DNA of 64,000 nt from a virus. Taxonomy: Duplodnaviria > Caudoviricetes. The position numbers and the translations under genes are program-made. How positions within the stretch are numbered: the first letter of the stretch is position 1; the number at the start of each line of letters is the position of its first letter. The stretch spans positions 701-64,700 of IMG/VR virus record IMGVR_UViG_3300049899_000550. One strand, given 5' to 3'. Positions 1 to 64,000 of this stretch are shown here, in pieces. Under the pieces are notes generated by a model that made no database searches, was not told where the DNA came from, and saw nothing but the letters and a program-made list of their open reading frames with translations.

Positions 1-354
1 CGAGTCCCACTTCTCACTGTTAGGATGACAGCCGGCCTGCCAATCCTCCATTACCCATTTTAATGTAGCACCGGTATCGTTAATATCATCTACAACTAAA
101 ATATTAGTTTGATTAAAAGCATCCTCGGCCATCCAACAGTTTGATTCTGAGCTTTCGTTATCGTCTCTTAAACTAATCTTTAACGTATTCATTGGCACAT
201 CTAAATAATGACTGAGCATTACCGCAGGTGTAAGTCCACCACGTGTTAATCCGACAATGTAATCTGGCATCCATTTATCTTTTTGTAGTTGTCGTGCAAT
301 CTCTAATACTAGAGCTTTAACATCGTTGTTGCTGTAATAAGATTTATCAATCAT
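1..354 (-). CDS. Type I phosphoribosyltransferase (xanthine/hypoxanthine-guanine PRT-like), truncated by the window edge
   Basis: Not in the ORF track. My translation MIDKSYYSNNDVKAL...DYIVGLTRGG...ILVVDDINDTGATL contains the PRPP-binding motif VVDDINDTGAT. Confidence 0.85.
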   Translation of the reverse strand, partial: MIDKSYYSNNDVKALVLEIARQLQKDKWMPDYIVGLTRGGLTPAVMLSHYLDVPMNTLKISLRDDNESSESNCWMAEDAFNQTNILVVDDINDTGATLKWVMEDWQAGCHPNSEKWDS

Positions 355-358
355 GTGC

Positions 359-1051
359 TTATCCTTTGTTAGAAGATTGTAGACTTAGTGTGTCAAAGAA
401 CTCTTTCTTTACCGCAGGCTCTTTCATAAAAGCACCTTTTAAGACAGTGGTTGTTGTTGAACTGTCGTGTGCCATAATACCTCTGTTCTCGCAACAACCA
501 TGCGTCATACGTAAATAAACACCCACGTCATAACTGCCTGTTGCCTTTTGTATTTCACGTGCTATATCATTACATAGCTCTTCTTGTAACGTGCCTCGTC
601 GAGCGCACCATTGTGCCAAACGTGTATACTTGCTTAATCCGATTAATTTGTTTGCTGCCAGTATGCCTATGTATGCTACACCTGCAACTGGTTGGTGATG
701 ATGTGAACAAACAGATTTTAATTCAGAGCGTACAACTAACATACCGTGATAACTATCCTCGCCTTCGTTTGGAAATGCTGTTGCTTTTGGTCTGTTGAAG
801 TAACGTCCTTGCATTAATTCATTTACATACATCTTTGCAAGTCTACGTCCGGTATCCATGCTATTTGGATCGTTGTCTGTGTCAATTACCAAACTGCTTA
901 ATACTTGATCGAAACCTTCTGTTATCTCATCTATTAATAATGCGTGTTCACCATCATTAATATATTCCGAAATATTATCTCCTGCCCAAAACCGTTTGTT
1001 TGTTGCTTTGAGTCTTTCGCGAATCACATCGCTCATTGATTTGTCTGCCAT
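359..1051 (-). CDS. folE: GTP cyclohydrolase I
   Basis: Motifs SVCSHHH, IGLSKYTR, LQEEL, HGCCENRG. Confidence 0.95.
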   Translation of the reverse strand: MADKSMSDVIRERLKATNKRFWAGDNISEYINDGEHALLIDEITEGFDQVLSSLVIDTDNDPNSMDTGRRLAKMYVNELMQGRYFNRPKATAFPNEGEDSYHGMLVVRSELKSVCSHHHQPVAGVAYIGILAANKLIGLSKYTRLAQWCARRGTLQEELCNDIAREIQKATGSYDVGVYLRMTHGCCENRGIMAHDSSTTTTVLKGAFMKEPAVKKEFFDTLSLQSSNKG

Positions 1052-1082
1052 TTAACTTCCTTGAGTTTATCTTTAATAATAT

Positions 1083-1111
1083 ATTGTACATGTATATTTA
1101 GACCTAGTCAA
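1083..1111 (-). promoter_or_regulatory. Sigma70-type promoter for folE with embedded TAAATA
   Basis: TTGACT-17 nt-TACAAT on the minus strand. Confidence 0.7.
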
Positions 1112-1357
1112 CTACAATGTGCTCAGTTCTGTGTATGTGCTGTTGAGAGCTTCAATCATTTCATCTTCTAGACCAAGTCCGTGCAAGTGCGCCGTAACAT
1201 CATGCGAGTTTTCGATTGTCCACTTACTTTTTAGTTTACGCTTTTTGTAGGAATGGTTTGTTGCAGATAAGGAAGCCCACGTTTGTTCTTTGTGGGCTTC
1301 TTCGTACCGTTTCCAAAGTGCAGTTCGGTCACGCTTCCTGCGCTTTGAAAGTGACAT
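1112..1357 (-). CDS. Hypothetical basic protein
   Basis: ORF tiles between its neighbours on the coding strand. Confidence 0.6.
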   Translation of the reverse strand: MSLSKRRKRDRTALWKRYEEAHKEQTWASLSATNHSYKKRKLKSKWTIENSHDVTAHLHGLGLEDEMIEALNSTYTELSTL

Positions 1358-1825
1358 TTATTGTAATTGCATACTTAATGGTAAACGTGCGCCTACACCC
1401 GGGTTATGATCCATATTGACATTAAAGTAATGACCTTGGCTAGCAATAGTTACCATGTAACCTGTTCGCACTTGCTGTGGAACATATACGTCTTTACATA
1501 GCATTTGAGTATTGGCATTATTTGACATATGGTTTGACATACGTGTTCCAACACTACCACCAACTACTACGCCAACTCCTGTTGCAACCATTTGTCCTCT
1601 ACCACCACCAATTTGATTGCCTAGTATTCCACCAACTACTGCACCAAGAATTGAACCACCGTTTAATCCACTGTTATTACCATAACGTGTAACATATTGG
1701 CAACTTGGTTGGGCTGTAACGACTGATTGATAATTTGCAATTACATTTGTTACTCTGCCATATAGTTGATCTGCATTTACTTGAAATGCTGTTAATGCTA
1801 ATAATATTAATATTAATTTTTTCAT
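1358..1825 (-). CDS. Exported glycine-zipper 2TM protein
   Basis: Signal peptide MKKLILILLALTAFQVNA; GGSILGAVVGGILGNQIGGGRG glycine zipper. Start moved to ATG 1825. Confidence 0.8.
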   Translation of the reverse strand: MKKLILILLALTAFQVNADQLYGRVTNVIANYQSVVTAQPSCQYVTRYGNNSGLNGGSILGAVVGGILGNQIGGGRGQMVATGVGVVVGGSVGTRMSNHMSNNANTQMLCKDVYVPQQVRTGYMVTIASQGHYFNVNMDHNPGVGARLPLSMQLQ

Positions 1826-1844
1826 AATAATTATACTCCGTTGT

Positions 1845-2129
1845 TTATTTACTTGAAATGCTTGCGCCACCTGCAAAAAATGCAGCGCCTAGCCAAAAAC
1901 CAAAGTCATACCAGCCACCGTTGTTGTAAACAGAATATACTGCTATCTCATCTGAAAATAACGATCCAATCCATGCAAAGGTAAATGTTAGTCCATTCCA
2001 TAATCCAAACCAGAAACCGTCTGGTTTAATTAAGTCGTCTTGCATACCTGCCGCTTGAGTAAAAGTTACACTGTCTGCGCAACCTGTTAAGACTAGTAAT
2101 GCAAATAATAAAAATATAATCTTATTCAT
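1845..2129 (-). CDS. Small membrane lipoprotein
   Basis: Lipobox LLVLTGC followed by hydrophobic segments. Confidence 0.7.
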   Translation of the reverse strand: MNKIIFLLFALLVLTGCADSVTFTQAAGMQDDLIKPDGFWFGLWNGLTFTFAWIGSLFSDEIAVYSVYNNGGWYDFGFWLGAAFFAGGASISSK

Positions 2130-2716
2130 GTTCTTCGCCCTATAGTTATGTTTCTTAAATCTGGATACACTAGCTTTTTATCTACTGGCTTATAATTACT
2201 TAGTAATTTTAGCCCTAGCTCTGCATCCTCGATTGTTGGTTTATAATGATATCCAACTTCAAATACTTCCTGTTCGTGCCACGGTTTAATGCTTAAATCT
2301 CTACCGTCATAGCGTTGTTTGATAATATGCTCATAAGCTACTTTATTATCCAGTATTATAGCACCTCCGCGCCCAAAAGTCAACGGTTTATTGTGGCCAA
2401 AGCTAACACATTGATATTGTTTAGATTTGTACATATTAGGCTCTAATAACTGTGCAGAATCCCAGATATTAGTGTTATGAAACTGATATTCTCCGTGCCA
2501 ATGCTCGGAATTATAGCGATATCTTATGCCTAGCTTGTGCATAGTCATAGGAATACTGATATAAGTGAAAGGTGTAAATGTACATTTTTTAACTTGTTCG
2601 TACCGCAAACATAATTCTATTGCGTGGGTACAGCAATCGGTCATTATTGCATATGGGGCGCCTGTGTATTCTGCTAGTGCTATTTCAAATTCTTTAATTT
2701 TATCAAACTTGTTTAT
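2126..2716 (-). CDS. DegT/DnrJ/EryC1-like PLP aminotransferase (short form)
   Basis: FEIALAEYTGAPYAIMTDCCTHAIELCL, WDSA, SFGHNKPL, GRGGAI. The start is uncertain: TTG at 2743 or ATA at 2716 behind GGAG. Confidence 0.8.
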   Translation of the reverse strand: MNKFDKIKEFEIALAEYTGAPYAIMTDCCTHAIELCLRYEQVKKCTFTPFTYISIPMTMHKLGIRYRYNSEHWHGEYQFHNTNIWDSAQLLEPNMYKSKQYQCVSFGHNKPLTFGRGGAIILDNKVAYEHIIKQRYDGRDLSIKPWHEQEVFEVGYHYKPTIEDAELGLKLLSNYKPVDKKLVYPDLRNITIGRRT

Positions 2717-3677
2717 TGTACCATCTCCATGCGCTATCAACAATAGTGTGGATGTCTGAATCTTGTGGTTTCCAATCTAGTAACTTCATTGCTTTGTCTG
2801 CGCTTGCAATTAACTTGTCCGGGTCTCCAGCTCTACGTGCAGCAATATCAAAATCAAAGTGACCAACTACTTGTCTAACCGCATTAATTATTTCTAAGTT
2901 ACTTAGGCCGTTGTTTGTACCTAAGTTTAATTGGTAGTCACCACCTTCATTTAACAGATGCTCAACCATTTTATAATGTGCTTTAGCTAAGTCCGCTACG
3001 TGTATATAATCACGTATACAACTACCATCGAACGTTTTATAATCATCGCCGTACAATGTGAACTTTTTCTTGTTTAACTTTGCTTCTAACAAGCGAGCAA
3101 TGATATGTGACGCGCCTGGACGTTGTCCTAGCTCACTGTCTAAAATATCTGCACCACACGCATTAAAATATCTTAATGCAGCATAAGGCATGTTAGTTGC
3201 TTTGTGTGTATCCTCTAACACTTGTTCTATCATTGCTTTAGTGTGACCGTAAGGACTAATAGGATCGATCTTAGCGGTCTCGTAAACAGGTAATGTTAAC
3301 GGTTCGCCATAAACGCTTGCGCTACTACTAAAAACAAATGCAGGAACCTTATCAAGTGCCTGCACATCATCAATGAAGTTAATAGATTTAGCTACATTGT
3401 TTATGTAATATCTACTAGGTTTAGCTACACTTTCTGGAACACTTGTAAATCCTGCACAATGAACAACAGCATCTGGCATCTCTTCTATGAGTGTGCTATA
3501 AGTCTCATCAGAATCAAAATCATTTAAAACAGAACGAGTAGCGTACTTCTCGGCATCATCGTTAACTCGCCAATCAACTATAACTACGTTCCAGTTTTGT
3601 TGTGCAAAGTATTTGACGATGTGCGAGCCAATGTAACCACAGCCGCCTGTTACTAATACTGTCTTTTTATCAGTCAT
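2703..3677 (-). CDS. galE: UDP-glucose 4-epimerase
   Basis: VTGGCGYIGSH, FSSSASVYG, YGHTK, LRYFNACGA, CIRDYIHV, RRAGDP. Confidence 0.93.
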   Translation of the reverse strand: MTDKKTVLVTGGCGYIGSHIVKYFAQQNWNVVIVDWRVNDDAEKYATRSVLNDFDSDETYSTLIEEMPDAVVHCAGFTSVPESVAKPSRYYINNVAKSINFIDDVQALDKVPAFVFSSSASVYGEPLTLPVYETAKIDPISPYGHTKAMIEQVLEDTHKATNMPYAALRYFNACGADILDSELGQRPGASHIIARLLEAKLNKKKFTLYGDDYKTFDGSCIRDYIHVADLAKAHYKMVEHLLNEGGDYQLNLGTNNGLSNLEIINAVRQVVGHFDFDIAARRAGDPDKLIASADKAMKLLDWKPQDSDIHTIVDSAWRWYNKQV

Positions 3678-3810
3678 AATTTCTCTTTAGATTATCAAAT
3701 GTTTCACGTGCTCTGATATTGTGCTGTATCTTATTATCAAAATACGAAACTATTATCGCTGCGCCTTCAACGAGTAGGCCAACTAGAATACACCCAAGTA
3801 CAAAATTCAT
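3670..3810 (-). CDS. Small membrane protein (46 aa)
   Basis: My translation MNFVLGCILVGLLVEGAAIIVSYF...; TAATG coupling to the upstream gene. Confidence 0.55.
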   Translation of the reverse strand: MNFVLGCILVGLLVEGAAIIVSYFDNKIQHNIRARETFDNLKRNYD

Positions 3811-4982
3811 TAGTACTTGAAACCTCTAGTATGTTTTCTATAGTCGGCGCCCGAGCGTAACCATTGATTACCTGTGCCTTCCATAATGTCAATGCAACGA
3901 TCTATTGTACCATTGTTCCAATCGCTTATCTTGCCTTGATTAACATGTGGCGCTTCTAATAAAAATTCTAACTTATCAACAGCATCCTCGACACTCCAAG
4001 GAACATACATACGTTCTGCATCGTTAGCGAACGTTTCTGGAAACGATCTGTAAGCAGGATATAATACATTACAACCTAACGCATCACCTTCACTAACAGT
4101 ATTACTAACCCAGTCTTGCAATGCACAATTAAAAACAACTCTACTATCGTTTAACAATTCGTAGTATTGATTCTTTTCTAATCCTTGATGCACTACTAAG
4201 TCACCTTGCGTACACATTTTCTTTGTACGTGCCATGTAACTATTATTGTTAGACTTTAGTTCGCCGCCACTTAACACACAGAACTCAATCATATCTTTAC
4301 CGTGTCTATTATGATATTCATCAATAACATCCATGTAAAAGTCTGGTTGTTTTTCTTGGTCCCAACGTGCTGAAAATACAACTCGTCTAGCACGTTCGTT
4401 AAAAGGTTTAGTATTAGGTACACGTTCCTGCACTTCTTCTTTACCAAATGCCAGTCCGGATATGTTATAAATGTCTGCTTCCCACCCTGCTATACGCATG
4501 TGGGCAACCATCTCTTCGTTTGTAGCTAGGATAGTTGCAAATTGATTGACCATTTGCTCGTACTGTCCCATCCACTTACCCATACCCCAAACATGGACAA
4601 AGTCATCAGGGTCAATGCTTTGTGCTAAACAACGAACATAGACCTTAGGACGCATGTCTTCTGGTACTTGATTAATAATGTAAGGAAGACTTTCAATACC
4701 AGGAGTAAACATATCTTCGAAAAAGATAACATCCTCTCCTGTTACTTTACCTTCCTTCATTAGCTTAACAAGGTTAGCTAACTGTGTCATAGAGTAATAA
4801 CTGCGACCATGTGCATCTAGCACTTGTCCAGTTACTATAGCTTCGCTGTCGTCTAAGGTTTCGCCTCGTACAATTTCAAAGTCTATACCGCGCCTCTTAA
4901 AGACACGTGTACTCCAATCTTCTAATTGATAGGTGTATCTACCAACGTATTTTTCCAAATTCATGTAATACAACTTTCGCAT
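3810..4982 (-). CDS. GT-B fold (GT4-like) glycosyltransferase
   Basis: VVFSARWDQEKQPD and ALQDWVSNTVSEGDALGC resemble the GT4 acceptor/nucleotide-binding motifs. Confidence 0.75.
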   Translation of the reverse strand: MRKLYYMNLEKYVGRYTYQLEDWSTRVFKRRGIDFEIVRGETLDDSEAIVTGQVLDAHGRSYYSMTQLANLVKLMKEGKVTGEDVIFFEDMFTPGIESLPYIINQVPEDMRPKVYVRCLAQSIDPDDFVHVWGMGKWMGQYEQMVNQFATILATNEEMVAHMRIAGWEADIYNISGLAFGKEEVQERVPNTKPFNERARRVVFSARWDQEKQPDFYMDVIDEYHNRHGKDMIEFCVLSGGELKSNNNSYMARTKKMCTQGDLVVHQGLEKNQYYELLNDSRVVFNCALQDWVSNTVSEGDALGCNVLYPAYRSFPETFANDAERMYVPWSVEDAVDKLEFLLEAPHVNQGKISDWNNGTIDRCIDIMEGTGNQWLRSGADYRKHTRGFKY

Positions 4983-4991
4983 AAAATCTCC

Positions 4992-5072
4992 CTAAAAACC
5001 TATTAAATATGCTTCTGTCGAGTGTCCTAACTCAGTGCCACCACAAAAAGGGCAAGGTTTTAATTCCTGCAC
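4992..5072 (-). pseudogene. Truncated Lar-like (restriction alleviation) zinc-ribbon remnant, 26 aa
   Basis: GTG start right after the upstream stop gives MQELKPCPFCGG...; the second CxxC is missing. Confidence 0.45.
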
Positions 5073-5073
5073 G

Positions 5074-5277
5074 TTATTTTTGCCTACGTTTCGCCTGTTC
5101 GGCTTGTTGTTCCTGTCGTCTAACTTGACGCTTCCTGCGGCGTTCCTGCCACGCTTTGTATTGCGGACTCTTGTATAAGTGAGCCTCGTTATACTCAATC
5201 ATATTAAACCGGCAATAGTTCAACCAGCTTTCTAGATCGTTAAAAATCCTACGTACTTCGTTTTTTAGTTTTGCCAC
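5074..5277 (-). CDS. Hypothetical protein
   Basis: ORF with SD (AGGAG) on the coding strand. Confidence 0.7.
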   Translation of the reverse strand: MAKLKNEVRRIFNDLESWLNYCRFNMIEYNEAHLYKSPQYKAWQERRRKRQVRRQEQQAEQAKRRQK

Positions 5278-5304
5278 TGTTATTCTCCTTGTGGTGACAG
5301 ATAG

Positions 5305-5718
5305 TTAGGTACAAGACCCAACTGTGGAATATTCAAGTAAACACCCGCACTCACCGTCTTCTGAAATCTCAATTTTCATATTACGACCTGGGTATTTGTT
5401 TGAAATATGTAGATGTAAATCGTCTGCTAGCATCTCAACACTTTTATTGTTAATGTCAAGTTCGCCATCAAATTTGCTTTCACAGTATTTTAATACTTGA
5501 TGAAATTCTAATTCTCTATCATTGTGCTGAACTTCTATTTGCACTTTGAATTTAAATAGATGTCTGTGGTGACTACCGAGATACTTTACATCATGTAATT
5601 TAGGATCTGTTTGTGCATCTGGGTAATAATGGAAACCGGCTTTTTGGAATGTTACCCAAATCCACCGCGTTGTTAGGTGCTTTGTTAATTCGAATTGTTC
5701 ACGTTCTTCTTTATTCAT
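5305..5718 (-). CDS. QueD/6-pyruvoyl-tetrahydropterin synthase-like T-fold protein
   Basis: F-x4-H...HRHLFKFKVQIEV...ELEF...SVEMLA pattern; lies in the folE/tgt neighbourhood. Confidence 0.65.
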   Translation of the reverse strand: MNKEEREQFELTKHLTTRWIWVTFQKAGFHYYPDAQTDPKLHDVKYLGSHHRHLFKFKVQIEVQHNDRELEFHQVLKYCESKFDGELDINNKSVEMLADDLHLHISNKYPGRNMKIEISEDGECGCLLEYSTVGSCT

Positions 5719-5757
5719 AACGTTATACTTATTTGTTGAAGTTATTAATATTTATAT

Positions 5758-5786
5758 ATTATAGCATTGCTATAAAAATTTGTCAA
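5758..5786 (-). promoter_or_regulatory. Consensus sigma70 promoter followed by T4-late TATAAATA (5749-5756)
   Basis: TTGACA-17 nt-TATAAT. Confidence 0.85.
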
Positions 5787-5977
5787 ACCTTTTTGGTATA
5801 ATCTTTTACCCATGCCATAATTTGGACTGCTCCTTCAAATGCTTTCTTAATTTCCGGAAAGGCATCGTGTATGCTTACTCTGTCATAATTTCTAACACTA
5901 TGCAAGGCGTGGTACTTGTCTAGTATACGTTCGTATTCTTCCCATGCTAAGATAACCCTAGTATCAACTATCTTCAT
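5783..5977 (-). CDS. Hypothetical protein
   Basis: ORF track; tiles with neighbours. Confidence 0.6.
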   Translation of the reverse strand: MKIVDTRVILAWEEYERILDKYHALHSVRNYDRVSIHDAFPEIKKAFEGAVQIMAWVKDYTKKV

Positions 5978-6097
5978 TTTCTTTTAGCTGTTCTTTTAAA
6001 CATCGAATATCTTCTAGCAGATTGAACACAAGCGTTTCTTTATCTGTGTCGTAAATCTCATCTTCGGTCCTGTTTTCGGACCACAGTGGTTGTTTAT

Positions 6098-6412
6098 TCA
6101 TTTTATCTGTAAGCTTTCTATTGTGATAATTTTTGCTAATTCCTCACCTAAGTTCATACCATCTGTTATAATATATAGTTGCTCGTGGCTTGTAGGAGTA
6201 TCGTTATCTTCGTAACGAAATTCTATAGCGGTACCGCCATTTGCAGGAAACACACGCAATCGGAAATTTTTAGTGTATAGTGCGTCTCCGCCGCCACCAA
6301 CAGACTGTTTTGTTGATGTAAGATTATAGTCTATGTTTTCCTGTTCACAAACCTCGTCGTTGGGTCTTATAAAGTTAGATACACGATATCTCATTATTTT
6401 AAATAAATTCAT
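6098..6412 (-). CDS. Hypothetical protein
   Basis: Start moved to ATG 6412 (ATGA overlap with the upstream stop). Confidence 0.65.
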   Translation of the reverse strand: MNLFKIMRYRVSNFIRPNDEVCEQENIDYNLTSTKQSVGGGGDALYTKNFRLRVFPANGGTAIEFRYEDNDTPTSHEQLYIITDGMNLGEELAKIITIESLQIK

Positions 6413-6924
6413 TTTATTACCTCGTCCAGTGTATACTGCGACCATCCTGTAAAGGTATCGTTATTTAATAAATCTTGTATTTTGTGACACCATACACCTG
6501 GGTTAGTTTTATCAAACCCTGTGTCGTCAAGTTTAAGCATTGCATTATGATTCCATGCTGTAATGTTTGGCAATGCTACTGTTATCTGTGGAATAAACGT
6601 GCCAGACAAGTTCATGTCACTTGCAAGTACTTTTTCGGAAAGTGTGTTGGGAATGTCCAACGAACACCAATGACCTCTGTGTAAAAAGTATGTTATCATG
6701 CCTTCCCAACCGTCCCATCTCTCAGTGCAACATGCAGGACTAAAACTTTGATTAGCACCAAAGAAGATATTGTCAATGCTAGGATCGGCATCTAGTTGTT
6801 CTTGTATATCACCTATAGGCTGCACACCAACAACAAACAATGTTTGGTGTCCGTACATTATTGTCTGTTCTACTTCTTTACCTACCCAGTACGTAGACTG
6901 ATCATATTCTTCTGCTTTATTCAT
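6409..6924 (-). CDS. Hypothetical protein within the modification cluster
   Basis: 171-aa ORF coupled to both neighbours; no motif assigned. Confidence 0.7.
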   Translation of the reverse strand: MNKAEEYDQSTYWVGKEVEQTIMYGHQTLFVVGVQPIGDIQEQLDADPSIDNIFFGANQSFSPACCTERWDGWEGMITYFLHRGHWCSLDIPNTLSEKVLASDMNLSGTFIPQITVALPNITAWNHNAMLKLDDTGFDKTNPGVWCHKIQDLLNNDTFTGWSQYTLDEVIK

Positions 6925-7718
6925 TTTAAATGCTCTATCATTCTGTCGAAGTTGTTGTTAATTAAATTAGCAAGTTTATAAGAACTAAAATGTGTATCTT
7001 TCATTTCGTCAATCATACTATCAAAGTTATCTTCTAATACAGTAGAGTTAGGATTTAAATTAGTAACTACACCGAGACCTGTTGGGTATGCAGATAGTGT
7101 TGCAATTTTTAAGTCTGGACGATATTTTTGTAATATCGGCATCATCTTCCATGTGTCACCTGCCCAGTAAGTTGTATTCCATTCGCGTGTTGCTGTTGCT
7201 GCTACTGCTGGTGCAACGTCATGAAATAGTATAATAGAATCTTCACAGCATGACTTCTCCACATTAATAAAATCACGCAAGGCCTGTTCATAATAATGTA
7301 GTCCGTCGATAAATGCTAAATCAATTTTTCCATTGAATATTTTTTTCGGATCATTATCAGCAAAAAACTGATCACTTTCTGCTTTAAATATTTGAACCCA
7401 TGCATTAGTTCCATACACAATTTTAGGTTCGGGGTCAACACCGATAGCTTTAGTGTCGCCACGTGCAAACTGTAACGACTGTCCCGACTCTACACCAATT
7501 TCGATATAAGATTTTGGATTCATTTGTGCGTGGAACCATTGTAGCCAATCTAAATATGTTGGCCCTGGCATAGCGTCTGTTGTTAGTTTATCGTGTATTT
7601 GACGTTGTAGTTCTTTAAGGTGGTCGCTGTCTTGATCAGCCCTAAGTTGATCACAAAGTGCATCAGCGTCTTTAAAATTACCACGCTTCATTAGTGTTTT
7701 TAAATTTTTCGAATTCAT
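6921..7718 (-). CDS. Class I SAM-dependent methyltransferase (Methyltransf_24-like)
   Basis: YIEIGVESGQS, GVDP, DLAFIDGLHYYE, ILFHD. Confidence 0.85.
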   Translation of the reverse strand: MNSKNLKTLMKRGNFKDADALCDQLRADQDSDHLKELQRQIHDKLTTDAMPGPTYLDWLQWFHAQMNPKSYIEIGVESGQSLQFARGDTKAIGVDPEPKIVYGTNAWVQIFKAESDQFFADNDPKKIFNGKIDLAFIDGLHYYEQALRDFINVEKSCCEDSIILFHDVAPAVAATATREWNTTYWAGDTWKMMPILQKYRPDLKIATLSAYPTGLGVVTNLNPNSTVLEDNFDSMIDEMKDTHFSSYKLANLINNNFDRMIEHLK

Positions 7719-7741
7719 TGTTTGCCTCTAGTTATAATATA

Positions 7742-7770
7742 ATAATACACGTCTGCATCGTGTTAGTCAA
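7742..7770 (-). promoter_or_regulatory. Sigma70-type promoter
   Basis: TTGACT-17 nt-TATTAT. Confidence 0.65.
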
Positions 7771-8041
7771 GTAAAGTCTCTTCATTTAATGTTCCTTTTA
7801 ATGTTAATAATGTAAATGTTTGGCAGTCGATATATTTAAAAAGTTCTACCGCTGGTTCTCCAGCTAAACCATATATCCTACGTATTCCTTTGTGTCCGTA
7901 ACAGCCCCATAATATTTTGTTTGTTATAGCACATCGCTTTGGTAATATAAAGAAATAATCTAACCATTCAAATCTTGGCGCCGATTCCCATGTTGCTGGA
8001 GTATAATTAATCATACTCTGTAATACTTTAAATAGTTTCAA
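7763..8041 (-). CDS. Hypothetical protein, paralog family A
   Basis: FFILPKRC...ILW...YI motif shared with three nearby ORFs. Confidence 0.65.
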   Translation of the reverse strand: MKLFKVLQSMINYTPATWESAPRFEWLDYFFILPKRCAITNKILWGCYGHKGIRRIYGLAGEPAVELFKYIDCQTFTLLTLKGTLNEETLLD

Positions 8042-8282
8042 GTGCTCTGTATTCCCAAGTCCACCAGTAATGAGAATAACTCTGTTTGGTGTGTATGTTT
8101 CTGCGTGTTCCTGTATGCCTTGTTCCTTTGCGTTCTATATATCCGAACCATACACATTGTTCATTGTTTATTCTTCTCGGTAACAATGCAAAGTGAGAAT
8201 GCCAGTTTCGTAATCTTTCGTATTTTTCATCTCTTGCTCTATCTAGTCTCTGGAACAACGGCTCGCCACAATTAAATTGCAT
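8028..8282 (-). CDS. Hypothetical protein, paralog family A
   Basis: FALLPRRI...CVW...YI. Confidence 0.65.
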   Translation of the reverse strand: MQFNCGEPLFQRLDRARDEKYERLRNWHSHFALLPRRINNEQCVWFGYIERKGTRHTGTRRNIHTKQSYSHYWWTWEYRALETI

Positions 8283-8661
8283 CGGTCTTCTCCTTACGCT
8301 CTTTTCTTGCGATCTTTTCCTGTGCTTTGTCTTTTAAATGTCTTTTACACTTGTTCCAAAACTTAGCATCGGTTATAGGATATACGTTAATCTTTAATCC
8401 GATATGTCTTTCTATAATGTCGCGGTCAACTAAATTATCCCATGCGCCATTGTCAATAACACTAATAGCGGCTAAACGTTCTAACCATTTATCAACATTC
8501 TTTTCGGTAATGCTGCCAAGGTCAACTGCAATAGATGCCCATATTAAAGAGTCGGTTGCTTTATTAAGTTGGAACATGTCTTTGCCATCTTCGTCTGTTC
8601 CGTCTTTAACCCACAAGTCATCAAAATCTTCTATTTTACTAATATCCCAATTTAAACTCAT
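8272..8661 (-). CDS. Hypothetical protein
   Basis: ORF with SD, tiles with neighbours. Confidence 0.7.
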   Translation of the reverse strand: MSLNWDISKIEDFDDLWVKDGTDEDGKDMFQLNKATDSLIWASIAVDLGSITEKNVDKWLERLAAISVIDNGAWDNLVDRDIIERHIGLKINVYPITDAKFWNKCKRHLKDKAQEKIARKERKEKTDAI

Positions 8662-8672
8662 TGTACTATCTC

Positions 8673-8948
8673 CTAATTATCGATATAATAATCTTCTATA
8701 TAATGTTTGCCACGCTTAAGCTTGTCTGTTAATAACAGATACGTATATTCTTCAGCAGTTATATACTCTCTCATATATTCTTTTGTAAGGCCACTTATTC
8801 CAGGCCTATTTGATTGAGTTATATGTCTGTAGCCAGTTGTTAACCATAACCATTCGCCTGTATGCATACTTACTCTAGGGATTAGAAAAAAGTGTTTCTT
8901 CCATATATGGTTAACAACTCGTATTATGTTACCGTTATCTATGCCCAT
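8673..8948 (-). CDS. Hypothetical protein, paralog family A
   Basis: FFLIPRV...WLW...YITAEEYT. Confidence 0.65.
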   Translation of the reverse strand: MGIDNGNIIRVVNHIWKKHFFLIPRVSMHTGEWLWLTTGYRHITQSNRPGISGLTKEYMREYITAEEYTYLLLTDKLKRGKHYIEDYYIDN

Positions 8949-9214
8949 TATTTAAAGTAATCCTCTTTTAATATACGCATAGTGAGTTCTTCTTCTGTTA
9001 TGTATTTTAGCTCAACACCAAATGCTGTTTTATGTCGAGATTTTAATATGTAGCCACACCATACTCTTGTGCCATATATTGTTGTCTTAGGAAAGAATGT
9101 AAATTCTTTGTGCCACGTAACAGGATCTGCCCACTTGATATAATTACCTGGCGCGGCACCTTTGCGATGTCTGCCCATTGATCTTGGTTTAGGACCTTCG
9201 CCAAATCCACCCAT
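8948..9214 (-). CDS. Hypothetical protein, paralog family A
   Basis: FTFFPKT...RVW...YITEEELT. Confidence 0.65.
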   Translation of the reverse strand: MGGFGEGPKPRSMGRHRKGAAPGNYIKWADPVTWHKEFTFFPKTTIYGTRVWCGYILKSRHKTAFGVELKYITEEELTMRILKEDYFK

Positions 9215-9264
9215 AGTATCTTACCCGCCTTTTTTTGCTTTGTATAGTTCCAGCTCATTAATAC

Positions 9265-9293
9265 ATATTACACGCTTTTGGTTAAAATGTCAA
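9265..9293 (-). promoter_or_regulatory. Sigma70-type promoter
   Basis: TTGACA-17 nt-TAATAT. Confidence 0.65.
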
Positions 9294-10930
9294 GAAAAGA
9301 GTTTACCAAACTGTTCGTTTGGACTTGTAGATTCTTTTGGTTCCTCTTTGCTCTTTAAATCACTAGTAAGGTCCATACCCGGCCATAACTCGGTAAGCTG
9401 AGTATTTCCGTTTAGGGTTTTTTTGCCTTTGAATCCTCGACTACCGATTATTTCCTTCCAGTACTTATCATACTTTTTGATAAAGTATTCAGCAGTTTCA
9501 CGATCCGGCGATGCAAAAATAGCTTCAACAACCTCCGAAAACATTTCATAATCCGGTACGCTACGTTGCATCATTTTAGGATATTGCCCTGCATCGAATT
9601 GTCTGTTAGCTTCTTGCACCGCGTATATATGAGTCCAAACATTGTGACCCATTTGTAATGCATAACTAAAACTATCCCAACTTGTCTTACCAATCTTCTT
9701 AATCTTGTTTAAGTCTGGAACTACACTATAATGATCTGGGTTTTCAAAATCAAACTTTTCACCATTTAGTTCTGCATCAGTTTTCCGTACGCCGTCTTTG
9801 TATACGCATATATCATTTATTTGCATACGTTCACTAATAGGGCTCTCATCAAAGTGTTTAAAGTGTGCAAGGTGGTCTTGCATTACTACGTCACGCCATT
9901 TACGAGTGTCGTTTGCATACTTCTTATCATCGATGCTTGATGTCATCCTGTAACACCATTTCTCTTTGTTAGGAAGGTCTACATGATGGTATACTTGTCC
10001 GTTTGCAGTTGCTAAGAAAGGACTGGCACAATCAAAACTAATTGTGAAATTCGGATTAACATACTTTCTAACCGCACGTTGTATAGTTGTAAGTAGTACA
10101 GCCCACTCTAGTTTACTAGTGCCTAAGAAATGCATCCAATCATGCACTCCTTCTTGCAATAAGTTGTCATAACGTAACGCAACGATGCGTTTTAGTACAA
10201 GATGAACGTCGGCTACGTTTTGTCCGCCCATTGCCCAACCATCAAAGTGTGTATCGGGGTATTTAACAGGGTCGCAATAGTCTTTCATTAACTCGTACCA
10301 CTTGTCTGCACTGGCATGGTTGTCGCCTTGTAATACGTTTAAGAACTTAGCACCGCCGTTCTTTACACCTTTGCGATGTTGCATAAAGTAATCGTTATTA
10401 AATTTAGTCGCATCAACTGCTTCTTGTAATGTAGTGATCTTACATGCATCACTTGCTTTCTTATCATATATAACCCACGTAGGTATATCTAAAATCATAG
10501 CGTAGTCGGATATGTTATCTAACCAAGTTAAAACTGCCGCACGTTTCTTTTGTGCTTTTGGACAGCCCGAATTAGCTTTCCAATCGCCTTCCCAAAGACC
10601 TTTTGCAATTTGGAAACCGCCTGAGTCTCCTAGCATAAAAGTACCAGGCTCTCTGTCACGTACCATATCTTCTTTGGGCGACTTTTTGTTTAAGTCTAAG
10701 TCTGCATGACCACCAGAATATAAACTCCACTTGTAAGGAAACAAACTCTTCTTACTGTTTAACCAGTTAAGTTGTTCCATGTCTTGTAGTTGTGCTGGCA
10801 TGCGTGATGGTTCTACAAAGTTAGGGTCGACGCGTTGTTTACCGATGTATGTAGCATAGAAGCCACTTATAGCTGGTAGAAATATTGCGTAGTCTTTTTG
10901 CTTTGCTGTAAAATCGTCTTGTTCTGTCAT
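9290..10930 (-). CDS. tRNA-guanine transglycosylase superfamily protein (TGT/DpdA-like)
   Basis: LGDSGGFQI, MILDIP, NVLQG, WAMGG, HFLG and SFDCAS appear in TGT order. Confidence 0.8.
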   Translation of the reverse strand: MTEQDDFTAKQKDYAIFLPAISGFYATYIGKQRVDPNFVEPSRMPAQLQDMEQLNWLNSKKSLFPYKWSLYSGGHADLDLNKKSPKEDMVRDREPGTFMLGDSGGFQIAKGLWEGDWKANSGCPKAQKKRAAVLTWLDNISDYAMILDIPTWVIYDKKASDACKITTLQEAVDATKFNNDYFMQHRKGVKNGGAKFLNVLQGDNHASADKWYELMKDYCDPVKYPDTHFDGWAMGGQNVADVHLVLKRIVALRYDNLLQEGVHDWMHFLGTSKLEWAVLLTTIQRAVRKYVNPNFTISFDCASPFLATANGQVYHHVDLPNKEKWCYRMTSSIDDKKYANDTRKWRDVVMQDHLAHFKHFDESPISERMQINDICVYKDGVRKTDAELNGEKFDFENPDHYSVVPDLNKIKKIGKTSWDSFSYALQMGHNVWTHIYAVQEANRQFDAGQYPKMMQRSVPDYEMFSEVVEAIFASPDRETAEYFIKKYDKYWKEIIGSRGFKGKKTLNGNTQLTELWPGMDLTSDLKSKEEPKESTSPNEQFGKLFS

Positions 10931-11250
10931 TATGATCCTTTTAATAATACATATGTTAATTGTTCTGGTGTTGGTTTGTATACTGTATTAGCATAAACGT
11001 ATTTAGGTCTACTCTCTCCTCGAGAAACTTTTAGCATTTTATATTTAGAGGATGCTCTTAATACTTTAAATAAATCTACTTTTCCTTTAGTAGCAATCCA
11101 TTCAAGACTAACAACAACAAAGTCGTCCTTGTTAACCTCTTGTCCAAAAGCGTCTATGTGTATGTTACTGCCTTCTTCTTCTTCGTTTTTCTTGTCGTTC
11201 GCGGCAGCAAGTGTATCCTCTAGGGCTTCAACCATTTCGTCAGTCGTCAT
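10930..11250 (-). CDS. Hypothetical protein, paralog family B (D-x-x-G...D-x-V)
   Basis: IDAFGQEVNKDDFVVV resembles the ORFs at 62766 and 63052. Confidence 0.65.
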   Translation of the reverse strand: MTTDEMVEALEDTLAAANDKKNEEEEGSNIHIDAFGQEVNKDDFVVVSLEWIATKGKVDLFKVLRASSKYKMLKVSRGESRPKYVYANTVYKPTPEQLTYVLLKGS

Positions 11251-11602
11251 AGTAATAACTATCCCTTTGCAACGAATGTACCATTCTATAATTTGTTATG
11301 TTTTTGTCCTTTGTATAACAACGTGTTTCAAGCGGGAGGTAACCCGCTCTACGAATCCTTATTAACAAAGTAGACCTTATTCCATCCTCAAAAATAAATC
11401 GTTTTGTGAATGTATCTTTGGTTGCTCTAAACGTTATAATACCTTCGTGCATACTATCAGCAATTCCGATAGCAATCAGTGGACGTATGATACTGCCGTC
11501 TACTATTTCAAAATGTATATCGACATAATTGCTGCTAAGTATATCCCAACATTCCTTCTGTTCTTTACTCAGCATCTTCATAATTAGATACCAACGCTTC
11601 AA
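11240..11602 (-). CDS. Hypothetical protein
   Basis: ORF track; the true start is probably a downstream ATG. Confidence 0.55.
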   Translation of the reverse strand: MKRWYLIMKMLSKEQKECWDILSSNYVDIHFEIVDGSIIRPLIAIGIADSMHEGIITFRATKDTFTKRFIFEDGIRSTLLIRIRRAGYLPLETRCYTKDKNITNYRMVHSLQRDSYYYDD

Positions 11603-11918
11603 TTATCTTATACTTTTCGTAAGCGTCTTTGAGCGTAGGGAATCGTTCTATTTTAGCCTTCAAGTCCCCTTCTTCTTTTTGCTTGTCCTTTGCCCATTCA
11701 ATTGCATTAATAACTTCTACATCTAAAGATATACCAAATTCCTGATCGGGAACCTCCACCCACATACCACCGTTGTAAACTTTTAACGTTTGGTCACTGC
11801 TATCAAATCTAACAGCACCCGCCTGTTCACTAGATGGCAAGTTTTCGCTAGTAGTTACATAACTAGGCTGCGAGCTTACAACACGAACGTCGTTGTTAGT
11901 ACTGTAAACGTTAGTCAT
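11565..11918 (-). CDS. Hypothetical protein
   Basis: ORF with SD GAGG. Confidence 0.7.
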   Translation of the reverse strand: MTNVYSTNNDVRVVSSQPSYVTTSENLPSSEQAGAVRFDSSDQTLKVYNGGMWVEVPDQEFGISLDVEVINAIEWAKDKQKEEGDLKAKIERFPTLKDAYEKYKIIEALVSNYEDAE

Positions 11919-11919
11919 A

Positions 11920-12102
11920 TTATTCCTCTATATTTAAAATGTTATCTAACGCACGAGTCAAGTCTTCGTGTAACGTACTACACATCTGTTCACGCTTCAT
12001 ATACACAACTTTCTCTTTATACGTGTCGAGACTGTATTGGTGTTCTGCATGTGCTTCACATGCCGCTAATACATTAAGTATGAATATTAGTTCCGGAGCC
12101 AT
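11920..12102 (-). CDS. Hypothetical protein
   Basis: Fills the gap between the clamp gene and the next gene. Confidence 0.5.
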   Translation of the reverse strand: MAPELIFILNVLAACEAHAEHQYSLDTYKEKVVYMKREQMCSTLHEDLTRALDNILNIEE

Positions 12103-12837
12103 TTACTTTGTATGCGCTGGTAGCAAGTAATTGTAAGTAGATACGCCAGTGTTAACAGTAATCTGCATTACACCTTCATTGCTAATTTGCATTTTCTTCA
12201 TACCAACAAGATTTAAAATACCCATTACTGGTGCAACAGGCCATGCCCATTCTCTTGCTATCTTTCCGACAATGTTTGCTTCAAAAACAAAGTTACCAGC
12301 ATGACTACTAACATCACCAAAGTAAAATACAAGATTACTATTGTCGTCTGTCTTAACAGTGAATGTTTCTTCTTCTGCGTTTGCACTTGCTTGGAACTTT
12401 AAGCGTAGTATTGCAGCTTCACTAGGTTCAAAATCAACGTCCCAATTAGCACCGCGAAACTTAACTGACTTAAGTGTTTCTTCAACTTGTGTACTAGTCA
12501 TAAAACGGTAATCGTTTTTGAAGTCACCTGCTGCATTTTCAAAATGCAAACCAGACGGAGTCGAAACGCCAGCGCGGTCTTCTTTCTTCAAGGAAATTTT
12601 AGCATTGTCTTTGTATTCTGGGATACCGAGGATTGTATTAAGCTTACCTAAATTGGGCATGCCAAATGTTCCTTCAAATTCGGCAACTGGTGTGTTTGTT
12701 TCGGCATGTATAATAACACTACGGTCCGATGCAAGTGCTTCAATCTTTGTTTCTTTGTCAGCACCTACAATTTTAACTAGGTCTACAATACCTAATCCGT
12801 AAGTGTTCTTTACTATGTCCAATAAGTAATCTTTCAT
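12103..12837 (-). CDS. DNA polymerase sliding clamp (T4 gp45-like)
   Basis: About 245 aa; FGMPNLGKLNTIL, DYRF; adjacent to polB. Start moved to ATG 12837 behind AGGAG. Confidence 0.65.
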   Translation of the reverse strand: MKDYLLDIVKNTYGLGIVDLVKIVGADKETKIEALASDRSVIIHAETNTPVAEFEGTFGMPNLGKLNTILGIPEYKDNAKISLKKEDRAGVSTPSGLHFENAAGDFKNDYRFMTSTQVEETLKSVKFRGANWDVDFEPSEAAILRLKFQASANAEEETFTVKTDDNSNLVFYFGDVSSHAGNFVFEANIVGKIAREWAWPVAPVMGILNLVGMKKMQISNEGVMQITVNTGVSTYNYLLPAHTK

Positions 12838-12903
12838 TTCGTGTTTCTCCTGTAATAATGTATTATATACTATGTATTTAGATAATTCAACCAATAAGTT
12901 AAA

Positions 12904-13893
12904 TTAGTTCAATCTTTTTCTGTTGATAGTTTTATCGTTTACTATTTCACCAACGACTTGATGTCCTTTTAAAGTTGATAAGTCGCCCGGTTTCTTTATT
13001 ATTGCTACACTTATATCCGGAATGACTATGTTTTCTGTAGGCAGAGTTATTAAGTCTATCAAATTAAACCTGATGTCCTTAATTAAATTAGTTATTGATT
13101 CGGTATCTGCAAATGGGTGTAAACTTTCATCAACTCTTTCGGCTATTGCAGCACTATCAGAATTATAAAAATTAAACATAATAACACCACCCGGACGTAA
13201 CAACTTAAACAATGTTTTGAGGATATCTTGAATAACTGATAATTTGCAATGATGGAAAAGATCCCATACTAAAATAAATCCGAATTGAGATTGTGGTAAT
13301 AATTCAAAATTAAGATCTTTAATTACGTAAGGTCTTAATCTTGTTTGATACAAAGCAGGATAGGAACTAATTATTTTCGCAAGATTATCAGGCTGATGCG
13401 AAGCGATATACAACGGATCGGATCCAGTTATACAGTTTGTTATTTCAGCATTTCTAGGATCGATTATAAGTCCGGGATACTGCCACTTAGAATGAAATGC
13501 AATTTTCGTTTTAATTATTCCTGTTGTATCGTTGGATTTGATCATATCGAAACTACTAGTTTGAAAAGTTCGGACAAACAAAATTTTATCGTATGTAAAT
13601 ACAGCATCTGGAATAACAGGATTGTCTGTTATTTCGTTTCCACGAAGGTATATTTCTTTGTTTAACTGCTTAATAAATGTTTGTGCTTCAGTAACAATAT
13701 TTCTGTTTATTGTTTCTAAGTTAGTATACCGACTAAGTAACTTATCAATAGATTTATAGTGTAAATTGTTATGTGCAAGATTAAATCTCTTTAAGGCATG
13801 TTTTTTATTATCAATAGTATTAGTAATACCTAACTCATCAACGGTTGCTCGTAAATCGTTGCGCACGGCAACTAGGTCAGTCAACTTACTCAT
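12904..13893 (-). CDS. Coiled-coil plus class I methyltransferase-like protein
   Basis: FGFILVWDLFHH...LLRPGGVIMF. Confidence 0.6.
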   Translation of the reverse strand: MSKLTDLVAVRNDLRATVDELGITNTIDNKKHALKRFNLAHNNLHYKSIDKLLSRYTNLETINRNIVTEAQTFIKQLNKEIYLRGNEITDNPVIPDAVFTYDKILFVRTFQTSSFDMIKSNDTTGIIKTKIAFHSKWQYPGLIIDPRNAEITNCITGSDPLYIASHQPDNLAKIISSYPALYQTRLRPYVIKDLNFELLPQSQFGFILVWDLFHHCKLSVIQDILKTLFKLLRPGGVIMFNFYNSDSAAIAERVDESLHPFADTESITNLIKDIRFNLIDLITLPTENIVIPDISVAIIKKPGDLSTLKGHQVVGEIVNDKTINRKRLN

Positions 13894-13894
13894 T

Positions 13895-16576
13895 TTAGAA
13901 TTCAAACAAGTTGTCGAACGTTGATCGGATATTTATGTTTGCTTCTATGTCCCAGTCTAACACGCCTAGCAGGTTCCCTACTTTTTGATCTACAATAGTA
14001 GTTTCCATTAGCTCATCGTCAAACGGTAAGTCTTTAAACCATTGCGGTATACGTAGTTCGTCTATTGGATACCCTGCGGAAGTATAGCCCATCGGATTAT
14101 CTTTTAACTTACATACAATAGTTTTCATTCCGTCAATAATAGATAAAGAATAGTTGTCGCTGTTCATCTTTTTAAGATTGTTCCAGTTCATTGCCGCTCG
14201 CACGTGTCCGGGCATGTTAGCTCTACCCTGCTTTGCTTCTGCCGCTGTAAACTTAGTCAAATTGTTTACACGCTTAGGTGTGCCTTTTTCCCATGCTGGT
14301 AAATCCTGAAACATAGTTTTAAATTCTTTTACTTTCTCTATAATCTCTTCGCGTCCTGTGCCTGTTAGTACATCTTCTAAAATTTCACTTAAAAAGTCCT
14401 GTACTATTTTGGGTGTGTCTGCACGTTTAAGATCAAGCCCCATCGCTTTTACTTTGCCTGGTCCGTTTATGTCTTTACGAGTACCTTCCTCGTCTACAAT
14501 CAATGCAGCATAACGTTTCTTTTTAATGAACAATCCTTTCGAAGCAACAATTTCACGACCACATATAATTAGCTCGCCCATATGTCTTGGACAATGAAAC
14601 GAACGTTCCATCATACCTGGAAAACTTCCATTAATTTGATCAGCTACATTGTCGTATAACTGTACTGCTGTCTCGACGCTCCATTCCATCTTGCCTGCTT
14701 CGACATCATCTTTAATAAACGGCCATGCACTGAAGTAAGTAGAGTCGGTATCCCCGTAAACAATAGCTTTGCCGACGTGGTCATACTCGTCATCAAAACA
14801 TTCGTTAATAAATGCGCTCATGTGTTTTACAATGGTACGCCCTGTTAACGTAGTAGACTGTCCTATACGCTTGTCAAAGAAACGACACCCCGGATTGAGA
14901 ATAGCCCCGTATAAACTGTTTAAGTTAATTTTCTTAACTAACTGACGCTTATCCCAAAACGCAATATCCTCTGGTGTGGTTGCTTCTTTCTTTTTCTTTT
15001 GCATAACCTTACGTTCTGCATACCACGTTTTTAATAACGTAGGCACAATAGCTTCTTTAGTATAATCAAATATAGTACCGTTGGCACTAAGGATCCAAGG
15101 GCGGTTCTCTTCAAAGATCATTTTGTATACTTCCGACGCGGTCATTACAGTAGATGCTTCTGCTTTGGCATTCTCTCCGTACATAGGTTCCCAGTCGACT
15201 GTAATTTCTGTGCCTGGTGTTTGTTCCATAACTGCTGTATATTCTAACGAGCCGAATATTCCTTCCCACGCTTTTGCAAATGTTATTTTCTTACTAGACG
15301 CCATTGATTCTGCCAACTGGTGACTAGTCATTACTGGTCGCAATTGTCCTACAATAGTTTCCGGTCCCATGTTTAAGGCACGAATAGCAGATGGGTATAG
15401 ACTGTTAATATCAACAGAGCCTACCCAATCATGCATACCTTTCTTGGGAAATGCTACATACGCACCAGCTGCCGCAGTATCTTCATCGTTGCGATGTTTT
15501 CTATTTGGTACTACCATTCCGTCTTTGTGCGCTTGGTTAATAATTGCTTGTTCTGTTACTGCAACCGCACCCATCGTTGTTGGAAGTAAAACTGTGTTCT
15601 GATGTGCTAGTTCGTTTGCTAAATCCATAAACTTTAATTTAGTATCCAACTTAGCTAACAGCATTGTATCTTCGCGGTTGTATTCTATAAACTTTGGAAA
15701 GTCCTGATTGTACAATTGATCTAATGTACCATCGTAAGGAACTTTCATGCCTACTTCTTCGTACTCGCCTATAGCATCTAAACTATAACTATGACGCTCT
15801 TCGTATGTGTAATTGCGATATAACTGCATGTAATCTAAATGTACACGACCAACTAAATCAAACGTAAGATTCTCTGCACCAAAGCGTTCAAACATTCTTT
15901 TCTTTGGTAACTGGTCCCACAAACAAAAACGTCTCGTGTCGTCCTTGCTTAATACACGTGTGATACGCATAACAGTATAAGGTATATCATACCCCTCGCT
16001 GTTCCACCCACTTAGTACATCCGCATCTTCTATTAAGTCTAAAAACGTTTTAAGCATTTCACCTTCGTTAGTAAACAAGAAACAGTTTTCGTATTGACTA
16101 CAAATTTCCTCTGCACTTTCTTTACTGTAAGACTTAGGCGGTAGTACAAGTGTTACTAACTTGTCTGCCCAATCTAAGTAAACCGAGATAGCAGTGATAG
16201 GATTAAACGGATCGTTTGTCGGTGCATAGCCAAGCTTCTGGTCAAAGTCAACTTCAATATCAAAAAATGCTACTTGTAACTTAGGAGAATCTTGTCCAAG
16301 ATAGTTATCGGCTAGACAACGGAATGCTGGTTTAATATCGCTTTCCCATAGTGTCTTGTGTCCGTGTATTTTTTGTTCTCGTTGGAACTCTTTAAATTGC
16401 TTTGTAGCAAAACGACTAACAGGCGTGTCAAAGATTGTTTTGTGTTTGCCCTTAGGATCGTTGTAATAGAACACATAGTTGGCCGGATAGTCTTCATACA
16501 CCCGTTTACCATCTACACGCTCTACGACATGTATGCGATCCGTTTTTCTGTCATACCAAGCGTCGACGTATGAAAT
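13895..16576 (-). CDS. Family B DNA polymerase (T4 gp43-like), probable ATT start
   Basis: Exonuclease FFDIEVD and GWNSEGYDIPY; polymerase DINSLYPS, KINLNSLYG and YGDTDS. The frame is open up to AGGAG-7 nt-ATT-TCA-TAC-GTC-GAC. Confidence 0.95.
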   Translation of the reverse strand: MSYVDAWYDRKTDRIHVVERVDGKRVYEDYPANYVFYYNDPKGKHKTIFDTPVSRFATKQFKEFQREQKIHGHKTLWESDIKPAFRCLADNYLGQDSPKLQVAFFDIEVDFDQKLGYAPTNDPFNPITAISVYLDWADKLVTLVLPPKSYSKESAEEICSQYENCFLFTNEGEMLKTFLDLIEDADVLSGWNSEGYDIPYTVMRITRVLSKDDTRRFCLWDQLPKKRMFERFGAENLTFDLVGRVHLDYMQLYRNYTYEERHSYSLDAIGEYEEVGMKVPYDGTLDQLYNQDFPKFIEYNREDTMLLAKLDTKLKFMDLANELAHQNTVLLPTTMGAVAVTEQAIINQAHKDGMVVPNRKHRNDEDTAAAGAYVAFPKKGMHDWVGSVDINSLYPSAIRALNMGPETIVGQLRPVMTSHQLAESMASSKKITFAKAWEGIFGSLEYTAVMEQTPGTEITVDWEPMYGENAKAEASTVMTASEVYKMIFEENRPWILSANGTIFDYTKEAIVPTLLKTWYAERKVMQKKKKEATTPEDIAFWDKRQLVKKINLNSLYGAILNPGCRFFDKRIGQSTTLTGRTIVKHMSAFINECFDDEYDHVGKAIVYGDTDSTYFSAWPFIKDDVEAGKMEWSVETAVQLYDNVADQINGSFPGMMERSFHCPRHMGELIICGREIVASKGLFIKKKRYAALIVDEEGTRKDINGPGKVKAMGLDLKRADTPKIVQDFLSEILEDVLTGTGREEIIEKVKEFKTMFQDLPAWEKGTPKRVNNLTKFTAAEAKQGRANMPGHVRAAMNWNNLKKMNSDNYSLSIIDGMKTIVCKLKDNPMGYTSAGYPIDELRIPQWFKDLPFDDELMETTIVDQKVGNLLGVLDWDIEANINIRSTFDNLFEF

Positions 16577-16577
16577 A

Positions 16578-16748
16578 TTATTTCTCCTGTGCTTTTCTTA
16601 GTATTGCTGCGATTTCCGAACGCTTTAAGTGTGACATTCTACTCCAGATACGTTTTGTACCTTTGTACCATATTGCTGCACCGGCGATGTCACCGTTCGC
16701 TAGACGTTTTGCTTCACGTCTTAGTAATTTAGCTGTGGTGCCTCTCAT
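16578..16748 (-). CDS. Small basic protein (56 aa), stop abuts the polB start
   Basis: My translation MRGTTAKLLRREAKR...AILRKAQEK*; ATGA overlap with the upstream gene. Confidence 0.6.
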   Translation of the reverse strand: MRGTTAKLLRREAKRLANGDIAGAAIWYKGTKRIWSRMSHLKRSEIAAILRKAQEK

Positions 16749-17011
16749 AGTGTGCGACCTACAGTTTCTAAAATATCTGTTAATGTTTGGTGATCTTGGC
16801 AGTTATCTGTCCATTTTGACTTTTGTGCAAGCTTAATTGCTTTCTTCAGAATACTTGGTTTAATTTCCAAATCTTCTGCGATAGCTTTAATCGTGTCATT
16901 TAAGCTCACGGTTAAGTCTTCTATTTCGGTTAAGACAGTAACACCTTCGTTTACAATCTGTACTAATTTTGTTTTTTGCTCATTTGCAAATGTGCGTTCT
17001 TCGATATCCAT
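16745..17011 (-). CDS. Small dsDNA-binding protein (T4 DsbA/GapR-like)
   Basis: Helical 88-aa ORF: LTEIEDL...IKAIAEDLEIKPSILKKAIKLA. Confidence 0.55.
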   Translation of the reverse strand: MDIEERTFANEQKTKLVQIVNEGVTVLTEIEDLTVSLNDTIKAIAEDLEIKPSILKKAIKLAQKSKWTDNCQDHQTLTDILETVGRTL

Positions 17012-17033
17012 AATAACTCCTTATTAGTTAACT

Positions 17034-17062
17034 AGTATAACTTATTTAATACTGTAGAGCAA
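17034..17062 (-). promoter_or_regulatory. Sigma70-type promoter with embedded TAAATA
   Basis: TTGCTC-17 nt-TATACT. Confidence 0.55.
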
Positions 17063-17076
17063 TGGTTAAATATTTT

Positions 17077-17484
17077 TTAGAGTGTAATTGGTTTAGTGCG
17101 TAGGTGAGCTGGAAATTGCTTTGAAAAGTTACGTAGTATAACGCCAGCTTCTGAATTTGCTTCGTTTTCTTGTTCGCTACCTGTTTCGCCACTTTCGTTA
17201 TTTATATTATCGTCTAAGTATTGACGACAATGTACTAATTCATGTGCTAGTGTTCGTAATATATCAACGGTGTGTCTGTTTACAGCTTGTAATGTAATTG
17301 AGTACTCGTTAAGATCTAAACAACCAAACGTTGGCTGGTCCCCACTTGTTTCAACTTCTTTAACTAAATGCATTGCAGGCAATTTTTCTAGTTTTAAGTA
17401 GTCATTAGCAAACGGAAGGAAGTCGCGCAATGCATCCATTAGCGTTGCGTTATTATCTGGCAAGTCTAGTTCGAATAAAAACAT
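17077..17484 (-). CDS. Zincin-like metallopeptidase, tagged N-terminus MFLFE
   Basis: TLAHELVHCRQ (HExxH) and downstream ENEANSEAG. Confidence 0.7.
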   Translation of the reverse strand: MFLFELDLPDNNATLMDALRDFLPFANDYLKLEKLPAMHLVKEVETSGDQPTFGCLDLNEYSITLQAVNRHTVDILRTLAHELVHCRQYLDDNINNESGETGSEQENEANSEAGVILRNFSKQFPAHLRTKPITL

Positions 17485-17485
17485 A

Positions 17486-18406
17486 TTATATTCCTATAAA
17501 CCTTTCGAAATCGTATAACAAATCAGTTACAGCACGAGTTTCACTTAGCACCTGTCCTACTTTGTTTATTGCTGCTGTTTTCTTATCGCCTTTTGGCGTA
17601 CCAACTTCACCACTTTTAACAGATATCATACTTTTAAATACACCAACAATACGGTTGTTACTGCGTGGATTCTTTATAGACTTCTTTGCTTGTGCTAATA
17701 GAGTATCAAAGTCAGCGTCTACATTATATTTATATAATAGCTTCTTTAAATCAGCAAATGAATTAGATTGCCAAACAACTTCGCGCCCTGCTTGCTTATA
17801 AGTGCCGGGTTCGTAAGTAACTATTCTAAGTTCTAGTTTTACACTAGACAAGTTAAATTCGTATTCCTGATTTTCTTCTAACGGTGGTACATTTTTAATG
17901 CCCATACGCGCAAAAACTTCTTCGGGCTTTTCTTCTACAGTTGATACCTTTACTAGTCCTAGTATTAGTCCTTGTACTTCTGCTGGAAAGTCTAAGAAGC
18001 CACCTTTAAATTCTGCTTCTGTTGCTGTTAATGCAATAACGTTATCTACCTGTACACTATAGCCTAACTTTTTATCGTGATATCGAACAGTAATAATTTC
18101 GCCCGAATTATAATGTCTGCGTCCGACATACTTGGGTGAAGAGAATGGTACAATAACTGTGTCTGGTAACTGCGTTAGATATGCCGCTAATTCTGTTTTA
18201 AGTGTTTTCTTATCTAAGTCGGATTCAATATGTGTAATTAAATCAATGTCACCAAAGTCTTCTTTACTTTGGTCGCTGTTGTAACTGCCACTAGGAGCAA
18301 TACTAACAAAGCCCGGGAATTTTTTAATTACCTTTTCGTAACTTTTTAGGAATTGTTTAAAGTCCTTACGACTTTGTATACGGTCTGCACCGGTTACGCC
18401 TGACAT
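17486..18406 (-). CDS. Pol-beta-superfamily nucleotidyltransferase
   Basis: SGSY...DFGDIDL and VQVD triad. Confidence 0.7.
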   Translation of the reverse strand: MSGVTGADRIQSRKDFKQFLKSYEKVIKKFPGFVSIAPSGSYNSDQSKEDFGDIDLITHIESDLDKKTLKTELAAYLTQLPDTVIVPFSSPKYVGRRHYNSGEIITVRYHDKKLGYSVQVDNVIALTATEAEFKGGFLDFPAEVQGLILGLVKVSTVEEKPEEVFARMGIKNVPPLEENQEYEFNLSSVKLELRIVTYEPGTYKQAGREVVWQSNSFADLKKLLYKYNVDADFDTLLAQAKKSIKNPRSNNRIVGVFKSMISVKSGEVGTPKGDKKTAAINKVGQVLSETRAVTDLLYDFERFIGI

Positions 18407-19542
18407 TACGTTTTGTCCTCGGTGCGGTGTGATGCTAAGGCACTATTAGACGGAAGAAATTTACCTGTTAGTCCCAATCGTGTTTGATTAGTAATCCAGT
18501 AGTCTTGCATATCATCTGGAATGTCTGCACGTGTGCTTTCTAATATTTTTAAATAGATATCTAATATAGCATTGTAATCTTGTATAGGCAAGCTCTTTAA
18601 TATCTTGTGTAATTTATAATAATCTTCTACTTTCGCTTTTGTAAATGCTTTACCGTATGCGTCCGATAATATTTGTAATGCTGTTTTAGGATCGTGTGCT
18701 ACAATTTCACCGGTGCTTTTATCTTTAACACCATCTACGTGGCTAAACGAATAGCCTGCGTGGTTAAATGCTGCAAGCATTAATTGTGTACGATGTAATC
18801 CTTTTACGTTGCTGTCTGCTGGATACTCCGAAGAGTAATAAGAAAAATTGAGCCATCCTATGTTACCAATCATCCAATCAACTTGCACACCTGTATCTAA
18901 ATTAGTTCCTTCTGGATCATACTGTGGATACAGACCAAATATATTTCCGGCGCTTACTTTCTTTTCATCAGTGTGTAGATTTGGAGCATGTGCATTAATA
19001 TATACTGTAAGTTGTCTTAAAAACGCCTTAAGCATTATTTGTTCTGGTGTTGCTGTTCTAGCACGTTTTGCTATTTTTTCTGCTTCGGCTTTTACGGCCT
19101 TGGGATCTACGTTCCATTTAGCAATTGCTTCGTCGGACATTTCTTGATCTAGTATATCACCAACGTCTACACCTAAATCAATGTCACCGCTTATTGGCTT
19201 CTTACCTACAGAACCCAAAGGGTGAAAATGTGCTGTATCAAATATATTTGCTTTTTGCGGAAATACAGATTTTAATTCTGCGAAGTAATGTTCTAGTGTG
19301 GGTTCAATATTCTCGCGTTTAATAGCGTTAGTTTTACCTTTAAAAACATTACCACCTTCGTTAAGGGTTACACCAACAATAGTCTGTACTAGTTTCCAAG
19401 CTTCTTTGTTTTTCTTGCTGTTAACTAGTCTTTTAAAGTGTGCTTTTTGTGCAGGCGAGGCGGTTTTATAGAAGCTGTGTACTTCATGCATACCGATATT
19501 GCCCGGATAACTTATTTCAGTTGTGAATTCTTTTGCTCGCAT
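18406..19542 (-). CDS. Tagged two-module protein with a Pol-beta-superfamily nucleotidyltransferase domain
   Basis: MRAKEFTTE; second module begins after LNE; LGSVGKKPISGDIDL and VQVDWM. Confidence 0.7.
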   Translation of the reverse strand: MRAKEFTTEISYPGNIGMHEVHSFYKTASPAQKAHFKRLVNSKKNKEAWKLVQTIVGVTLNEGGNVFKGKTNAIKRENIEPTLEHYFAELKSVFPQKANIFDTAHFHPLGSVGKKPISGDIDLGVDVGDILDQEMSDEAIAKWNVDPKAVKAEAEKIAKRARTATPEQIMLKAFLRQLTVYINAHAPNLHTDEKKVSAGNIFGLYPQYDPEGTNLDTGVQVDWMIGNIGWLNFSYYSSEYPADSNVKGLHRTQLMLAAFNHAGYSFSHVDGVKDKSTGEIVAHDPKTALQILSDAYGKAFTKAKVEDYYKLHKILKSLPIQDYNAILDIYLKILESTRADIPDDMQDYWITNQTRLGLTGKFLPSNSALASHRTEDKT

Positions 19543-19551
19543 AATATGTAT

Positions 19552-20814
19552 TTATTTAATTTTCTTTCCGAGGTCTTTGACCTTAAATTCGCCGTTAACA
19601 CGATCAAACACTATATCATTTAGTCTATTTTCAATACGGTAATCGTTAACATTTCTTTCTTGTACCATTAATCCTACAATATCTGGCAAATCTTCCCACT
19701 TAGCAGACTCACCGTTGGTTTCGGTATGATTTAATATTCCAGTACGAATGTCATATGCATCTGGACTTTCTACTTCGTCAATTATACTAAGTATTTCATG
19801 TGCATTATCATTGTAACTCGCATAATTCATATCATCTTTTTCAACTTGATCCCAGTCTACCATGCCTTCTTCGTCCATGTATCCTTCACCAGCTAACCAG
19901 TCATAATAACTAGTATCGTCAGCCTCTAAATCTGTGTAAATCTCCATAATAGTATCGCGTACAAGTTCACCTATTATTTTTACTCCGTGTACTAGCAATC
20001 TATCAGTTTGAAATTCTAATATTTCGTTGACGTCAGGATCTGTTTTTCTGAAAAAGTCAAGTAATCTAAAACGTTTTGTTAGTAATTTTTTTGCATTAAC
20101 TTCCGCATCACCTTCGTCCATGTATTGACCAGCAGCAAAACTTATTTGATATTTTTCACCATCATAATCGGGTTTCTTTGGTAATAAAATATAAAGCATT
20201 CCTTCACCTCTGTACTGATCAAACATATTGTTATTACGTGCTGCCGTACACCATGTAGTGCCCTGCCCGTAATAACATGCAGCTTCTTCACTTTCAGGTA
20301 CAATTACTCTTACTTCTGCATTATTAAGTACTTCTTTGTATTCACCTTTATCAATAGGTTCATCATCTGTTACTAGTAAATCTTTATATTGGTTGTGTAG
20401 TTGATATACGTCCATAACACCCAAGCGATTAATATCTTTATTTTCTGGTGCTAAATGATTCTTTATTTTAAGTTGGTTGTATGTATGCAAATAATCAGCA
20501 ACTCTAGATATCATATCCTCTAACTTAGTTTCGCCTATTGCGTATTGTTTAGCTAGCCATTGGGTGTATTTCTTCTGTGGAGTTGGGTCAGCATCCTCTA
20601 ACAATTTAAGTACTATATCTAATACCATTTGTTTAGCTTGCTGTACTTCTTTACTAGGCTTAGCAGTCTTATCGGGATTTTGAAATGCAAGAAATTGTGT
20701 AGGGTGACGTGTTCTGATATAATTATCTTTTTCTGCAACCGCCATTATTTTAGCACCTAAGTTCTGTGCTGTCTTATCACGCTTGTATTCGAATATAAAT
20801 TGTTTAGCTCTCAT
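19552..20814 (-). CDS. Tagged protein with a PcfJ-like W-C-T domain
   Basis: MRAKQFIFE; YYGQGTTWCTA...NMFDQY...EKYQ. Confidence 0.55.
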   Translation of the reverse strand: MRAKQFIFEYKRDKTAQNLGAKIMAVAEKDNYIRTRHPTQFLAFQNPDKTAKPSKEVQQAKQMVLDIVLKLLEDADPTPQKKYTQWLAKQYAIGETKLEDMISRVADYLHTYNQLKIKNHLAPENKDINRLGVMDVYQLHNQYKDLLVTDDEPIDKGEYKEVLNNAEVRVIVPESEEAACYYGQGTTWCTAARNNNMFDQYRGEGMLYILLPKKPDYDGEKYQISFAAGQYMDEGDAEVNAKKLLTKRFRLLDFFRKTDPDVNEILEFQTDRLLVHGVKIIGELVRDTIMEIYTDLEADDTSYYDWLAGEGYMDEEGMVDWDQVEKDDMNYASYNDNAHEILSIIDEVESPDAYDIRTGILNHTETNGESAKWEDLPDIVGLMVQERNVNDYRIENRLNDIVFDRVNGEFKVKDLGKKIK

Positions 20815-21233
20815 TATAATTCCCGCAGCATAACGGGATCACCGCCTGCTCTTCCAATTATTTCAAAATCGTATGATTCATACCACTTAACTAAATCAAA
20901 CTCGTTACCTTCGGATTTATCAGCTACTAATATCATAGCTTCGGCGTCTAGATCTATTGCTGCATCAACACCTTGCCATAACAATGCATTTCCGATACCG
21001 TCGTTTCTCTTCTCATCGTCGACCCAAATATTTTTAATGATACCAATTCTTTCAAATTGATTTTTTATTTTTTCTGCAATTTCAGCTGGAGCACCTTGCG
21101 ACATTAAATAATTTGCTAAATTTTCCTTATCGGTATCTACAACATAACCTTCGATGCCGCTCTCACCTATATCGCCATTGAGATCAACAATGATCTCCGA
21201 AGTGTTTTCAGTCATAAAATCTTTAGCTCGCAC
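20814..21233 (-). CDS. Tagged GNAT acetyltransferase
   Basis: MRAKDFMTE; IWVDDEKRNDGIGNALL, LVKWYESYDF. Confidence 0.75.
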   Translation of the reverse strand: MRAKDFMTENTSEIIVDLNGDIGESGIEGYVVDTDKENLANYLMSQGAPAEIAEKIKNQFERIGIIKNIWVDDEKRNDGIGNALLWQGVDAAIDLDAEAMILVADKSEGNEFDLVKWYESYDFEIIGRAGGDPVMLREL

Positions 21234-21672
21234 GTATCACTCCATGATTGGATCTTTTACTATCGTATTCAACACCCATCTTTTTCCAAAAGCCTTTTGC
21301 TTTGTTTTGTACATCATGTATCTTAAGTTCGCCGCCGGCAGTATCAACAATATCTTTTACAATAGAGCTACCTATACCTGCTCTCTTTAACCCTCTGTTT
21401 AATTCTATGTTAACAAGTCCAAGTATTTTATTTGTTCCATCTTCTACAAATAAATCAACGTGTCCTAAAAATACATCAGGGTCATCCGGATCACGTTTAG
21501 CAATCTCTATGTCGAATATTGTAAAGCGTAGTCTTGTACATCCTGCTTCGCTACTGCCGGAACGCATGCCACCTACTAAGCCGTATTTCTCGCCTGTGTA
21601 TTGAGCCATGCCCATACCCATTGGCTCTACGTCCATTACTGCGTCTTGTACAATTACTTCGTTTATTCTCAT
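21223..21672 (-). CDS. Tagged GNAT-like acetyltransferase
   Basis: MRINE; IEL...KRAGIGSSIV, AKGFWKKMG. Confidence 0.7.
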   Translation of the reverse strand: MRINEVIVQDAVMDVEPMGMGMAQYTGEKYGLVGGMRSGSSEAGCTRLRFTIFDIEIAKRDPDDPDVFLGHVDLFVEDGTNKILGLVNIELNRGLKRAGIGSSIVKDIVDTAGGELKIHDVQNKAKGFWKKMGVEYDSKRSNHGVIRAS

Positions 21673-22124
21673 TAGTGTTCTATTACAGTATACCCGTATG
21701 TACTATAATTAGTTCCGTATTCTATTGCCATAACAACAGTTATATTATCTTTAGTTGGGAAATGATAAAGAAGCTTGCCTGATTTTTTATGTGGAAAGTA
21801 TTCTGCGAACTCATGTAGATCATCTACTGCATTATTGTAAACTTCCATATTTACATTACCACCAATTAATACTGCCATTGGATAGTTAGTTCGCGAATGG
21901 TACTCGCCAAACAAGGTATGATTTGTTACTAGTTTAATCTTACCGCTAGACGATGCTCTAAATTTAGTTGTGTCTGGTGCCGAAGGATGCGATGTATCAT
22001 CGGTTTCATACTCCATCATCTCCTCAGCAAATTGCTTTAAATTGTTTTCAATTACATCTACAATTTCATCAAAGTATGGGACATTTTCAACTGTCTCCAT
22101 TAATTTTCTCATATCATTGCTCAT
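21672..22124 (-). CDS. Tagged hypothetical protein
   Basis: MSNDMRKLMETVE N-terminus. Confidence 0.65.
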   Translation of the reverse strand: MSNDMRKLMETVENVPYFDEIVDVIENNLKQFAEEMMEYETDDTSHPSAPDTTKFRASSSGKIKLVTNHTLFGEYHSRTNYPMAVLIGGNVNMEVYNNAVDDLHEFAEYFPHKKSGKLLYHFPTKDNITVVMAIEYGTNYSTYGYTVIEH

Positions 22125-22130
22125 AGTTTT

Positions 22131-23135
22131 TCATCCGTATACCAAGCTATCTATTCTTTTATATTTAATATTAAATGCATTCATTAGCAGTTCTACTTCA
22201 CGTAAACATTCGCTACGTCCGCCACCTACAATGTATGCTCCGTTATAACGTTTTAGTTGTGCTACACTTGTCCAATTAACTGCTAAGTTATCGTCTGCGT
22301 ATTTGTCGTCCCACTCCGAACCTAAGAATTGTTCCATTGCATAACTGTAATCATCTTCTTCTGCAAATAACTCCCTGGAATCGGTTACCTTTTGTATGTA
22401 CATTTCTCTAATAGTTTTAATAATAGAGCCTTCGTCCATTCCACCATCCATCCAACAACGAAAGTAACCATAGCCCTTATCGTTAATTCTAAAACGTTGC
22501 CAATCAATTATATCGTCGGTGTCAACTTCAACATAATCATCATACTCTTCGTCGTATGTGTAACGTTCTTCTTCTGGGACAATAGTATTTTCCCAGTATA
22601 ACTGTATGTCGCTAACTGTATCTTCTGTTATACCTGTTTCTTCTGCGTTAACAAACATTAGCACAGGTCCTGTGTTTTTGTTAACAAATTTAATTATGCG
22701 TTCGCTTTTAGGAGTGTCGTATGCAGGTTGCACATCAACAACGATGATAGGATGATTAAGCCCCTCGTTGATTGCTTCTCTAACTATAGCAGAGGCCGGA
22801 ATATTGCCTCTGTAAATATGATAGCCCTCTGCTTGTCCAGTTGGTTGGAATGTTCTGTGGTTAAAATTAGGAAGTTTAGTTATATCAATTTTAACTGCAT
22901 CATTGCCTATCGGAGTAGGAGACAAATAAACCATATGCTTGAACATTTCGTTTTCTCTGTCTGATGCTGCATTTTGTTTATATGTGTATGCTGCTATGCC
23001 GCCATCGCTTGTAAATCCGCGATGCATCGGATTGTGATACCAATAACGTTGGACCGGATCACCATACGTTTTACTAGGATCTTTAGCATAAGGAATGTTA
23101 ACTGATTCGCTTAATATTACTTCTTTTATTCGCAT
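22131..23135 (-). CDS. Tagged two-module protein: ART-like domain plus isochorismatase/cysteine-hydrolase-like domain
   Basis: Start moved to MRIKEVILSE. Module 1: WYH...VYLS...YRGNIP. After INE: IIVVDVQP...VGGGRSECL. Confidence 0.55.
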   Translation of the reverse strand: MRIKEVILSESVNIPYAKDPSKTYGDPVQRYWYHNPMHRGFTSDGGIAAYTYKQNAASDRENEMFKHMVYLSPTPIGNDAVKIDITKLPNFNHRTFQPTGQAEGYHIYRGNIPASAIVREAINEGLNHPIIVVDVQPAYDTPKSERIIKFVNKNTGPVLMFVNAEETGITEDTVSDIQLYWENTIVPEEERYTYDEEYDDYVEVDTDDIIDWQRFRINDKGYGYFRCWMDGGMDEGSIIKTIREMYIQKVTDSRELFAEEDDYSYAMEQFLGSEWDDKYADDNLAVNWTSVAQLKRYNGAYIVGGGRSECLREVELLMNAFNIKYKRIDSLVYG

Positions 23136-23740
23136 TAGAAATCTAAGTAGCCCCACATTCTAATATATGAGCTTGCTCCCGATGTATCTGCGAGATACTT
23201 GTTACCAGTTCTAAATACAACAACAAATGTTTTAGCGGGATGGTTCGCATCTGCTTGTGGGTTAGCGTTGCTGCCTTTGTCATTCATGTGTCTGCCAAAT
23301 ATATCAACATCGGTGTAGGTAGGAATTTCCATTTGATTTGTTAGTTTTTTAAATTGTAGTTCATCAATTGCACCACGCTGTCTGATATCACTAAAATAGC
23401 TCGGCTTCTCTAATAATTTAATTCCTAATTCTTCCATTGTGTTTAACCCGTCGGAACCAAATGCTTTTGTGAGTGATATAGATTGTATGCCCGAACCGGA
23501 CTTACCACCGGAGTTATATTCGCTTGCTAATGCATCTGCTATACGTATGTCTGAAGTAGTAGAAATAACTACTTCAGCACCATCGCTGCGTACACCAATT
23601 ATTTGTCCGCCGTTGCTGTTCTTTAAAGGGATAGCATAAAAGCTATCGTATCCTTCCGGTACGCCGATATCCGGGTTAGCTTCTTTGCTGCTGCCGAAGT
23701 TACCTTGTACTACGCCCTCTGTTATTTCATTTATTTTCAT
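23135..23740 (-). CDS. Tagged hypothetical protein
   Basis: MKINEITE N-terminus. Confidence 0.7.
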   Translation of the reverse strand: MKINEITEGVVQGNFGSSKEANPDIGVPEGYDSFYAIPLKNSNGGQIIGVRSDGAEVVISTTSDIRIADALASEYNSGGKSGSGIQSISLTKAFGSDGLNTMEELGIKLLEKPSYFSDIRQRGAIDELQFKKLTNQMEIPTYTDVDIFGRHMNDKGSNANPQADANHPAKTFVVVFRTGNKYLADTSGASSYIRMWGYLDF

Positions 23741-23749
23741 TGTTATTCC

Positions 23750-24736
23750 TTACATAAATGCAACAAAAAATTCACCAGAAGCACCTTCTACACGACTAAC
23801 TTCAAGTTTAAGGTTTTGTATAAATGGACTGCTGTTCCATGCTTTTGCTACACTGACTACATTTTCTATATCTTGATCATTCATTGGCTTCCCATCTTTT
23901 CGTGTCATTGATGTAGGATACGTTGTACTTAGATCATAATCGTGTTCATCTGTTGGAGGTAAATCGTGGTCTTCGCCCACGCTGCCGAATCTCATTCTAT
24001 ACCATTCTTTAAATTCCTGGTCAAGTATAATATCGTCAAAATCATTGCCGTATAACACAGGAGTATTGTACTCGTCATGTAGTTCGGCTTCTTGTTCTGC
24101 ATCAGCTTCGAACTCATCTTTAAATACAGCATTGTACCCTGAAATAATATCATCTATAGCATCAAGTTCTTCTTCGCCTGCATTTTCTAATTCTATATTA
24201 CCTTCGTCATTAATTGTAGCATTAAGATAATCGTCATAATCTTTATAACCGGCTAATTGTCTAATAGCATTAACCATCTCTGTTTTTTCATGTGCTGGTC
24301 CGTTATGTATAATAACTATTTCGGCAAGTAAAGATTCTTCTTCTAAGTTTCTTCCTCTGGGTATAACAGGTTTAGGTACAGGTATGCGTGGCTTTGGTGT
24401 AGGTAGAACGGATGCATTTAAATTTCTTTTTCTATCAAATGTAATTTCATCTGGGCCGTAATATTCTTCGCCTTCTCTTGGTCCGTCATACTGTAAGAAA
24501 TCCATTACGTCGTTGGTTGATATATCGTATCCGAAATGCTCTGGCTGCTCCGAATCGTGTAATTCAACATACATATTTCCTAAGCGATCATTTCTGTCTG
24601 TTAATATGTATCCATTAATTCCTCGCTTAACATCAATATAGTGTACATCCTTGGGATCTACTTTTGTTGTGAACAAGGCGCCTAAAAAGCCTAGTATCTT
24701 TTCTGTTTTGTTGTTTTTAATTTCGTTTAATTTCAT
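23750..24736 (-). CDS. Tagged acidic multi-module hypothetical protein
   Basis: MKLNEIK; internal LEEESLLAE junction. Confidence 0.7.
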   Translation of the reverse strand: MKLNEIKNNKTEKILGFLGALFTTKVDPKDVHYIDVKRGINGYILTDRNDRLGNMYVELHDSEQPEHFGYDISTNDVMDFLQYDGPREGEEYYGPDEITFDRKRNLNASVLPTPKPRIPVPKPVIPRGRNLEEESLLAEIVIIHNGPAHEKTEMVNAIRQLAGYKDYDDYLNATINDEGNIELENAGEEELDAIDDIISGYNAVFKDEFEADAEQEAELHDEYNTPVLYGNDFDDIILDQEFKEWYRMRFGSVGEDHDLPPTDEHDYDLSTTYPTSMTRKDGKPMNDQDIENVVSVAKAWNSSPFIQNLKLEVSRVEGASGEFFVAFM

Positions 24737-24755
24737 TGCTTATCTCAATTGTTAT

Positions 24756-24831
24756 GCTGCTTTTACTAGTACAGGTAGCGACTGTGCTAGACGGTAGCAG
24801 CCCCGTGCCGTAACCCTAACGGTCCTAGGGC
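24756..24831 (-). ncRNA. Candidate structured RNA (three hairpins, two possible pseudoknots)
   Basis: GC-rich intergenic island. Stems CCGT/ACGG, ACGG/CCGT and CTAG-C-ACAG/CTGT-A-CTAG; loop GCTGCT is complementary to the 3' AGCAGC. Confidence 0.55.
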
Positions 24832-24837
24832 TATGTC

Positions 24838-26559
24838 TTATCTACCTGTGCTTACATCGCCTGCAGGTTCAATCATGTAGTTATTTAGATGTATAGTCAT
24901 CTCACCACCGTATTCAGGATGTGTGAATAATACTGAAACTGCATCGTTGTGTACATAAACAACCTTACCTACAAGTCCTTCATCTTCTATGCTGGAGACC
25001 ATTTGTCTCCACTTCATTGCTTCACCTGTGTAACCGGCGCCTCTTGCACTTTTATTAGCGTGAGCTTTTAAACCGTCTGGAGCAATTCTAACATTACTGC
25101 CTTTCTCGTAAGCATCATCCCATTCGTATTCGCTAAGTGATTCACCACCAGCGGTTCTACCCTTAGGTTGACCTGCGTCTCGTATTGCTTTCTTTAATAC
25201 TGTTGTATCGTTAGAACGTTTGCCTGCTGTTCGTGCCTTTGGCTGTCCTGCGTCACGTATCGCTTTCTTTAATACATCACTTCCTTCATCCATGTACCCT
25301 TCATCTCGAAGTTGTTGTAACAGTTTATCTGATGTTTCTTTTTCCCTACGTTTTAAACTTTGAAGTATACCGTAAGTGTCTGAGCTACCAAAGCCTTCAC
25401 CTTCTGGCCAATCGCCACACGTCCATACTACTTCTTCTGCGATGTCTTCGTAATCAAAGTCTGGATAATTGCTTTTAATTTGTCTTGCGACACTAACACA
25501 TAAATCCCATTGGTGATCTTCTAGCCCGCTAAATATTCTATCTTCAACTTCGGACATTTCTATATCATCTTCTTTTAATGGTTTCATAGGAATAACAGGA
25601 CCACGCTCGCTCTTCTTAGGACGAGGCTTTGGCATTTGATTGCCCCACTTATTAGTTTGATGACCCCAGTTACCTTCATCTAGTTTATTGCTGTAATATT
25701 CCCACATTGTTGATGAAATTTTTCTTAGATCTTGAATACTTCCGTAATCATCCATCTTAGTGGTTACTCTATAAATTTGTTTTGCCCATTTCTCCATCAT
25801 TCTAGATATTTTATTTTCGCTATCATCTAATAGAACGTCAGGCCCTTGCTTCTTCGCTTCTTTCTTTTTGTCTTTCATTGGACCTGCGCGACCACATTTG
25901 TTTGGATTCTTTTTCATGTCTGCTGCAACAGGATTAGTTTTCTTTGGTTGTTTAGTTTCTGCTACGCCGTTAGCTGCTGCCTGCGCTTCTGCGCCACTGT
26001 TGTGAATTTGGATTCCTACTGATTCAACATCGTCTTTAGTTTTACCATTAAAGCCCGAACCACCATCTTCATAATCTTCTACACTCCACCACCAGTTAAA
26101 ACTAGGAGTATATCCTTTATCGTTGTAAACGTGTAATTCAACTCCTGGATTTCTTTCTGGTCCTAATGCTTTAACCCAATAACCGTGCGTTACTTTTTTG
26201 CCTAATCTATTTAATTTAGGTATCGGATCGCCCATCATCTTATCAAATTCTGCGTTGATTGCTTCGTTTAAATCACTTGTCTTAATATCAAATTCTGCCG
26301 CTGCCGCTGCCGCATCCTGCCCAGTTTTTTTCATCCATTTCTCAGCCTTTTTGATAGCTCTTTCTTTTGATGCTTGTGCTCTTTTTACAGCGGCACCTGC
26401 AGTTTCACGTCCTTCGGATGTTTTCTTTTTCTTTTTCTTTGACTTTTTAGGTTGTTTGTAACTACCACCAAATAACAAACCTACGTTTGGTCCTGTTCCG
26501 CCTTGTGGAGTTGCTGCTATAGCGCCTACGGAATTCTCGCCTAATTCTGAAATTTTCAT
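24838..26559 (-). CDS. Tagged modular head-associated protein / putative polyprotein
   Basis: MKISELGE; alternating basic and acidic short modules separated by [ILV]-x-E-type junctions. Confidence 0.7.
   Translation of the reverse strand: MKISELGENSVGAIAATPQGGTGPNVGLLFGGSYKQPKKSKKKKKKTSEGRETAGAAVKRAQASKERAIKKAEKWMKKTGQDAAAAAAEFDIKTSDLNEAINAEFDKMMGDPIPKLNRLGKKVTHGYWVKALGPERNPGVELHVYNDKGYTPSFNWWWSVEDYEDGGSGFNGKTKDDVESVGIQIHNSGAEAQAAANGVAETKQPKKTNPVAADMKKNPNKCGRAGPMKDKKKEAKKQGPDVLLDDSENKISRMMEKWAKQIYRVTTKMDDYGSIQDLRKISSTMWEYYSNKLDEGNWGHQTNKWGNQMPKPRPKKSERGPVIPMKPLKEDDIEMSEVEDRIFSGLEDHQWDLCVSVARQIKSNYPDFDYEDIAEEVVWTCGDWPEGEGFGSSDTYGILQSLKRREKETSDKLLQQLRDEGYMDEGSDVLKKAIRDAGQPKARTAGKRSNDTTVLKKAIRDAGQPKGRTAGGESLSEYEWDDAYEKGSNVRIAPDGLKAHANKSARGAGYTGEAMKWRQMVSSIEDEGLVGKVVYVHNDAVSVLFTHPEYGGEMTIHLNNYMIEPAGDVSTGR
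25148..25275 (-). repeat. Internal 75-nt-period tandem duplication
   Basis: VLKKAIRDAGQPK(A/G)RTAG occurs twice, with synonymous differences. Confidence 0.9.
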
Positions 26560-26616
26560 GTTAAATCCTTAGTATAATATACGTACAATATTAAGTATTT
26601 ATGCAGAAACAATATC

Positions 26617-26645
26617 TTGACAAGCGATTAACAATATGCTATAAT
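26617..26645 (+). promoter_or_regulatory. Perfect consensus sigma70 promoter
   Basis: TTGACA-17 nt-TATAAT. Confidence 0.9.
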
Positions 26646-26672
26646 ATGTCATTAATCTCACAGAGAACACAT

Positions 26673-27107
26673 ATGATAAATCAAGTAATGGAAATAATCG
26701 AAACAGAATTAGTAGACTATATTGACGGACCGTTCGAAGGCGAAGATTATTGGACAGAAGACGATTTTATATACGTTGGAAATAAGAACTTTGTACTAGC
26801 CGCTAATATAATGCGTAAAGTAAATAACAGCGGTGATTTTAATAAACGTTTAGTAAAAATCCGTACCGCGGCAGATGTGATTACTTTAGGGTTCGATTCG
26901 TTGTTAGATGCAGAACCAGTATTTACAGTTAAAATTGGTCCTACTAAAGAAAAGACTATCGAGCTAAAAGAAAGCGAAGAAGGTCGTATTGTATTATATA
27001 TTAATAAAGAAAGAAGTTCAGCAACATTCAAAACGCTCAAAGCGAGCAAATCCTACATCAAAAAACTAGATAAAACTCTATGCAGCGAGGATGAGTTTAT
27101 TTCTTAA
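26673..27107 (+). CDS. Hypothetical protein (isolated plus-strand early gene)
   Basis: Start moved to ATG 26673, downstream of the promoter. Confidence 0.7.
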   Translation: MINQVMEIIETELVDYIDGPFEGEDYWTEDDFIYVGNKNFVLAANIMRKVNNSGDFNKRLVKIRTAADVITLGFDSLLDAEPVFTVKIGPTKEKTIELKESEEGRIVLYINKERSSATFKTLKASKSYIKKLDKTLCSEDEFIS

Positions 27108-29235
27108 GTTGTGCTGCTTTAGCGGCTACAGCATTTTCCACTTCATCAGGTAGAGCCTTGTTAACTGCATCGTTAACAGCGGCATCTACTTCTGCTGCAT
27201 CTACTTCTGCATCATCCTCGGCTTCTGCTTCTGCCGCTTGTGCATCTGCTTCTGATGGAATAGGTTCAGCTTCTGCTGCGCCGCCGCCGGTACTTGCAGT
27301 TGGTACAACAGGCTTATTAGATGGTTTAACAAACTCATACATATCTTGTTCTTCGCGCTTTTCTATCTCACCTTTTAGTTGACGTAGTTCGTACTGTGTT
27401 CTGTTTATCTCGTGCTGTATTGATTGCATTTTGTCTCGATAGTTGCTCTGTTTCGCTTGTCTATATTGACTCTTTAAATTGCCAAGTTCTTTCTTTAGCC
27501 GCTTCATTTCGTCTTTGTTTGATTCTTGGTTTGCCGCTTCGTCTGTACGTAAATCATCATCTATACCACGTGATTTAACTCCGCCCTTCTTACGTAACTT
27601 AGCAAGTTCTTTTAACGCATGGTCTATTTCGTTTATGTTCATTTTTAACTCTGCAAACCGTTTGGCAATATCTTGCCAATCGCTTGCTGTTGCTTGTTGT
27701 GCTCGCATAGACAAGTCTAATAGTTGACGTGTAGCACGTGACATACGGAATTTTAATTTGGCTGGGTTAGCATCGGTACCATGTATCATTGGATCCATTG
27801 CATCATCTGCATTTGGTTCAATTGGTGCCTCTTTTAATTTCACATCGTTCTTTCGTTTTATAGCAACTGGTGAGCGTGTTGTGACAATCTCTCTCATGTC
27901 TATTGCTTTGTCTGGTAAGTGTCGATCATTAATATAGCGAATACGATATTCGCCCTTGGCATTGGGTCCTACCCAACTTATAATTTTTTCACTAACATTA
28001 TCGTTGCTTGTTGCACGTTCTGTATGTACAGTACTATCCATATTGTCCCACATCGGGTCGTCGACACTGGTGGCACCAGGACCACCATATGAACCTGTTG
28101 CTAATATGCCAGCAAGTGCTAAGTTCGCTAGTCTGCCCTCTGCTATAAATTCTTCATGATCGTTAAAACCGCCTAAGTATTCAGATGCATACATTTTGCC
28201 CGGACGCACTTTAGTTGGGTAAGGTCCACCACCGCCAAAGTCTAAATTAAAATTAAGTTCAACATAACTAGGCTTTGTACCAGCTTCGTGTGGTTTCATA
28301 ATTGCTGAATATCTATTCTTTTCGGTGTTGTATGATAATGCTTTTAAGTAATAATCATCTGGTACTATATCGAAGTCTAATATACCATTTTGTAAGTAAT
28401 GCATATTATCTTCTGACCAATTATTTCCGTCAGATGAATGATGTGCTGCTAGCCTTTCTTTAGCATATGATGCTTCTTTTATATTGCCATTCATAGCATG
28501 ATAGATTGAAGTGGCAGAAACTGGTTTGCCTGTTCCGTCGCGGAATCTAAGTTTACTAGAATCTATTTTACCTTCGTGATATTTCTCATCGTAAGTAACA
28601 CCGTTCTTGCCCATTGATATATTATATACACGATCGCCTTCTTCTTGTATATCTGTAATTCTAAATTTACCTCTCTTATTTGGGAAACCAGAAACATAAA
28701 ATTTACTATCAGTCGTTTCGTTAAAGTTTTTAAACTCTTCTGCTAGACTTTCTTCTAAGCTTTTAACTGATTCCATCGGTACCGCGCTATAACGCATTCT
28801 GTAGTATTCTTTTTCGCCTGGACTTAATTGCTTGTTCATGCGCTTGGCTTTGTCTTTAGCTTCTTCGCGTGACATGCTTTTAGATACAATAGATCTGCCC
28901 TTACTATCTGTGTTACCCTTTTTAGAACCGATACTGCCGCCTTTTACTACAACCATGTACAACATGTCTTCTGACATTTCATGCAGTTCGCGCATGAAGT
29001 TTTCTGAATCGGGTTCGTCAACATCGTTGTTGTTATCTACTGCAACATCCCCATCAATTATTTCTTCATCATCGTCTTTATCAACTTTTACAATTTTACC
29101 GGCTTCGCCTACTAGCTTATTAATAAAGCCCTTGCCCTTCTTGGGCATATCGGTACCACGTGCATGATCGCCACGTTTTTGCTTTGGCTCCCCTGCAAAT
29201 TTATTCACTGCCTCTAAAAGTTTTTTCATGGTCAT
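27097..29235 (-). CDS. Tagged modular head-associated protein / putative polyprotein
   Basis: MTMKKLLEA; junctions LAE, FNE, IKE, IAE, LKE; Ala/Glu-rich C-terminus. Confidence 0.7.
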   Translation of the reverse strand: MTMKKLLEAVNKFAGEPKQKRGDHARGTDMPKKGKGFINKLVGEAGKIVKVDKDDDEEIIDGDVAVDNNNDVDEPDSENFMRELHEMSEDMLYMVVVKGGSIGSKKGNTDSKGRSIVSKSMSREEAKDKAKRMNKQLSPGEKEYYRMRYSAVPMESVKSLEESLAEEFKNFNETTDSKFYVSGFPNKRGKFRITDIQEEGDRVYNISMGKNGVTYDEKYHEGKIDSSKLRFRDGTGKPVSATSIYHAMNGNIKEASYAKERLAAHHSSDGNNWSEDNMHYLQNGILDFDIVPDDYYLKALSYNTEKNRYSAIMKPHEAGTKPSYVELNFNLDFGGGGPYPTKVRPGKMYASEYLGGFNDHEEFIAEGRLANLALAGILATGSYGGPGATSVDDPMWDNMDSTVHTERATSNDNVSEKIISWVGPNAKGEYRIRYINDRHLPDKAIDMREIVTTRSPVAIKRKNDVKLKEAPIEPNADDAMDPMIHGTDANPAKLKFRMSRATRQLLDLSMRAQQATASDWQDIAKRFAELKMNINEIDHALKELAKLRKKGGVKSRGIDDDLRTDEAANQESNKDEMKRLKKELGNLKSQYRQAKQSNYRDKMQSIQHEINRTQYELRQLKGEIEKREEQDMYEFVKPSNKPVVPTASTGGGAAEAEPIPSEADAQAAEAEAEDDAEVDAAEVDAAVNDAVNKALPDEVENAVAAKAAQLKK

Positions 29236-29244
29236 TGTCTCTGT

Positions 29245-29580
29245 TTATTGTGTATTTAGCAAAGCAAATGTAATGTCATATGCACTTGCCTTTGTAATTT
29301 TATAATCGCTAGCAACGAAATTTGTAATAATTAAATCAGCTAATCTAAATTTAGCTTGTGCTGGGTTTTTAAGTATTGGCACAAGTTTAATTGAATATTC
29401 CTTTGCCTCGCCGTCTAACCAAATATTTTCTGTTAATGGATTCTTACCCCATAACCATGCTCGCTCTGTTAGCAAATCGTGATTCGCATATATTCTATAT
29501 GCCGGCTTGATATAGTCTTTCTCAAATACCCAGTTTGGTTGTGCGCAATATACATTTACTTCAATGTTGATCTGAGGCAT
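29245..29580 (-). CDS. Hypothetical protein
   Basis: ORF track; tiles with neighbours. Confidence 0.6.
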   Translation of the reverse strand: MPQINIEVNVYCAQPNWVFEKDYIKPAYRIYANHDLLTERAWLWGKNPLTENIWLDGEAKEYSIKLVPILKNPAQAKFRLADLIITNFVASDYKITKASAYDITFALLNTQ

Positions 29581-30773
29581 CGTACCTCACTTAATACTTT
29601 TTGTAATGCTTCTAGTTTTAGTGCCTTCCGATTTAAAACATCTGTGCCCGGCCGTACATCGTTTGTCATTGACATTGAATAACGTGGATCCTTAGCTTGC
29701 TTTGCATTCTTAGCAATAACACCAACGCCAGCTGCATTTTCTCGCATTTCGTGCTTATCAGCAACTCTAAGATTGTCAGGGTAATTATCTGTATCTGTAA
29801 GATTGTCGATTTGTTGTTGTAAATTTTCAACATGATTTTCTAGCTTCATTTCAAGAGCACCTAACTGAGCAATACGCTCGTCGTCAGCCGCCTTTTCGTT
29901 ATCTAGTCTATCAATATCTTTTTTCTCGCGACTTATAATATATAATGTCAACGCTTCTTCTGGCGTACTTGCTTCTGGATGAGCAATTTGCGCCTTACGA
30001 TTCATTGCCATTACTAGTGCGTTAGTAGCTTTCTTAGAGTGTTCATTGGACCCGGTGTGCTTATGATCGTGATCATGTTCATCATCTTCTGGTCTGTCTT
30101 TTCTTTCGCCTGCTTCAAATATTTCATTAATATGCATTGCTGCTTCCTCGGTAGTTATTTTGGCTGTCATTAGTTTTTCAATACTTTTACTGTATTTGCC
30201 AAACAAGTCTGTAATAATTAATTTTTTAGTTTCTTCGTCTGCATCTGCAAACATAGCTCTTATTTCTGTCGCGCTATTTGCTGCATTACCTAATACAGTA
30301 AAATCCATAGTAGGTACGGTTGTTATGTAGGCATGTTTATCTGCTGTATGTGCTTCGCTTAAATCGTTTGGCATTGCTTGTAAATAAGCCGGACTGCCAT
30401 CTTTCTTTGGTTTAAATGTAAAGCGAGGATCATCTTCTGCCATATCCTTTTCACTTACTGCGAATAGCAATACCGTATTGTTTTTGTCTATTGTGTTAAC
30501 TAGCTCTAAGCTTTGATATGGTTGTTTAGATTGTAATACAGCACTTGGATTAATGCCTGTTAACTTCATCATTCTTTGTTTTTCTTTAAAGTTAAATGGA
30601 GATTTAGGAGGATCTACTTTGTCGCTTGTACTAATATACACGCTATCACTGCCATATTTTTGTACTAAATGATCGTAGACAGCTTTGTGGCCTTTGTGAA
30701 AGGGTTGAAAGCGTCCTGGATAAATTACAAGAACATTGTGTTGTAAAGCTTCGAATAGTTGTGTTAAAAACAT
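29556..30773 (-). CDS. Tagged HIGH-family nucleotidyltransferase (cytidylyl/NMN-adenylyltransferase-like) with C-terminal modules
   Basis: MFLTQLFE; PGRFQPFHKGH; SATEIR. Confidence 0.8.
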   Translation of the reverse strand: MFLTQLFEALQHNVLVIYPGRFQPFHKGHKAVYDHLVQKYGSDSVYISTSDKVDPPKSPFNFKEKQRMMKLTGINPSAVLQSKQPYQSLELVNTIDKNNTVLLFAVSEKDMAEDDPRFTFKPKKDGSPAYLQAMPNDLSEAHTADKHAYITTVPTMDFTVLGNAANSATEIRAMFADADEETKKLIITDLFGKYSKSIEKLMTAKITTEEAAMHINEIFEAGERKDRPEDDEHDHDHKHTGSNEHSKKATNALVMAMNRKAQIAHPEASTPEEALTLYIISREKKDIDRLDNEKAADDERIAQLGALEMKLENHVENLQQQIDNLTDTDNYPDNLRVADKHEMRENAAGVGVIAKNAKQAKDPRYSMSMTNDVRPGTDVLNRKALKLEALQKVLSEVRCLRSTLK

Positions 30774-30820
30774 AGTAAATCTAATTCCATAGAGTATACT
30801 ATATTTATGCTAGAGATGTT

Positions 30821-30849
30821 TTAGTGGGCGACATCACGCCACCCACTAA
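30821..30849. terminator. Hairpin between the glycosyltransferase gene and the late cargo cluster
   Basis: TTAGTGGG...CCCACTAA inverted repeat; no U-tract. Confidence 0.45.
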
Positions 30850-30856
30850 TTATCAT

Positions 30857-31756
30857 TTATACTTTTTGAAATCCGGGTGCAGGAACAATTGGTACTGGTC
30901 CTGTTTGTTTAGGTGCTGTTGGTGCTACTCTGGGTTTACTCGGATCTACTACTTTTTGTCCGGTTAATACTTCTAAATCACCTGCAAATTCGTAATGTCC
31001 ACAATGATTAAGTAACACGCCGGCATGTGCATGAACATCGCCACCCAATGCACCCCAACGTCTACAAAATGTCCAGTCTTCACTTAAATAGTGTCCTTCA
31101 TCGTCAATTAAGGTATCAAATATTGAATACATGTTAGGTTCGTATTCTTTACCTAAGCCGACATCATCGCAGTATTTTAATTCCGGGTGTGCATCAATAA
31201 GCTTTTGATAGACTTCACGTTTAAATAACATAAAACCTGTGCCCATTGTATCTACTTTAAATGTGCCATCTTCTTCGATTTTAGTGCCGTCCTTAGCATT
31301 AATAACATATGAGATAGGCAAAGACTTTTTAGGGTACAATCCGCCGATTACATCTTTTTCTGCCATAAGCATCTGAAATATAGCTTCTGACTCAAATCTA
31401 ATATCAGCGTCAACAAACATAAAATGAGTAGCTTTTTTATTAGTCATCATTTTAGCCATTAAATTATTACGAGCTCTCGTTACTAATGATTCGTTTACCA
31501 TAGTATCTAATGACCATTGCAGACCTACGCTATTTGCTAATAAGATAAATTTTAAAATACTAGTGAAACAAGGTTCTGTAATTTGTCCACCGTAGCAAGG
31601 GATACCAAAATGTACATGGTATTGGCTAAAGTCATGATCTACCTGCCGCCGTCCTGGTTCTTGCAACGGAACAGATGGTGCGGTATGTCTAGGAGCGGGT
31701 TTACTTCTAGTTGACTTTTTGCTTGCTTTCTTCTTTGCTCTCTTCTTACTTGCCAT
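30857..31756 (-). CDS. GT-A fold glycosyltransferase-like protein with a Lys-rich N-terminus
   Basis: GIPCYGG, SLVTRARN, FMFVDADI (DxD), LSEDWTFC. Confidence 0.75.
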   Translation of the reverse strand: MASKKRAKKKASKKSTRSKPAPRHTAPSVPLQEPGRRQVDHDFSQYHVHFGIPCYGGQITEPCFTSILKFILLANSVGLQWSLDTMVNESLVTRARNNLMAKMMTNKKATHFMFVDADIRFESEAIFQMLMAEKDVIGGLYPKKSLPISYVINAKDGTKIEEDGTFKVDTMGTGFMLFKREVYQKLIDAHPELKYCDDVGLGKEYEPNMYSIFDTLIDDEGHYLSEDWTFCRRWGALGGDVHAHAGVLLNHCGHYEFAGDLEVLTGQKVVDPSKPRVAPTAPKQTGPVPIVPAPGFQKV

Positions 31757-31788
31757 TGATTATTCTCTCTGTATATTTTGATTAAATA

Positions 31789-31953
31789 TTACTCAGTGAT
31801 AACTTCTACAACTATACCATCACCTACCAGTTCTAGTGCTACCTGCTCTAAAGCATCTAACACATCTTTGCCTACTATCTCGGCAGAGTCGTCACTTTCT
31901 TTACCTAACTTGCTAAATTTAATAGCAATCACTTCTTCGAATATTTTAGCCAT
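31789..31953 (-). CDS. Small acidic protein (54 aa)
   Basis: My translation MAKIFEEVIAIKFSKLGKE...VVEVITE*; SD GAGG. Confidence 0.6.
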   Translation of the reverse strand: MAKIFEEVIAIKFSKLGKESDDSAEIVGKDVLDALEQVALELVGDGIVVEVITE

Positions 31954-32008
31954 TGTCTTTCCTCGTAAATAATTATATGCTACTATTATTTAGTTAGGCT
32001 GATCGTGG

Positions 32009-34345
32009 CTAATTAATTTCTGGCTGCTCTTCTACTTGCTCTTCGACTTCCGGAACCACTTCGGTCTTTTGAACCTTAGCTCTTGACTTAGTAATTGTTA
32101 ACTCGTCTTTCTTCCAACCTAACTTAAGTGCCGAGCCTGCCTTTACACCATCAAACAATATCTTTCTACTTAATGGAACCTTAACAAGTTCGTTAATCTT
32201 ACGTGCTAAAGGTCTTGCACCCATAGCAGGTTCGAATCCAACTTCGAGCAGATGGTTAACTAATGATTCTTCAGCAACTATTCGAATTTCTTTTTCTAAT
32301 AGCATAACATTAAGTTCGTTAATAAATTTAACAATAATTTGTTTCATTGCTAATTCATTTAACTTGTCGAACTTAACAATACCATCTAAGCGATTTCGGA
32401 ATTCTGGTTTGAAGAAGTCTTTAACTGCTTTGTCATCTTCGCCTGTTTTCTCTAAGTCACCAAATCCAATAGCATTACGTTCGCCATCTGCTGAACCTAA
32501 GTTACTTGTCATTATAATAATACAATGTCTGCAATCGACACGTTTACCGTTACTACCGGTAATCATACCATTATCCATAATCTGTAACAATATGTTACTA
32601 ACGTCAGGATGTGCCTTCTCGATCTCGTCAAATAAGATAATAGCATTAGGGTTACGTTCTACTTCACTAATAAGTAGACCGCCGCCTAAGTTACCATCTT
32701 CATATCCAACATACCCGGGAGGTGCGCCAACTAAACGCGAAACAGTATGTTTTTCTTGGTATTCGGACATATCAAAGCGTACAAGTTTCATACTTAACTT
32801 GTCTGCTAATTGTTTACATAGTTCAGTTTTACCTGTGCCTGTTGGACCTAAGAATAAGAAGTTACCAATTGGTTTCTCTGGATCTTTAAGACCAGCCTTG
32901 GCAATGTAAATCTTTTCTAGTACAGAATCAACAGCATCGTCTTGTCCAAATATCTTCGACTTAATTGCTGTATTAAAATCCTCTGGCGGCTTCTCATCGT
33001 TGTCGCTTGAGATTGTATCTGCTGGTATTTTAGTTGCCTTGCTTAAAGTCTTAACAATATCTTCTTTGTTGACTATGAAGTCTTTATGCTTAATTTTTAA
33101 ACATGCACAACTCATATCTATTAAGTCAATTGCTTTATCCGGTAGTCGTTTGTCTGTTTGAAAACGTACACTTAAATCAACTGCGGCATTAATAGCGTCA
33201 TCTGTAATAGTACCGTGATGAAACTTTTCAAAGTGTTCACGTAATCCCATTAAAATATCTTTAGCAATATCACTAGTTGGTTCATCGATGTTAAGCTTAT
33301 AAAATCTACGCATTAACGCACGATCTTTTTCAAAACTCTTTGTGTACTCTTCGAACGTTGTGCTTGCTATTACTTTAATGTCGCCTCTGCTTAAAGCAGG
33401 TTTAATCATGTTAGCGAAGTCAACACTACCGGAACTACCTGCACCAGCACCTGACATTTGGTGCGCTTCATCGATAAACAATACAGCTTTACCGCGTTCG
33501 TTTAATGCTGCTAGTACATCTTTAACCTTCTCTTCAAACTCGCCTCTGTATTTACAGCCGGCAAGCAAGCTACCAATTTCTAAATTAAATACTGTATAAT
33601 CATGTAAGTATTCTGGGATATCTTTTTCGATAATTTTATATGCTAGTCCTTCGGCAATAGCAGTTTTACCTACACCCGGGTCGCCAATCATTAACACGTT
33701 GCTTTTGTGTCTACGTGCTAATACTTGTGATATTTCTTCGAGCTCATCTTGTCTGCCTATAACCGGATCTATCTTGCCTTCTGTTACTAGTGCATTTAAA
33801 TCTGTGCAATATTCTGCAAGTATTTGTTCTGTTATCTTTGCTTGTCTGTCAGCTCTATGTGAACCACGGCTTCCAGGATTAGATGCTGTTCCGCCTAACG
33901 AGTTCGTCATTAACCCACCCATTAGTTCTGCTATAGCCTCCTCATCAACAGACCACTTTCTTAAAAAGTATGCAGCATGGCTATTTGATTCTTGCATGAT
34001 ACTAAGATATAAATCTGTTGGCTCTATTTGTTCACGTGCAGCGAATACAACTTGTGTAAATGCCCGATTAAATACACGTTCTAATGTATTTGTTCTACGT
34101 GGTGGTGTTGATGTATTTTTAATTTCGAGATAAGTTTGATCTGCGATATAATTGTATAAATCATCTAATAACCCAATTACATCAACACCGGCTTGTGTTA
34201 ACAATTCGTTGAACTCATCTTCTTCAATTAATGCTACAGTTAAATGTTCAAGGGTAACATACTCGTGATTTTTAGATAAGGCAATTTGAGTTGCTTGTCT
34301 TACTATTTCTTCCATAGCGGAATTATTTGGTTGTTTTTGTGCCAC
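32009..34345 (-). CDS. clpA: ClpA-like Hsp100 AAA+ ATPase
   Basis: Clp N-domain HEYVTLEHL; Walker A GDPGVGKT and GPTGTGKT; IGF ClpP-docking loop; no ClpB middle domain. Confidence 0.9.
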   Translation of the reverse strand: MAQKQPNNSAMEEIVRQATQIALSKNHEYVTLEHLTVALIEEDEFNELLTQAGVDVIGLLDDLYNYIADQTYLEIKNTSTPPRRTNTLERVFNRAFTQVVFAAREQIEPTDLYLSIMQESNSHAAYFLRKWSVDEEAIAELMGGLMTNSLGGTASNPGSRGSHRADRQAKITEQILAEYCTDLNALVTEGKIDPVIGRQDELEEISQVLARRHKSNVLMIGDPGVGKTAIAEGLAYKIIEKDIPEYLHDYTVFNLEIGSLLAGCKYRGEFEEKVKDVLAALNERGKAVLFIDEAHQMSGAGAGSSGSVDFANMIKPALSRGDIKVIASTTFEEYTKSFEKDRALMRRFYKLNIDEPTSDIAKDILMGLREHFEKFHHGTITDDAINAAVDLSVRFQTDKRLPDKAIDLIDMSCACLKIKHKDFIVNKEDIVKTLSKATKIPADTISSDNDEKPPEDFNTAIKSKIFGQDDAVDSVLEKIYIAKAGLKDPEKPIGNFLFLGPTGTGKTELCKQLADKLSMKLVRFDMSEYQEKHTVSRLVGAPPGYVGYEDGNLGGGLLISEVERNPNAIILFDEIEKAHPDVSNILLQIMDNGMITGSNGKRVDCRHCIIIMTSNLGSADGERNAIGFGDLEKTGEDDKAVKDFFKPEFRNRLDGIVKFDKLNELAMKQIIVKFINELNVMLLEKEIRIVAEESLVNHLLEVGFEPAMGARPLARKINELVKVPLSRKILFDGVKAGSALKLGWKKDELTITKSRAKVQKTEVVPEVEEQVEEQPEIN

Positions 34346-34371
34346 TTGTAATACCTCGCTTATATTAATAT

Positions 34372-35178
34372 TTATTTGTTATTTTTTACTGTTTTTATAA
34401 TTTCTTTTTGTTCATCTGTTAATTCGGGTACAGTAACTTTTAAATTAACAAAAAGATTACCTCGCATCTTTTTCTGAAACTTACAAAGTCCTTGTCCGTT
34501 CATGCGGAAATTTTTATTTGGTTGGCTTCCTGCCGGTATCGTTAATTTAAATTTCTTACCATCTAATCCACGCAATTCAATTTCTGTGCCAATCATTGCA
34601 TCAAGTGCATCTATCTCTGCTACAGTTACTAAATCAACGCCCGACACATCAAAGTTCTCGTGTGGTATTATAGTTACTATAACATAAAGGTCACCGCGTG
34701 TCAAGTTAGAATTAGCGTTGTCACCTTGCCCGGCATATTTCAATGTGGTACCGGGTACAACCCCTTGCGGAATGGTAACATTAACCTTGAAATGGTTGCC
34801 TTTAGTTGTTTGTACGTCTACTAGTTTAGATTGTGGTTCGAGTGTGCTTCCTAAAGAAACAGCAATTTGTATGCGCAGATCTCTATTCTTCTGTGGTGGT
34901 CGTTGTTGTGGGCGCCGAGGTCCGCCTTGCCCGTTTCGGAAAAAGTCACCAAAAATATCCTGGAAGTCTCTTTCGTTGAATGAACTGTTGGGTCCAAAAG
35001 GATTTTGCTGTTCTGGTTGTGGGTTAGTTATTTGTTCGTATGCTTTTTTAACTTCTTTGAACTTTTCAGCATCGCCACCTTTGTCGGGGTGATGTTTACT
35101 AGCCGCACGTTTGTAAGCTTTTTTAACTTCTTCTTCGGATGCACCTTGTTTGATGCCTAATGTAGAATATGGGTCCAC
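34372..35178 (-). CDS. DnaJ/CbpA-type co-chaperone without zinc finger
   Basis: J domain with HPDKGG, G/F linker, DnaJ C-terminal GDLYV. Confidence 0.9.
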   Translation of the reverse strand: MDPYSTLGIKQGASEEEVKKAYKRAASKHHPDKGGDAEKFKEVKKAYEQITNPQPEQQNPFGPNSSFNERDFQDIFGDFFRNGQGGPRRPQQRPPQKNRDLRIQIAVSLGSTLEPQSKLVDVQTTKGNHFKVNVTIPQGVVPGTTLKYAGQGDNANSNLTRGDLYVIVTIIPHENFDVSGVDLVTVAEIDALDAMIGTEIELRGLDGKKFKLTIPAGSQPNKNFRMNGQGLCKFQKKMRGNLFVNLKVTVPELTDEQKEIIKTVKNNK

Positions 35179-35183
35179 AGTGT

Positions 35184-35212
35184 ATTATACTACAGATTTA
35201 TGAAAAGAGCAA
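35184..35212 (-). promoter_or_regulatory. Sigma70 promoter 5 nt upstream of the dnaJ-like GTG (probably leaderless)
   Basis: TTGCTC-17 nt-TATAAT-acact-GTG. Confidence 0.6.
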
Positions 35213-35311
35213 GAAAAGAGTGTGTTACGGGAATTCTTTATACATCTTATTCACCTGTTTTTGTAATACCAGTGAAGCCACCTTGTTCTATTTTGTCTGT
35301 CGGATCTATCA

Positions 35312-35656
35312 TTATCTTCTCCATGCCTTACCGGCTTCATCTTTCTTGTCGTGCCCGCTTCGAATTTCTAAACATTCGTTAAAAGCAATCTCATATGTTT
35401 TGACGGGATCTCTAAAATCTCTTTTCCATACTGTAATTGCTGACCGATATAAGTCAAACGGTATAGTTCTATCCATTGCGTCAATCCACATCTTTTCAAA
35501 ATCTTTAATTGTTTTATCGTAACCTTCGGACATTCTATAATTAGTTACTAATGCAATTTCTAAGGCCACCTCTCCACAAAATCCATTTAATTTTGCTTCT
35601 TCTGCCTGTACAACAGAACTCAGCAAAATTAATATCGTTATTATTATTTTATACAT
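35312..35656 (-). CDS. Exported hypothetical protein
   Basis: Signal peptide MYKIIITILILLSSVVQA. Confidence 0.65.
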   Translation of the reverse strand: MYKIIITILILLSSVVQAEEAKLNGFCGEVALEIALVTNYRMSEGYDKTIKDFEKMWIDAMDRTIPFDLYRSAITVWKRDFRDPVKTYEIAFNECLEIRSGHDKKDEAGKAWRR

Positions 35657-35658
35657 CG

Positions 35659-35925
35659 TTATTCCTTATCTCCAAAATTTTCGTGTACGTCTTTAACAAG
35701 CCACTCGTAGGCTTCTTCGTAATTACCGTATTCGTCTTTACGATACAAATCATCGAACTCACTAGGGTAGGCCATTGCTAGCCAAAGTAAACGCATATGT
35801 GACACGCGGTTAGTGAATTTATCTTTTGGCTTTAGCCATGTTATTACAAGAAACGCGCCAAGTGTAGCAAGCGGCAACAATAATAATTGTGATATTACTA
35901 ATAAAATTATTCCTAATATTCCCAT
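35659..35925 (-). CDS. Membrane protein
   Basis: N-terminal hydrophobic helix. Confidence 0.65.
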   Translation of the reverse strand: MGILGIILLVISQLLLLPLATLGAFLVITWLKPKDKFTNRVSHMRLLWLAMAYPSEFDDLYRKDEYGNYEEAYEWLVKDVHENFGDKE

Positions 35926-35934
35926 ATTATTCCT

Positions 35935-36375
35935 TTAATTTGTTAAGGTGTCTTGTATGCTAGCCATCCATTCTTTCTGCGGGAGGCGCGCACTGTTCAT
36001 TGCATCAATTTCAACTACTTTTATAATATGGTCCGGGCTAATAAAACCATCTGCTCTCAATGCATCGCCTGCACCTGTCTTTAAATTAATATCGTCGGAT
36101 GGATCTGTGTGCCAGTCATCTGTTCTTGCAAACTTAACTATTGATATGGGTTTTTGGAATTGAAAGAACTGTTTTAATGACCATTTAAAAGCATCTTCAG
36201 GGTGGGCAAATGCAAACACGCCACCATCTGCGTTATAACGTTCGCCTTCTCCATTTGCCCAGTTACTTGTTTGTAACGGTAGCAAACCTTCCTTTGATAT
36301 TTTAGGAACATACTCCGAGAATGTAACGTGATATACTGCTTCTGTGCTTTCTCTTAAAAATTCTCTGCTTTGCAT
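35935..36375 (-). CDS. Tagged ADP-ribosyltransferase-fold protein, copy 2
   Basis: MQSREFLRE; VYHVT...ISKEGL...GVFAF. Confidence 0.6.
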   Translation of the reverse strand: MQSREFLRESTEAVYHVTFSEYVPKISKEGLLPLQTSNWANGEGERYNADGGVFAFAHPEDAFKWSLKQFFQFQKPISIVKFARTDDWHTDPSDDINLKTGAGDALRADGFISPDHIIKVVEIDAMNSARLPQKEWMASIQDTLTN

Positions 36376-36392
36376 ATTACCATATTATTCCT

Positions 36393-36842
36393 TTAATTTG
36401 TTAAGGTGTCTTGTATTTGAGTAAACCATTCTGCTTGCGAAATACCTAGCTCTTGCGGATTGCCTAGTTCATCAAAATTAACAACTTTAATTACATTTTC
36501 GGGACCAATAAAATCATCTGCTCTCAATGCATCGCCTGCGCCCATCTGTAAAGTAATATCGTCGGACGGATCTTTGTGCCAATCGTTAGTCCTTGTAAAC
36601 TTAACTATTGATACGGGTTTTTTAAATTGAAAGTTTTGATTGAAGGCCCATTTAAAAGCATCCATAGGATGTGCAAAAGCAAATACACCACCATCTGCAT
36701 TATAACGTTCGCCTTCGCCATTTGCCCAGTTGCTTGTTTGCAACGGTAGCAGACCTTTTTCTAGTATTGCAGGAACATGAGCAGAGAATGTAACGTGATA
36801 TACTGCTTCTGTGCTTTCTCTTAAAAATTCTCTGCTTTGCAT
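36393..36842 (-). CDS. Tagged ADP-ribosyltransferase-fold protein, copy 1
   Basis: Close paralog of the adjacent ORF. Confidence 0.6.
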   Translation of the reverse strand: MQSREFLRESTEAVYHVTFSAHVPAILEKGLLPLQTSNWANGEGERYNADGGVFAFAHPMDAFKWAFNQNFQFKKPVSIVKFTRTNDWHKDPSDDITLQMGAGDALRADDFIGPENVIKVVNFDELGNPQELGISQAEWFTQIQDTLTN

Positions 36843-36843
36843 A

Positions 36844-37074
36844 TTACCAGACCTTAATAGCAGATTTTTTTAATTCGATAATTCTTGCTGGTGGGTAGTC
36901 CTTAAAGGCTTGTACCATTGTGCCTTTTGATTGATCAACATCTAATATAAAATTAGATATATGATTGCCTACTACAATTGAGTCTGCACGTAGACAACTA
37001 GGTATTCTTCTAGTTATAACGAGATCAAACTGTTTTTTGATTTCTTCTATGTCTTTCATGTACGATTTACTCAT
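36844..37074 (-). CDS. Hypothetical protein
   Basis: ORF track; tiles with neighbours. Confidence 0.6.
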   Translation of the reverse strand: MSKSYMKDIEEIKKQFDLVITRRIPSCLRADSIVVGNHISNFILDVDQSKGTMVQAFKDYPPARIIELKKSAIKVW

Positions 37075-37075
37075 T

Positions 37076-37414
37076 TTATTTTGAACAGTCTAGTTTAGGT
37101 GGAACCTCGAAGTCCGGACATTGTTCTGCAAATAGCTTATTTTCTTTTGCTATATTTTGCAATAATGCCATACCTTCTTTTGTTTGTTTTAACTCAACTC
37201 TATTTTCGCATGTAACCTGTATATAAGTTTTTAAGTAACAATCTCTTGATACTGTTGTAACGTTGATGGGTTCGACTTTAGATGCTTTATAACTAAAGTA
37301 TGCGCCTGTTGCTGAAAATGCAGGTCCGACCACTTCGCCTAGTAGTCCTAAGCTTGCACAACCGTTTAATTGTAACACAAGTAAAAGTAAAAGTAAATGT
37401 TTTTTTATAGCCAT
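37076..37414 (-). CDS. Lipoprotein, probable o-spanin
   Basis: Lipobox LQLNGC; overlaps the i-spanin candidate downstream of the endolysin. Confidence 0.55.
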   Translation of the reverse strand: MAIKKHLLLLLLVLQLNGCASLGLLGEVVGPAFSATGAYFSYKASKVEPINVTTVSRDCYLKTYIQVTCENRVELKQTKEGMALLQNIAKENKLFAEQCPDFEVPPKLDCSK

Positions 37415-37638
37415 TTGTCTAGCTCGTCGTCTAGCTCGTCGTCTAGTAAATCGGTTGCGTCTTTGGCGGTCTTCTTAGCTTGCTTTAATTTTTTAACGTC
37501 TGCTGCTGTTTGGCGGTTAAGTGCATCAGTTGTCTTTTGAACACCAATTCTTTCACCGGATTTAATTAGGCCCATTGCTGCACCCCATGCCATTAGCACA
37601 CCGAGTATCATTTGCCACATGCTTTGTTTTTCACTCAT
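37405..37638 (-). CDS. Single-TM protein, probable i-spanin
   Basis: N-terminal TM helix plus coiled coil, directly after the endolysin. Confidence 0.5.
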   Translation of the reverse strand: MSEKQSMWQMILGVLMAWGAAMGLIKSGERIGVQKTTDALNRQTAADVKKLKQAKKTAKDATDLLDDELDDELDKWL

Positions 37639-37650
37639 AATCTTTTCCTT

Positions 37651-38505
37651 TCAGGTAAACAGTTTCTTTAATGTGTATGGTCCGGCTATCCCATCTGGGT
37701 TTAGTCCGTGCCGTTTTTGCCACCTTGCTAATGCATCTCTTGTTCCATATCCAAATGCACCATCTACAAGTACACCAAGTTTCTTTTGTATTTCTTCTAC
37801 AATCTCACCGTGTACACCACGTTGTACAACTTGGTCAAAATCAATATCATATTTCTCAACAGTTACTTCGCCTCTAAACAATGCTAATGCATGTTTAAAG
37901 CGTTTTGTTCTATCACCTAGGCCAATTAAGCCACCGTTTATAATACGTGTCATACGTGCAACGTCTTTATCGTCTGCAGGCTGATTAAGATTTTTTGTAT
38001 CCCAAAACCAACATGCCGACTCTATTGTACCTTTCTTTGTACCTAAGTACTCTGCTGCTTCATCTGCTGTCATGTTAACTGATCTAGCAAAGGCCTCATA
38101 GTTAGCACGACCTGTTAATTGTTTAAGTCCGCGTCCTCTAAAACGCCATCCGTCGCCTTCTACTACATTGCCTAAAGCCCCACCTGCCGAGCGATATTTG
38201 TCCATGTAAACATAGTTTGCTATGTCTTCGGGCTTACGTGCATAATCTGCCGCGCTACGTTTACCAGGACCGAAGTAACGACTAAAGACACGATTTAACG
38301 CACCTTCGCTATAATTTAAATTTTCTTCTAAACATCTAAAGTCGCCGCTTTCATGGGCGCATTGTGCAATAAATCCTGCTACACGTCTTGGTGTGTCTAT
38401 ATTATATTCCGGGAGTACTTCAAGTAATTCATCATACCATTCGCCAGTTTCGGCATTATCATTAATTACTTCTCTTAGCATTTCCTCAGTGAAGTCAAAT
38501 TTCAT
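37651..38505 (-). CDS. GH19 (chitinase-like) endolysin with C-terminal peptidoglycan-binding domain
   Basis: FIAQCAHESGDF, EENLNYS, FRGRGLKQLTGRANY, INGG; DGIAGPYT. Confidence 0.92.
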   Translation of the reverse strand: MKFDFTEEMLREVINDNAETGEWYDELLEVLPEYNIDTPRRVAGFIAQCAHESGDFRCLEENLNYSEGALNRVFSRYFGPGKRSAADYARKPEDIANYVYMDKYRSAGGALGNVVEGDGWRFRGRGLKQLTGRANYEAFARSVNMTADEAAEYLGTKKGTIESACWFWDTKNLNQPADDKDVARMTRIINGGLIGLGDRTKRFKHALALFRGEVTVEKYDIDFDQVVQRGVHGEIVEEIQKKLGVLVDGAFGYGTRDALARWQKRHGLNPDGIAGPYTLKKLFT

Positions 38506-39212
38506 TTTATCCCGGCAGCTATTCGTAGTGATTCTGTCATATCATTTATCGGAGCAGTTGTGTCTATGTCGATATCTGCTGCTGCCTTTAAATCATCTAT
38601 AGGTTTTTTGTCAAATTTAACATCATAAGCCTCAGCTGATAATGGGACTAAATCTTTGATATTTTTTTCTGTGACTGGTACTTTTTTAATTGACTTGTGG
38701 TATTGCATTTTCCACTCATCAAACTCTACCAAATTAGAAATGTCAGATGTTAATTCAACAATTTGCTCTGGCAGGTCATCGCTTCGTGGTGTTTCTACAA
38801 ATACTAAATATTTGCCGTTTTCTTTTTCGCCCGAGCTTGCATCAGCATCCAATACCCAATTATATCCTTTCTCGATAAAATTAACTAGATCCGCTGCTGG
38901 CTCTTTACCTGTAACTTGAAAACTAATTACACATATATCAGCATCATCGCCCATCTTAGACTTATATTCGTCTATATGTATTTTGTGGCTAATAAGCCTA
39001 GCTAGGTCATTAGGTTCTAAATTTTCATTTATTGTTTTAGTTTCTGCCAATCGAATTTCGTGGGCTGGACCTAAATTGTAGATTTTTCCACTTGCTACTT
39101 CTACATCTTTGCCGCCGGCCTTGTTAACATTAACAACTTTGCCTTGTTCCCAGTGGTCTTTGCCCCAGTAAAATTCAACGTGGTCACCTGTATTAATATT
39201 AGAATATATCAT
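38502..39212 (-). CDS. Hypothetical (putative head-associated) protein
   Basis: N-terminal SH3-like module followed by an INE junction. Confidence 0.65.
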   Translation of the reverse strand: MIYSNINTGDHVEFYWGKDHWEQGKVVNVNKAGGKDVEVASGKIYNLGPAHEIRLAETKTINENLEPNDLARLISHKIHIDEYKSKMGDDADICVISFQVTGKEPAADLVNFIEKGYNWVLDADASSGEKENGKYLVFVETPRSDDLPEQIVELTSDISNLVEFDEWKMQYHKSIKKVPVTEKNIKDLVPLSAEAYDVKFDKKPIDDLKAAADIDIDTTAPINDMTESLRIAAGIK

Positions 39213-39741
39213 TCATTTCCTCTTCTGGTGCTGCTTCTGGTGCTTGTTCGTTTTGTGCGTTAGCGTCTAAATCGTCTTCGTACGCTTGATTAACATCTTC
39301 TAGGTCAATTGTTTCTGTTTCTAGTTCTAAGCTGCCTTGATGTATTTCTTGCATAAGTTTCTTAGGCATGGTAATTTCTATTAGCCATATCTTGTGCTTT
39401 TCTTCTTTAGGCATTTTAGTACCGTCTTTAAAATCACCTGGCTCTGTAACTTTTATAGGTGCAACAAGTTTATCTTCTTTGTAGGTAACTTCGCAGTCAT
39501 ATCCGGCTAATCTAAGCCCACCCTTTGGATTTGGCATTAGTTTGTAAGGCCACATAAAAGTACAAGATACAAAATACTTTTCATATATTGGTCCTTCTAC
39601 AAGTTCGCCCTTTTTCCAGTTTTTAAATGCATATAGATCTAGTTCGTCTAAAACTCGCTCAAAATCGAGCAATGTATTTAACGAGCTGTCTGATATCATT
39701 ATATCTTTTGTGTTCTGGAATGCTTGTTTTATTTCTTTCAT
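39199..39741 (-). CDS. Hypothetical late protein
   Basis: ATAAATA late-type promoter at 39767-39773. Confidence 0.7.
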   Translation of the reverse strand: MKEIKQAFQNTKDIMISDSSLNTLLDFERVLDELDLYAFKNWKKGELVEGPIYEKYFVSCTFMWPYKLMPNPKGGLRLAGYDCEVTYKEDKLVAPIKVTEPGDFKDGTKMPKEEKHKIWLIEITMPKKLMQEIHQGSLELETETIDLEDVNQAYEDDLDANAQNEQAPEAAPEEEMNDIF

Positions 39742-39912
39742 GGGTTATATTACCGGTTATTTAATGTATTTATCATTTGCAAGAATTCTCACTATTAGAA
39801 ATTAGATGTATTTAGCGTCGAGATAAAATTATTAAGTGTTACTTTCATTTAGAAATACATCACTTAAATAATTTATGTAACACATTAATTTAAAATTTAG
39901 GAGATAGACATC

Positions 39913-40626
39913 TTGTCAAAAGCAAAGCGTAAAAGACAAACAGATAATACAATTCAATTTAACGACTACGTAAAACAACAAAAACACGTAGAGCTAATAC
40001 CCAAATCACTTAACCAGGAGACCTACATAGATTTTTTACAAGACAAGAACAGACAGGTTGTTCTTGCTACAGGACCGGCAGGAACAGGCAAAACAATGCT
40101 AGCGACACGAGCCGCTATTGCAGCATACAAAAACAAGGAAATAGATAAAATTATATTAACAAGACCAGCAGTTGGCGTCGATGACGAAAAGCATGGTTTC
40201 CTCCCAGGCGATATAAACGCTAAAATGGAACCCTGGACTCGACCGTTATTTGATGTAATACACGAGTACTATTCAGTTAAAGAAGTGGCAAGAATGTTAG
40301 ACGAACAGATTATTGAGATTTCTCCACTAGCATTCCAGAGAGGACGTACATATAAGAAAGCGTGGGTAATTTTTGACGAAGCTCAAAATTCCACAGTTAA
40401 TCAGATGAAGATGATATTAACACGCCTCGGTCATGATTCTAAGATTGTAGTTACTGGTGATTTAAATCAAACAGACAGGCAATTTACCAAAGTAAATGGA
40501 TTAACAGACTTCGTTAAAAAAGTCGGCCTAACCAACCCTCACATTGGTATTGTTGAATTTAACCCTAGAGACACTCAACGAAGTGCTATAGTAAGAGAGG
40601 TACTAAAAATATATAGCGAAGAATAA
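39913..40626 (+). CDS. phoH: PhoH-family ATPase
   Basis: GPAGTGKT, LTRPAV, GFLPGD, RGRT, DEAQN, LTRLG, GDLNQ. Confidence 0.95.
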   Translation: MSKAKRKRQTDNTIQFNDYVKQQKHVELIPKSLNQETYIDFLQDKNRQVVLATGPAGTGKTMLATRAAIAAYKNKEIDKIILTRPAVGVDDEKHGFLPGDINAKMEPWTRPLFDVIHEYYSVKEVARMLDEQIIEISPLAFQRGRTYKKAWVIFDEAQNSTVNQMKMILTRLGHDSKIVVTGDLNQTDRQFTKVNGLTDFVKKVGLTNPHIGIVEFNPRDTQRSAIVREVLKIYSEE

Positions 40627-41220
40627 TTATTCGCATCGTGTGACTAACTGGTATATTTCTTTCCAGTTAGTCACGTGGTGTCCACGTGTTTTATCAGCAG
40701 ACCTGTTATACCCGTGATCTAGTAGTATACTGTTTAATCCCAAATCTAATCCTGCTTGGAAGTTACTTGGGTGGTCCTCAATCCAGTAAAAGTTCGAATC
40801 TTTGTATTGTGCTAAGGCTTCGTCTTTTGGCGCGCCCATTGACAACAAAGTTATAGAATCAATAGCATTACCAAATAAATTATACAGGTTCATTTCGCGC
40901 AGTTCTCTAGCGCATGTATCTTCACCTAAGCTAGATATAACTCTAAGTTTATACCCGTGCTTTTGGTACAGTAAGTTAACATAGTAAACGCTATCACGGA
41001 ATGCACCGAGGTAACCTATCCTTGCACTTTCATTAAATACCCTTACCGAAAAGCTTGCTTCTTCAGCAGTAAGGTTTTCGTATTGTTGATGCATGTGGTA
41101 ATAATGATCTTCGCTTACATCTTTTCGCGTCTTACCATGTGCATCCATGAAACTATGGAAACCCTCTTCCCACTCTAATAAGACGCCATCGGCGTCGCAA
41201 AGTATTATTTTTTCGTTCAT
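40627..41220 (-). CDS. HAD-superfamily 5'(3')-deoxyribonucleotidase-like protein
   Basis: DADGVL motif I; WIED. Confidence 0.8.
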   Translation of the reverse strand: MNEKIILCDADGVLLEWEEGFHSFMDAHGKTRKDVSEDHYYHMHQQYENLTAEEASFSVRVFNESARIGYLGAFRDSVYYVNLLYQKHGYKLRVISSLGEDTCARELREMNLYNLFGNAIDSITLLSMGAPKDEALAQYKDSNFYWIEDHPSNFQAGLDLGLNSILLDHGYNRSADKTRGHHVTNWKEIYQLVTRCE

Positions 41221-41285
41221 ATCTGTTCCTAATTGCGTGTTATTGTGCCTATATTATAGCATATTTACTAGTGGGTCGCAATCAC

Positions 41286-41702
41286 TCATTTATCCCAACC
41301 GGGAGGCTCGTCTAGTATTGAATCTGTATCAATGTTAGGATAGATACCCATAAGCTTTTCTACTTCACACGCCATATTCTGTGCAACTGCTACAGGATCG
41401 ACATCGCCTGCTAATTTAAAAATATCATTTTCGTCTAAGTTGGCATACTGTCCTTTTTTTGCCTCTTCGTAAAATCTTACATTTTCGGCCTCGCCGCTAC
41501 TTGCTAAACAATACGCCCGTACATACGCATCACGCAAATCTCTAAAGGTAACACCTTTTATTTTAGTTTTGCCACGTTTACCATGATCGGTATGTGCTTG
41601 CCCATTGTAAGGTCTGCTTCTGTGCATTTTACTATTAGGATTCGCATATTTTAACTCATGCAACAGTTCTTCGTCTGTTAATGTTTTAGTCTTCTTCGTC
41701 AT
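41286..41702 (-). CDS. Hypothetical protein
   Basis: Start moved to ATG 41702 to reduce the overlap with the upstream gene. Confidence 0.6.
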   Translation of the reverse strand: MTKKTKTLTDEELLHELKYANPNSKMHRSRPYNGQAHTDHGKRGKTKIKGVTFRDLRDAYVRAYCLASSGEAENVRFYEEAKKGQYANLDENDIFKLAGDVDPVAVAQNMACEVEKLMGIYPNIDTDSILDEPPGWDK

Positions 41703-42009
41703 CAGTAATACCTTGTAAGTCTCTAACGGATTGTCCGATGTAATCACCATAGTTGTCAAAGAAGTGTTTAAAGATAGCTTGAAAGTCTGCTTCGCTTTGA
41801 TAAGAATTCTTTACAATAACTTCGTCTGTTAAATCTATTATTACGTTGTTGTTCTTCATGTCGTTCTTACGTAATCCCTTCGCTACTATTACATGCTCTT
41901 CGTATTCGATATTATCTGGATCTAACATGTAACCTGGCTTGCTAGTCATTGTTTTATCTTTTGGATGTGCTGTATAATTCGCTAGTAAATAAATATTTGT
42001 GTCTGTCAT
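41686..42009 (-). CDS. Hypothetical protein
   Basis: ORF track; ATGA coupling. Confidence 0.7.
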   Translation of the reverse strand: MTDTNIYLLANYTAHPKDKTMTSKPGYMLDPDNIEYEEHVIVAKGLRKNDMKNNNVIIDLTDEVIVKNSYQSEADFQAIFKHFFDNYGDYIGQSVRDLQGITDDEED

Positions 42010-42821
42010 AATCTTTCCTTTGGTAAATGTGGGTCAAATGGATCTCTGTACTTATAATTTTTAATCCATTCGCGTGTTTCGTTGCTTATGCTATATTCTG
42101 GTAATACTATATCTAAATATTCTAAATGTTTGCCTGAACTGAAGTGCGGGTCATTAGTGGGTTTATTGTTTAACGTAGTTCTGACATCAAAATCTATAAT
42201 TTCTTTTATTATAGTGTCTTTAATACCAGTGTAATCTTCATTTAAAAAGTTTTCCCATGTAGGCCAATCTACACCTTTTATTTCGTGATAATGTTCTCTA
42301 ACATAGTCTAGGTGCTTTTTATCATCGTCAACAGTATTTTCTATAGACGAAGTGAAACTTTTTTTAATGTACGAAGTAGTGTTGTTATATAAATTATCTA
42401 CATTATTATGAATTGGAATCATAGATAAAAATTCATAATTGGCGTTAGTGTACTTTAAAATATTGCTAGCGGCTTCTATAAACGACAGACTTTTCATTTG
42501 AGAGCCACGTGTGTCGTGATATTTAATTATATAATCTTTATCGAATAAACTATTGTTGAATAAACTTCCTGTTAAATGCCAGACATTGTTTTTGTATACA
42601 TCAACACGATCCGGGGAAGACCACATTATAATAATGGTATCGTCTGGACAAAACTTATTCAGCAAGTTACACTCGACTAAGGAATGAAATATGTATTCGT
42701 TTCCTGCACCCACATGACCCCAGTTCTCGTAGTGGTCAAACCCACGTCCTAATATATCTGCCCATGTAGGCCAAACGTATTGCGTAAAACTACAACCAAA
42801 CGTAAATAGACGTTTAGTCAT
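42006..42821 (-). CDS. SGNH/GDSL-like hypothetical protein
   Basis: LFTFGCSFT, GAGN, DPH. Confidence 0.5.
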   Translation of the reverse strand: MTKRLFTFGCSFTQYVWPTWADILGRGFDHYENWGHVGAGNEYIFHSLVECNLLNKFCPDDTIIIMWSSPDRVDVYKNNVWHLTGSLFNNSLFDKDYIIKYHDTRGSQMKSLSFIEAASNILKYTNANYEFLSMIPIHNNVDNLYNNTTSYIKKSFTSSIENTVDDDKKHLDYVREHYHEIKGVDWPTWENFLNEDYTGIKDTIIKEIIDFDVRTTLNNKPTNDPHFSSGKHLEYLDIVLPEYSISNETREWIKNYKYRDPFDPHLPKERL

Positions 42822-43743
42822 TTACCTTCGCTAAGTCGATCAAACATGCAGATAAGTTAATCTCTGCAATAGCGCACAATGCATGATTAGTTAAGTAATT
42901 ACTAATTACCTTAATTGCATTGTCTTGCCCTTCGTCTGTGCTACTCCACAATTCTAAATTATTATACATCCATTCATACAGCCCGTCCATTTCCTCAGGT
43001 CGAACTTGACTACAAAGTAATTCACGTGCTTCTTTAAATTTGCCACTTTTAAATAATTCTACCATTGTTAATTTATAATCTGCTGTGCTACTATCACTGT
43101 CCGATGGCCTTACTAGAGTTTTAGTAGAACTATTCATTTGTAATAAGTTTAAGCATTTACGCAGGTCTGGATATGTTGCTTTAACATAACTATCTAGCAC
43201 ATCGAGATCGAATTCTATTTCTTCTGTTACTAATACAGTTGCCGCACGTGCTGTAAACTCGGTGTGGTCTATTTTGTCTAAATGAAATCCTTGGCAACGA
43301 GAATGTAATGCAGGGATAACTTTATTAGGATAGTTACATGTTAATATAAAGCGGGCAGTCTCTGCATATGTTTCCATAACACTACGTAATGCAGCCTGTG
43401 CGTTTAATGATAAGTAATCTGCTTCATCTAACAAAACAACTTTAAATTCACCAAATGGCATCGTACTTACAAAGCTGATAATTTTATCACGTACATCGTC
43501 TACACCTGTGAAACGACTCGCATTCACTTCTAACACATCGTATTGCTGTACTTCTAACGTATTAATTAGAATCTTAGCTAACGTAGTTTTACCAATGCCT
43601 GCTGCACCAGATAATAATAAATGCGGAATGATTCCTTCTTTAATCCAACTTTCTACCTGTGTTCGATTATTTGCATTTTGAAATACATAACCTTCTATTG
43701 TGTTAGGACGATACATTTCGGTCCAGAGATTTGCTAGTGCCAT
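42814..43743 (-). CDS. Clamp loader AAA+ subunit (T4 gp44/RFC-like)
   Basis: WTEMYRP, GAAGIGKTT, LDEADYL, TCNYPNKVIPALHSRC. Confidence 0.92.
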   Translation of the reverse strand: MALANLWTEMYRPNTIEGYVFQNANNRTQVESWIKEGIIPHLLLSGAAGIGKTTLAKILINTLEVQQYDVLEVNASRFTGVDDVRDKIISFVSTMPFGEFKVVLLDEADYLSLNAQAALRSVMETYAETARFILTCNYPNKVIPALHSRCQGFHLDKIDHTEFTARAATVLVTEEIEFDLDVLDSYVKATYPDLRKCLNLLQMNSSTKTLVRPSDSDSSTADYKLTMVELFKSGKFKEARELLCSQVRPEEMDGLYEWMYNNLELWSSTDEGQDNAIKVISNYLTNHALCAIAEINLSACLIDLAKVND

Positions 43744-43815
43744 TTGTTTACTCCATTAAGTATTAGTATAATGTAAATATTATACAATTAATTAATGTAT
43801 ATGTCAAACGTTGTT

Positions 43816-44157
43816 TTAGAGTGCTTGTCCTAAAGCTTCGTCAGCAACGGGCTCATCACTAACCATAAGAAGAGCATTTTCATCAATACGGCGCACAACC
43901 ATATCTTCGCCATCGTGTGTTACATTAACACCGCGACTCCAACGTCCGTGTTCAACCAAAACATATTGTCCTGTTTTAACATCTTCTTGTTCTGGACCAA
44001 CAGCAAAAACTTTACCCCAGCGTGGGTGTATGCCTTCTGTTTTACCATCTAAGTTCGGGATAATAATGCCACCGTTTGTTATACGTTGGTCAAAGTTCAT
44101 CTCTGATATAAGAATGTTTTTTCGAAAAGCTCTAATGTTTTTGATTTCTTTACTCAT
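43816..44157 (-). CDS. Divergent GroES-like co-chaperonin
   Basis: TNGGIIIP mobile loop; GKVFAVGP...VKTGQYVL. Confidence 0.75.
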   Translation of the reverse strand: MSKEIKNIRAFRKNILISEMNFDQRITNGGIIIPNLDGKTEGIHPRWGKVFAVGPEQEDVKTGQYVLVEHGRWSRGVNVTHDGEDMVVRRIDENALLMVSDEPVADEALGQAL

Positions 44158-44563
44158 TGCTATCCTCTGATTTTTTGTTTGCGATTGTGTCTGCTAATTT
44201 ACCACGTTTTTTCTTTTTAGCTTTAACTTCTTTGATTGTTTTTTCTACCGGTGCCTCTTGGGGTATCGGTGTTTTTAACGTTGGCTCCATTGGTTTAAGT
44301 GGGTCTGGCATTTTTATATCAGGTACAGCAACCTCCTTAGGTGCAGTGGCATGCACTGCACCTTCTTGTGCAATAGGTGTATTCATTTTGTGGTAATCGC
44401 GCATTAATTCTTGTCGTGTTCTTACTATTTGTCCGCCCTTGCCTAATTTGTCACCACGTGCATTTGTTCCTGCGTTTCCTACAGCAATAGATTCTTCGTT
44501 TTTAAGTCTAATTAAATCCATATCCACGGATCTACCCTTTGCTGATCTGTAAGCTCTTGTCAT
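44150..44563 (-). CDS. Hypothetical late protein
   Basis: TATAAATA at 44596-44603 upstream. Confidence 0.7.
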   Translation of the reverse strand: MTRAYRSAKGRSVDMDLIRLKNEESIAVGNAGTNARGDKLGKGGQIVRTRQELMRDYHKMNTPIAQEGAVHATAPKEVAVPDIKMPDPLKPMEPTLKTPIPQEAPVEKTIKEVKAKKKKRGKLADTIANKKSEDSNE

Positions 44564-44606
44564 TTTATTCTCCTTGTAATATCTTTATATACGTATATTT
44601 ATAACA

Positions 44607-45128
44607 CTAATCGGTAGGCTTTAAAAATTCTTCTATGTCTAAGTCAAAATAGCACGAATCGACTTTGTGTATACCTATAAGGAATAGTACGTAAGAAGCT
44701 ACAGAGCTGCCGCGCCCTACACCCCATATTATATTATTCTCTCGCATTGTGTCTACAAGGTATTTAAGATAGCGTAGTAAGTCAAACAAGTCTCGATCCT
44801 GATATAATAGTAATTCAGCACCAACACGTTGTATTTCGTGTTGCACGTTGCATTGACTTAACACCCATTCTGCAATATCTAACTGCTTATACTTTTCGGG
44901 CATATTCCATTGTGCTTGGTGCTCGTGGTCATAGCTGTCTATATCAGTATCGGGTTTTGTGTATGAATTTACCGTAGGCATTTCAGCATACATTTTCTGT
45001 ACGCTTTTGTTATATATTTCCGGATCCTCTAACTTAAACAAACTAATATCTAAGTCGGGATTTTGATATAACAGTTTGCAGAGTTCTTTACTGTCAGTAA
45101 AGCTCTGTCCGTATTCGTCGAATTTCAT
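44607..45128 (-). CDS. Stand-alone fragment of DNA polymerase III alpha (DnaE)
   Basis: WGVGRGSSVASYVLFLIGIHKVD...LDIEEFL matches the DnaE GRGS region. Confidence 0.75.
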   Translation of the reverse strand: MKFDEYGQSFTDSKELCKLLYQNPDLDISLFKLEDPEIYNKSVQKMYAEMPTVNSYTKPDTDIDSYDHEHQAQWNMPEKYKQLDIAEWVLSQCNVQHEIQRVGAELLLYQDRDLFDLLRYLKYLVDTMRENNIIWGVGRGSSVASYVLFLIGIHKVDSCYFDLDIEEFLKPTD

Positions 45129-45382
45129 TTTCCTATATTGATTCTACTTGCTAGTGATTCGTTATCTTTTTGGTGTTTCTCGAGCATCTCTGCTTGTCGC
45201 TTTTGGATTTCTTCTTCGTAATCCATAAGTAACATTTGAATTTGTGGAGCCATATTAACACGACCCGTAGCATAACAATACGATAAATTAGTTGTTAATT
45301 CTGAGCGTTTTTGTTCTAGCTCTTCTAGTGTAACTTCCGAAAGATCTGGTGCTAATGGATGACCTGGGCCGCCTTGCATCAT
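45125..45382 (-). CDS. Hypothetical coiled-coil protein
   Basis: SD GAGG; TTGATT-17 nt-TATAAT promoter upstream. Confidence 0.7.
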   Translation of the reverse strand: MMQGGPGHPLAPDLSEVTLEELEQKRSELTTNLSYCYATGRVNMAPQIQMLLMDYEEEIQKRQAEMLEKHQKDNESLASRINIGK

Positions 45383-45442
45383 AATAATTTCCTCATAATA
45401 ACTAATTATACTGTAAAGTTGTCTTTAAATCAACTTATTTGG

Positions 45443-45483
45443 ATAAATACAAGTGTAGTTCGCGTGTTACTAGCACCAACTAC
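45443..45483 (+). promoter_or_regulatory. Late-type promoter plus leader hairpin of the homing endonuclease
   Basis: ATAAATA at 45443; stem GTAGTT...AACTAC (45455-45483). Confidence 0.55.
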
Positions 45484-45509
45484 CCTAACACTCGACAAGG
45501 AGTATCAGC

Positions 45510-46115
45510 ATGTATATTTATACTAACACAATACCCACAGAAAAACAAATAGAAAACTATAAACCAACCTATCTTTATATTAAAGAACATAATGTTACTG
45601 GTTTAAAATATTTTGGAAAAACCACAGCGAAAGATCCCTGCAAGTACAAAGGTTCGGGTGTTTATTGGTCAAGGCACCTATCTAACCACGGCAACGATGT
45701 AACCACGACTATTGTTGGTTATTATACAGATATCCATAAACTAACAGAAAATGCTACTAAAATTTCAGTTGATAATGATATTGTTGGATCAAAGGATTGG
45801 GCAAATATAAAGCAAGAAGATGGACTTATGGGAGGCGAGACCGGCGGCAAAGGCAAAAAACGTTCTCCTGAAACTATTGAAAAAATGAGACTTGCTGCAA
45901 CAGGAAGAAAACATTCAACAAAAGCAAAAGAGAAAATGAAGCAAACTAGAGCAAAACCTGAAGTAAAAGAAAAAATGCGACTAGCTGCAACAGGCGTTAA
46001 AAAGTCTGCAGAAACTATAGAAAAATTACGAGCAGGATCAACAGGTAGAAAACATTCTGCTGCAACTAAAGAAAAGATGCGTCAATCACATCTTGCTAGA
46101 TTTTCTAAGAAATAA
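45510..46115 (+). mobile_element. Free-standing GIY-YIG homing endonuclease with NUMOD3 repeats
   Basis: YLYIKEH...KYFGKT, YKGSG; repeats of GRKHS-x-ETIEKM; orientation opposite to its neighbours. Confidence 0.85.
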
Positions 46116-46178
46116 CTCCGATCAAAAGAAAACTCCTTGTTAACTTAATATAACATTAAACCAACAAGGAGTCAAGTA

Positions 46179-47108
46179 TTATACGTTAGTTTTGATTACT
46201 GCGAACCTTAGAACGATAGCCTCGTCTAAAGCACCACCGGTAACATTTCTAATAAAAATGGTTGCGGATCCTGCTGCGGCTGTTGCTGTTACAGTATATG
46301 AACCAAGTGTTCCACCTGAATCATGACTGACCATAACTAGGTCTCTTAATGCAATTTTGTCGTTAGTTAATGTAAAACTTACTGTTGTATCTGCTGCTAG
46401 TGTAACACCTGCATCAGTTGTAATATCACCAGCTGCTGTATTTAATACGACAGTAGTGGTTTTATCAGTTAACTGAGTAACTGTACCAGTTGCGCCTGCC
46501 GAGAAACCGATTTCGCTTGTAGCTGCGGCATTATAATTATTTAATACATCTTCAACTGTAATTGTAGTACCGTTGTCGTATGTAGTAAATTCTAATACCT
46601 GCCACCCTGTGTTAACAAAAGTTACAATAAGACCAGTTACATCTACGCCTTGTAACCTGTCATTACCTATTGATACTGCAGATGGTAATGTCAATGTATG
46701 TGAAACATCAGCGATATTAACTGCCAAACGCAATTTTGTATGAAAACCCGATGTTGGCCAGCTGCTAAATGTTAACGATATAGCACCAGTTGTAATTAAG
46801 TGCTGAAATTGTGCATCAGCCCAACTTACCGCAACCGCGCCACTTATTGATCCAAGATTATTAAGTGTTTCTGTTGTGCCAAGTAACTGTACATTTAGTA
46901 ATTGTGAATTTGCTAAATCGTTACTTAATTCAGTACCAGCTAGTGCTGATTTTAATAGTACCTTAGATTGTAAATCGTCCATTTCGCTTTGTGCGAAAGT
47001 GAAGTTATTTTTAATGTTCGTAAAATTATCACGAAACCCTTGGCTATCATTATCCTGTCTCGCAATAGGATATGTTCCGTCTATATTATTAGGGTTAATT
47101 GATGACAT
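46179..47108 (-). CDS. Virion structural protein (baseplate/tail)
   Basis: YPIARQDNDSQGFRDNF N-terminus; Thr/Ala-rich beta content; TATAAATA at 47136-47143. Confidence 0.65.
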   Translation of the reverse strand: MSSINPNNIDGTYPIARQDNDSQGFRDNFTNIKNNFTFAQSEMDDLQSKVLLKSALAGTELSNDLANSQLLNVQLLGTTETLNNLGSISGAVAVSWADAQFQHLITTGAISLTFSSWPTSGFHTKLRLAVNIADVSHTLTLPSAVSIGNDRLQGVDVTGLIVTFVNTGWQVLEFTTYDNGTTITVEDVLNNYNAAATSEIGFSAGATGTVTQLTDKTTTVVLNTAAGDITTDAGVTLAADTTVSFTLTNDKIALRDLVMVSHDSGGTLGSYTVTATAAAGSATIFIRNVTGGALDEAIVLRFAVIKTNV

Positions 47109-47171
47109 GTTTATATTTCCTTAATTAGTTTAATGTATTTATATAATGTATTTATCAGATGAAGACGGCCG

Positions 47172-50100
47172 TTAGTTAAATACCGTAGTTTTAGTGTACT
47201 TGATATACTTGTCACCTATGCCCGGATCTTCATACTTATCTCTGTTATTGTAGAATTTAGTACCATTCATATCAAACGTAGTAGCGTCTACGTTGATACT
47301 TTGCGGTATTATGCTATAATTTGGTATCGTTAGCCCGTCTTTTAGTATAGGATCGTAATAAATGTCGGAGCGTCCGTATGTACTACCATTTCTAACAAAT
47401 AATACATTTAAATATTCAACTTCTTGTATAGAAGTTAATGAAATAATTTTATCGTCGTCCATTGATAATTGCCATACACTAATTCTTTCGTCGCGCACCG
47501 CTGAATTTACATCGTGTTCTACGAAACCAGATACTATAGTTGCAGCATCCCATCCTAAGTCATCTAGGTCACTAATAGTTGTAAGTGACGTAATTGATGC
47601 ATTTGTGTCTGTTCCGTTAATAGTAGCATTTGCTGGTGGTAATGGGTTGCCAACAATAAATAGGTTTTCATCAAAATAATCTGCTGTCACATTTGTATTT
47701 ACTACTACATCTGTTGGGTAGGTAGCAACAGGCGTGCCGTTGATGGAAATATTACCGGATCCTAAATCAAATGTACCAGAAACAAAATCTACCGCTGCCG
47801 CTGTGCCTAATGCCACTTGAATTTGTACATTGGCGTTAGCACCTGAGCTGACCTGTGTAATAAAATCACCTACGTTGGCACTAATTAAATTGCCCCCGAA
47901 TGTAAGATTACCTGATGAAACAGATACGTTATTAAGCAATACATTCGTAATTACATTAGCATTGGCGCTGCTAAGTGTTTGTGTAATATTATCGCCTACG
48001 TTAGCAGTAATAAAGGTTTTACCTGTTAGTGTCATTACAACAGAGTTAGTTACTGTATTAGCATCATTATCCCATTCTTCGAAATCCCAAAGTGTAATTA
48101 CTTTGTGCCAGCCCTGATTATATTCGCCGATGTCATCTTGTCCTGTGAAAAATTCTTGTTGTGCAAATACTAATGTATCACCATCACGTATATCTGTTAC
48201 ACCATCTAGTCCGCCTTCGTCTTCTATAACGGCTGCTAATGTGCGTTTATTAATATCACTAAACGCCGAAGATACCGCATAATCTACAGCACCTATATCA
48301 ACAAATGGAGCGCCTGTTGCTGGATATCTGTCAAATGTAACTTCGTGACTTTTTACAAATTCACCTAAGGCAATATCAAAGTTTTCACTAAGTCTGTTAT
48401 CTAAACGATAACGGTCGACACTAAAATCAATTTCATTAAAATTAAAATCTAATTCTTTTAAACGAAATGCAACAGTTTCGGAACCTTCTGGTAATGTGTA
48501 TGCTAATACCGCGCCGCGTGTAAATCCTAATACCCTTCCATCTGCTTGGGTACTAGTCATCCAATCTGGTAATGCACCTTTATTTTCATATCCGATCTGA
48601 TCTATCATTCTGTCATTCATGTTTGTAATGGCGTTAGGATATGCTATAGTATATTGATTTCCGTCTGCGGCCGTGTGTGGTATTATTGCGTTAGTGCGAT
48701 CAATGACATCTATCGGACCTTCCCCATCACTGTTTGTGTTTTCATCGGACACTTCTATATAAACCACTTCGTATTTAATATTAAAATCTTCGTCACGTGC
48801 CACCGCAGTTTTAATTTCACCGAATAACATACGTTTAGTGTAATGATTAATGTTAGCGGCAGTTACATAAGATGCCGCAGTTGCTGGGCTTAGTCCTGGA
48901 AGAAATAATGTGTTAATATTATTTGCTAGACCAAAATAAGGATCGTTTGCACGATAAATTAATTCCGGAGAAAATACACGACTGTTAGTCATCAAGCTTA
49001 AGAATTCAAGTCTATACGATTCTTTAAGTAATGCTGACAAATATAAATTTTCGTATGGTATTGCGTTACGTGTTATCACTCTAATAGTGAATGTACGTTC
49101 GTTACTAACAGAACCTGATATGTCGTGTGCGGTCACTGTAAAACGATACACTTGGTCAAATGTAGTTTCATCTAATCCAAAATCTTCAGCATCAAATGTA
49201 GTGTCACCTTGGTCTGTGTTGTAAGCTAAGAAGCTAACACGACCAACTAATAATCCATCTAGCGATAACCGTAATCCTTGTGGCATAATTTGCATGCCGC
49301 CATCTGTTGTTGGACTATAATATACAGCGCCGCCTACAGATGATTCTGCTACTAGACTCAAATCACTTATGTCACCGTTTTGAATAGTTCCTAAGTCTGC
49401 GTCAGTTACCCATTCGATGTTATTAACAACATCACCTAATACAGTTAATGCATATAATTGTGTTGTCTGATATGTCGGGTAATCTTCTTTAAATACCACA
49501 ACCTCAAAATTGTAAGTAATTTCACTTACATTTTGTGTAGGCAATTGTCCTGTTAACCAGCCCGATCTTAAATCTATTGTAATTGCAGATTCTTGTAAAA
49601 AGATAACTGCATCGCCGTCTGTTGGAAAAGCATCCGGAGCCGATGATAATGTTATTGTAGTTGCATCGTCTACCGACACTACAGTTTTACCACCGCCTAA
49701 GTTAAGGTCCATTGATACAAGCTGGCCTACTTCTGCGCCTGCTGTACTTGTGACTTTAAATGTTGTTCCGGCAGAACCAACCGCTACGTAGGTAGTACGT
49801 CCTGTAACAGCACCACCCGGAGCAAGTAATAATTCCTGATTAAATTTAGTTTCATCAAATCCAAACTGGCCCTCTGTTGATTCTGAACCAAGTGTTACTC
49901 CTAAGGCTGTTACAGAAGATATTAAAGAATTAGAATCTGTTCCGCCAATGTTAGCATTTGCGGTGCTTTGCAGACTCGTTCCGAATAAAAATAAAGCCGA
50001 ACTATTATATTGAGCTGTAACTTCTGTACTTGTTGTTAATCCTGTTGGGTACGTATCAATAGGGGAACCATTAATAGCAATGTTACCTGAACCTATATCA

Positions 50101-51479
50101 AAATCGCTTGTGATATAATTAGTTGTTGCAGACATCGTTGCATAAGAATTTGCAATAACTTGTGCGTTGGCACCCGAGCTTACTTGAGTAATAAAATCAC
50201 CAGTTTCAACATTTAATAGGTTTCCTGTAAAACCTATTGTAGCGATAGTTGGACCTGCGGTGGCAAGTACAGTTGCATTACCAGTGCTTATTGTTTGTGT
50301 GATAATTTGTCCTGCGTTCGCAAGAAGAATAGTAGTACCAGTAATATCCATTTTAAAATTGGTATTAATAGTCGCATCATACCAAAGCCCATCACCCTGC
50401 AATACTAAAACAGAATCGCCTTCAATATAATTTGGTACAGAGGTTGAGATAGAGGTACTTGTAATATTGTTTGCACCGATAGTCGTAACAACTTTTGGAT
50501 AAACACCTTCTGTTATATATGAGCCAGAAGGTTCTTCTGTGACATACGGTGTACTATCACCCACAATACTTTGCTCATCAAACCCACCTGTTAATGCTAC
50601 TGGTGGAGAATATAATTGATAATTTAATACGTCAAAATCAAAATCAAGTCCGTTGATGTCAAACGAGAAAAATGTATCTTGTCTTGAGATGGGTAACCCA
50701 TCTGCTGAGGTTAATATAACTGGATCATGTTTTACACCTGTGTCTACCGTTAGACCCATGCTTAATTCAATTGTGTTTGCGTCTGCTGTTATTCCTGTTG
50801 AGTCTGCACGTAATTGACTACGAGGAAATACTCGTATTTTATAAGTAGACAAATCATAATATAAACCGTCAAAAACTTCTACGGTAAATTCAAAGTTTTT
50901 ACTAATGACACCAGGAAAGAAATCCCAACCAAAGAATGCCCACGGTGTTTCTTCCCAACCATCTTGTCCATCGGGTCCAGAACTTAATATTAATTCTAAG
51001 TAACCAATTAATTGTCCTGATGCTGATAAAGTTAATCCGGGAGGCATTTGCCCACTTTTAACACGCCATACTAAATCAGCATCGGTATCAAAGTTAACCG
51101 CTATTAATTGTTCGTCGACAATAGTACCAACAAAAAAGAGACCCAAGTCTACATTTCTTGGAGTAATTACCGGCGGCGAAACGTTAGTAATTGTTAGAGC
51201 AAATGTTCTGTCTGTTACTCCGAGTGTAGCGACATTTTTAACTCTTATTGTGAAGCGGCTTTCTGCTGTACTGCCTTGCCCTGCTTGCGCTATAGGGACA
51301 CCTTGTAATACACCAGTTGTTTTTATTAAACGTATACCTTGTGGCAAAGCACCAGAAGTTACACTATATTCTAAATCGCCACCCTCGAGGTCACTGGCCA
51401 CTAATTGTAGAGAATAGAAATCTAACTCGGGAATAATTCCTAGCTGCCCAGGTAGAGTACTCCAACGTGGTCCGCTCAT
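47172..51479 (-). CDS. Large baseplate wedge/tail protein with Ig-like (He_PIG-like) repeats
   Basis: 1435 aa; repeated GALPQGIRL / GQMPPGLTL...FTI/FTV modules; an internally duplicated beta-rich insert. Confidence 0.7.
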   Translation of the reverse strand: MSGPRWSTLPGQLGIIPELDFYSLQLVASDLEGGDLEYSVTSGALPQGIRLIKTTGVLQGVPIAQAGQGSTAESRFTIRVKNVATLGVTDRTFALTITNVSPPVITPRNVDLGLFFVGTIVDEQLIAVNFDTDADLVWRVKSGQMPPGLTLSASGQLIGYLELILSSGPDGQDGWEETPWAFFGWDFFPGVISKNFEFTVEVFDGLYYDLSTYKIRVFPRSQLRADSTGITADANTIELSMGLTVDTGVKHDPVILTSADGLPISRQDTFFSFDINGLDFDFDVLNYQLYSPPVALTGGFDEQSIVGDSTPYVTEEPSGSYITEGVYPKVVTTIGANNITSTSISTSVPNYIEGDSVLVLQGDGLWYDATINTNFKMDITGTTILLANAGQIITQTISTGNATVLATAGPTIATIGFTGNLLNVETGDFITQVSSGANAQVIANSYATMSATTNYITSDFDIGSGNIAINGSPIDTYPTGLTTSTEVTAQYNSSALFLFGTSLQSTANANIGGTDSNSLISSVTALGVTLGSESTEGQFGFDETKFNQELLLAPGGAVTGRTTYVAVGSAGTTFKVTSTAGAEVGQLVSMDLNLGGGKTVVSVDDATTITLSSAPDAFPTDGDAVIFLQESAITIDLRSGWLTGQLPTQNVSEITYNFEVVVFKEDYPTYQTTQLYALTVLGDVVNNIEWVTDADLGTIQNGDISDLSLVAESSVGGAVYYSPTTDGGMQIMPQGLRLSLDGLLVGRVSFLAYNTDQGDTTFDAEDFGLDETTFDQVYRFTVTAHDISGSVSNERTFTIRVITRNAIPYENLYLSALLKESYRLEFLSLMTNSRVFSPELIYRANDPYFGLANNINTLFLPGLSPATAASYVTAANINHYTKRMLFGEIKTAVARDEDFNIKYEVVYIEVSDENTNSDGEGPIDVIDRTNAIIPHTAADGNQYTIAYPNAITNMNDRMIDQIGYENKGALPDWMTSTQADGRVLGFTRGAVLAYTLPEGSETVAFRLKELDFNFNEIDFSVDRYRLDNRLSENFDIALGEFVKSHEVTFDRYPATGAPFVDIGAVDYAVSSAFSDINKRTLAAVIEDEGGLDGVTDIRDGDTLVFAQQEFFTGQDDIGEYNQGWHKVITLWDFEEWDNDANTVTNSVVMTLTGKTFITANVGDNITQTLSSANANVITNVLLNNVSVSSGNLTFGGNLISANVGDFITQVSSGANANVQIQVALGTAAAVDFVSGTFDLGSGNISINGTPVATYPTDVVVNTNVTADYFDENLFIVGNPLPPANATINGTDTNASITSLTTISDLDDLGWDAATIVSGFVEHDVNSAVRDERISVWQLSMDDDKIISLTSIQEVEYLNVLFVRNGSTYGRSDIYYDPILKDGLTIPNYSIIPQSINVDATTFDMNGTKFYNNRDKYEDPGIGDKYIKYTKTTVFN

Positions 51480-51482
51480 ATG

Positions 51483-51839
51483 TTAAACCGCTATAGCGAT
51501 GCCTAGTGCAGAAACGTACCAGACGTTAGCCACACTCACCGCCAAAGTTGGAGAACCTGCGTCACCGTCCGATACATATATAACTGAACCATCCGGAGAT
51601 GCGTTTGCTGTTGGTGCTGTTGCTACTGTATAAATTGGCAAAGATAATACACCGTTGTTGCTGTTTTGCATTTCGATGCCGTTATTGACATTAAGATTGC
51701 CAATATTCATACCATCTGTTAAAATATTGCCGAAGTTATCGTTTACAGCAATGAATGAATCTCGTAAAGGATCACCGGTACCATCATTTTCAGTAGTACC
51801 TACGCCTATTACATTAAATTGTGAAGTTGAAACTGTCAT
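51483..51839 (-). CDS. Baseplate protein with a T4 gp9/gp10-like N-terminal motif
   Basis: IGVGTTENDGTGDPLRDSF. Confidence 0.7.
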   Translation of the reverse strand: MTVSTSQFNVIGVGTTENDGTGDPLRDSFIAVNDNFGNILTDGMNIGNLNVNNGIEMQNSNNGVLSLPIYTVATAPTANASPDGSVIYVSDGDAGSPTLAVSVANVWYVSALGIAIAV

Positions 51840-51868
51840 AATAAATAATACCTTTTGTATTGTATTAT

Positions 51869-52786
51869 TTATCTAGATCTGAATAGTACCTTTAGTGTAT
51901 GCTCGACTATTATATCGGGATCATCTAAATGTATGCTGTGGCCGCTATTTTTAGATATTGTTTGCCAGGACCGGCTACTAATATTGGTTAAATCTTTCTG
52001 CATTTCTTGCCAAACAAGCGACATATCCTGTGGTTTACTATTTGACGTGTATGTTACTATCACAATAGGTAATTGTTTCTTACCACGCGAAATAACCGCT
52101 ACTGGAATTTTCAGCTGCTCTTTTTTTGTTAGATTAACTTCTTCGGCACTTCTTGCAAATGTCTGTAATTCCCTTATTTGTGTACGAGCTGATTTTCTTA
52201 AGTGATTAAGCCAGTCCCAGTATTCTTGTTCTTTAGACATCTCTCTAGGCTCGTTGTCATTTATTAATTGCCCTTGTGTAACACTTTTATCATCTAATAA
52301 TGCTAATTTATCTATTTGATCTGGATGTGAAGAATCAACTAACACTAATCCTGCTACTTGATGCGGAAATGCTTGTGCATAATATTGTGCGACATAACCA
52401 CCGAAACTATGTCCGACCATTATAATAGGCAATTCAATCTCTTGCTTATATAGTAGTTCTTGCAATTCGTGTACAATAGTTGATGGAGTTCGTTGATAAG
52501 GACTTGGACTACTAAGACCGTATCCGGCCCTGTCGTATACACATACCTGCGTATATTTTGATAATTCTTTTTGTATTGGTAACCAGTTCGCAGAAACATC
52601 AGCTATTCCTGCTTCTATTATTATAGCTGGAGTGCCTGTTCCTTCGCAGTGAATGTAAACGCGATACAATCTTTGTATTGTTTGATGATTGCCTGATGGT
52701 TCAATGAAATTTAAGCCCACAGCATTTACGTTGATTGCTATGGTCAGGAGTAAAAATAATGTATTGATCGCTCGAAAAACACTCAT
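51869..52786 (-). CDS. Exported alpha/beta hydrolase
   Basis: Signal peptide; YDRAGYG, GHSFGG nucleophile elbow, SGHSIH. Confidence 0.88.
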   Translation of the reverse strand: MSVFRAINTLFLLLTIAINVNAVGLNFIEPSGNHQTIQRLYRVYIHCEGTGTPAIIIEAGIADVSANWLPIQKELSKYTQVCVYDRAGYGLSSPSPYQRTPSTIVHELQELLYKQEIELPIIMVGHSFGGYVAQYYAQAFPHQVAGLVLVDSSHPDQIDKLALLDDKSVTQGQLINDNEPREMSKEQEYWDWLNHLRKSARTQIRELQTFARSAEEVNLTKKEQLKIPVAVISRGKKQLPIVIVTYTSNSKPQDMSLVWQEMQKDLTNISSRSWQTISKNSGHSIHLDDPDIIVEHTLKVLFRSR

Positions 52787-52815
52787 AGTTAAAATTATTT
52801 ATCCTAACCGCGTGT

Positions 52816-53031
52816 TTATCTTCTATAAACTATACGTCCTTTGGTTAAATCGTACGGTGACATCTCTACATCAACGTTATCACCTAGTATGATTTTAATA
52901 TTAAACTTTCTCAGCTTTCCACCAGGATAAGCATTTATCTTGTGTCCGCTTTCTAGTTCTACTTTAAATAATGAATTACCCATTACTTCGACTACTTTAC
53001 CAGAGAATTCTAATGCATCTTCTTTAGCCAT
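52816..53031 (-). CDS. infA: Translation initiation factor IF-1
   Basis: MAKEDALEF...[14 protein letters not shown]...[13 protein letters not shown]. Confidence 0.95.
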
Positions 53032-53398
53032 TTGTTCTTGTGTCTGCCTCTTCCGGTGGTCTATCTAGAATCATTGTTATATTAGGATAGCGATCTTCAG
53101 CCGCCTCCCACAAATCGTTATATGTATTGCCTTGTGCAATAAACGCCGAATTAGATAATTCGTACATCATGTATTTTCCTTCGTTGTTTTCTACTGTTAC
53201 AACCTTAATTGGCTGCATCGGAAGATTTGGCAAGCCGGACTCATCAACTGGTTTGAACCTAGCAATTTCTTTTTCCTCTGCGTCCAGTTCTTCGTTAAAT
53301 TTCTTAAGTCCACCGCTAAATGCCATTACTACAAATACCACACATAGCAGTTCAAAGATTTCCCATGCAATACCTAATATGATTAATAATTGTTCCAT
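53024..53398 (-). CDS. Membrane-anchored hypothetical protein
   Basis: N-terminal TM helix. Confidence 0.65.
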
Positions 53399-53427
53399 CT
53401 GTGTATTTAACCTCTTTGTCTCGCTTC

Positions 53428-53589
53428 TTAACGAATACGAGATTCCAATGTGGCAATCTCTTCCTGCATCTTAGCTTTCGCTTCGGGGAATTTTTGTGCT
53501 TTTTCTCCCTTAACGTTGCGCTTTAGAGAAACTAATGCATTTTCTCTGCGTTGGTTAATACGTCCTGCTGAATTGTTGCGATGTCCCAT
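53428..53589 (-). CDS. Small basic protein (53 aa)
   Basis: My translation MGHRNNSAGRINQRRENAL...LESRIR*; SD AGGAG. Confidence 0.6.
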   Translation of the reverse strand: MGHRNNSAGRINQRRENALVSLKRNVKGEKAQKFPEAKAKMQEEIATLESRIR

Positions 53590-53592
53590 ATT

Positions 53593-53775
53593 CTACTCCT
53601 GTTTTGTTATAAAATTGTATTCTGGATGTTCTTTCATGTGTTGTAATAATATTTTTCTTACTTGTTTTTTTGACCCAAACGCATTGGCTAAAATGGTCTT
53701 AGGAAGATTGTTTTTTAATATCCCTAATAAATTATTTTGGTTATCTTTTAGTGTACCTAATATTCTTACGTTCAT
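53593..53775 (-). CDS. Hypothetical protein
   Basis: ATGA coupling. Confidence 0.55.
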   Translation of the reverse strand: MNVRILGTLKDNQNNLLGILKNNLPKTILANAFGSKKQVRKILLQHMKEHPEYNFITKQE

Positions 53776-54263
53776 GCAGTTAATCCTTCGCTATCGTTAA
53801 CGAAATGTAAGAATGATTCCCCTAAGTACAGATTGTAATTAAAGTCTACTTCATCTGCCGCGTCTGTTAATTGCGACAATGGAATGTTATTCTCTGCATA
53901 TCCTTCTGCAAGTGTTATAAAATAACCAGTTGTGGGTTTTTCTGCTTTGTATAATTCTGGATTCATTATGTAAACCATTGCAGGTGCATATTCATTGTGC
54001 TGTCTAATTACAACACTGAGTTTACTGTAATATTTTGGATAGCCTTCTAGCATATCTAGCGACTGTTCACATGCTTCTGTTATCTTCCATATGGTTCCTT
54101 CTGTTACATCCGGATTCGATCTTTTAATTGTAGCATGGTTAGCAAATTCAAATTTATAGCCCTCTAAACGTGCGGTGCCCATTAATACTGCATTCGGGCA
54201 CCTGGCATGCATCTCATTTGTATTGGTGTTACAACCATAAGCAAAGTAATATTTCGTCTTCAT
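53772..54263 (-). CDS. Gamma-glutamylcyclotransferase (AIG2-like)
   Basis: YFAYGCN, LDMLEGYP. TAGACC-17 nt-TATAAT lies 5 nt before the ATG. Confidence 0.85.
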   Translation of the reverse strand: MKTKYYFAYGCNTNTNEMHARCPNAVLMGTARLEGYKFEFANHATIKRSNPDVTEGTIWKITEACEQSLDMLEGYPKYYSKLSVVIRQHNEYAPAMVYIMNPELYKAEKPTTGYFITLAEGYAENNIPLSQLTDAADEVDFNYNLYLGESFLHFVNDSEGLTA

Positions 54264-54386
54264 ACTGTATTATAGCATACAATTTACTTGAGGTCTACCA
54301 AAAAAAGGTATTAATTGCAAAACCATATCTCTGGACACGGTTTTCAAAAACCTTGTCATGGTTTTAAGATAAGTATAAATAGAAGT

Positions 54387-54809
54387 ATGAAAGCATTAAT
54401 AACTAAAATTACACGCCCATCTACAGATAATGAATGGCCCCATATTATATTTCCCCGATATACACACGAAGGGCTACAGGGAGTTTCTGCTCTCGCTGAT
54501 GTAAGGTTTTATCTCGCATTATTAGAAGATGATCCGACACTTAACGATTATAACTTTATAGGTAATATTGTTTCAGATTGCCTAACATATTATCATATCG
54601 TATTATTTATAAATGAAGAAGAATTTAGTGCAAACAGAGATGAGGTATATCAACATATGCCGTTATGGAATAATACCGAGAGTAAGGATTATGAAGAAGC
54701 TAATAACCTAATTGTTGAAATGTACGAAGAAGAATTTGATATAAGCAAATATTTCTTAGCTGCTGTGAGACCATTGCCGGGTCCTGGCAACTTTGTAACA
54801 ATATCTTAG
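54387..54809 (+). CDS. Hypothetical protein
   Basis: TATAAATA (54374-54381) 5 nt before ATG 54387. Confidence 0.65.
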   Translation: MKALITKITRPSTDNEWPHIIFPRYTHEGLQGVSALADVRFYLALLEDDPTLNDYNFIGNIVSDCLTYYHIVLFINEEEFSANRDEVYQHMPLWNNTESKDYEEANNLIVEMYEEEFDISKYFLAAVRPLPGPGNFVTIS

Positions 54810-54812
54810 TAT

Positions 54813-54917
54813 AAGTCTACCAACCACAACTTCAATAACGCCATCAGCTAAGTAATCTTTATCTTCTAATGCTTTACCAATAATACTTCCTGCGCGTGGA
54901 TCAAGGTATTTGTCATA
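54813..54917 (-). pseudogene. Start-less remnant resembling the C-terminus of a tail/structural protein
   Basis: Frame YDKYLDPRAGSIIGKALEDKDYLADGVIEVVVGRL preceded by an in-frame TAG. Confidence 0.45.
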
Positions 54918-54930
54918 CTATTATTTATTC

Positions 54931-54958
54931 AAAAAAATAGCTACCGAAGTAGCTATTT
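54931..54958 (-). terminator. Intrinsic terminator after groEL
   Basis: AAATAGCTAC-TTCG-GTAGCTATTT followed by a T-run. Confidence 0.9.
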
Positions 54959-54979
54959 AATCGACAGCGATGCAAATAT

Positions 54980-56924
<1,945 letters not shown>

Positions 56925-57001
56925 GTATATCTCCTTTCAATAAACTATTATACATTATTCCCTTACAACTATGCAAACAAAACTTTCATACAATTCAACC
57001 A

Positions 57002-57032
57002 AAAACAGCGGACGCAAAACGCCCGCTGTTTT
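57002..57032 (-). terminator. Intrinsic terminator
   Basis: AAAACAGCGGGCG-TTTTG-CGTCCGCTGTTTTT. Confidence 0.85.
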
Positions 57033-57055
57033 ATATAACAACAAAAAATCTGTTA

Positions 57056-57427
57056 TTAAGCTTCAGCAGTATCAGCTTCAGTATCAGCTACTTTTGAACC
57101 AGCTGTTACTTTAGCTTTGATTGAATCTAAGCTAACTTCATCACTGACTTTGCCTGCTAAACGTACACGGCTATCGCCATTATACTTTTCATCAGCAAGT
57201 TGAATTGCTTCTGCAAATGTTGGATCACTTGCAAATTCGGTTGTCTTAAGATACGCTACCGCGTCCGCTTTAGACATTTCAGTATCGAGCTCAATTAGCT
57301 CAATGTTTGTGTGATTACTACGATTTAAAATCTTACAACGTGATGCCAAATCATTAGCAAACCGAACTTTGGTTTTACCATTATCACAAGTTGAAACCCC
57401 AACCACTTTAAATGTTTTGTTACTCAT
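57056..57427 (-). CDS. Hypothetical protein
   Basis: SD GGAG; promoter TTGACA-17 nt-TATAAT upstream; own terminator. Confidence 0.8.
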   Translation of the reverse strand: MSNKTFKVVGVSTCDNGKTKVRFANDLASRCKILNRSNHTNIELIELDTEMSKADAVAYLKTTEFASDPTFAEAIQLADEKYNGDSRVRLAGKVSDEVSLDSIKAKVTAGSKVADTEADTAEA

Positions 57428-57514
57428 TTTTCATTACTCCTGTTATAAACTACATTAAAATATAATTATTACTACCACTTTTGATACAAATTATAGCATA
57501 CCAAATATATGCTG

Positions 57515-57766
57515 TCAACCTTTATCTACAGATTCAAAATGCAAATCTACCAATTGGGTTAACGTTTTATATTCTGGATGAGCTCTATCTGCAAGTACAA
57601 GCTCTTTATTTTCTCTTAACCAAATCCTAATTTTGGTCTCTACTTGTTTCTTTACTTTGTTGTTCTTATAACCATAAGGCTGAAATATATTGCCCTGATA
57701 ATAATACACGCGACTATGCTGTGTATGATTTATTGCTGGTTTGCAAATTGTTATATCTTCGCTCAT
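57515..57766 (-). CDS. Hypothetical protein
   Basis: ORF track. Confidence 0.6.
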   Translation of the reverse strand: MSEDITICKPAINHTQHSRVYYYQGNIFQPYGYKNNKVKKQVETKIRIWLRENKELVLADRAHPEYKTLTQLVDLHFESVDKG

Positions 57767-57767
57767 A

Positions 57768-58019
57768 TTACACCGTATGTCCTTTATATGTCCACTCGCT
57801 TATGTCTATTGTTTTTGATTTTAATACATTCAACATCGCTTGCTTGCACTCTAACTCAACGTCAGTGCCTTTGCTAGCTTTTACACATTCCCAAGTCTTA
57901 TCTGTTCTTAACTTGTAAATTGATTTAGCTCTGTATCCTAACAAAGATGGCAATCCTGCATTAATAGAACGTTGCGTGGTATGCCACCCGTTGTTTACAT
58001 TAATTAGGTACGTGTCCAT
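57768..58019 (-). CDS. Hypothetical protein, paralog family C
   Basis: YLINVNNGWHTT...CVK resembles the adjacent ORF. Confidence 0.6.
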   Translation of the reverse strand: MDTYLINVNNGWHTTQRSINAGLPSLLGYRAKSIYKLRTDKTWECVKASKGTDVELECKQAMLNVLKSKTIDISEWTYKGHTV

Positions 58020-58067
58020 TCTATACCTGCTGTGTGACTACCTAGAGGGGCACCTGAAAATCTGTTT

Positions 58068-58352
58068 TTAGATACCTTTACACCATCCCGGTTGCTTTCT
58101 GACCATATTAAATTTATTAAAATCAAACGGTGTTGCTTGCAGTTGGAATATTAATGCTTCTTTGTCTGTCATAAGTTTATCTGCATTACCGCACGTCGAT
58201 TTAATGCAGTGGTATCCACCAATCATGCTACCGGATTCTTTCCATATTTCTTCAGCTTGGTGTAATAAAAGAGTTGCCGTGACAAAATGCTGCTGTTCGT
58301 TCACAGTTGTTGTGCGCCAATTATGTTCATTAAGTTTAATTAAATATTTCAT
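58068..58352 (-). CDS. Hypothetical protein, paralog family C
   Basis: YLIKLNEHNWRTT...CIK. Confidence 0.6.
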   Translation of the reverse strand: MKYLIKLNEHNWRTTTVNEQQHFVTATLLLHQAEEIWKESGSMIGGYHCIKSTCGNADKLMTDKEALIFQLQATPFDFNKFNMVRKQPGWCKGI

Positions 58353-58714
58353 TAATAGGCAGCTTTAAATGCTGCACCTAATTCTGGAGTTAACCTGCGT
58401 TCTGCCATTGCCCACATCTCTTTATCAATCATAAAACGGCAACGGATCATTGTTTCGGTCATGTGTCCTAATACTTTGTGTTCATCTCGGATAGCGTTGT
58501 AGCGTTTTTCTAATCCGCGAGCGCATGGTGTACCTATTCGTTGCAATAACCTTATACCAATTGCACGTGCTTCGTTACATGCATTGTCTTCAGTAAGCTC
58601 TGCAATCTCTACAATTTTGGATTCAATATACTTTTCAATGGGCATATCTAAATTCCACATTGCGGAAACATTGCGTGATAGTTTATCAAATTTTGCTTGT
58701 TCTTTATCTAGCAT
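58352..58714 (-). CDS. Hypothetical protein
   Basis: TAATG coupling. Confidence 0.65.
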   Translation of the reverse strand: MLDKEQAKFDKLSRNVSAMWNLDMPIEKYIESKIVEIAELTEDNACNEARAIGIRLLQRIGTPCARGLEKRYNAIRDEHKVLGHMTETMIRCRFMIDKEMWAMAERRLTPELGAAFKAAY

Positions 58715-58904
58715 TATGCTTTCAGCCCAATTGATTTATTAATTATATCCGGAAATACGTGTCCTGTACCTCTACTATATTCTCGCATTTCTTTCTTTAA
58801 CTGTAAATACTTTTCTCTGTATGAGTCCGCTGATTTCTCAGCTCGATTACTAGCAGCACGATATTGGCTAGCTTCATGTTGACTGTAATAACCTGAACCT
58901 CTCA

Positions 58905-59453
58905 TTACGCTACCTCCTGCTCTTCTGCTTGTGATTGTGCTACAGCCCATGCCGCTTTCAAGCTGTCTTCTGTTGCATAAGGAAGACCCATATCGTAACA
59001 AAAATGTGAAGGACCATAATAGTAATCGCTTACATGATAATCCATACCTTGTATAATCCATACTATTGCAGTTTCGCGATCTGCTGCGCCATTAGCAATA
59101 GTTTCAACAATTAGTTTTTCGTACGCGGCTACAGCTACTTCTTCAGCTTCTGCAATACGTACCATTTCAGCATCCAGCGCATCATAAACGCGGTCCAATT
59201 CACGCTTCCAATCAGCGTGTGTCCAGTCACTAGTATCATGACGTGGACGGAAACCATATGCGTCTTTATGCGCATCAGAATAGCTAGACTGCATATTGTA
59301 AAGCTCGAAATCCTCTACAGTATATATACCGTCTTTGTTCCAATGCGCCATATCTTCAGTCCACGTAGTAGCACAGCGATTAGTTGGATCTTCTGCAATC
59401 CATGCGCGGGTTTTGTTGTTTTCTGCTACTAAGTATTCTGATAATGTTTGCAT
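58905..59453 (-). CDS. Early hypothetical protein
   Basis: Promoter TTGACC-16 nt-TATAAT at 59485-59512; YSDAHKDAYGFRPR motif. Confidence 0.75.
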   Translation of the reverse strand: MQTLSEYLVAENNKTRAWIAEDPTNRCATTWTEDMAHWNKDGIYTVEDFELYNMQSSYSDAHKDAYGFRPRHDTSDWTHADWKRELDRVYDALDAEMVRIAEAEEVAVAAYEKLIVETIANGAADRETAIVWIIQGMDYHVSDYYYGPSHFCYDMGLPYATEDSLKAAWAVAQSQAEEQEVA

Positions 59454-59639
59454 ATAATTAGCCCTTTAATTAATTTATACGTGTATTATACACGGATATA
59501 CCAAAAGGTCAACCTCTTTTTGACATTATTTGAAGGATATCATTGCGATCATAATCAGCACATAGTTTTCCTTCTGGGATTCCTTCCCTAGCTAATATTG
59601 CAAACGTGCGCTCCGCTTCAGTTTTGAAATACTGCTTTT

Positions 59640-60299
59640 CTAATCCCATAATCCGGTGAAATACTTGCCAAATAAGGTGAAGCCGTTTTGCATTCTTTTG
59701 TGATGTGCTGTCCATCCTTTCTTATCAAATACGTGTGTATCCTTAGGACCTTTATCCGTTCTAAAAAATTTAGCATCTTCTTTAGGGACTTCGTTGCCGT
59801 CTATATCAACTGGAGTATGAACAAAATCAATTACGCCTGTGTGGTACTGATCTTCCCAATCTGAGGTGTGCTGTTCAAACGCCCAAATCATTTCATCTAA
59901 TACCCAATCCCATCGTTTGAAAAATAGGTCGTCTGTTGCACCACAATCAATATCATCCTGTGATAATTTTGGTGCTGAGGTAGAACGTAGTTTTTTCGGC
60001 ACATCTTTGTCTGCTACACATGGCGAGCCATGTTTAGTTTCTTTGAGTTGTATAAGCATAGGGTGAATAATAAGTGCGAGCGTACTATCCATGCCCCAGG
60101 TATCATACTTGTCAATTTTAATATCAACTTTACGTTCTTTTATATCATACCGCCATGATAGGAATTTGTCTAGCCATGTGTCGCTTAACTTCTCTACTAA
60201 CCATTCCTTGCGTTCTTCCGAGACACCTACTTTGTCAAGTAAGTCGACAAGCTGGTAGATTCCCCACCAGTTACGATGAGGTCCTATTTTTATTTTCAT
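59640..60299 (-). CDS. Hypothetical protein
   Basis: 219-aa ORF: DTWGMDSTLALII...WDWVLDEMIWAF...LFGKYF. Confidence 0.75.
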   Translation of the reverse strand: MKIKIGPHRNWWGIYQLVDLLDKVGVSEERKEWLVEKLSDTWLDKFLSWRYDIKERKVDIKIDKYDTWGMDSTLALIIHPMLIQLKETKHGSPCVADKDVPKKLRSTSAPKLSQDDIDCGATDDLFFKRWDWVLDEMIWAFEQHTSDWEDQYHTGVIDFVHTPVDIDGNEVPKEDAKFFRTDKGPKDTHVFDKKGWTAHHKRMQNGFTLFGKYFTGLWD

Positions 60300-60715
60300 A
60301 ATTTATCCTCGTAAGGCATGTTTGGTTGTATCGAATCAATAGCATCTAGTTTATATTCAACTACACGATCGCATTCGTAGCGTCCGGTGCCACGGAAGCC
60401 ATAATTCACTTGTGCTTTCGCTTTGTATAATTCTTGCAATATTTTCCCGCAAGGCGAATCCATTAACTTTATTTTTGCGTATATTTTATTATTTTTAATG
60501 TATACACGTTTAACAATATGTGATACCCGATCGAGGTTAATAACATTTCCTGCTGGGTGTCCAAGCTCGCCTAGTTTAGTTTTGCGCTTATTGTACTCGT
60601 TTATAACTTGGTGTATGTTCACAATATCGTGACTGCATAGTACATGAACTGTTTTATGCTTTTTCCAGGAACAAAACCATTCTCTAATTCTTTCAAACAT
60701 TGCAAACAACATCAT
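60296..60715 (-). CDS. Prohead protease (T4 gp21-like) paralog lacking the catalytic Ser
   Basis: LGELGHP...INLDRVSH...KLMDSPCGKIL; NYGFRGTG replaces GVSSRGLG. Confidence 0.7.
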   Translation of the reverse strand: MMLFAMFERIREWFCSWKKHKTVHVLCSHDIVNIHQVINEYNKRKTKLGELGHPAGNVINLDRVSHIVKRVYIKNNKIYAKIKLMDSPCGKILQELYKAKAQVNYGFRGTGRYECDRVVEYKLDAIDSIQPNMPYEDKL

Positions 60716-60936
60716 TACTTGTCTCCTAATCCAAACGTTAAAATTTTATTATCTATTTCGATTTGTTTTTCTGCTAGGCATTTAAATCCGCACTTAGGGC
60801 AAAGAACTTTTGCTTTGTGATCTACTTGAAAAGTAACTTCATTAACTGGTACGCGCCACAGCTCTTGAGTTTCTGTATGTGTACAAGCATTATTTGTACA
60901 CTCCATTTCTCTAGTTTCTATTACTAGTTTGGCCAT
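60715..60936 (-). CDS. Small zinc-ribbon protein
   Basis: CTNNAC...CPKC; start moved to ATG 60936. Confidence 0.65.
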   Translation of the reverse strand: MAKLVIETREMECTNNACTHTETQELWRVPVNEVTFQVDHKAKVLCPKCGFKCLAEKQIEIDNKILTFGLGDK

Positions 60937-61145
60937 GTCGCCATCATTACCCAAAGCATACAGTTAAAGGACCAAAGCATTGCCGAGAACCTTACACTAG
61001 ACTTGTCTTGTTCTATATCGCACAATCCAAAATAACTAAGAGTATGTGCGATAAATGTCGTCGCTGCCAACGATAGCATAACTATTCCAATTACTGTATT
61101 AACCATATTTTGTACACTCCATTTCTCTAGTTTCTATTACTAGTT
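60893..61145. repeat. 37-bp perfect direct repeat (60893-60929 and 61109-61145)
   Basis: TTTGTACACTCCATTTCTCTAGTTTCTATTACTAGTT twice, 216 bp apart. Confidence 0.95.
60924..61106 (-). CDS. Small 2-TM membrane protein between the direct repeats
   Basis: Two hydrophobic segments. Confidence 0.55.
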   Translation of the reverse strand: MVNTVIGIVMLSLAATTFIAHTLSYFGLCDIEQDKSSVRFSAMLWSFNCMLWVMMATWPN

Positions 61146-61284
61146 AATTCTCTATTCGGGTCGCATCTTTGGCCAATTGTAAAAATACATTACTAAATGC
61201 TAGCAACAAGATACATAAAATTACAACTTCGTTTATTTTAAGTTTCATTAAATTGTATATTATACGCTTGTTTGTTTATTAAGT

Positions 61285-61566
61285 CTACCAATTGTTATAA
61301 CGTTTCTTTTTATTAAAATTTGGTTGCTGCAATGTTGCAAAGGTCTTTAAGGCACTAATCTTATCCATAAACACCTGCCATTCATCTTCAAAAATAATGC
61401 TAGGAACATCGTACTCATCCTGGCACTGCGTACAAGTAAACCATCTTAGTTTCGGTGTGCCGCGTAAATGCGGCACAAACGATCCTTCCATTTTATCTTT
61501 TGGGAACTCTTTCTCACAAAAGGAACACGGTGTTGGTTTAGAACGGAATGTCGTCTTCCGACTCAT
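61285..61566 (-). CDS. Zinc-finger hypothetical protein
   Basis: CSFC...CTQC. Confidence 0.6.
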   Translation of the reverse strand: MSRKTTFRSKPTPCSFCEKEFPKDKMEGSFVPHLRGTPKLRWFTCTQCQDEYDVPSIIFEDEWQVFMDKISALKTFATLQQPNFNKKKRYNNW

Positions 61567-61897
61567 TTATACCTTCCTTTAATAAAAATAATGTAACTGC
61601 ATGAATAACATCTTTATTTGACATTACATTATATTCTTCTATTTTTTCTTTATTTTCTTTTTGTCTCGCAATTACAGTTTTATACGCACCTTCCAAGGAA
61701 TGCGACAACCAGGTAGCTTGTCTATTCTTATTCTTATCCTTTAATCGAAACAAATAAGAAAAAATTCCAGGATATACGCGAGTCCTATAATACATTGTAT
61801 ACTGATTCATTTGATCGAGATCTTTCTGTTGTTCTTTAACAATACGATAATATTCCTTGTACTTCAGGGTTCTATACGCTTTTGTTAACTTGTTCAT
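61538..61897 (-). CDS. Hypothetical protein
   Basis: TAATG coupling. Confidence 0.6.
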   Translation of the reverse strand: MNKLTKAYRTLKYKEYYRIVKEQQKDLDQMNQYTMYYRTRVYPGIFSYLFRLKDKNKNRQATWLSHSLEGAYKTVIARQKENKEKIEEYNVMSNKDVIHAVTLFLLKEGINESEDDIPF

Positions 61898-62118
61898 TAA
61901 ACAACCTTTAAATGTGACAAGTGCTCGCGTCCGGAAATGGGTGCCTTACCAGTTGGTTCATACCATACAGAAATTACCAATAACGGTGATGACGTGTATG
62001 TTGATGCTTCTATAGACTGACTGATAAGCTTCACTTCTTTGTTAGCAAGAAATTCATCAATCATCTCTTCCAACGCATCGCTTTTACTAACATCACCTTT
62101 AAATATTTTTACTTTCAT
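61897..62118 (-). CDS. Hypothetical protein
   Basis: ORF with SD. Confidence 0.65.
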   Translation of the reverse strand: MKVKIFKGDVSKSDALEEMIDEFLANKEVKLISQSIEASTYTSSPLLVISVWYEPTGKAPISGREHLSHLKVV

Positions 62119-62133
62119 AATAAATCTCTCATG

Positions 62134-62727
62134 CTATGTGGAATTCTCGTTATAAATTGCTTTTATACTTTCGATATCTTTATTAAGCGATATACAGGAT
62201 TCTTCTAAATCAGTAATCATCGATATTAATCTTTTTTTATATTCTGTTGAATCTTCTAATATAACTGTTACTGTGTCGCTGAAAGATTCTTTTCCTGTAT
62301 ATCCTAATCCGTCGTAAGCAGAATCATAATCGATATATCCTATGTCTGCTTCTCTAACTTCTAATATCAATCCCCAATCTCTTAATATCATGCCGGGTTT
62401 TATGTCAGCACGTTTAACCTTGTATACCTCTTTAAGATTAGCAAATGTTTCTTCTTTAGTATTATCAATAATACACTCGAATTCATTTTTGTCAACCGTT
62501 TCTTTGTCGTCTAGCCAAATGATCCTATTCTTCCCTTCGTGTTCGGTACCAGAATGGTCGTGTATTGCAATTAAGTCTTCTATGCTTTTATAAATGCCTA
62601 TACTTGACCTTATACCAAACCAACGCATTACGCATTGTCCATTTGAGAACTGAGCACCTTCTGCTACTGTTCCTGTGCCACTTACTCCCGACACATCACT
62701 TGTTCTTAATAATTTAAACCTTCGCAT
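62134..62727 (-). CDS. Hypothetical protein with a DVSGVSGTG domain
   Basis: RTSDVSGVSGTGTVAEG, a motif I recall from phage proteins; function unknown. Confidence 0.7.
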   Translation of the reverse strand: MRRFKLLRTSDVSGVSGTGTVAEGAQFSNGQCVMRWFGIRSSIGIYKSIEDLIAIHDHSGTEHEGKNRIIWLDDKETVDKNEFECIIDNTKEETFANLKEVYKVKRADIKPGMILRDWGLILEVREADIGYIDYDSAYDGLGYTGKESFSDTVTVILEDSTEYKKRLISMITDLEESCISLNKDIESIKAIYNENST

Positions 62728-62765
62728 TTTATGCTCCGTATTTTAAAGAACACAAAATATAATTC

Positions 62766-63071
62766 TTATCTGTTTGTTTCTTTTGTGTTCTTTAAAATAT
62801 ACATGGTTGCGTCGGAATTGTCAATCTTTATGCAACTATTAGGGTATTTGTTTATTTGTACGGATATTCCGATTTCCATTTTCTGTCTTTGGGTATAGGA
62901 TAAATCGTCGTAACGCACCGGCACTACACCAATCATTTTCTCGCCTTTAGTAGACTTAACTTTACATACTCTAATATCGTTATTACCAAACGATACAGCA
63001 ACAACATCGTCCTCGTCTATAATATGTCCTAGTATGTCCTTGTGATCTGTTTTAACTTTGGGCATGTTCAT
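62766..63071 (-). CDS. Hypothetical protein, paralog family B
   Basis: KDILGHIIDEDDVV. Confidence 0.65.
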   Translation of the reverse strand: MNMPKVKTDHKDILGHIIDEDDVVAVSFGNNDIRVCKVKSTKGEKMIGVVPVRYDDLSYTQRQKMEIGISVQINKYPNSCIKIDNSDATMYILKNTKETNR

Positions 63072-63384
63072 TTACCTTTTTTGCTAAGTTTGGGTTAGAT
63101 AATAAGTATGCAGTTAATGATGGTCCTTCAATTTTAACACACTTTGGTCCTGTTCTAAAAATCATTATATTCTTACTTTTACTTGTACTTTGTTTCAAAA
63201 CATGTTGCACATAATAATCTGATAGCATCGGTTCAACTAAAAAGTTCAGAGGTATCATTTTTTTATATTTGTCAGTAGGGTCGGGCTGTACTACAAATAT
63301 ATGTATACCCATTTTATCAATCCCAGAGACAACCAAATCACCTGCTTTGATTACTTGTCCTAATATGTCTTTGTGTTCTATCAT
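63052..63384 (-). CDS. Hypothetical protein, paralog family B
   Basis: KDILGQVIKAGDLVV. Confidence 0.65.
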   Translation of the reverse strand: MIEHKDILGQVIKAGDLVVSGIDKMGIHIFVVQPDPTDKYKKMIPLNFLVEPMLSDYYVQHVLKQSTSKSKNIMIFRTGPKCVKIEGPSLTAYLLSNPNLAKKVNEHAQS

Positions 63385-63611
63385 TTGTAATCCTTTTCGC
63401 TTTCGAACTGTGCTACAGGATTGTCGTCATCGCTTTCATCAAATGTAGCATTAAACAGTTTTAATAACTTGTTTATTTCCTCTACGGTTAGTCCAGAGAA
63501 ACTATCTACTGGTACGTGCTTATTAATAAAGTTAGCCCATAACGGAGTACAACATTCATCTTCGTTAAGTAACTTAACTGTTAGCACTGATCTCGTCCGG
63601 CAGTTGCACAT
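63381..63611 (-). CDS. Hypothetical protein
   Basis: ORF track; ATGA overlap. Confidence 0.5.
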   Translation of the reverse strand: MCNCRTRSVLTVKLLNEDECCTPLWANFINKHVPVDSFSGLTVEEINKLLKLFNATFDESDDDNPVAQFESEKDYK

Positions 63612-63774
63612 TTAAAAAGATTTCGCGTTGCAGTTCGTCCACTGCATTATCCCAAGCATCTTCGATTTGAATTGCATTAGGAACCGTGTTGTCAATTGCT
63701 TTAAAGTTCTCGGTAAACTGTTCTAACAACAACCTGTTCAATTCATTAGATACTGCATCGGATAATTTAATCAT
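63574..63774 (-). CDS. Hypothetical protein
   Basis: ORF track. Confidence 0.55.
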   Translation of the reverse strand: MIKLSDAVSNELNRLLLEQFTENFKAIDNTVPNAIQIEDAWDNAVDELQREIFLNVQLPDEISANS

Positions 63775-64000
63775 TTATTTTTCCTTATTTTATTTTATTT
63801 GCTAACGTACAATATGAAAAACGTTGCTCTACATCCTCTTGGAACGTAGGAAACATGGAAAACAATAAAAACTTGTCATCCATCTCTTTGTACTTTTTAC
63901 GCTTCTTCTCTATTACCTGGCTTTGCTTATATTCACCATCCCAACCGGTACCATAATCTTTAAATGAAACTGCTTTACCGCGTTTCTTATTCTCTCCTCT

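Follow-up and report, generated by a model that had tools for sequence, protein, structure and literature searches.

A nine-residue N-terminal peptide closely resembling the T4 head-loading tag suggests that a giant phage probably packages an unusually large enzyme set

[quoted passage not shown] The prohead protease gp21 of T4 cleaves at the motif L/I-X-E (PMC9026906) and removes the CTS of IPI, IPII, and IPIII and the propeptides of Alt and gp24 (reviewed in PMC9026906, PMC3012670). Y4 and F7 of the CTS have been mapped as determinants of targeting, and I8 and E10 as determinants of processing (PMC9026906). The corresponding N-termini in the T4 record are MKTYQEFIAE (ipII/III), MKTFKEFTST (ipI), MAKINELLRE (gp24), and MELITELFDE (alt).

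Many head-internal proteins of phiKZ, 201phi2-1, and SPN3US are likewise cut after Glu by a gp21-related protease, and a CTS-like role has been proposed for conserved N-termini on diverged paralogs (PMC5694885, PMC10052503). However, those propeptides mostly exceed 100 residues, their cleavage site is S/A/G-x-E, and they occur in another phage lineage on paralog families rather than on unrelated enzymes (PMC5694885, PMC10052503). Myoviruses and jumbo phages also pack ARTs, Nudix, and Macro proteins for early deployment as MuF/portal-fusion effectors and polyvalent proteins, for which packaging is deduced from fusion to a folded structural domain or from the gene neighbourhood (PMC9503650). The proposed cargo here likewise includes ART-fold and NAD-related enzymes, whereas packaging is here suggested by a short, putatively cleavable address peptide on stand-alone proteins. 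In the unrelated phage P1, several defence-countering Dar proteins are loaded in an orderly manner into the capsid and injected, but this process requires specific partner proteins and uses no short tag of the present sequence (PMC9024508, PMC12810830). No description of the tag reported below was found in the open-access literature searched.

We analyzed a stretch of 64,000 nucleotides (the window) from a fragment of an uncultured giant phage. Ten ORFs, all on the minus strand, carried a clear common N-terminal peptide; eight of them are contiguous (18406-26559), and the other two form a pair at 35935/36393. They are listed below with their scores on a PSSM trained solely on related loci.

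18406..19542, minus strand: g378, Pol-beta-type nucleotidyltransferase (NTase) with the GSVGKKPISGDIDL motif; core tag MRAKEFTTE; PSSM 22.5
19552..20814, minus strand: g420, the most conserved cargo family; core tag MRAKQFIFE; PSSM 24.2
20814..21233, minus strand: g139, GNAT-like; core tag V/MRAKDFMTE with a GTG start; PSSM 19.0
21223..21672, minus strand: g149, small protein; core tag MRINEV; PSSM 15.0
22131..23135, minus strand: g334; core tag MRIKEVILSE, start at the ATG at 23135; PSSM 16.0
23135..23740, minus strand: g201; core tag MKINEITE; PSSM 14.5
23750..24736, minus strand: g328, acidic protein; core tag MKLNEI; PSSM 11.6
24838..26559, minus strand: g573, Lys-rich and partly low-complexity by sequence composition; core tag MKISELGE; PSSM 11.5
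35935-36375 and 36393-36842, minus strand: q146 and q149, paralog pair; tag MQSREFLRE; PSSM 12.1 each

The PSSM split the window cleanly: these ten ORFs scored 11.5-24.2, the runner-up scored 0.7, and the median was -16. A strict regular expression matched all ten, did not match any of the remaining ~75 ORFs on the minus strand, and hit 1/419 internal Met positions of the window; tag-like internal sites numbered 0 within the cassette proteins and 1 elsewhere in the window. All-versus-all BLASTP indicated that the tagged window proteins are mutually unrelated outside the 35935/36393 pair (72% identical), and no likeness among them extended past ~10 residues. None of the replication, modification, chaperone, and tail genes of the window reached tag scores on the PSSM, which agrees with the claim of the sequence-only reading that the replication and modification genes are untagged.

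All N-termini listed by that reading were found in the sequence at the respective genes on the minus strand. Four of them (MFLFE, MRKLMETVE, MKKLLE, and MFLTQLFE) did not fit the core motif, scored from -0.5 to below -9.8, and had in common only an [LI]-x-E within residues 1-9. Since these four lie outside the core motif, the count is 10 robust and 4 doubtful tags instead of the "at least 12" cargo proteins proposed. The doubtful variants and the untagged neighbours are as follows.

17077..17484, minus strand: g135, zincin-like, HExxH (HELVH) at residue 81; doubtful variant MFLFE
17486..18406, minus strand: g306, untagged Pol-beta-type NTase with the GSYNSDQSKEDFGDIDL motif; PSSM -35
21672..22112, minus strand: g146b, doubtful variant MRKLMETVE at an internal ATG; outside the PSSM hits, no match in the family search
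27097..29229, minus strand: g710, large charged protein; doubtful variant MKKLLE; PSSM -9.8
29245..29580, minus strand: g111, small ORF inside the operon; no tag, no family match
29556..30773, minus strand: g405, NMN-adenylyltransferase-like HxGH nucleotidyltransferase; doubtful variant MFLTQLFE

The motif was present at 392/1600 ORF starts (24.5%) versus 55/8414 internal Met positions (0.65%) in 80 related loci, corresponding to an odds ratio of 49, and the tagged proteins of these loci formed 92 sequence clusters after tag removal. The consensus was M-R-A-x-E-F-[LI]-x-E, with a subtype M-K-[IL]-N-E-[IL]. Positions left free by the regular expression were nevertheless conserved in the related loci (A3, 45%; L/I7, 64%; E9, 55%), and position 7 was L or I in 169/186 of the tags with E9. 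Six of the ten core tags of the window had the L/I-x-E ending at residues 8-10, the P3 residue was M or T in two others (MRAKEFTTE and MRAKDFMTE), and the last two (MRINEVIVQD and MKLNEIKNN) had only I/L-N-E at residues 3-5 and no Glu9.

Like the T4 CTS, the peptide comprises ~10 residues, stands at the very N-terminus of proteins with no other relationship, and has Glu as its last residue and L/I at P3. Its E-F-[IL]-x-E core is that of MKTYQEFIAE, its MKINE[IL] subtype is that of gp24 MAKINELLRE, and at a one-residue offset it retains the equivalents of T4 F7, I8, and E10. The tagged genes lie behind TATAAATA-like late motifs, the cargo differs from phage to phage, and the host phages (here, near-complete relatives) encode a T4-type scaffold and a protease of the gp21 family. 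In contrast to the T4 CTS, the tag is one residue shorter, has Arg-Ala at positions 2-3, and has no counterpart of Tyr4; on the ungapped clade PSSM, T4 ipII/III scored -4.6 and gp24 scored 7.6 at +1. Furthermore, the T4 cargo is small and basic, whereas the cargo here consists mostly of mid-sized enzymes (140-570 aa), and the role of the T4 CTS has been defined experimentally, whereas the present tag is known from sequence and models.

The tag was modular, with homologs of g405, g378, and g135 occurring with a full, a minimal, or no tag. In relatives, g378 homologs had the tag either in full or reduced to a minimal M-x-[LI]-x-E ahead of GGNVFK, and the phage immuto homolog had no tag. Of the g135 homologs in relatives, 11/38 had the core tag, and others begin MNIFEMFDE; the cyanophage B23 homolog begins MNYKQFLRES. 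Homologs of g405 either had the extension (MFIAELFEE) or started right at the core (MNVIAVYPGRFH). MRA[KR][QED]F[IL]xE was kept in ~90 homologs of g420, one homolog of g201 among the related loci had the tag, orthologs of q146/q149 had differing tag variants, and in P0069 and P0076 the tag preceded a differing domain order. In regard to g710, MDMKKLLES was kept in one homolog, and EEFIAE occurs inside the protein.

The codon usage at A3, E5, F6, and E9 was the same as the genome background, which indicates that the amino acids, not the DNA, are conserved. Arg2, on the other hand, was AGA in 77% versus 29% of the background, which a preference for A-rich second codons would predict; proteins of AT-rich phages often begin with MK or MR, and T4-type phages shuffle regulatory cassettes. 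These points would suit a common start that arose as a by-product of gene-start shuffling or of a translation-initiation preference, the peptide having no targeting function. We consider this very improbable, because not only the background codon usage at those four positions but also the DNA upstream of the cassette genes, which is not conserved among them, argues against it, as do the ~75 other window ORFs, including highly expressed late genes, that lack the motif. Five cultured jumbo phages that are related and similar in base composition also lack the motif; MRAxEF starts were found in none of Phosso, Atu_ph07, XaC1, and CBB, which are the closest cultured phages by DNA polymerase, or SCTP-2. 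These data show that the tag is real, strictly N-terminal, portable across unrelated families, T4-like, and selected as a peptide.

The proposed cargo comprises two Pol-beta NTases, an NMNAT-like enzyme, two ART-fold proteins, zincin-like and GNAT-like proteins, and others; amidoligase and nucleotidase signatures were additionally found among the tagged proteins of the window and its relatives. The N-terminus of g306, which is start/stop-coupled with g378, is like that of a phage immuto protein annotated as NadR. g405 has a 12-residue N-terminal extension (MFLTQLFEALQH), an acidic C-terminal half, the HxGH motif as PGRFQPFHKGH, a CTP_transf_like domain (PF01467; 28.6 bits versus the 21-bit cut-off), and similarity to the NMNAT of PDB 2qjt (E 0.0015); on the basis of the motif and the domain, g405 is a predicted HxGH nucleotidyltransferase. 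NMNAT-like and NTase families of this cargo serve as ordinary cytoplasmic enzymes in other phages. Matches of g139 to Acetyltransf_7 and Acetyltransf_1 and of g135 to Peptidase_M91 (E 0.0096) were under the cut-offs, and g149 gave a faint GNAT signal (Acetyltransf_1, E 0.038). No match was found for g334 in Pfam or PDB sequences or for q146/q149 in Pfam, and the g420 model had no fold match among PDB structures. Every top Foldseek match of the q146/q149 model (overall pLDDT 73) was an ART fold, including Tpt1/KptA (E 1e-4) and DarT1 (TM 0.54), which supports a predicted ADP-ribosyltransferase-superfamily fold. The enzyme labels of the sequence-only reading therefore held for the Pol-beta NTase motifs, HExxH, the HxGH NMNAT-like domain, and the ART fold, whereas the GNAT label was sub-threshold and several cargo proteins had no assignable function. 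In the AF2 models of two unrelated cargo proteins, the tag was unstructured just before a confident fold: residues 1-10 of g420 had a pLDDT of 48 and the fold from residue 11 one of 95, and tag residues 1-9 of q146/q149 had a pLDDT of 41.

A CTS-like tag might instead bring such proteins into the head to work there, whether by condensing DNA, as scaffolding, by controlling head size, or by protecting the genome, rather than as injected effectors directed at the host. The low complexity and high Lys content of g573 and g710 recall basic internal proteins, and the structural T4 proteins gp24, gp22, gp67, and gp68 bear a similar N-terminal propeptide (PMC9026906). However, most of the tagged proteins bear enzyme signatures with no obvious role in a DNA-filled head, and T4 Alt and IPI are a precedent for ejected cargo (PMC9026906, PMC3012670); we regard action inside the head as quite unlikely.

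ATAAATA motifs, which had been noted before several of the genes, were located on the coding strand at three sites.

19549..19555, minus strand: ATAAATA motif, at an atypically short distance (13 nt) upstream of g378
26596..26602, minus strand: ATAAATA late-promoter-like motif, 43 nt upstream of the g573 start
30802..30808, minus strand: late-promoter-like motif ATAAATA, 35 nt upstream of the start of the g405-g111-g710 group

The motif at 26596..26602, with g573 as the first gene downstream, heads a tightly packed operon down to g135 in which the gene gaps are -11 to +18 nt with one exception of 101 nt. ATAAATA occurred 17 times on the coding strand of the window versus 5 times on the opposite strand and was also found upstream of the tail-fibre and virion/endolysin operons. 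In relatives, it was 2 times as frequent upstream of tagged genes as upstream of untagged genes (P = 3e-7).

A ClpB-like AAA+ protein and DnaJ directly adjoin the cassette, and GroEL/ES are nearby. In addition, the tagged genes form long operons by the DNA polymerase gene and, unlike those of T4, lie away from the head genes; the tagged clusters of the complete relative G003 do not adjoin its head genes. Both the chaperone neighbours and the G003 arrangement would favour an address or docking tag for a machine other than the prohead core, with the phage chaperone/unfoldase set, a leader-reading modifying enzyme, and a tail or baseplate site as candidates. Taken together, these candidates appear unlikely: the tag has a gp21-type L/I-x-E end and resembles the T4 CTSs at individual residues, the families conserved around tagged clusters do not include the chaperone genes, and no untagged family was a companion of these clusters in the majority of loci, the most frequent being a 103-aa ORF (37/80 loci) and then the DNA polymerase (25/80).

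Peptidase_S77, the gp21-type protease, was above the cut-off in 5/5 large, near-complete related contigs. The gene order of G003 is portal, core proteins, protease, scaffold, and MCP, and its scaffold contains 46.6 [LI]xE sites per 1000 aa, which exceeds the 97th percentile of the genome. The protease and scaffold of the phage itself were not seen because the 64.7-kb contig excludes the head module; the one paralog that it carries is truncated and lacks the serine motif. On these data, the tag appears to be confined to phages having T4-type head-maturation machinery. The g420 homolog of PA5oct (gp205), which begins MKLFEVF, is flagged in the GenBank record as a virion protein by ESI-MS/MS; since PA5oct has the tag on one large protein only, this virion data point is thin.

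The explanation that we consider fairly likely is that the peptide on the ten proteins serves as a capsid-targeting and cleavage tag of the T4 type, and that the cargo it marks is expanded and consists largely of enzymes. The T4-like tag proposed by the sequence-only reading is thus borne out in part, by the L/I-x-E end, the T4 CTS likeness, and the gp21-type protease in the five near-complete relatives, and by the modularity, the AF2 disorder, the late-promoter context, and the one virion-detected homolog. Against it speak the lack of MRAxEF starts in the closest cultured phages and SCTP-2, the window tags without L/I at P3 or without Glu9, the missing Tyr4 counterpart, the cytoplasmic use of some cargo families in other phages, and the location of the tagged clusters away from the head genes in G003. 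In the mechanism that we propose, the tagged genes would be transcribed late, and the tag would attach each protein to the scaffolding core while the prohead assembles. Next, a prohead protease of the gp21 family would cut after the final Glu of the tag at L/I-x-E, which would free the mature protein inside the head to leave with the DNA at infection. Core binding, cleavage, presence in the virion, ejection into the host, and a role of the cargo in takeover or counter-defence are what we infer. A payload larger than that of T4, as had been suggested, is plausible: T4 tags three IPs and Alt, whereas ten tagged genes are present in this fragment and ~16-18 in the complete relative. The close resemblance of the nine-residue peptide to the T4 head-loading tag suggests that this phage probably packages unusually many enzymes along with its DNA.

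All of the N-terminal peptides that the sequence-only reading had listed for the cassette (17077–30773) and for the MQSREFLRE pair (q146 and q149, starting at 35935 and 36393) were found in the sequence. A strict regular expression for the tag matched eight successive cassette genes and the pair, and no match was observed on the approximately 75 remaining minus-strand ORFs of the window; among the internal Met positions of the window, 1 of 419 matched. A tag profile (PSSM) trained on related loci only gave scores of 11.5–24.2 for ten window ORFs, with a next best score of 0.7 and a median of −16. The starts MFLFE, MRKLMETVE, MKKLLE, and MFLTQLFE fell outside the core motif and shared only [LI]-x-E within the first nine residues. 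All-versus-all BLASTP gave no relationship between the tagged proteins except for the 72%-identical pair (35935 and 36393), in agreement with the claim that the carriers are otherwise unrelated. These results indicate robust tags on 10 proteins and doubtful ones on 4, vs the proposed count of at least 12.

The window takes up 64 kb of one viral contig of 64.7 kb, and nearly all of its genes lie on the minus strand. The best relatives of the family-B DNA polymerase (13895–16501) were those of Sinorhizobium phage Phosso (50.5%) and Agrobacterium phage Atu_ph07 (45.9%), followed by XaC1, CBB, and RaK2-like phages; judged from this kinship, the contig is a fragment of a T4-related jumbo phage. Other genes of the window encode a clamp loader, an endolysin, a virion structural protein, and a 1435-aa fibre-like protein, and there was no head gene among the genes of the contig. 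Scans for Rfam families and tRNAs found nothing in the window, and no phage genome matched the cassette in megablast. The chaperone set is unusually full for one phage fragment:

32009–35178 and 54980–56924, minus strand: ClpB/ClpA-like double AAA+ protein, DnaJ with C-terminal domain, GroEL, and GroES

The 420-aa cassette protein g420 (19552–20814) had approximately 90 metagenomic homologs (30–45% identity), nearly all of which start with MRA[KR][QED]F[IL]xE. We retrieved 80 related viral loci (1.34 Mb in total) through family alignment. In this set, M[RK]xx[EQD][FILVM] occurred at 392 of 1600 ORF starts; among internal Met positions, the count was 55 of 8414, for an odds ratio of 49. At positions left free by the regular expression, A3 was conserved in 45%, L/I7 in 64%, and E9 in 55%, and position 7 was L or I in 169 of the 186 tags having E9; the consensus is M-R-A-x-E-F-[LI]-x-E. 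After the tag was stripped, the tagged ORFs fell into 92 BLAST clusters, including one large component linked through domain-shuffled fusion proteins. Tagged genes of the relatives were co-oriented (372 vs 12), with as many as nine in one run. The number of strict MRxx[DE]F starts was 4–10 per near-complete relative vs 0–2 with a reversed-pattern control. In the complete 329-kb genome of a related phage (G003), 18 of 434 ORFs scored at least 8 in the PSSM, every one on the same strand and 10 of them in a 20-kb region surrounding the g420 homolog; one of the 18 resembles a membrane-protein false positive. A pattern scan found no MRAxEF starts in Phosso, Atu_ph07, XaC1, CBB, or SCTP-2. A dedicated reader enzyme encoded beside the tagged genes could also account for a shared peptide, but in most loci no untagged family accompanied the tagged clusters (the most frequent were a 103-aa ORF, present in 37 of the 80 loci, and the DNA polymerase, present in 25), and the lack of a constant companion argues against such an enzyme. 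In one related locus (L002 1–5600), approximately 15 small ORFs are arrayed with each start overlapping the preceding stop, and their junctions repeat 'LV.IEVVM', resembling a recurring gene-boundary cassette of a related phage.

We examined codon usage in 322 distinct tags. The codons at A3, E5, F6, and E9 were at the genome background (GAA at E5, 76% vs 77% genome-wide; TTT, 69% vs 68%), and the sole skew was that of Arg2 towards AGA. No conservation was found in the DNA upstream of the cassette genes. The codon data speak against the shared start being an artefact of translation or of a DNA cassette, an explanation that we consider very improbable. AlphaFold gave a pLDDT of 48 for residues 1–10 of g420 and 95 for residues 11–20, and a pLDDT below 50 for residues 1–9 of q146; in these two cargo models, the tag is predicted to be unstructured and to directly precede a confident fold.

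The tag also varied among homologs of its carriers. Homologs of g405 (29556–30773) have an MF[IL]xxLFE extension or start right at the catalytic core (MNVIAVYPGRFH). Those of g378 (18406–19542) have the full tag or a minimal prefix (MQLFE, MKITE, or MILLE) ahead of GGNVFK, and the homolog of Flavobacterium phage immuto has no prefix. Homologs of g135 start with the core tag, with other variants, or with MNYKQFLRES (T4-like cyanophage B23), and the tag variants differ among q146 orthologs. In each of two metagenomic proteins (P0069 and P0076), the tag precedes a q146-like ART-fold domain that is fused to a g420-like one, which ties together two cargo families of the window.

[quoted passage not shown] The first 10 residues of IPIII are sufficient to target a protein; residues 4 and 7 matter for this step and residues 8 and 10 for processing, and the prohead protease gp21 cleaves after Glu at L/I-X-E (PMC9026906). 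The N-termini in the T4 record are MKTYQEFIAE (ipII/III), MKTFKEFTST (ipI), MAKINELLRE (gp24), MELITELFDE (alt), and MLKEQLIAE (gp22). When the tag is aligned with an offset of one residue, its mapped positions still hold F, I/L, and E, and the MKINE[IL] subtype of the clade mirrors the start of gp24. A Peptidase_S77 protease was found above the Pfam cut-off in 5 of 5 large relatives, and the head genes of G003 are ordered portal, core proteins, protease, scaffold, and MCP. The G003 scaffold (L091 11720–12817) contains 17 [LI]xE sites (46.6 per 1000 aa), above the 97th percentile of the genome. Its repeats AEEINEL and AEEIKEF resemble the tag core, none of them at the PSSM threshold, and give a weak hint that the tag mimics a scaffold segment. 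A complex prediction that paired the G003 protease with a tagged protein of G003 (107 aa) scored 0.00, which speaks neither for nor against binding. A T4-type CTS is the best-supported explanation of the tag, and we regard it as probable. The gp21-type gene content of the window consists of one feature:

60296–60715, minus strand: truncated gp21-type protease paralog, 139 aa (29% identity to the G003 protease, E 5e-15)

This paralog keeps the catalytic His motif LGELGHP, and the Ser motif GVSSRG is replaced by NYGFRG; it may bind the tag or have a regulatory role. Its neighbours are small ORFs, with no head gene nearby.

EEFIAE, identical to the T4 CTS core, occurs inside g710 (27097–29229, minus strand), and MHINEIFEA occurs inside the acidic C-terminal half of g405 (minus strand). 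The Lys-rich, low-complexity proteins g573 and g710 were considered as polyproteins cut at internal tag-like sites; no internal site reached the PSSM threshold, and such sites were not enriched in comparison with the rest of the window. The sole plus-strand ORF within the cassette (26601–27107, 168 aa, not low-complexity and without a Pfam family) occupies the 537-nt gap separating g710 from g573.

ATAAATA, probably the late-promoter −10 element of the phage as judged from its placement, occurred 17 times on the coding strand of the window vs 5 times on the opposite strand, and 12 of the 17 copies lay 13–47 nt upstream of gene starts. These copies precede the fibre operon, the virion/endolysin operon, a ClpB-like gene, a methyltransferase-like gene, and, as had been reported, cassette genes at three positions, downstream of which the genes are tightly packed or overlapping. 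In the relatives, the motif was upstream of 21.7% of tagged vs 10.9% of untagged genes (twofold; P = 3e-7). The only experimental link of the tag family to virions is PA5oct gp205, a g420 homolog starting with MKLFEVF, which its GenBank record describes as a structural protein (ESI-MS/MS). PA5oct has a prohead protease/scaffold gene resembling that of T4 (PMC7318152). Over the first 150 kb of its genome, the motif was on gp205 and one 99-aa ORF only, so the tag is not broadly used by this phage. That the tagged proteins are packaged for a structural role within the head, and are not injected, appears unlikely to us.

In regards to the cargo, the proposed enzyme labels were supported in part. 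Pol-beta nucleotidyltransferase (NTase) motifs were found in g306 and g378, a HELVH motif in g135, and PGRFQPFHKGH (the HxGH label) in g405, together with a CTP_transf_like match above threshold and a weak NMNAT match in PDB; q146 and q149 (35935–36375 and 36393–36842) have a predicted ADP-ribosyltransferase (ART)-superfamily fold. The GNAT signal in g139 and g149 was weak. No function was assigned to g420, g334, g201, g328, g146b, g573, or g710. For g420, Foldseek gave no match at E ≤ 0.001, and the best VIA hit (Z 5.9), on a helical part, was not meaningful. No match was obtained in a PDB sequence search with g334 and g378, or by tblastn of q146 against phages. Tagged families common in the relatives were Amidoligase_2, NTP_transf_2, GP88, and an NT5C-like protein whose match was below threshold. 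The g378-like and g306-like/NadR genes of phage immuto lie among replication genes and carry no tag; these enzymes thus have cytoplasmic roles in other phages. The g306 N-terminus MSGVTGADR matches the start of the 907-aa NadR-annotated protein of immuto, which adjoins the untagged g378-like NTase (region L115 5998–9631). Together, g306, g378, and g405 (17486–19542 and 29556–30773) may belong to one NAD or nucleotide pathway.

The T4 CTS and the variable CTS-bearing internal proteins of T-even phages have long been known, and reviews already propose that the CTS allows T4-like phages to package varied proteins (PMC9026906, PMC3012670); elsewhere, head-packaged enzymes were inferred via MuF or portal fusions (PMC9503650). 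Neither the consensus nor jumbo-phage operons of CTS-tagged enzymes were described in the open-access papers that we searched. The step from packaged proteins to an injected effector arsenal is one that we infer. A bolder reading, which as a joint claim we offer only tentatively, is that a large clade of uncultured T4-related huge phages loads its capsids with 10–18 different stand-alone enzymes per genome through a portable nine-residue address-and-cut tag, and that an NAD- and nucleotide-centred cargo (in the window and relatives, ART-fold proteins, an NMNAT-like enzyme, Pol-beta NTases, amidoligases, and nucleotidases) acts in the opening seconds of infection, for instance against NAD-depleting or nucleotide-signalling defences.

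Should the tag act as it does in T4, the proteins packaged by hundreds of uncultured huge phages would be predictable from sequence alone; under the bolder reading, a tag scan would give the injected protein set of a phage directly. The payload would be far larger and more enzymatic than that of the model phage and would point to host takeover or counter-defence at a level that precedes any phage gene expression. The tag would also be a second natural CTS for loading foreign proteins into phage heads.

Follow-up and report, generated by a model that had tools for sequence, protein, structure and literature searches.

The stretch of DNA analysed here (the window, 64,000 nucleotides) comes from a 64.7-kb fragment of an uncultured jumbo phage of the T4 superfamily and covers 18% of the genome. 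Two long open reading frames on its minus strand, P0001 (573 aa) and P0002 (712 aa), have the positions and lengths that an earlier sequence-only reading had assigned to them (24838-26559 and 27097-29235). Both frames are open along their full length, and identical proteins are known from 3 and 4 contigs. Neither protein matches any Pfam or PHROG head or scaffold family, and none of the cultured phages searched carries any of the modules described here, all relatives being uncultured. The cluster of tagged genes to which they belong is set among replication and chaperone genes, between those for DNA polymerase and Clp/DnaJ; the T4 late-promoter box is not in excess at the cluster, and none lies upstream. 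The relevant features are:

18406-19542, minus strand: tagged two-part ORF; module 1 at aa 9-61, domain 2 behind LNE
24838-26559, minus strand: ORF P0001, 573 aa; tag and basic block 1 joined to orphan blocks with alternating charge
24841-25128, minus strand: P0001 C-terminal block, aa 478-573; weak match to small KOW/SH3-like barrels
25129-25284, minus strand: P0001 basic block, aa 426-477, holding a tandem 25-aa duplication; flanked by MDE and LSE
25285-26412, minus strand: five compositionally distinct blocks of P0001, aa 50-425; net charges +3, -5, +8, +6 and -17
26413-26559, minus strand: P0001 tag and block 1, aa 1-49; MKISELGE, Gly-rich, LFGGSYKQ, a Lys run; ends in TSE
27097-29235, minus strand: ORF P0002, 712 aa; leader, modules A-E, coiled coil, acidic Ala-rich tail
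27100-27333, minus strand: P0002 tail, aa 635-712; starts FVKPS, acidic and Ala-rich
27334-27549, minus strand: coiled-coil-like long helices of P0002, aa 563-634; ends in MYE
27550-27828, minus strand: module E, aa 470-562; APIE...NPAKL...KGGxxSRGI; the most widespread module
27829-28137, minus strand: module D, aa 367-469; hydrophobic Gly/Ala-rich start, ends in LKE
28138-28473, minus strand: module C, aa 255-366; ends in EEFIAE
28474-28716, minus strand: module B, aa 174-254; FYVSGF..., ends in IKE
28717-28968, minus strand: module A and linker, aa 90-173; core 90-157 with GGSIG...SPGEKxYY, linker with LAE and FNE
28969-29103, minus strand: acidic spacer of P0002, aa 45-89; net charge -13, ends in MSE
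29104-29235, minus strand: conserved P0002 leader, aa 1-44; begins MTMKKLLE, ends in VGE
29556-30773, minus strand: tagged NMNAT-like nucleotidyltransferase, 405 aa

The tags take the form M-K/R-x-x-E-hydrophobic-x-E; P0001 and P0002 have instead leaders of 44-49 aa, whose first residues (MKISELGE and MTMKKLLE) resemble, by sequence likeness, a T4-type N-terminal targeting peptide, which has about 10 aa and ends in L/I-x-E. Tags are concentrated at 17-31 kb of the window, where they open 6 of 15 ORFs compared with 4 of 52 elsewhere (p = 0.006). The domain switch that had been placed at LNE|GGNVF in the two-part ORF at 18406 holds up, with domain 2 occurring as a stand-alone ORF that begins just before GGNVF in relatives L002 and L003, and module 1 shuffled into other proteins. 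The loci compared contained no relatives of the ORF at 22131, for which a like switch had been proposed at INE|GLNHP. The locus is hypervariable with the tag kept, and the gene sets downstream differ between related phages.

The segments of P0002 were set by the alignment ends of about 150 relatives and comprise the leader (1-44), A (~90-157), B (174-254), C (265-366), D (367 to ~460), E (470-562), the coiled coil and a tail from 635. An exhaustive HMMER search with P0002 returned 325 matches, each local to one of five segments, and several of these segment relatives are stand-alone small ORFs with the same N-terminal tag. Module A is elsewhere a stand-alone protein of 61-110 aa, module B forms stand-alone ORFs of 76-134 aa, some directly behind an MKxxE/D-I-x-E tag, and the ending of module C recurs in P0041 as EEFINE followed by G. 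Module E is not found in Pfam or PHROGs. The only confidently folded stretch of the P0002 model is the helical region at aa 563-634 (pLDDT 86-94). The leader is common to the syntenic ortholog P0003 and to ORFs of 220-1100 aa in IMG/VR relatives, and the start of the tail is conserved behind V/M-x-E in the same proteins. This type of gene combines a fixed position and conserved ends with a freely variable middle; P0002 and P0003 share nothing beyond the leader, module E and the tail start. Judged from these alignments, P0002 is a genuine chain whose modules are distributed independently of one another; A, B, D and E were found alone or reordered.

Every one of the seven homology-defined junction windows of P0002 contains [ILVMF]xE where about one would be expected, and none of 200,000 random placements reached seven; restricted to [ILV], five of the seven match (p ~2e-4). 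The joint between module E and the coiled coil has no canonical site. All motifs that the sequence-only reading listed for the two ORFs are present, and FNE, IKE, IAE and LKE coincide exactly with homology-defined joints of P0002; LAE, named there as a further boundary, falls in the A-B linker. Motif placement in P0002 is far from random, unlike motif number, which does not exceed chance in P0001 (7 [IL]xE vs 4.0 expected, p ~0.10) or in P0002 (10 vs 6.4, p ~0.09). Motifs also occur inside the modules of P0002, for example at 198, 416, 529, 536 and 543, and would need shielding by folding if the joints are cut. The P3 residue at joints is often Val and occasionally Met, Phe or Thr, and the review consulted for T4 gives L/I-x-E only (PMC9026906).

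The relatives indicate how these joints behave when modules change partners. At the N-terminal joint of module E, Glu occupies P1 in 36/37 and 54/54 copies and L/V/I occupies P3 in 35/37 and 51/54, with P2 and P4 variable. At its C-terminal joint, 53/57 and 22/22 proteins that continue carry the motif, compared with none of 33 in which module E is terminal; 11 terminal copies stop at IG and lack the Glu found directly behind IG in continuing copies. Glu directly precedes all 30 copies of module D (P3 is V/I in 28), and the VKE at the C-terminal end of D is present in all 17 continuing copies and in 0/3 terminal ones. In three different modules the Glu is lost exactly at the protein end and present if anything follows, and these alignments indicate that the motif is part of the upstream module's C-terminal end, whatever the downstream partner. 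Similarity between relatives breaks exactly behind the Glu. Module order is permuted (NTase-D-E-Z in L005 vs NTase-E-D-Z in L020), module D is also a tagged ORF of its own in L073, and chains of equal length, built from other modules, recur across many independent assemblies. The proposal that modules are gained by insertion at Glu sites agrees with the 92%-identical orthologs L095 and L099, whose sole large indel is a 53-aa block between VNE and VKE, gained or lost between the two V-x-E joints. Module E is present in one copy per genome and is usually attached to an NMNAT-like enzyme, which in most relatives carries it at the C-terminus behind an [IVL]xE joint; this marks it as a conserved gene part and not one of many free peptides. 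The conserved L/V/I-x-E before module E could also be part of its fold.

P0001 offers less to compare. Its tag and block 1 recur by themselves, in an ORF of 48-60 aa, in L002, L076 and IMG/VR loci with extracted ORFs, and block 1 is the only part of P0001 that was found alone or in another combination. No homolog was detected for aa 50-425, and the boundaries proposed there have no independent support; the earlier division of P0001 into blocks stands for block 1 with its TSE end and, weakly, for the SH3-like end, and the other five or six boundaries are homolog-less. The C-terminal block (aa 478-573) is possibly a small beta-barrel of KOW/SH3-like type, which we treat as a lead only. The tandem duplication reported at 25148-25275 is real, its DNA copies (25148-25200 and 25223-25275) being 81% identical and 75 nt apart. 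When P0001 is divided at its motif sites, charge is separated only a little better than by random cutting (p ~0.03), and the proposed sites TSE, VAE and MDE lie outside the L/I-x-E rule of T4.

Of 5 large related contigs, 4 encode a prohead protease of the S77 (gp21) type that scores above the Pfam cut-off, and so does phage Phosso, the nearest cultured relative. The true protease and head genes of the present phage are not on the fragment, and the only S77-like match in the window is a degenerate paralog (18-20 bit) at 60296-60715 among small ORFs, in which the Ser motif is replaced (GVSSRG in relatives, NYGFRG here); because this motif is missing and the protein is truncated, the paralog is probably inactive. 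The capsid protein of relatives keeps an L-x-E ahead of its conserved core, which we take to be the propeptide position, as in T4 gp23, and their scaffold protein begins with the tag-like MLDIVKQLFE. Cleavage by T4 gp21 takes place behind L/I-x-E, frequently at Glu-Ala, a capsid targeting sequence (CTS) of 10 aa is enough for packaging in T4, and T4 gp22, gp67 and gp68 are cut at several sites, with fragments that leave the head (PMC9026906).

We lean towards reading P0002, and with less confidence P0001, as precursor chains that are encoded in a hypervariable cluster of tagged genes and are probably taken into the capsid to be divided inside it. An N-terminal tag or leader, which resembles the T4 capsid targeting sequence, would dock each chain on the scaffolding core while the prohead assembles, and the Peptidase_S77 prohead protease, as motif conservation suggests, would then cut after Glu at the tag and at every joint, turning each module into a separate peptide of ~40-165 aa. 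That the joints are cut by some protease seems quite likely, and that the S77 protease cuts them inside the head is a reasonable, somewhat less assured expectation; that the released pieces are delivered cargo rather than waste is a nearly even question, which we would answer with slight doubt. Basic pieces and folded pieces may stay with the DNA and be ejected into the next host, and acidic spacers and leaders may exit the head like scaffold fragments. Because the P3 and P1 recognition residues lie at the C-terminal end of a module, any module can precede any other, and such free joining would explain the permuted orders, stand-alone versions and insertions in relatives. The original polyprotein proposal is partly supported; it keeps the module chain of P0002 with its conserved joints, permuted order and stand-alone forms, and loses module E as a free peptide.

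Two other explanations deserve weight, both of them unlikely in our judgement. P0001 and P0002 might belong with the core or scaffold proteins of the prohead, being sent to the head and cut at these joints for clearance, not for peptide delivery. The long coiled-coil-like helices and acidic stretches of P0002 (net -13 and -11) are typical of scaffolds, its gene type has the fixed position, conserved leader and tail and variable middle (220-1100 aa) described above, MLDIVKQLFE opens the scaffold protein of relatives, and T4 core proteins are themselves cut to several fragments that exit the head (PMC9026906). However, many phages keep the conserved small units A, B, D and E as separate genes, which suggests that these have functions in their own right, module E sits on an NMNAT-like enzyme in most relatives, and no similarity of P0001 or P0002 to gp22, gp67, gp68 or any PHROG head family was detected. 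Similarly improbable is that both are ordinary uncut multidomain proteins, in which the joint motif is a linker, domain cap or recombination by-product and the N-terminal likeness is no targeting signal. Most L-x-E sites in T4 proteins do stay uncut, motif number is near chance, L/V/I-x-E followed by APIE could be a single conserved element of module E, and enzymes such as NMNAT need not be virion proteins; yet such proteins would hardly be expected to lose the Glu exactly at the protein end and keep it if anything follows, in three modules, to hold the motif with the upstream module whatever the partner, to permute module order, or to break in similarity exactly behind the Glu.

It is quite improbable that cutting occurs in the cytoplasm, by a host enzyme or phage paralog, as a form of polyprotein expression of early or middle proteins. 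The location between DNA polymerase and Clp/DnaJ genes, the upstream region without a T4 late-promoter box and the S77-like paralog at 60296-60715 would suit it, but that paralog is truncated, lacks the Ser motif and is probably inactive, the tags resemble the T4 capsid targeting sequence, the motif fits S77 specificity, and T4 internal-protein genes also sit away from head genes. Least credible, and very improbable indeed, is that the long ORFs are artefacts, that is, assembly or frameshift fusions of adjacent small genes: the relatives examined do have block 1 of P0001 as a small ORF by itself, but the exact proteins recur in 3 and 4 contigs, equally long chains with other module sets come from many independent assemblies, and the frames are open throughout.

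Returning to the proposed head-loaded precursor chains, we place the system with the T4 internal-protein/CTS/gp21 type, from which it differs by its chain of swappable modules. As in T4 IPI, IPII, IPIII and Alt, a short N-terminal tag ending in hydrophobic-x-Glu precedes proteins that are otherwise unrelated, the set of genes varies strongly among related phages of a lineage with an S77 protease, and the fate proposed here, with core loading, tag removal and ejection with the DNA, is that of the T4 proteins (PMC9026906, PMC3012670). In contrast, each T4 internal protein is a single unit from which only a terminal propeptide is removed (from Alt, at both ends), whereas one precursor here can have as many as eight or nine segments, every joint bearing a site, and from phage to phage these segments are shuffled, change order or become separate genes. 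P0001 and P0002 have leaders of 44-49 aa compared with 10 in the T4 CTS, and they share no sequence homology with any T4 internal protein. T4 gp22, gp67 and gp68, whose fragments are the 'internal peptides', share the several gp21-type sites per polypeptide and the coiled-coil and acidic regions, but most of those fragments are discarded and they do not form independent conserved domains, whereas the modules here are separate genes elsewhere. The inner-body and ejection proteins of phiKZ, 201phi2-1 and SPN3US, cut by gp175/gp245, likewise come from giant phages, in which many head-internal proteins are cleaved behind the Glu of a short motif, in some cases more than once in one propeptide (PMC9026906; PMC10052503). 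Their multiple sites remove propeptides, not swappable modules, and the lineage is unrelated. The protease motif class of the phiKZ group is S/A/G-x-E, which differs from the motif here. In adenovirus, the virion protease acts in the particle and frees small basic DNA-associated peptides from pVII and pX (which yields mu), and RNA-virus polyproteins release several functional units of the core replication machinery, in fixed order, from one translation product; the protease families are unrelated, and here the order is free and the content accessory. We found no paper in the literature on protease-jointed phage cargo polyproteins of the kind proposed here.

A more speculative extension, rather doubtful at present, is that the joint motif could act as a universal connector by which small genes are spliced in and out of a capsid-loaded chain, and that cutting could create new N-termini that switch on functions. 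In relatives, the sequence of module D opens directly behind the Glu with GWKSK, a 12-13 residue Ala/Gly/Leu core and A-x-A, which resembles a classical export signal and would become exposed only once the head protease had cut. If so, an ejected, unfolded module D piece could be routed to the membrane or periplasm of the next host, and the prohead protease would, besides its usual role, activate and sort injected effectors.

Both long ORFs proposed by the sequence-only reading as protease-processed chains, P0001 (573 aa, 24838–26559, minus strand) and P0002 (712 aa, 27097–29235, minus strand), are present, and every boundary motif named for them is found in their sequences. The number of motifs by itself proves little, with [IL]xE occurring 7 times in P0001 (4.0 expected) and 10 times in P0002 (6.4 expected; each p ~0.1). 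Pfam and PHROGs searches with the two proteins gave nothing usable. Among 50,697 phage records, megablast and tblastn matched neither P0001 nor P0002, nor the relatives' versions of the P0002 modules A, B and E. In a set of 5.8 billion proteins, a word-indexed search recovered self matches only, among proteins of near length for P0001 and P0002 and also among shorter ones for P0001. Two candidate likenesses were judged spurious for lack of a Walker motif, namely a sub-threshold AAA_lid_9 match and a BLAST match of P0002 aa 361–437 to the clamp loader of the window (E = 3e-5 when the two sequences are compared alone, 0.002 in a search of the window).

An exhaustive HMMER search with P0002 against 1.84 billion cluster representatives gave 325 matches, each confined to one segment of the protein, and re-alignment of the best 150 of these 325 set the limits of the parts listed below.

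Parts of P0002 as delimited by re-aligned HMMER matches
aa 1–44: leader
about aa 90–157: module A, found elsewhere as stand-alone proteins of 61–110 aa
aa 174–254: module B, found elsewhere as stand-alone proteins of 76–134 aa
aa 265–366: module C
aa 367 to about 460: module D
aa 470–562: module E, the source of most matches

Some stand-alone B and E proteins carry, directly ahead of the module, a tag resembling the T4 capsid targeting sequence (CTS); the occurrence of blocks as separate, tagged ORFs was a check put forward with the initial proposal. The stand-alone A and B proteins lie on contigs of only ~1 kb with little gene context; modules A, B and E are absent from Pfam and PHROGs, and the module E profile found no solved structural relative. 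AlphaFold2 models made without alignments had a mean pLDDT of 39 and 41 for the two ORFs and domain limits could not be read from them, the sole exception to the low confidence being the long helices at P0002 aa 563–634.

The motif [ILVMF]xE is found in all seven junction windows of P0002, where ~1.0–1.3 were expected and none of 200,000 random placements reached seven, and [ILV]xE alone in five of the seven (p ~2e-4); these windows were set from alignment ends, but after the sites had been seen, and may be biased accordingly. Four of the five P0002 boundaries originally proposed (FNE, IKE, IAE and LKE) were recovered from the independent alignments, while the fifth (LAE) was not. A syntenic ortholog, P0003, lies on the related contig L002 in the order lysozyme, DnaJ, Clp, glycosyltransferase, NMNAT-like gene and 111-aa ORF, and its similarity to P0002 is limited to the leader (57% identity), module E (67%) and the opening residues of the tail, which begins at aa 635.

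The joints were followed through the relatives of module E. A scan of IMG/VR with an alignment of five module E sequences returned 111 relatives, and 80 loci were kept. At the N-terminal joint of E, the Glu of the motif (P1) is present in 36 of 37 embedded copies among the HMMER representatives and in all 54 distinct IMG/VR ORFs, and the hydrophobic residue two positions before it (P3) is L, V or I in 35/37 and 51/54, whereas P2 and P4 vary freely. On the C-terminal side, proteins that continue beyond E have the motif no more than 14 residues away (53/57 and 22/22 in two sets), whereas none of 33 proteins ending there has it; 11 terminal copies finish with IG, without the Glu that follows IG in continuing copies. 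Module D behaves alike, with a Glu directly before it in 30/30 copies (P3 V or I in 28) and VKE at its end in 17/17 continuing copies and 0/3 terminal ones.

Another proposed check was whether blocks occur in a different order in related phages, and they do. One protein (locus L005) reads NTase, VSE, D, IKE, E, IEE and a further C-terminal part, and another of nearly equal length with the same four parts (L020) reads NTase, ISE, E, VEE, D, VKE and that part, while in L073 module D is an ORF of its own with its own tag. These arrangements indicate that the motif stays with the upstream module whatever partner lies downstream, as expected if selection keeps P3 and P1 of a cleavage site. Insertion at E-sites was suggested as the way modules are gained, and a direct case of gain or loss at such joints is seen in relatives, though not in the window. 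Between the P0002-type genes of L095 and L099, which have 92% identity, the sole large difference is a 53-aa block that lies between VNE and VKE.

None of the searches turned up a relative of P0001 as a whole or of most of its blocks, whole-protein scans of IMG/VR and metagenomes included. Block 1 alone was matched by tblastn in 1.4 Mb of related loci. These first 49 residues comprise a tag, a Gly-rich stretch, LFGGSYKQ and a Lys run, and form a separate ORF of 48 aa in L002 and 58 aa in L076; a scan with a block-1 alignment confirmed 35 IMG/VR loci, and all 17 ORFs extracted were separate genes of 55–60 aa. Since block 1 is an independent gene in relatives, the proposed TSE boundary marks the end of such a unit. 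An ORF with a P0002-type leader directly follows the block-1 ORF in nine loci (L095–L101, L111, L122) and in L002, whereas in the window block 1 is the N-terminus of P0001, itself downstream of P0002, and its placement here is a local rearrangement relative to the relatives. The tandem duplication noted in P0001 was confirmed by a general repeat search (Tandem Repeats Finder missed it) as two 53-nt copies at 25148–25200 and 25223–25275, 81% identical and 75 nt apart, which give two 25-aa protein repeats. The net charge of successive blocks swings sharply (+8, +3, −5, +8, +6, −17, +6, −5), and cuts at the motif sites separate charge only slightly better than random cuts (p ~0.03). The last block, aa 478–573, has weak structural matches to KOW/SH3-like barrels from a low-confidence Atlas model, beyond which Atlas and PDB searches with P0001 found nothing.

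The window makes up nearly the entire 64.7-kb IMG/VR contig, whose completeness is rated at 18%; its GC content is 35–40%, with almost every gene on the minus strand. Products of the window include a T4-type family-B DNA polymerase, a clamp loader, a ClpA/B-like ATPase, DnaJ, GroEL/GroES and a 1435-aa fibre-like protein. Together with this gene content, the 42–50% identity of the polymerase to those of the giant myoviruses Phosso, Atu_ph07 and Rak2-like phages identifies the window as a fragment of an uncultured T4-superfamily jumbo phage. P0001 and P0002 lie in a run of tagged genes at ~17–31 kb, accompanied by a pair at 35.9–36.8 kb; under a strict pattern, T4-CTS-like starts are found on 6 of the 15 ORFs of the run, compared with 4 of the 52 ORFs elsewhere (p = 0.006). 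In Phosso, the nearest cultured relative by PolB, no tagged cluster was found in the region adjoining the polymerase. The window shows no enrichment of the T4 late-promoter box TATAAATA (8 seen, 11 expected), and no copy stands upstream of P0001 or P0002.

Two window genes bear on the protease and on module E.
60296–60715, minus strand: 139-aa paralog of the gp21-type prohead protease (S77), aligning well with the proteases of related contigs and the only S77-like gene in the window
29556–30773, minus strand: tagged NMNAT-like nucleotidyltransferase with a GRFQPFHKGH motif, two ORFs upstream of P0002

Peptidase_S77 scores above the Pfam cut-off in four of five large related contigs (131–280 kb), where a scaffold-like gene and a Gp23-family capsid gene adjoin the S77 gene, and Phosso also encodes an S77 protease. 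In the related contig L085 the S77 protease is a 210-aa ORF. The capsid protein of the related contigs keeps L-x-E just ahead of its conserved core, which we take, by likeness to T4 gp23, to be the point of propeptide removal. The window paralog keeps GE-x-x-HP and INLDRVSH, has NYGFRG in place of the Ser motif GVSSRG and is shortened at both ends; it is probably inactive. As the window holds only this paralog, the working protease of the phage must be encoded outside the fragment, on the missing 80% of the genome. The scaffold-like protein between the S77 and capsid genes in L088–L091 starts with MLDIVKQLFE, much like the tags MLLNELFE and MKLLELFE of the NMNAT-E proteins.

The simplest reading of these sequences is that the joints are cleavage sites for the S77 protease of the lineage; P0001 and P0002 may enter the head, be cut there and have their pieces delivered, as the polyprotein-style proposal supposes. 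It is difficult to account for the comparative pattern unless selection acts on the hydrophobic-x-Glu of the joints and ties it to the presence of a following module. We also considered that the long ORFs are an assembly artefact; that they are scaffold-like proteins, cut so as to be removed; that they are multidomain proteins that stay uncut; and that another protease cuts them elsewhere. Each of the five genomes tested has a single copy of module E, which in most relatives forms the C-terminal part of the tagged NMNAT-like enzyme, often with D and a Cys/Trp-rich tail in the IMG/VR relatives, the enzyme being a separate gene in the window and in L002. A conserved gene to which modules were added is therefore a better description of P0002 than a collection of free peptides.

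Textbook knowledge of the T4 capsid targeting sequence and of gp21 processing covers single proteins losing a short propeptide only. T4 gp21 cuts after L/I-x-E, the first bond mapped being Glu-Ala, the first 10 residues of IPIII are enough for packaging, and gp22, gp67 and gp68 have several cut sites each (PMC9026906, PMC3012670). With Asp at position 10 of the T4 CTS, processing is blocked (PMC9026906). Whereas the internal proteins of T4 are single units minus a short propeptide, P0002 is, judging by its relatives, a chain of swappable modules. In the literature we found no published description of swappable-module chains joined at prohead-protease sites, and among the papers listed none pairs 'polyprotein' with 'prohead protease'. 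If the proposed loading and cutting are correct, a large group of uncultured T4-type phages would run CTS targeting and gp21-type cutting as a plug-in cargo system, in which one leader loads chains of small modules and enzymes that are then cut apart in the head, and cargo is gained, lost and reordered merely by joining at a three-residue motif. This would explain the fast turnover of accessory cargo in these phages, mark small domains without annotation (A, B, D, E and others), hundreds in number, as candidate injected proteins and suggest a natural rule for designing T4-type capsids loaded with several proteins. Such capsids are already in use as delivery vehicles.

Several smaller observations concern neighbouring genes and modules. 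Outside the main cluster, two adjacent tagged paralogs of 146 and 149 aa (35935–36375 and 36393–36842, minus strand) share the identical start MQSREFLRESTEAVYHVTF and have no Pfam match. A 168-aa ORF on the opposite strand lies between the two long ORFs (26601–27107, plus strand) and shares 11 nt with the end of P0002; its 39% identity to an ORF at the equivalent place in L002 marks it as a real conserved gene. Module D (27829–28137, minus strand; also in L005, L020 and L073) has what resembles a signal peptide right behind the joint Glu, reading GWKSK, a 12–13 residue Ala/Gly/Leu core and A-x-A in relatives, with a more divergent copy in the window (GRLANLALAGILATG). A Cys/Trp motif, CW-x-GY...G-x-K-x-K-G...VPNCVP or GYGRYWC...KKWK, recurs as a small module beside E (proteins P0040, P0046, P0047, P0053 and P0074, and the tails of L005 and L020), and in P0053 the C-terminal portion with this motif has matches among PHROGs of unknown function. 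In the 280-aa P0083, an HMMER match from another metagenomic phage, module B follows a tag-like start and is joined to a sigma-70 region 4 domain (Pfam E = 3e-17), a hint of transcription factors as possible components of such chains.
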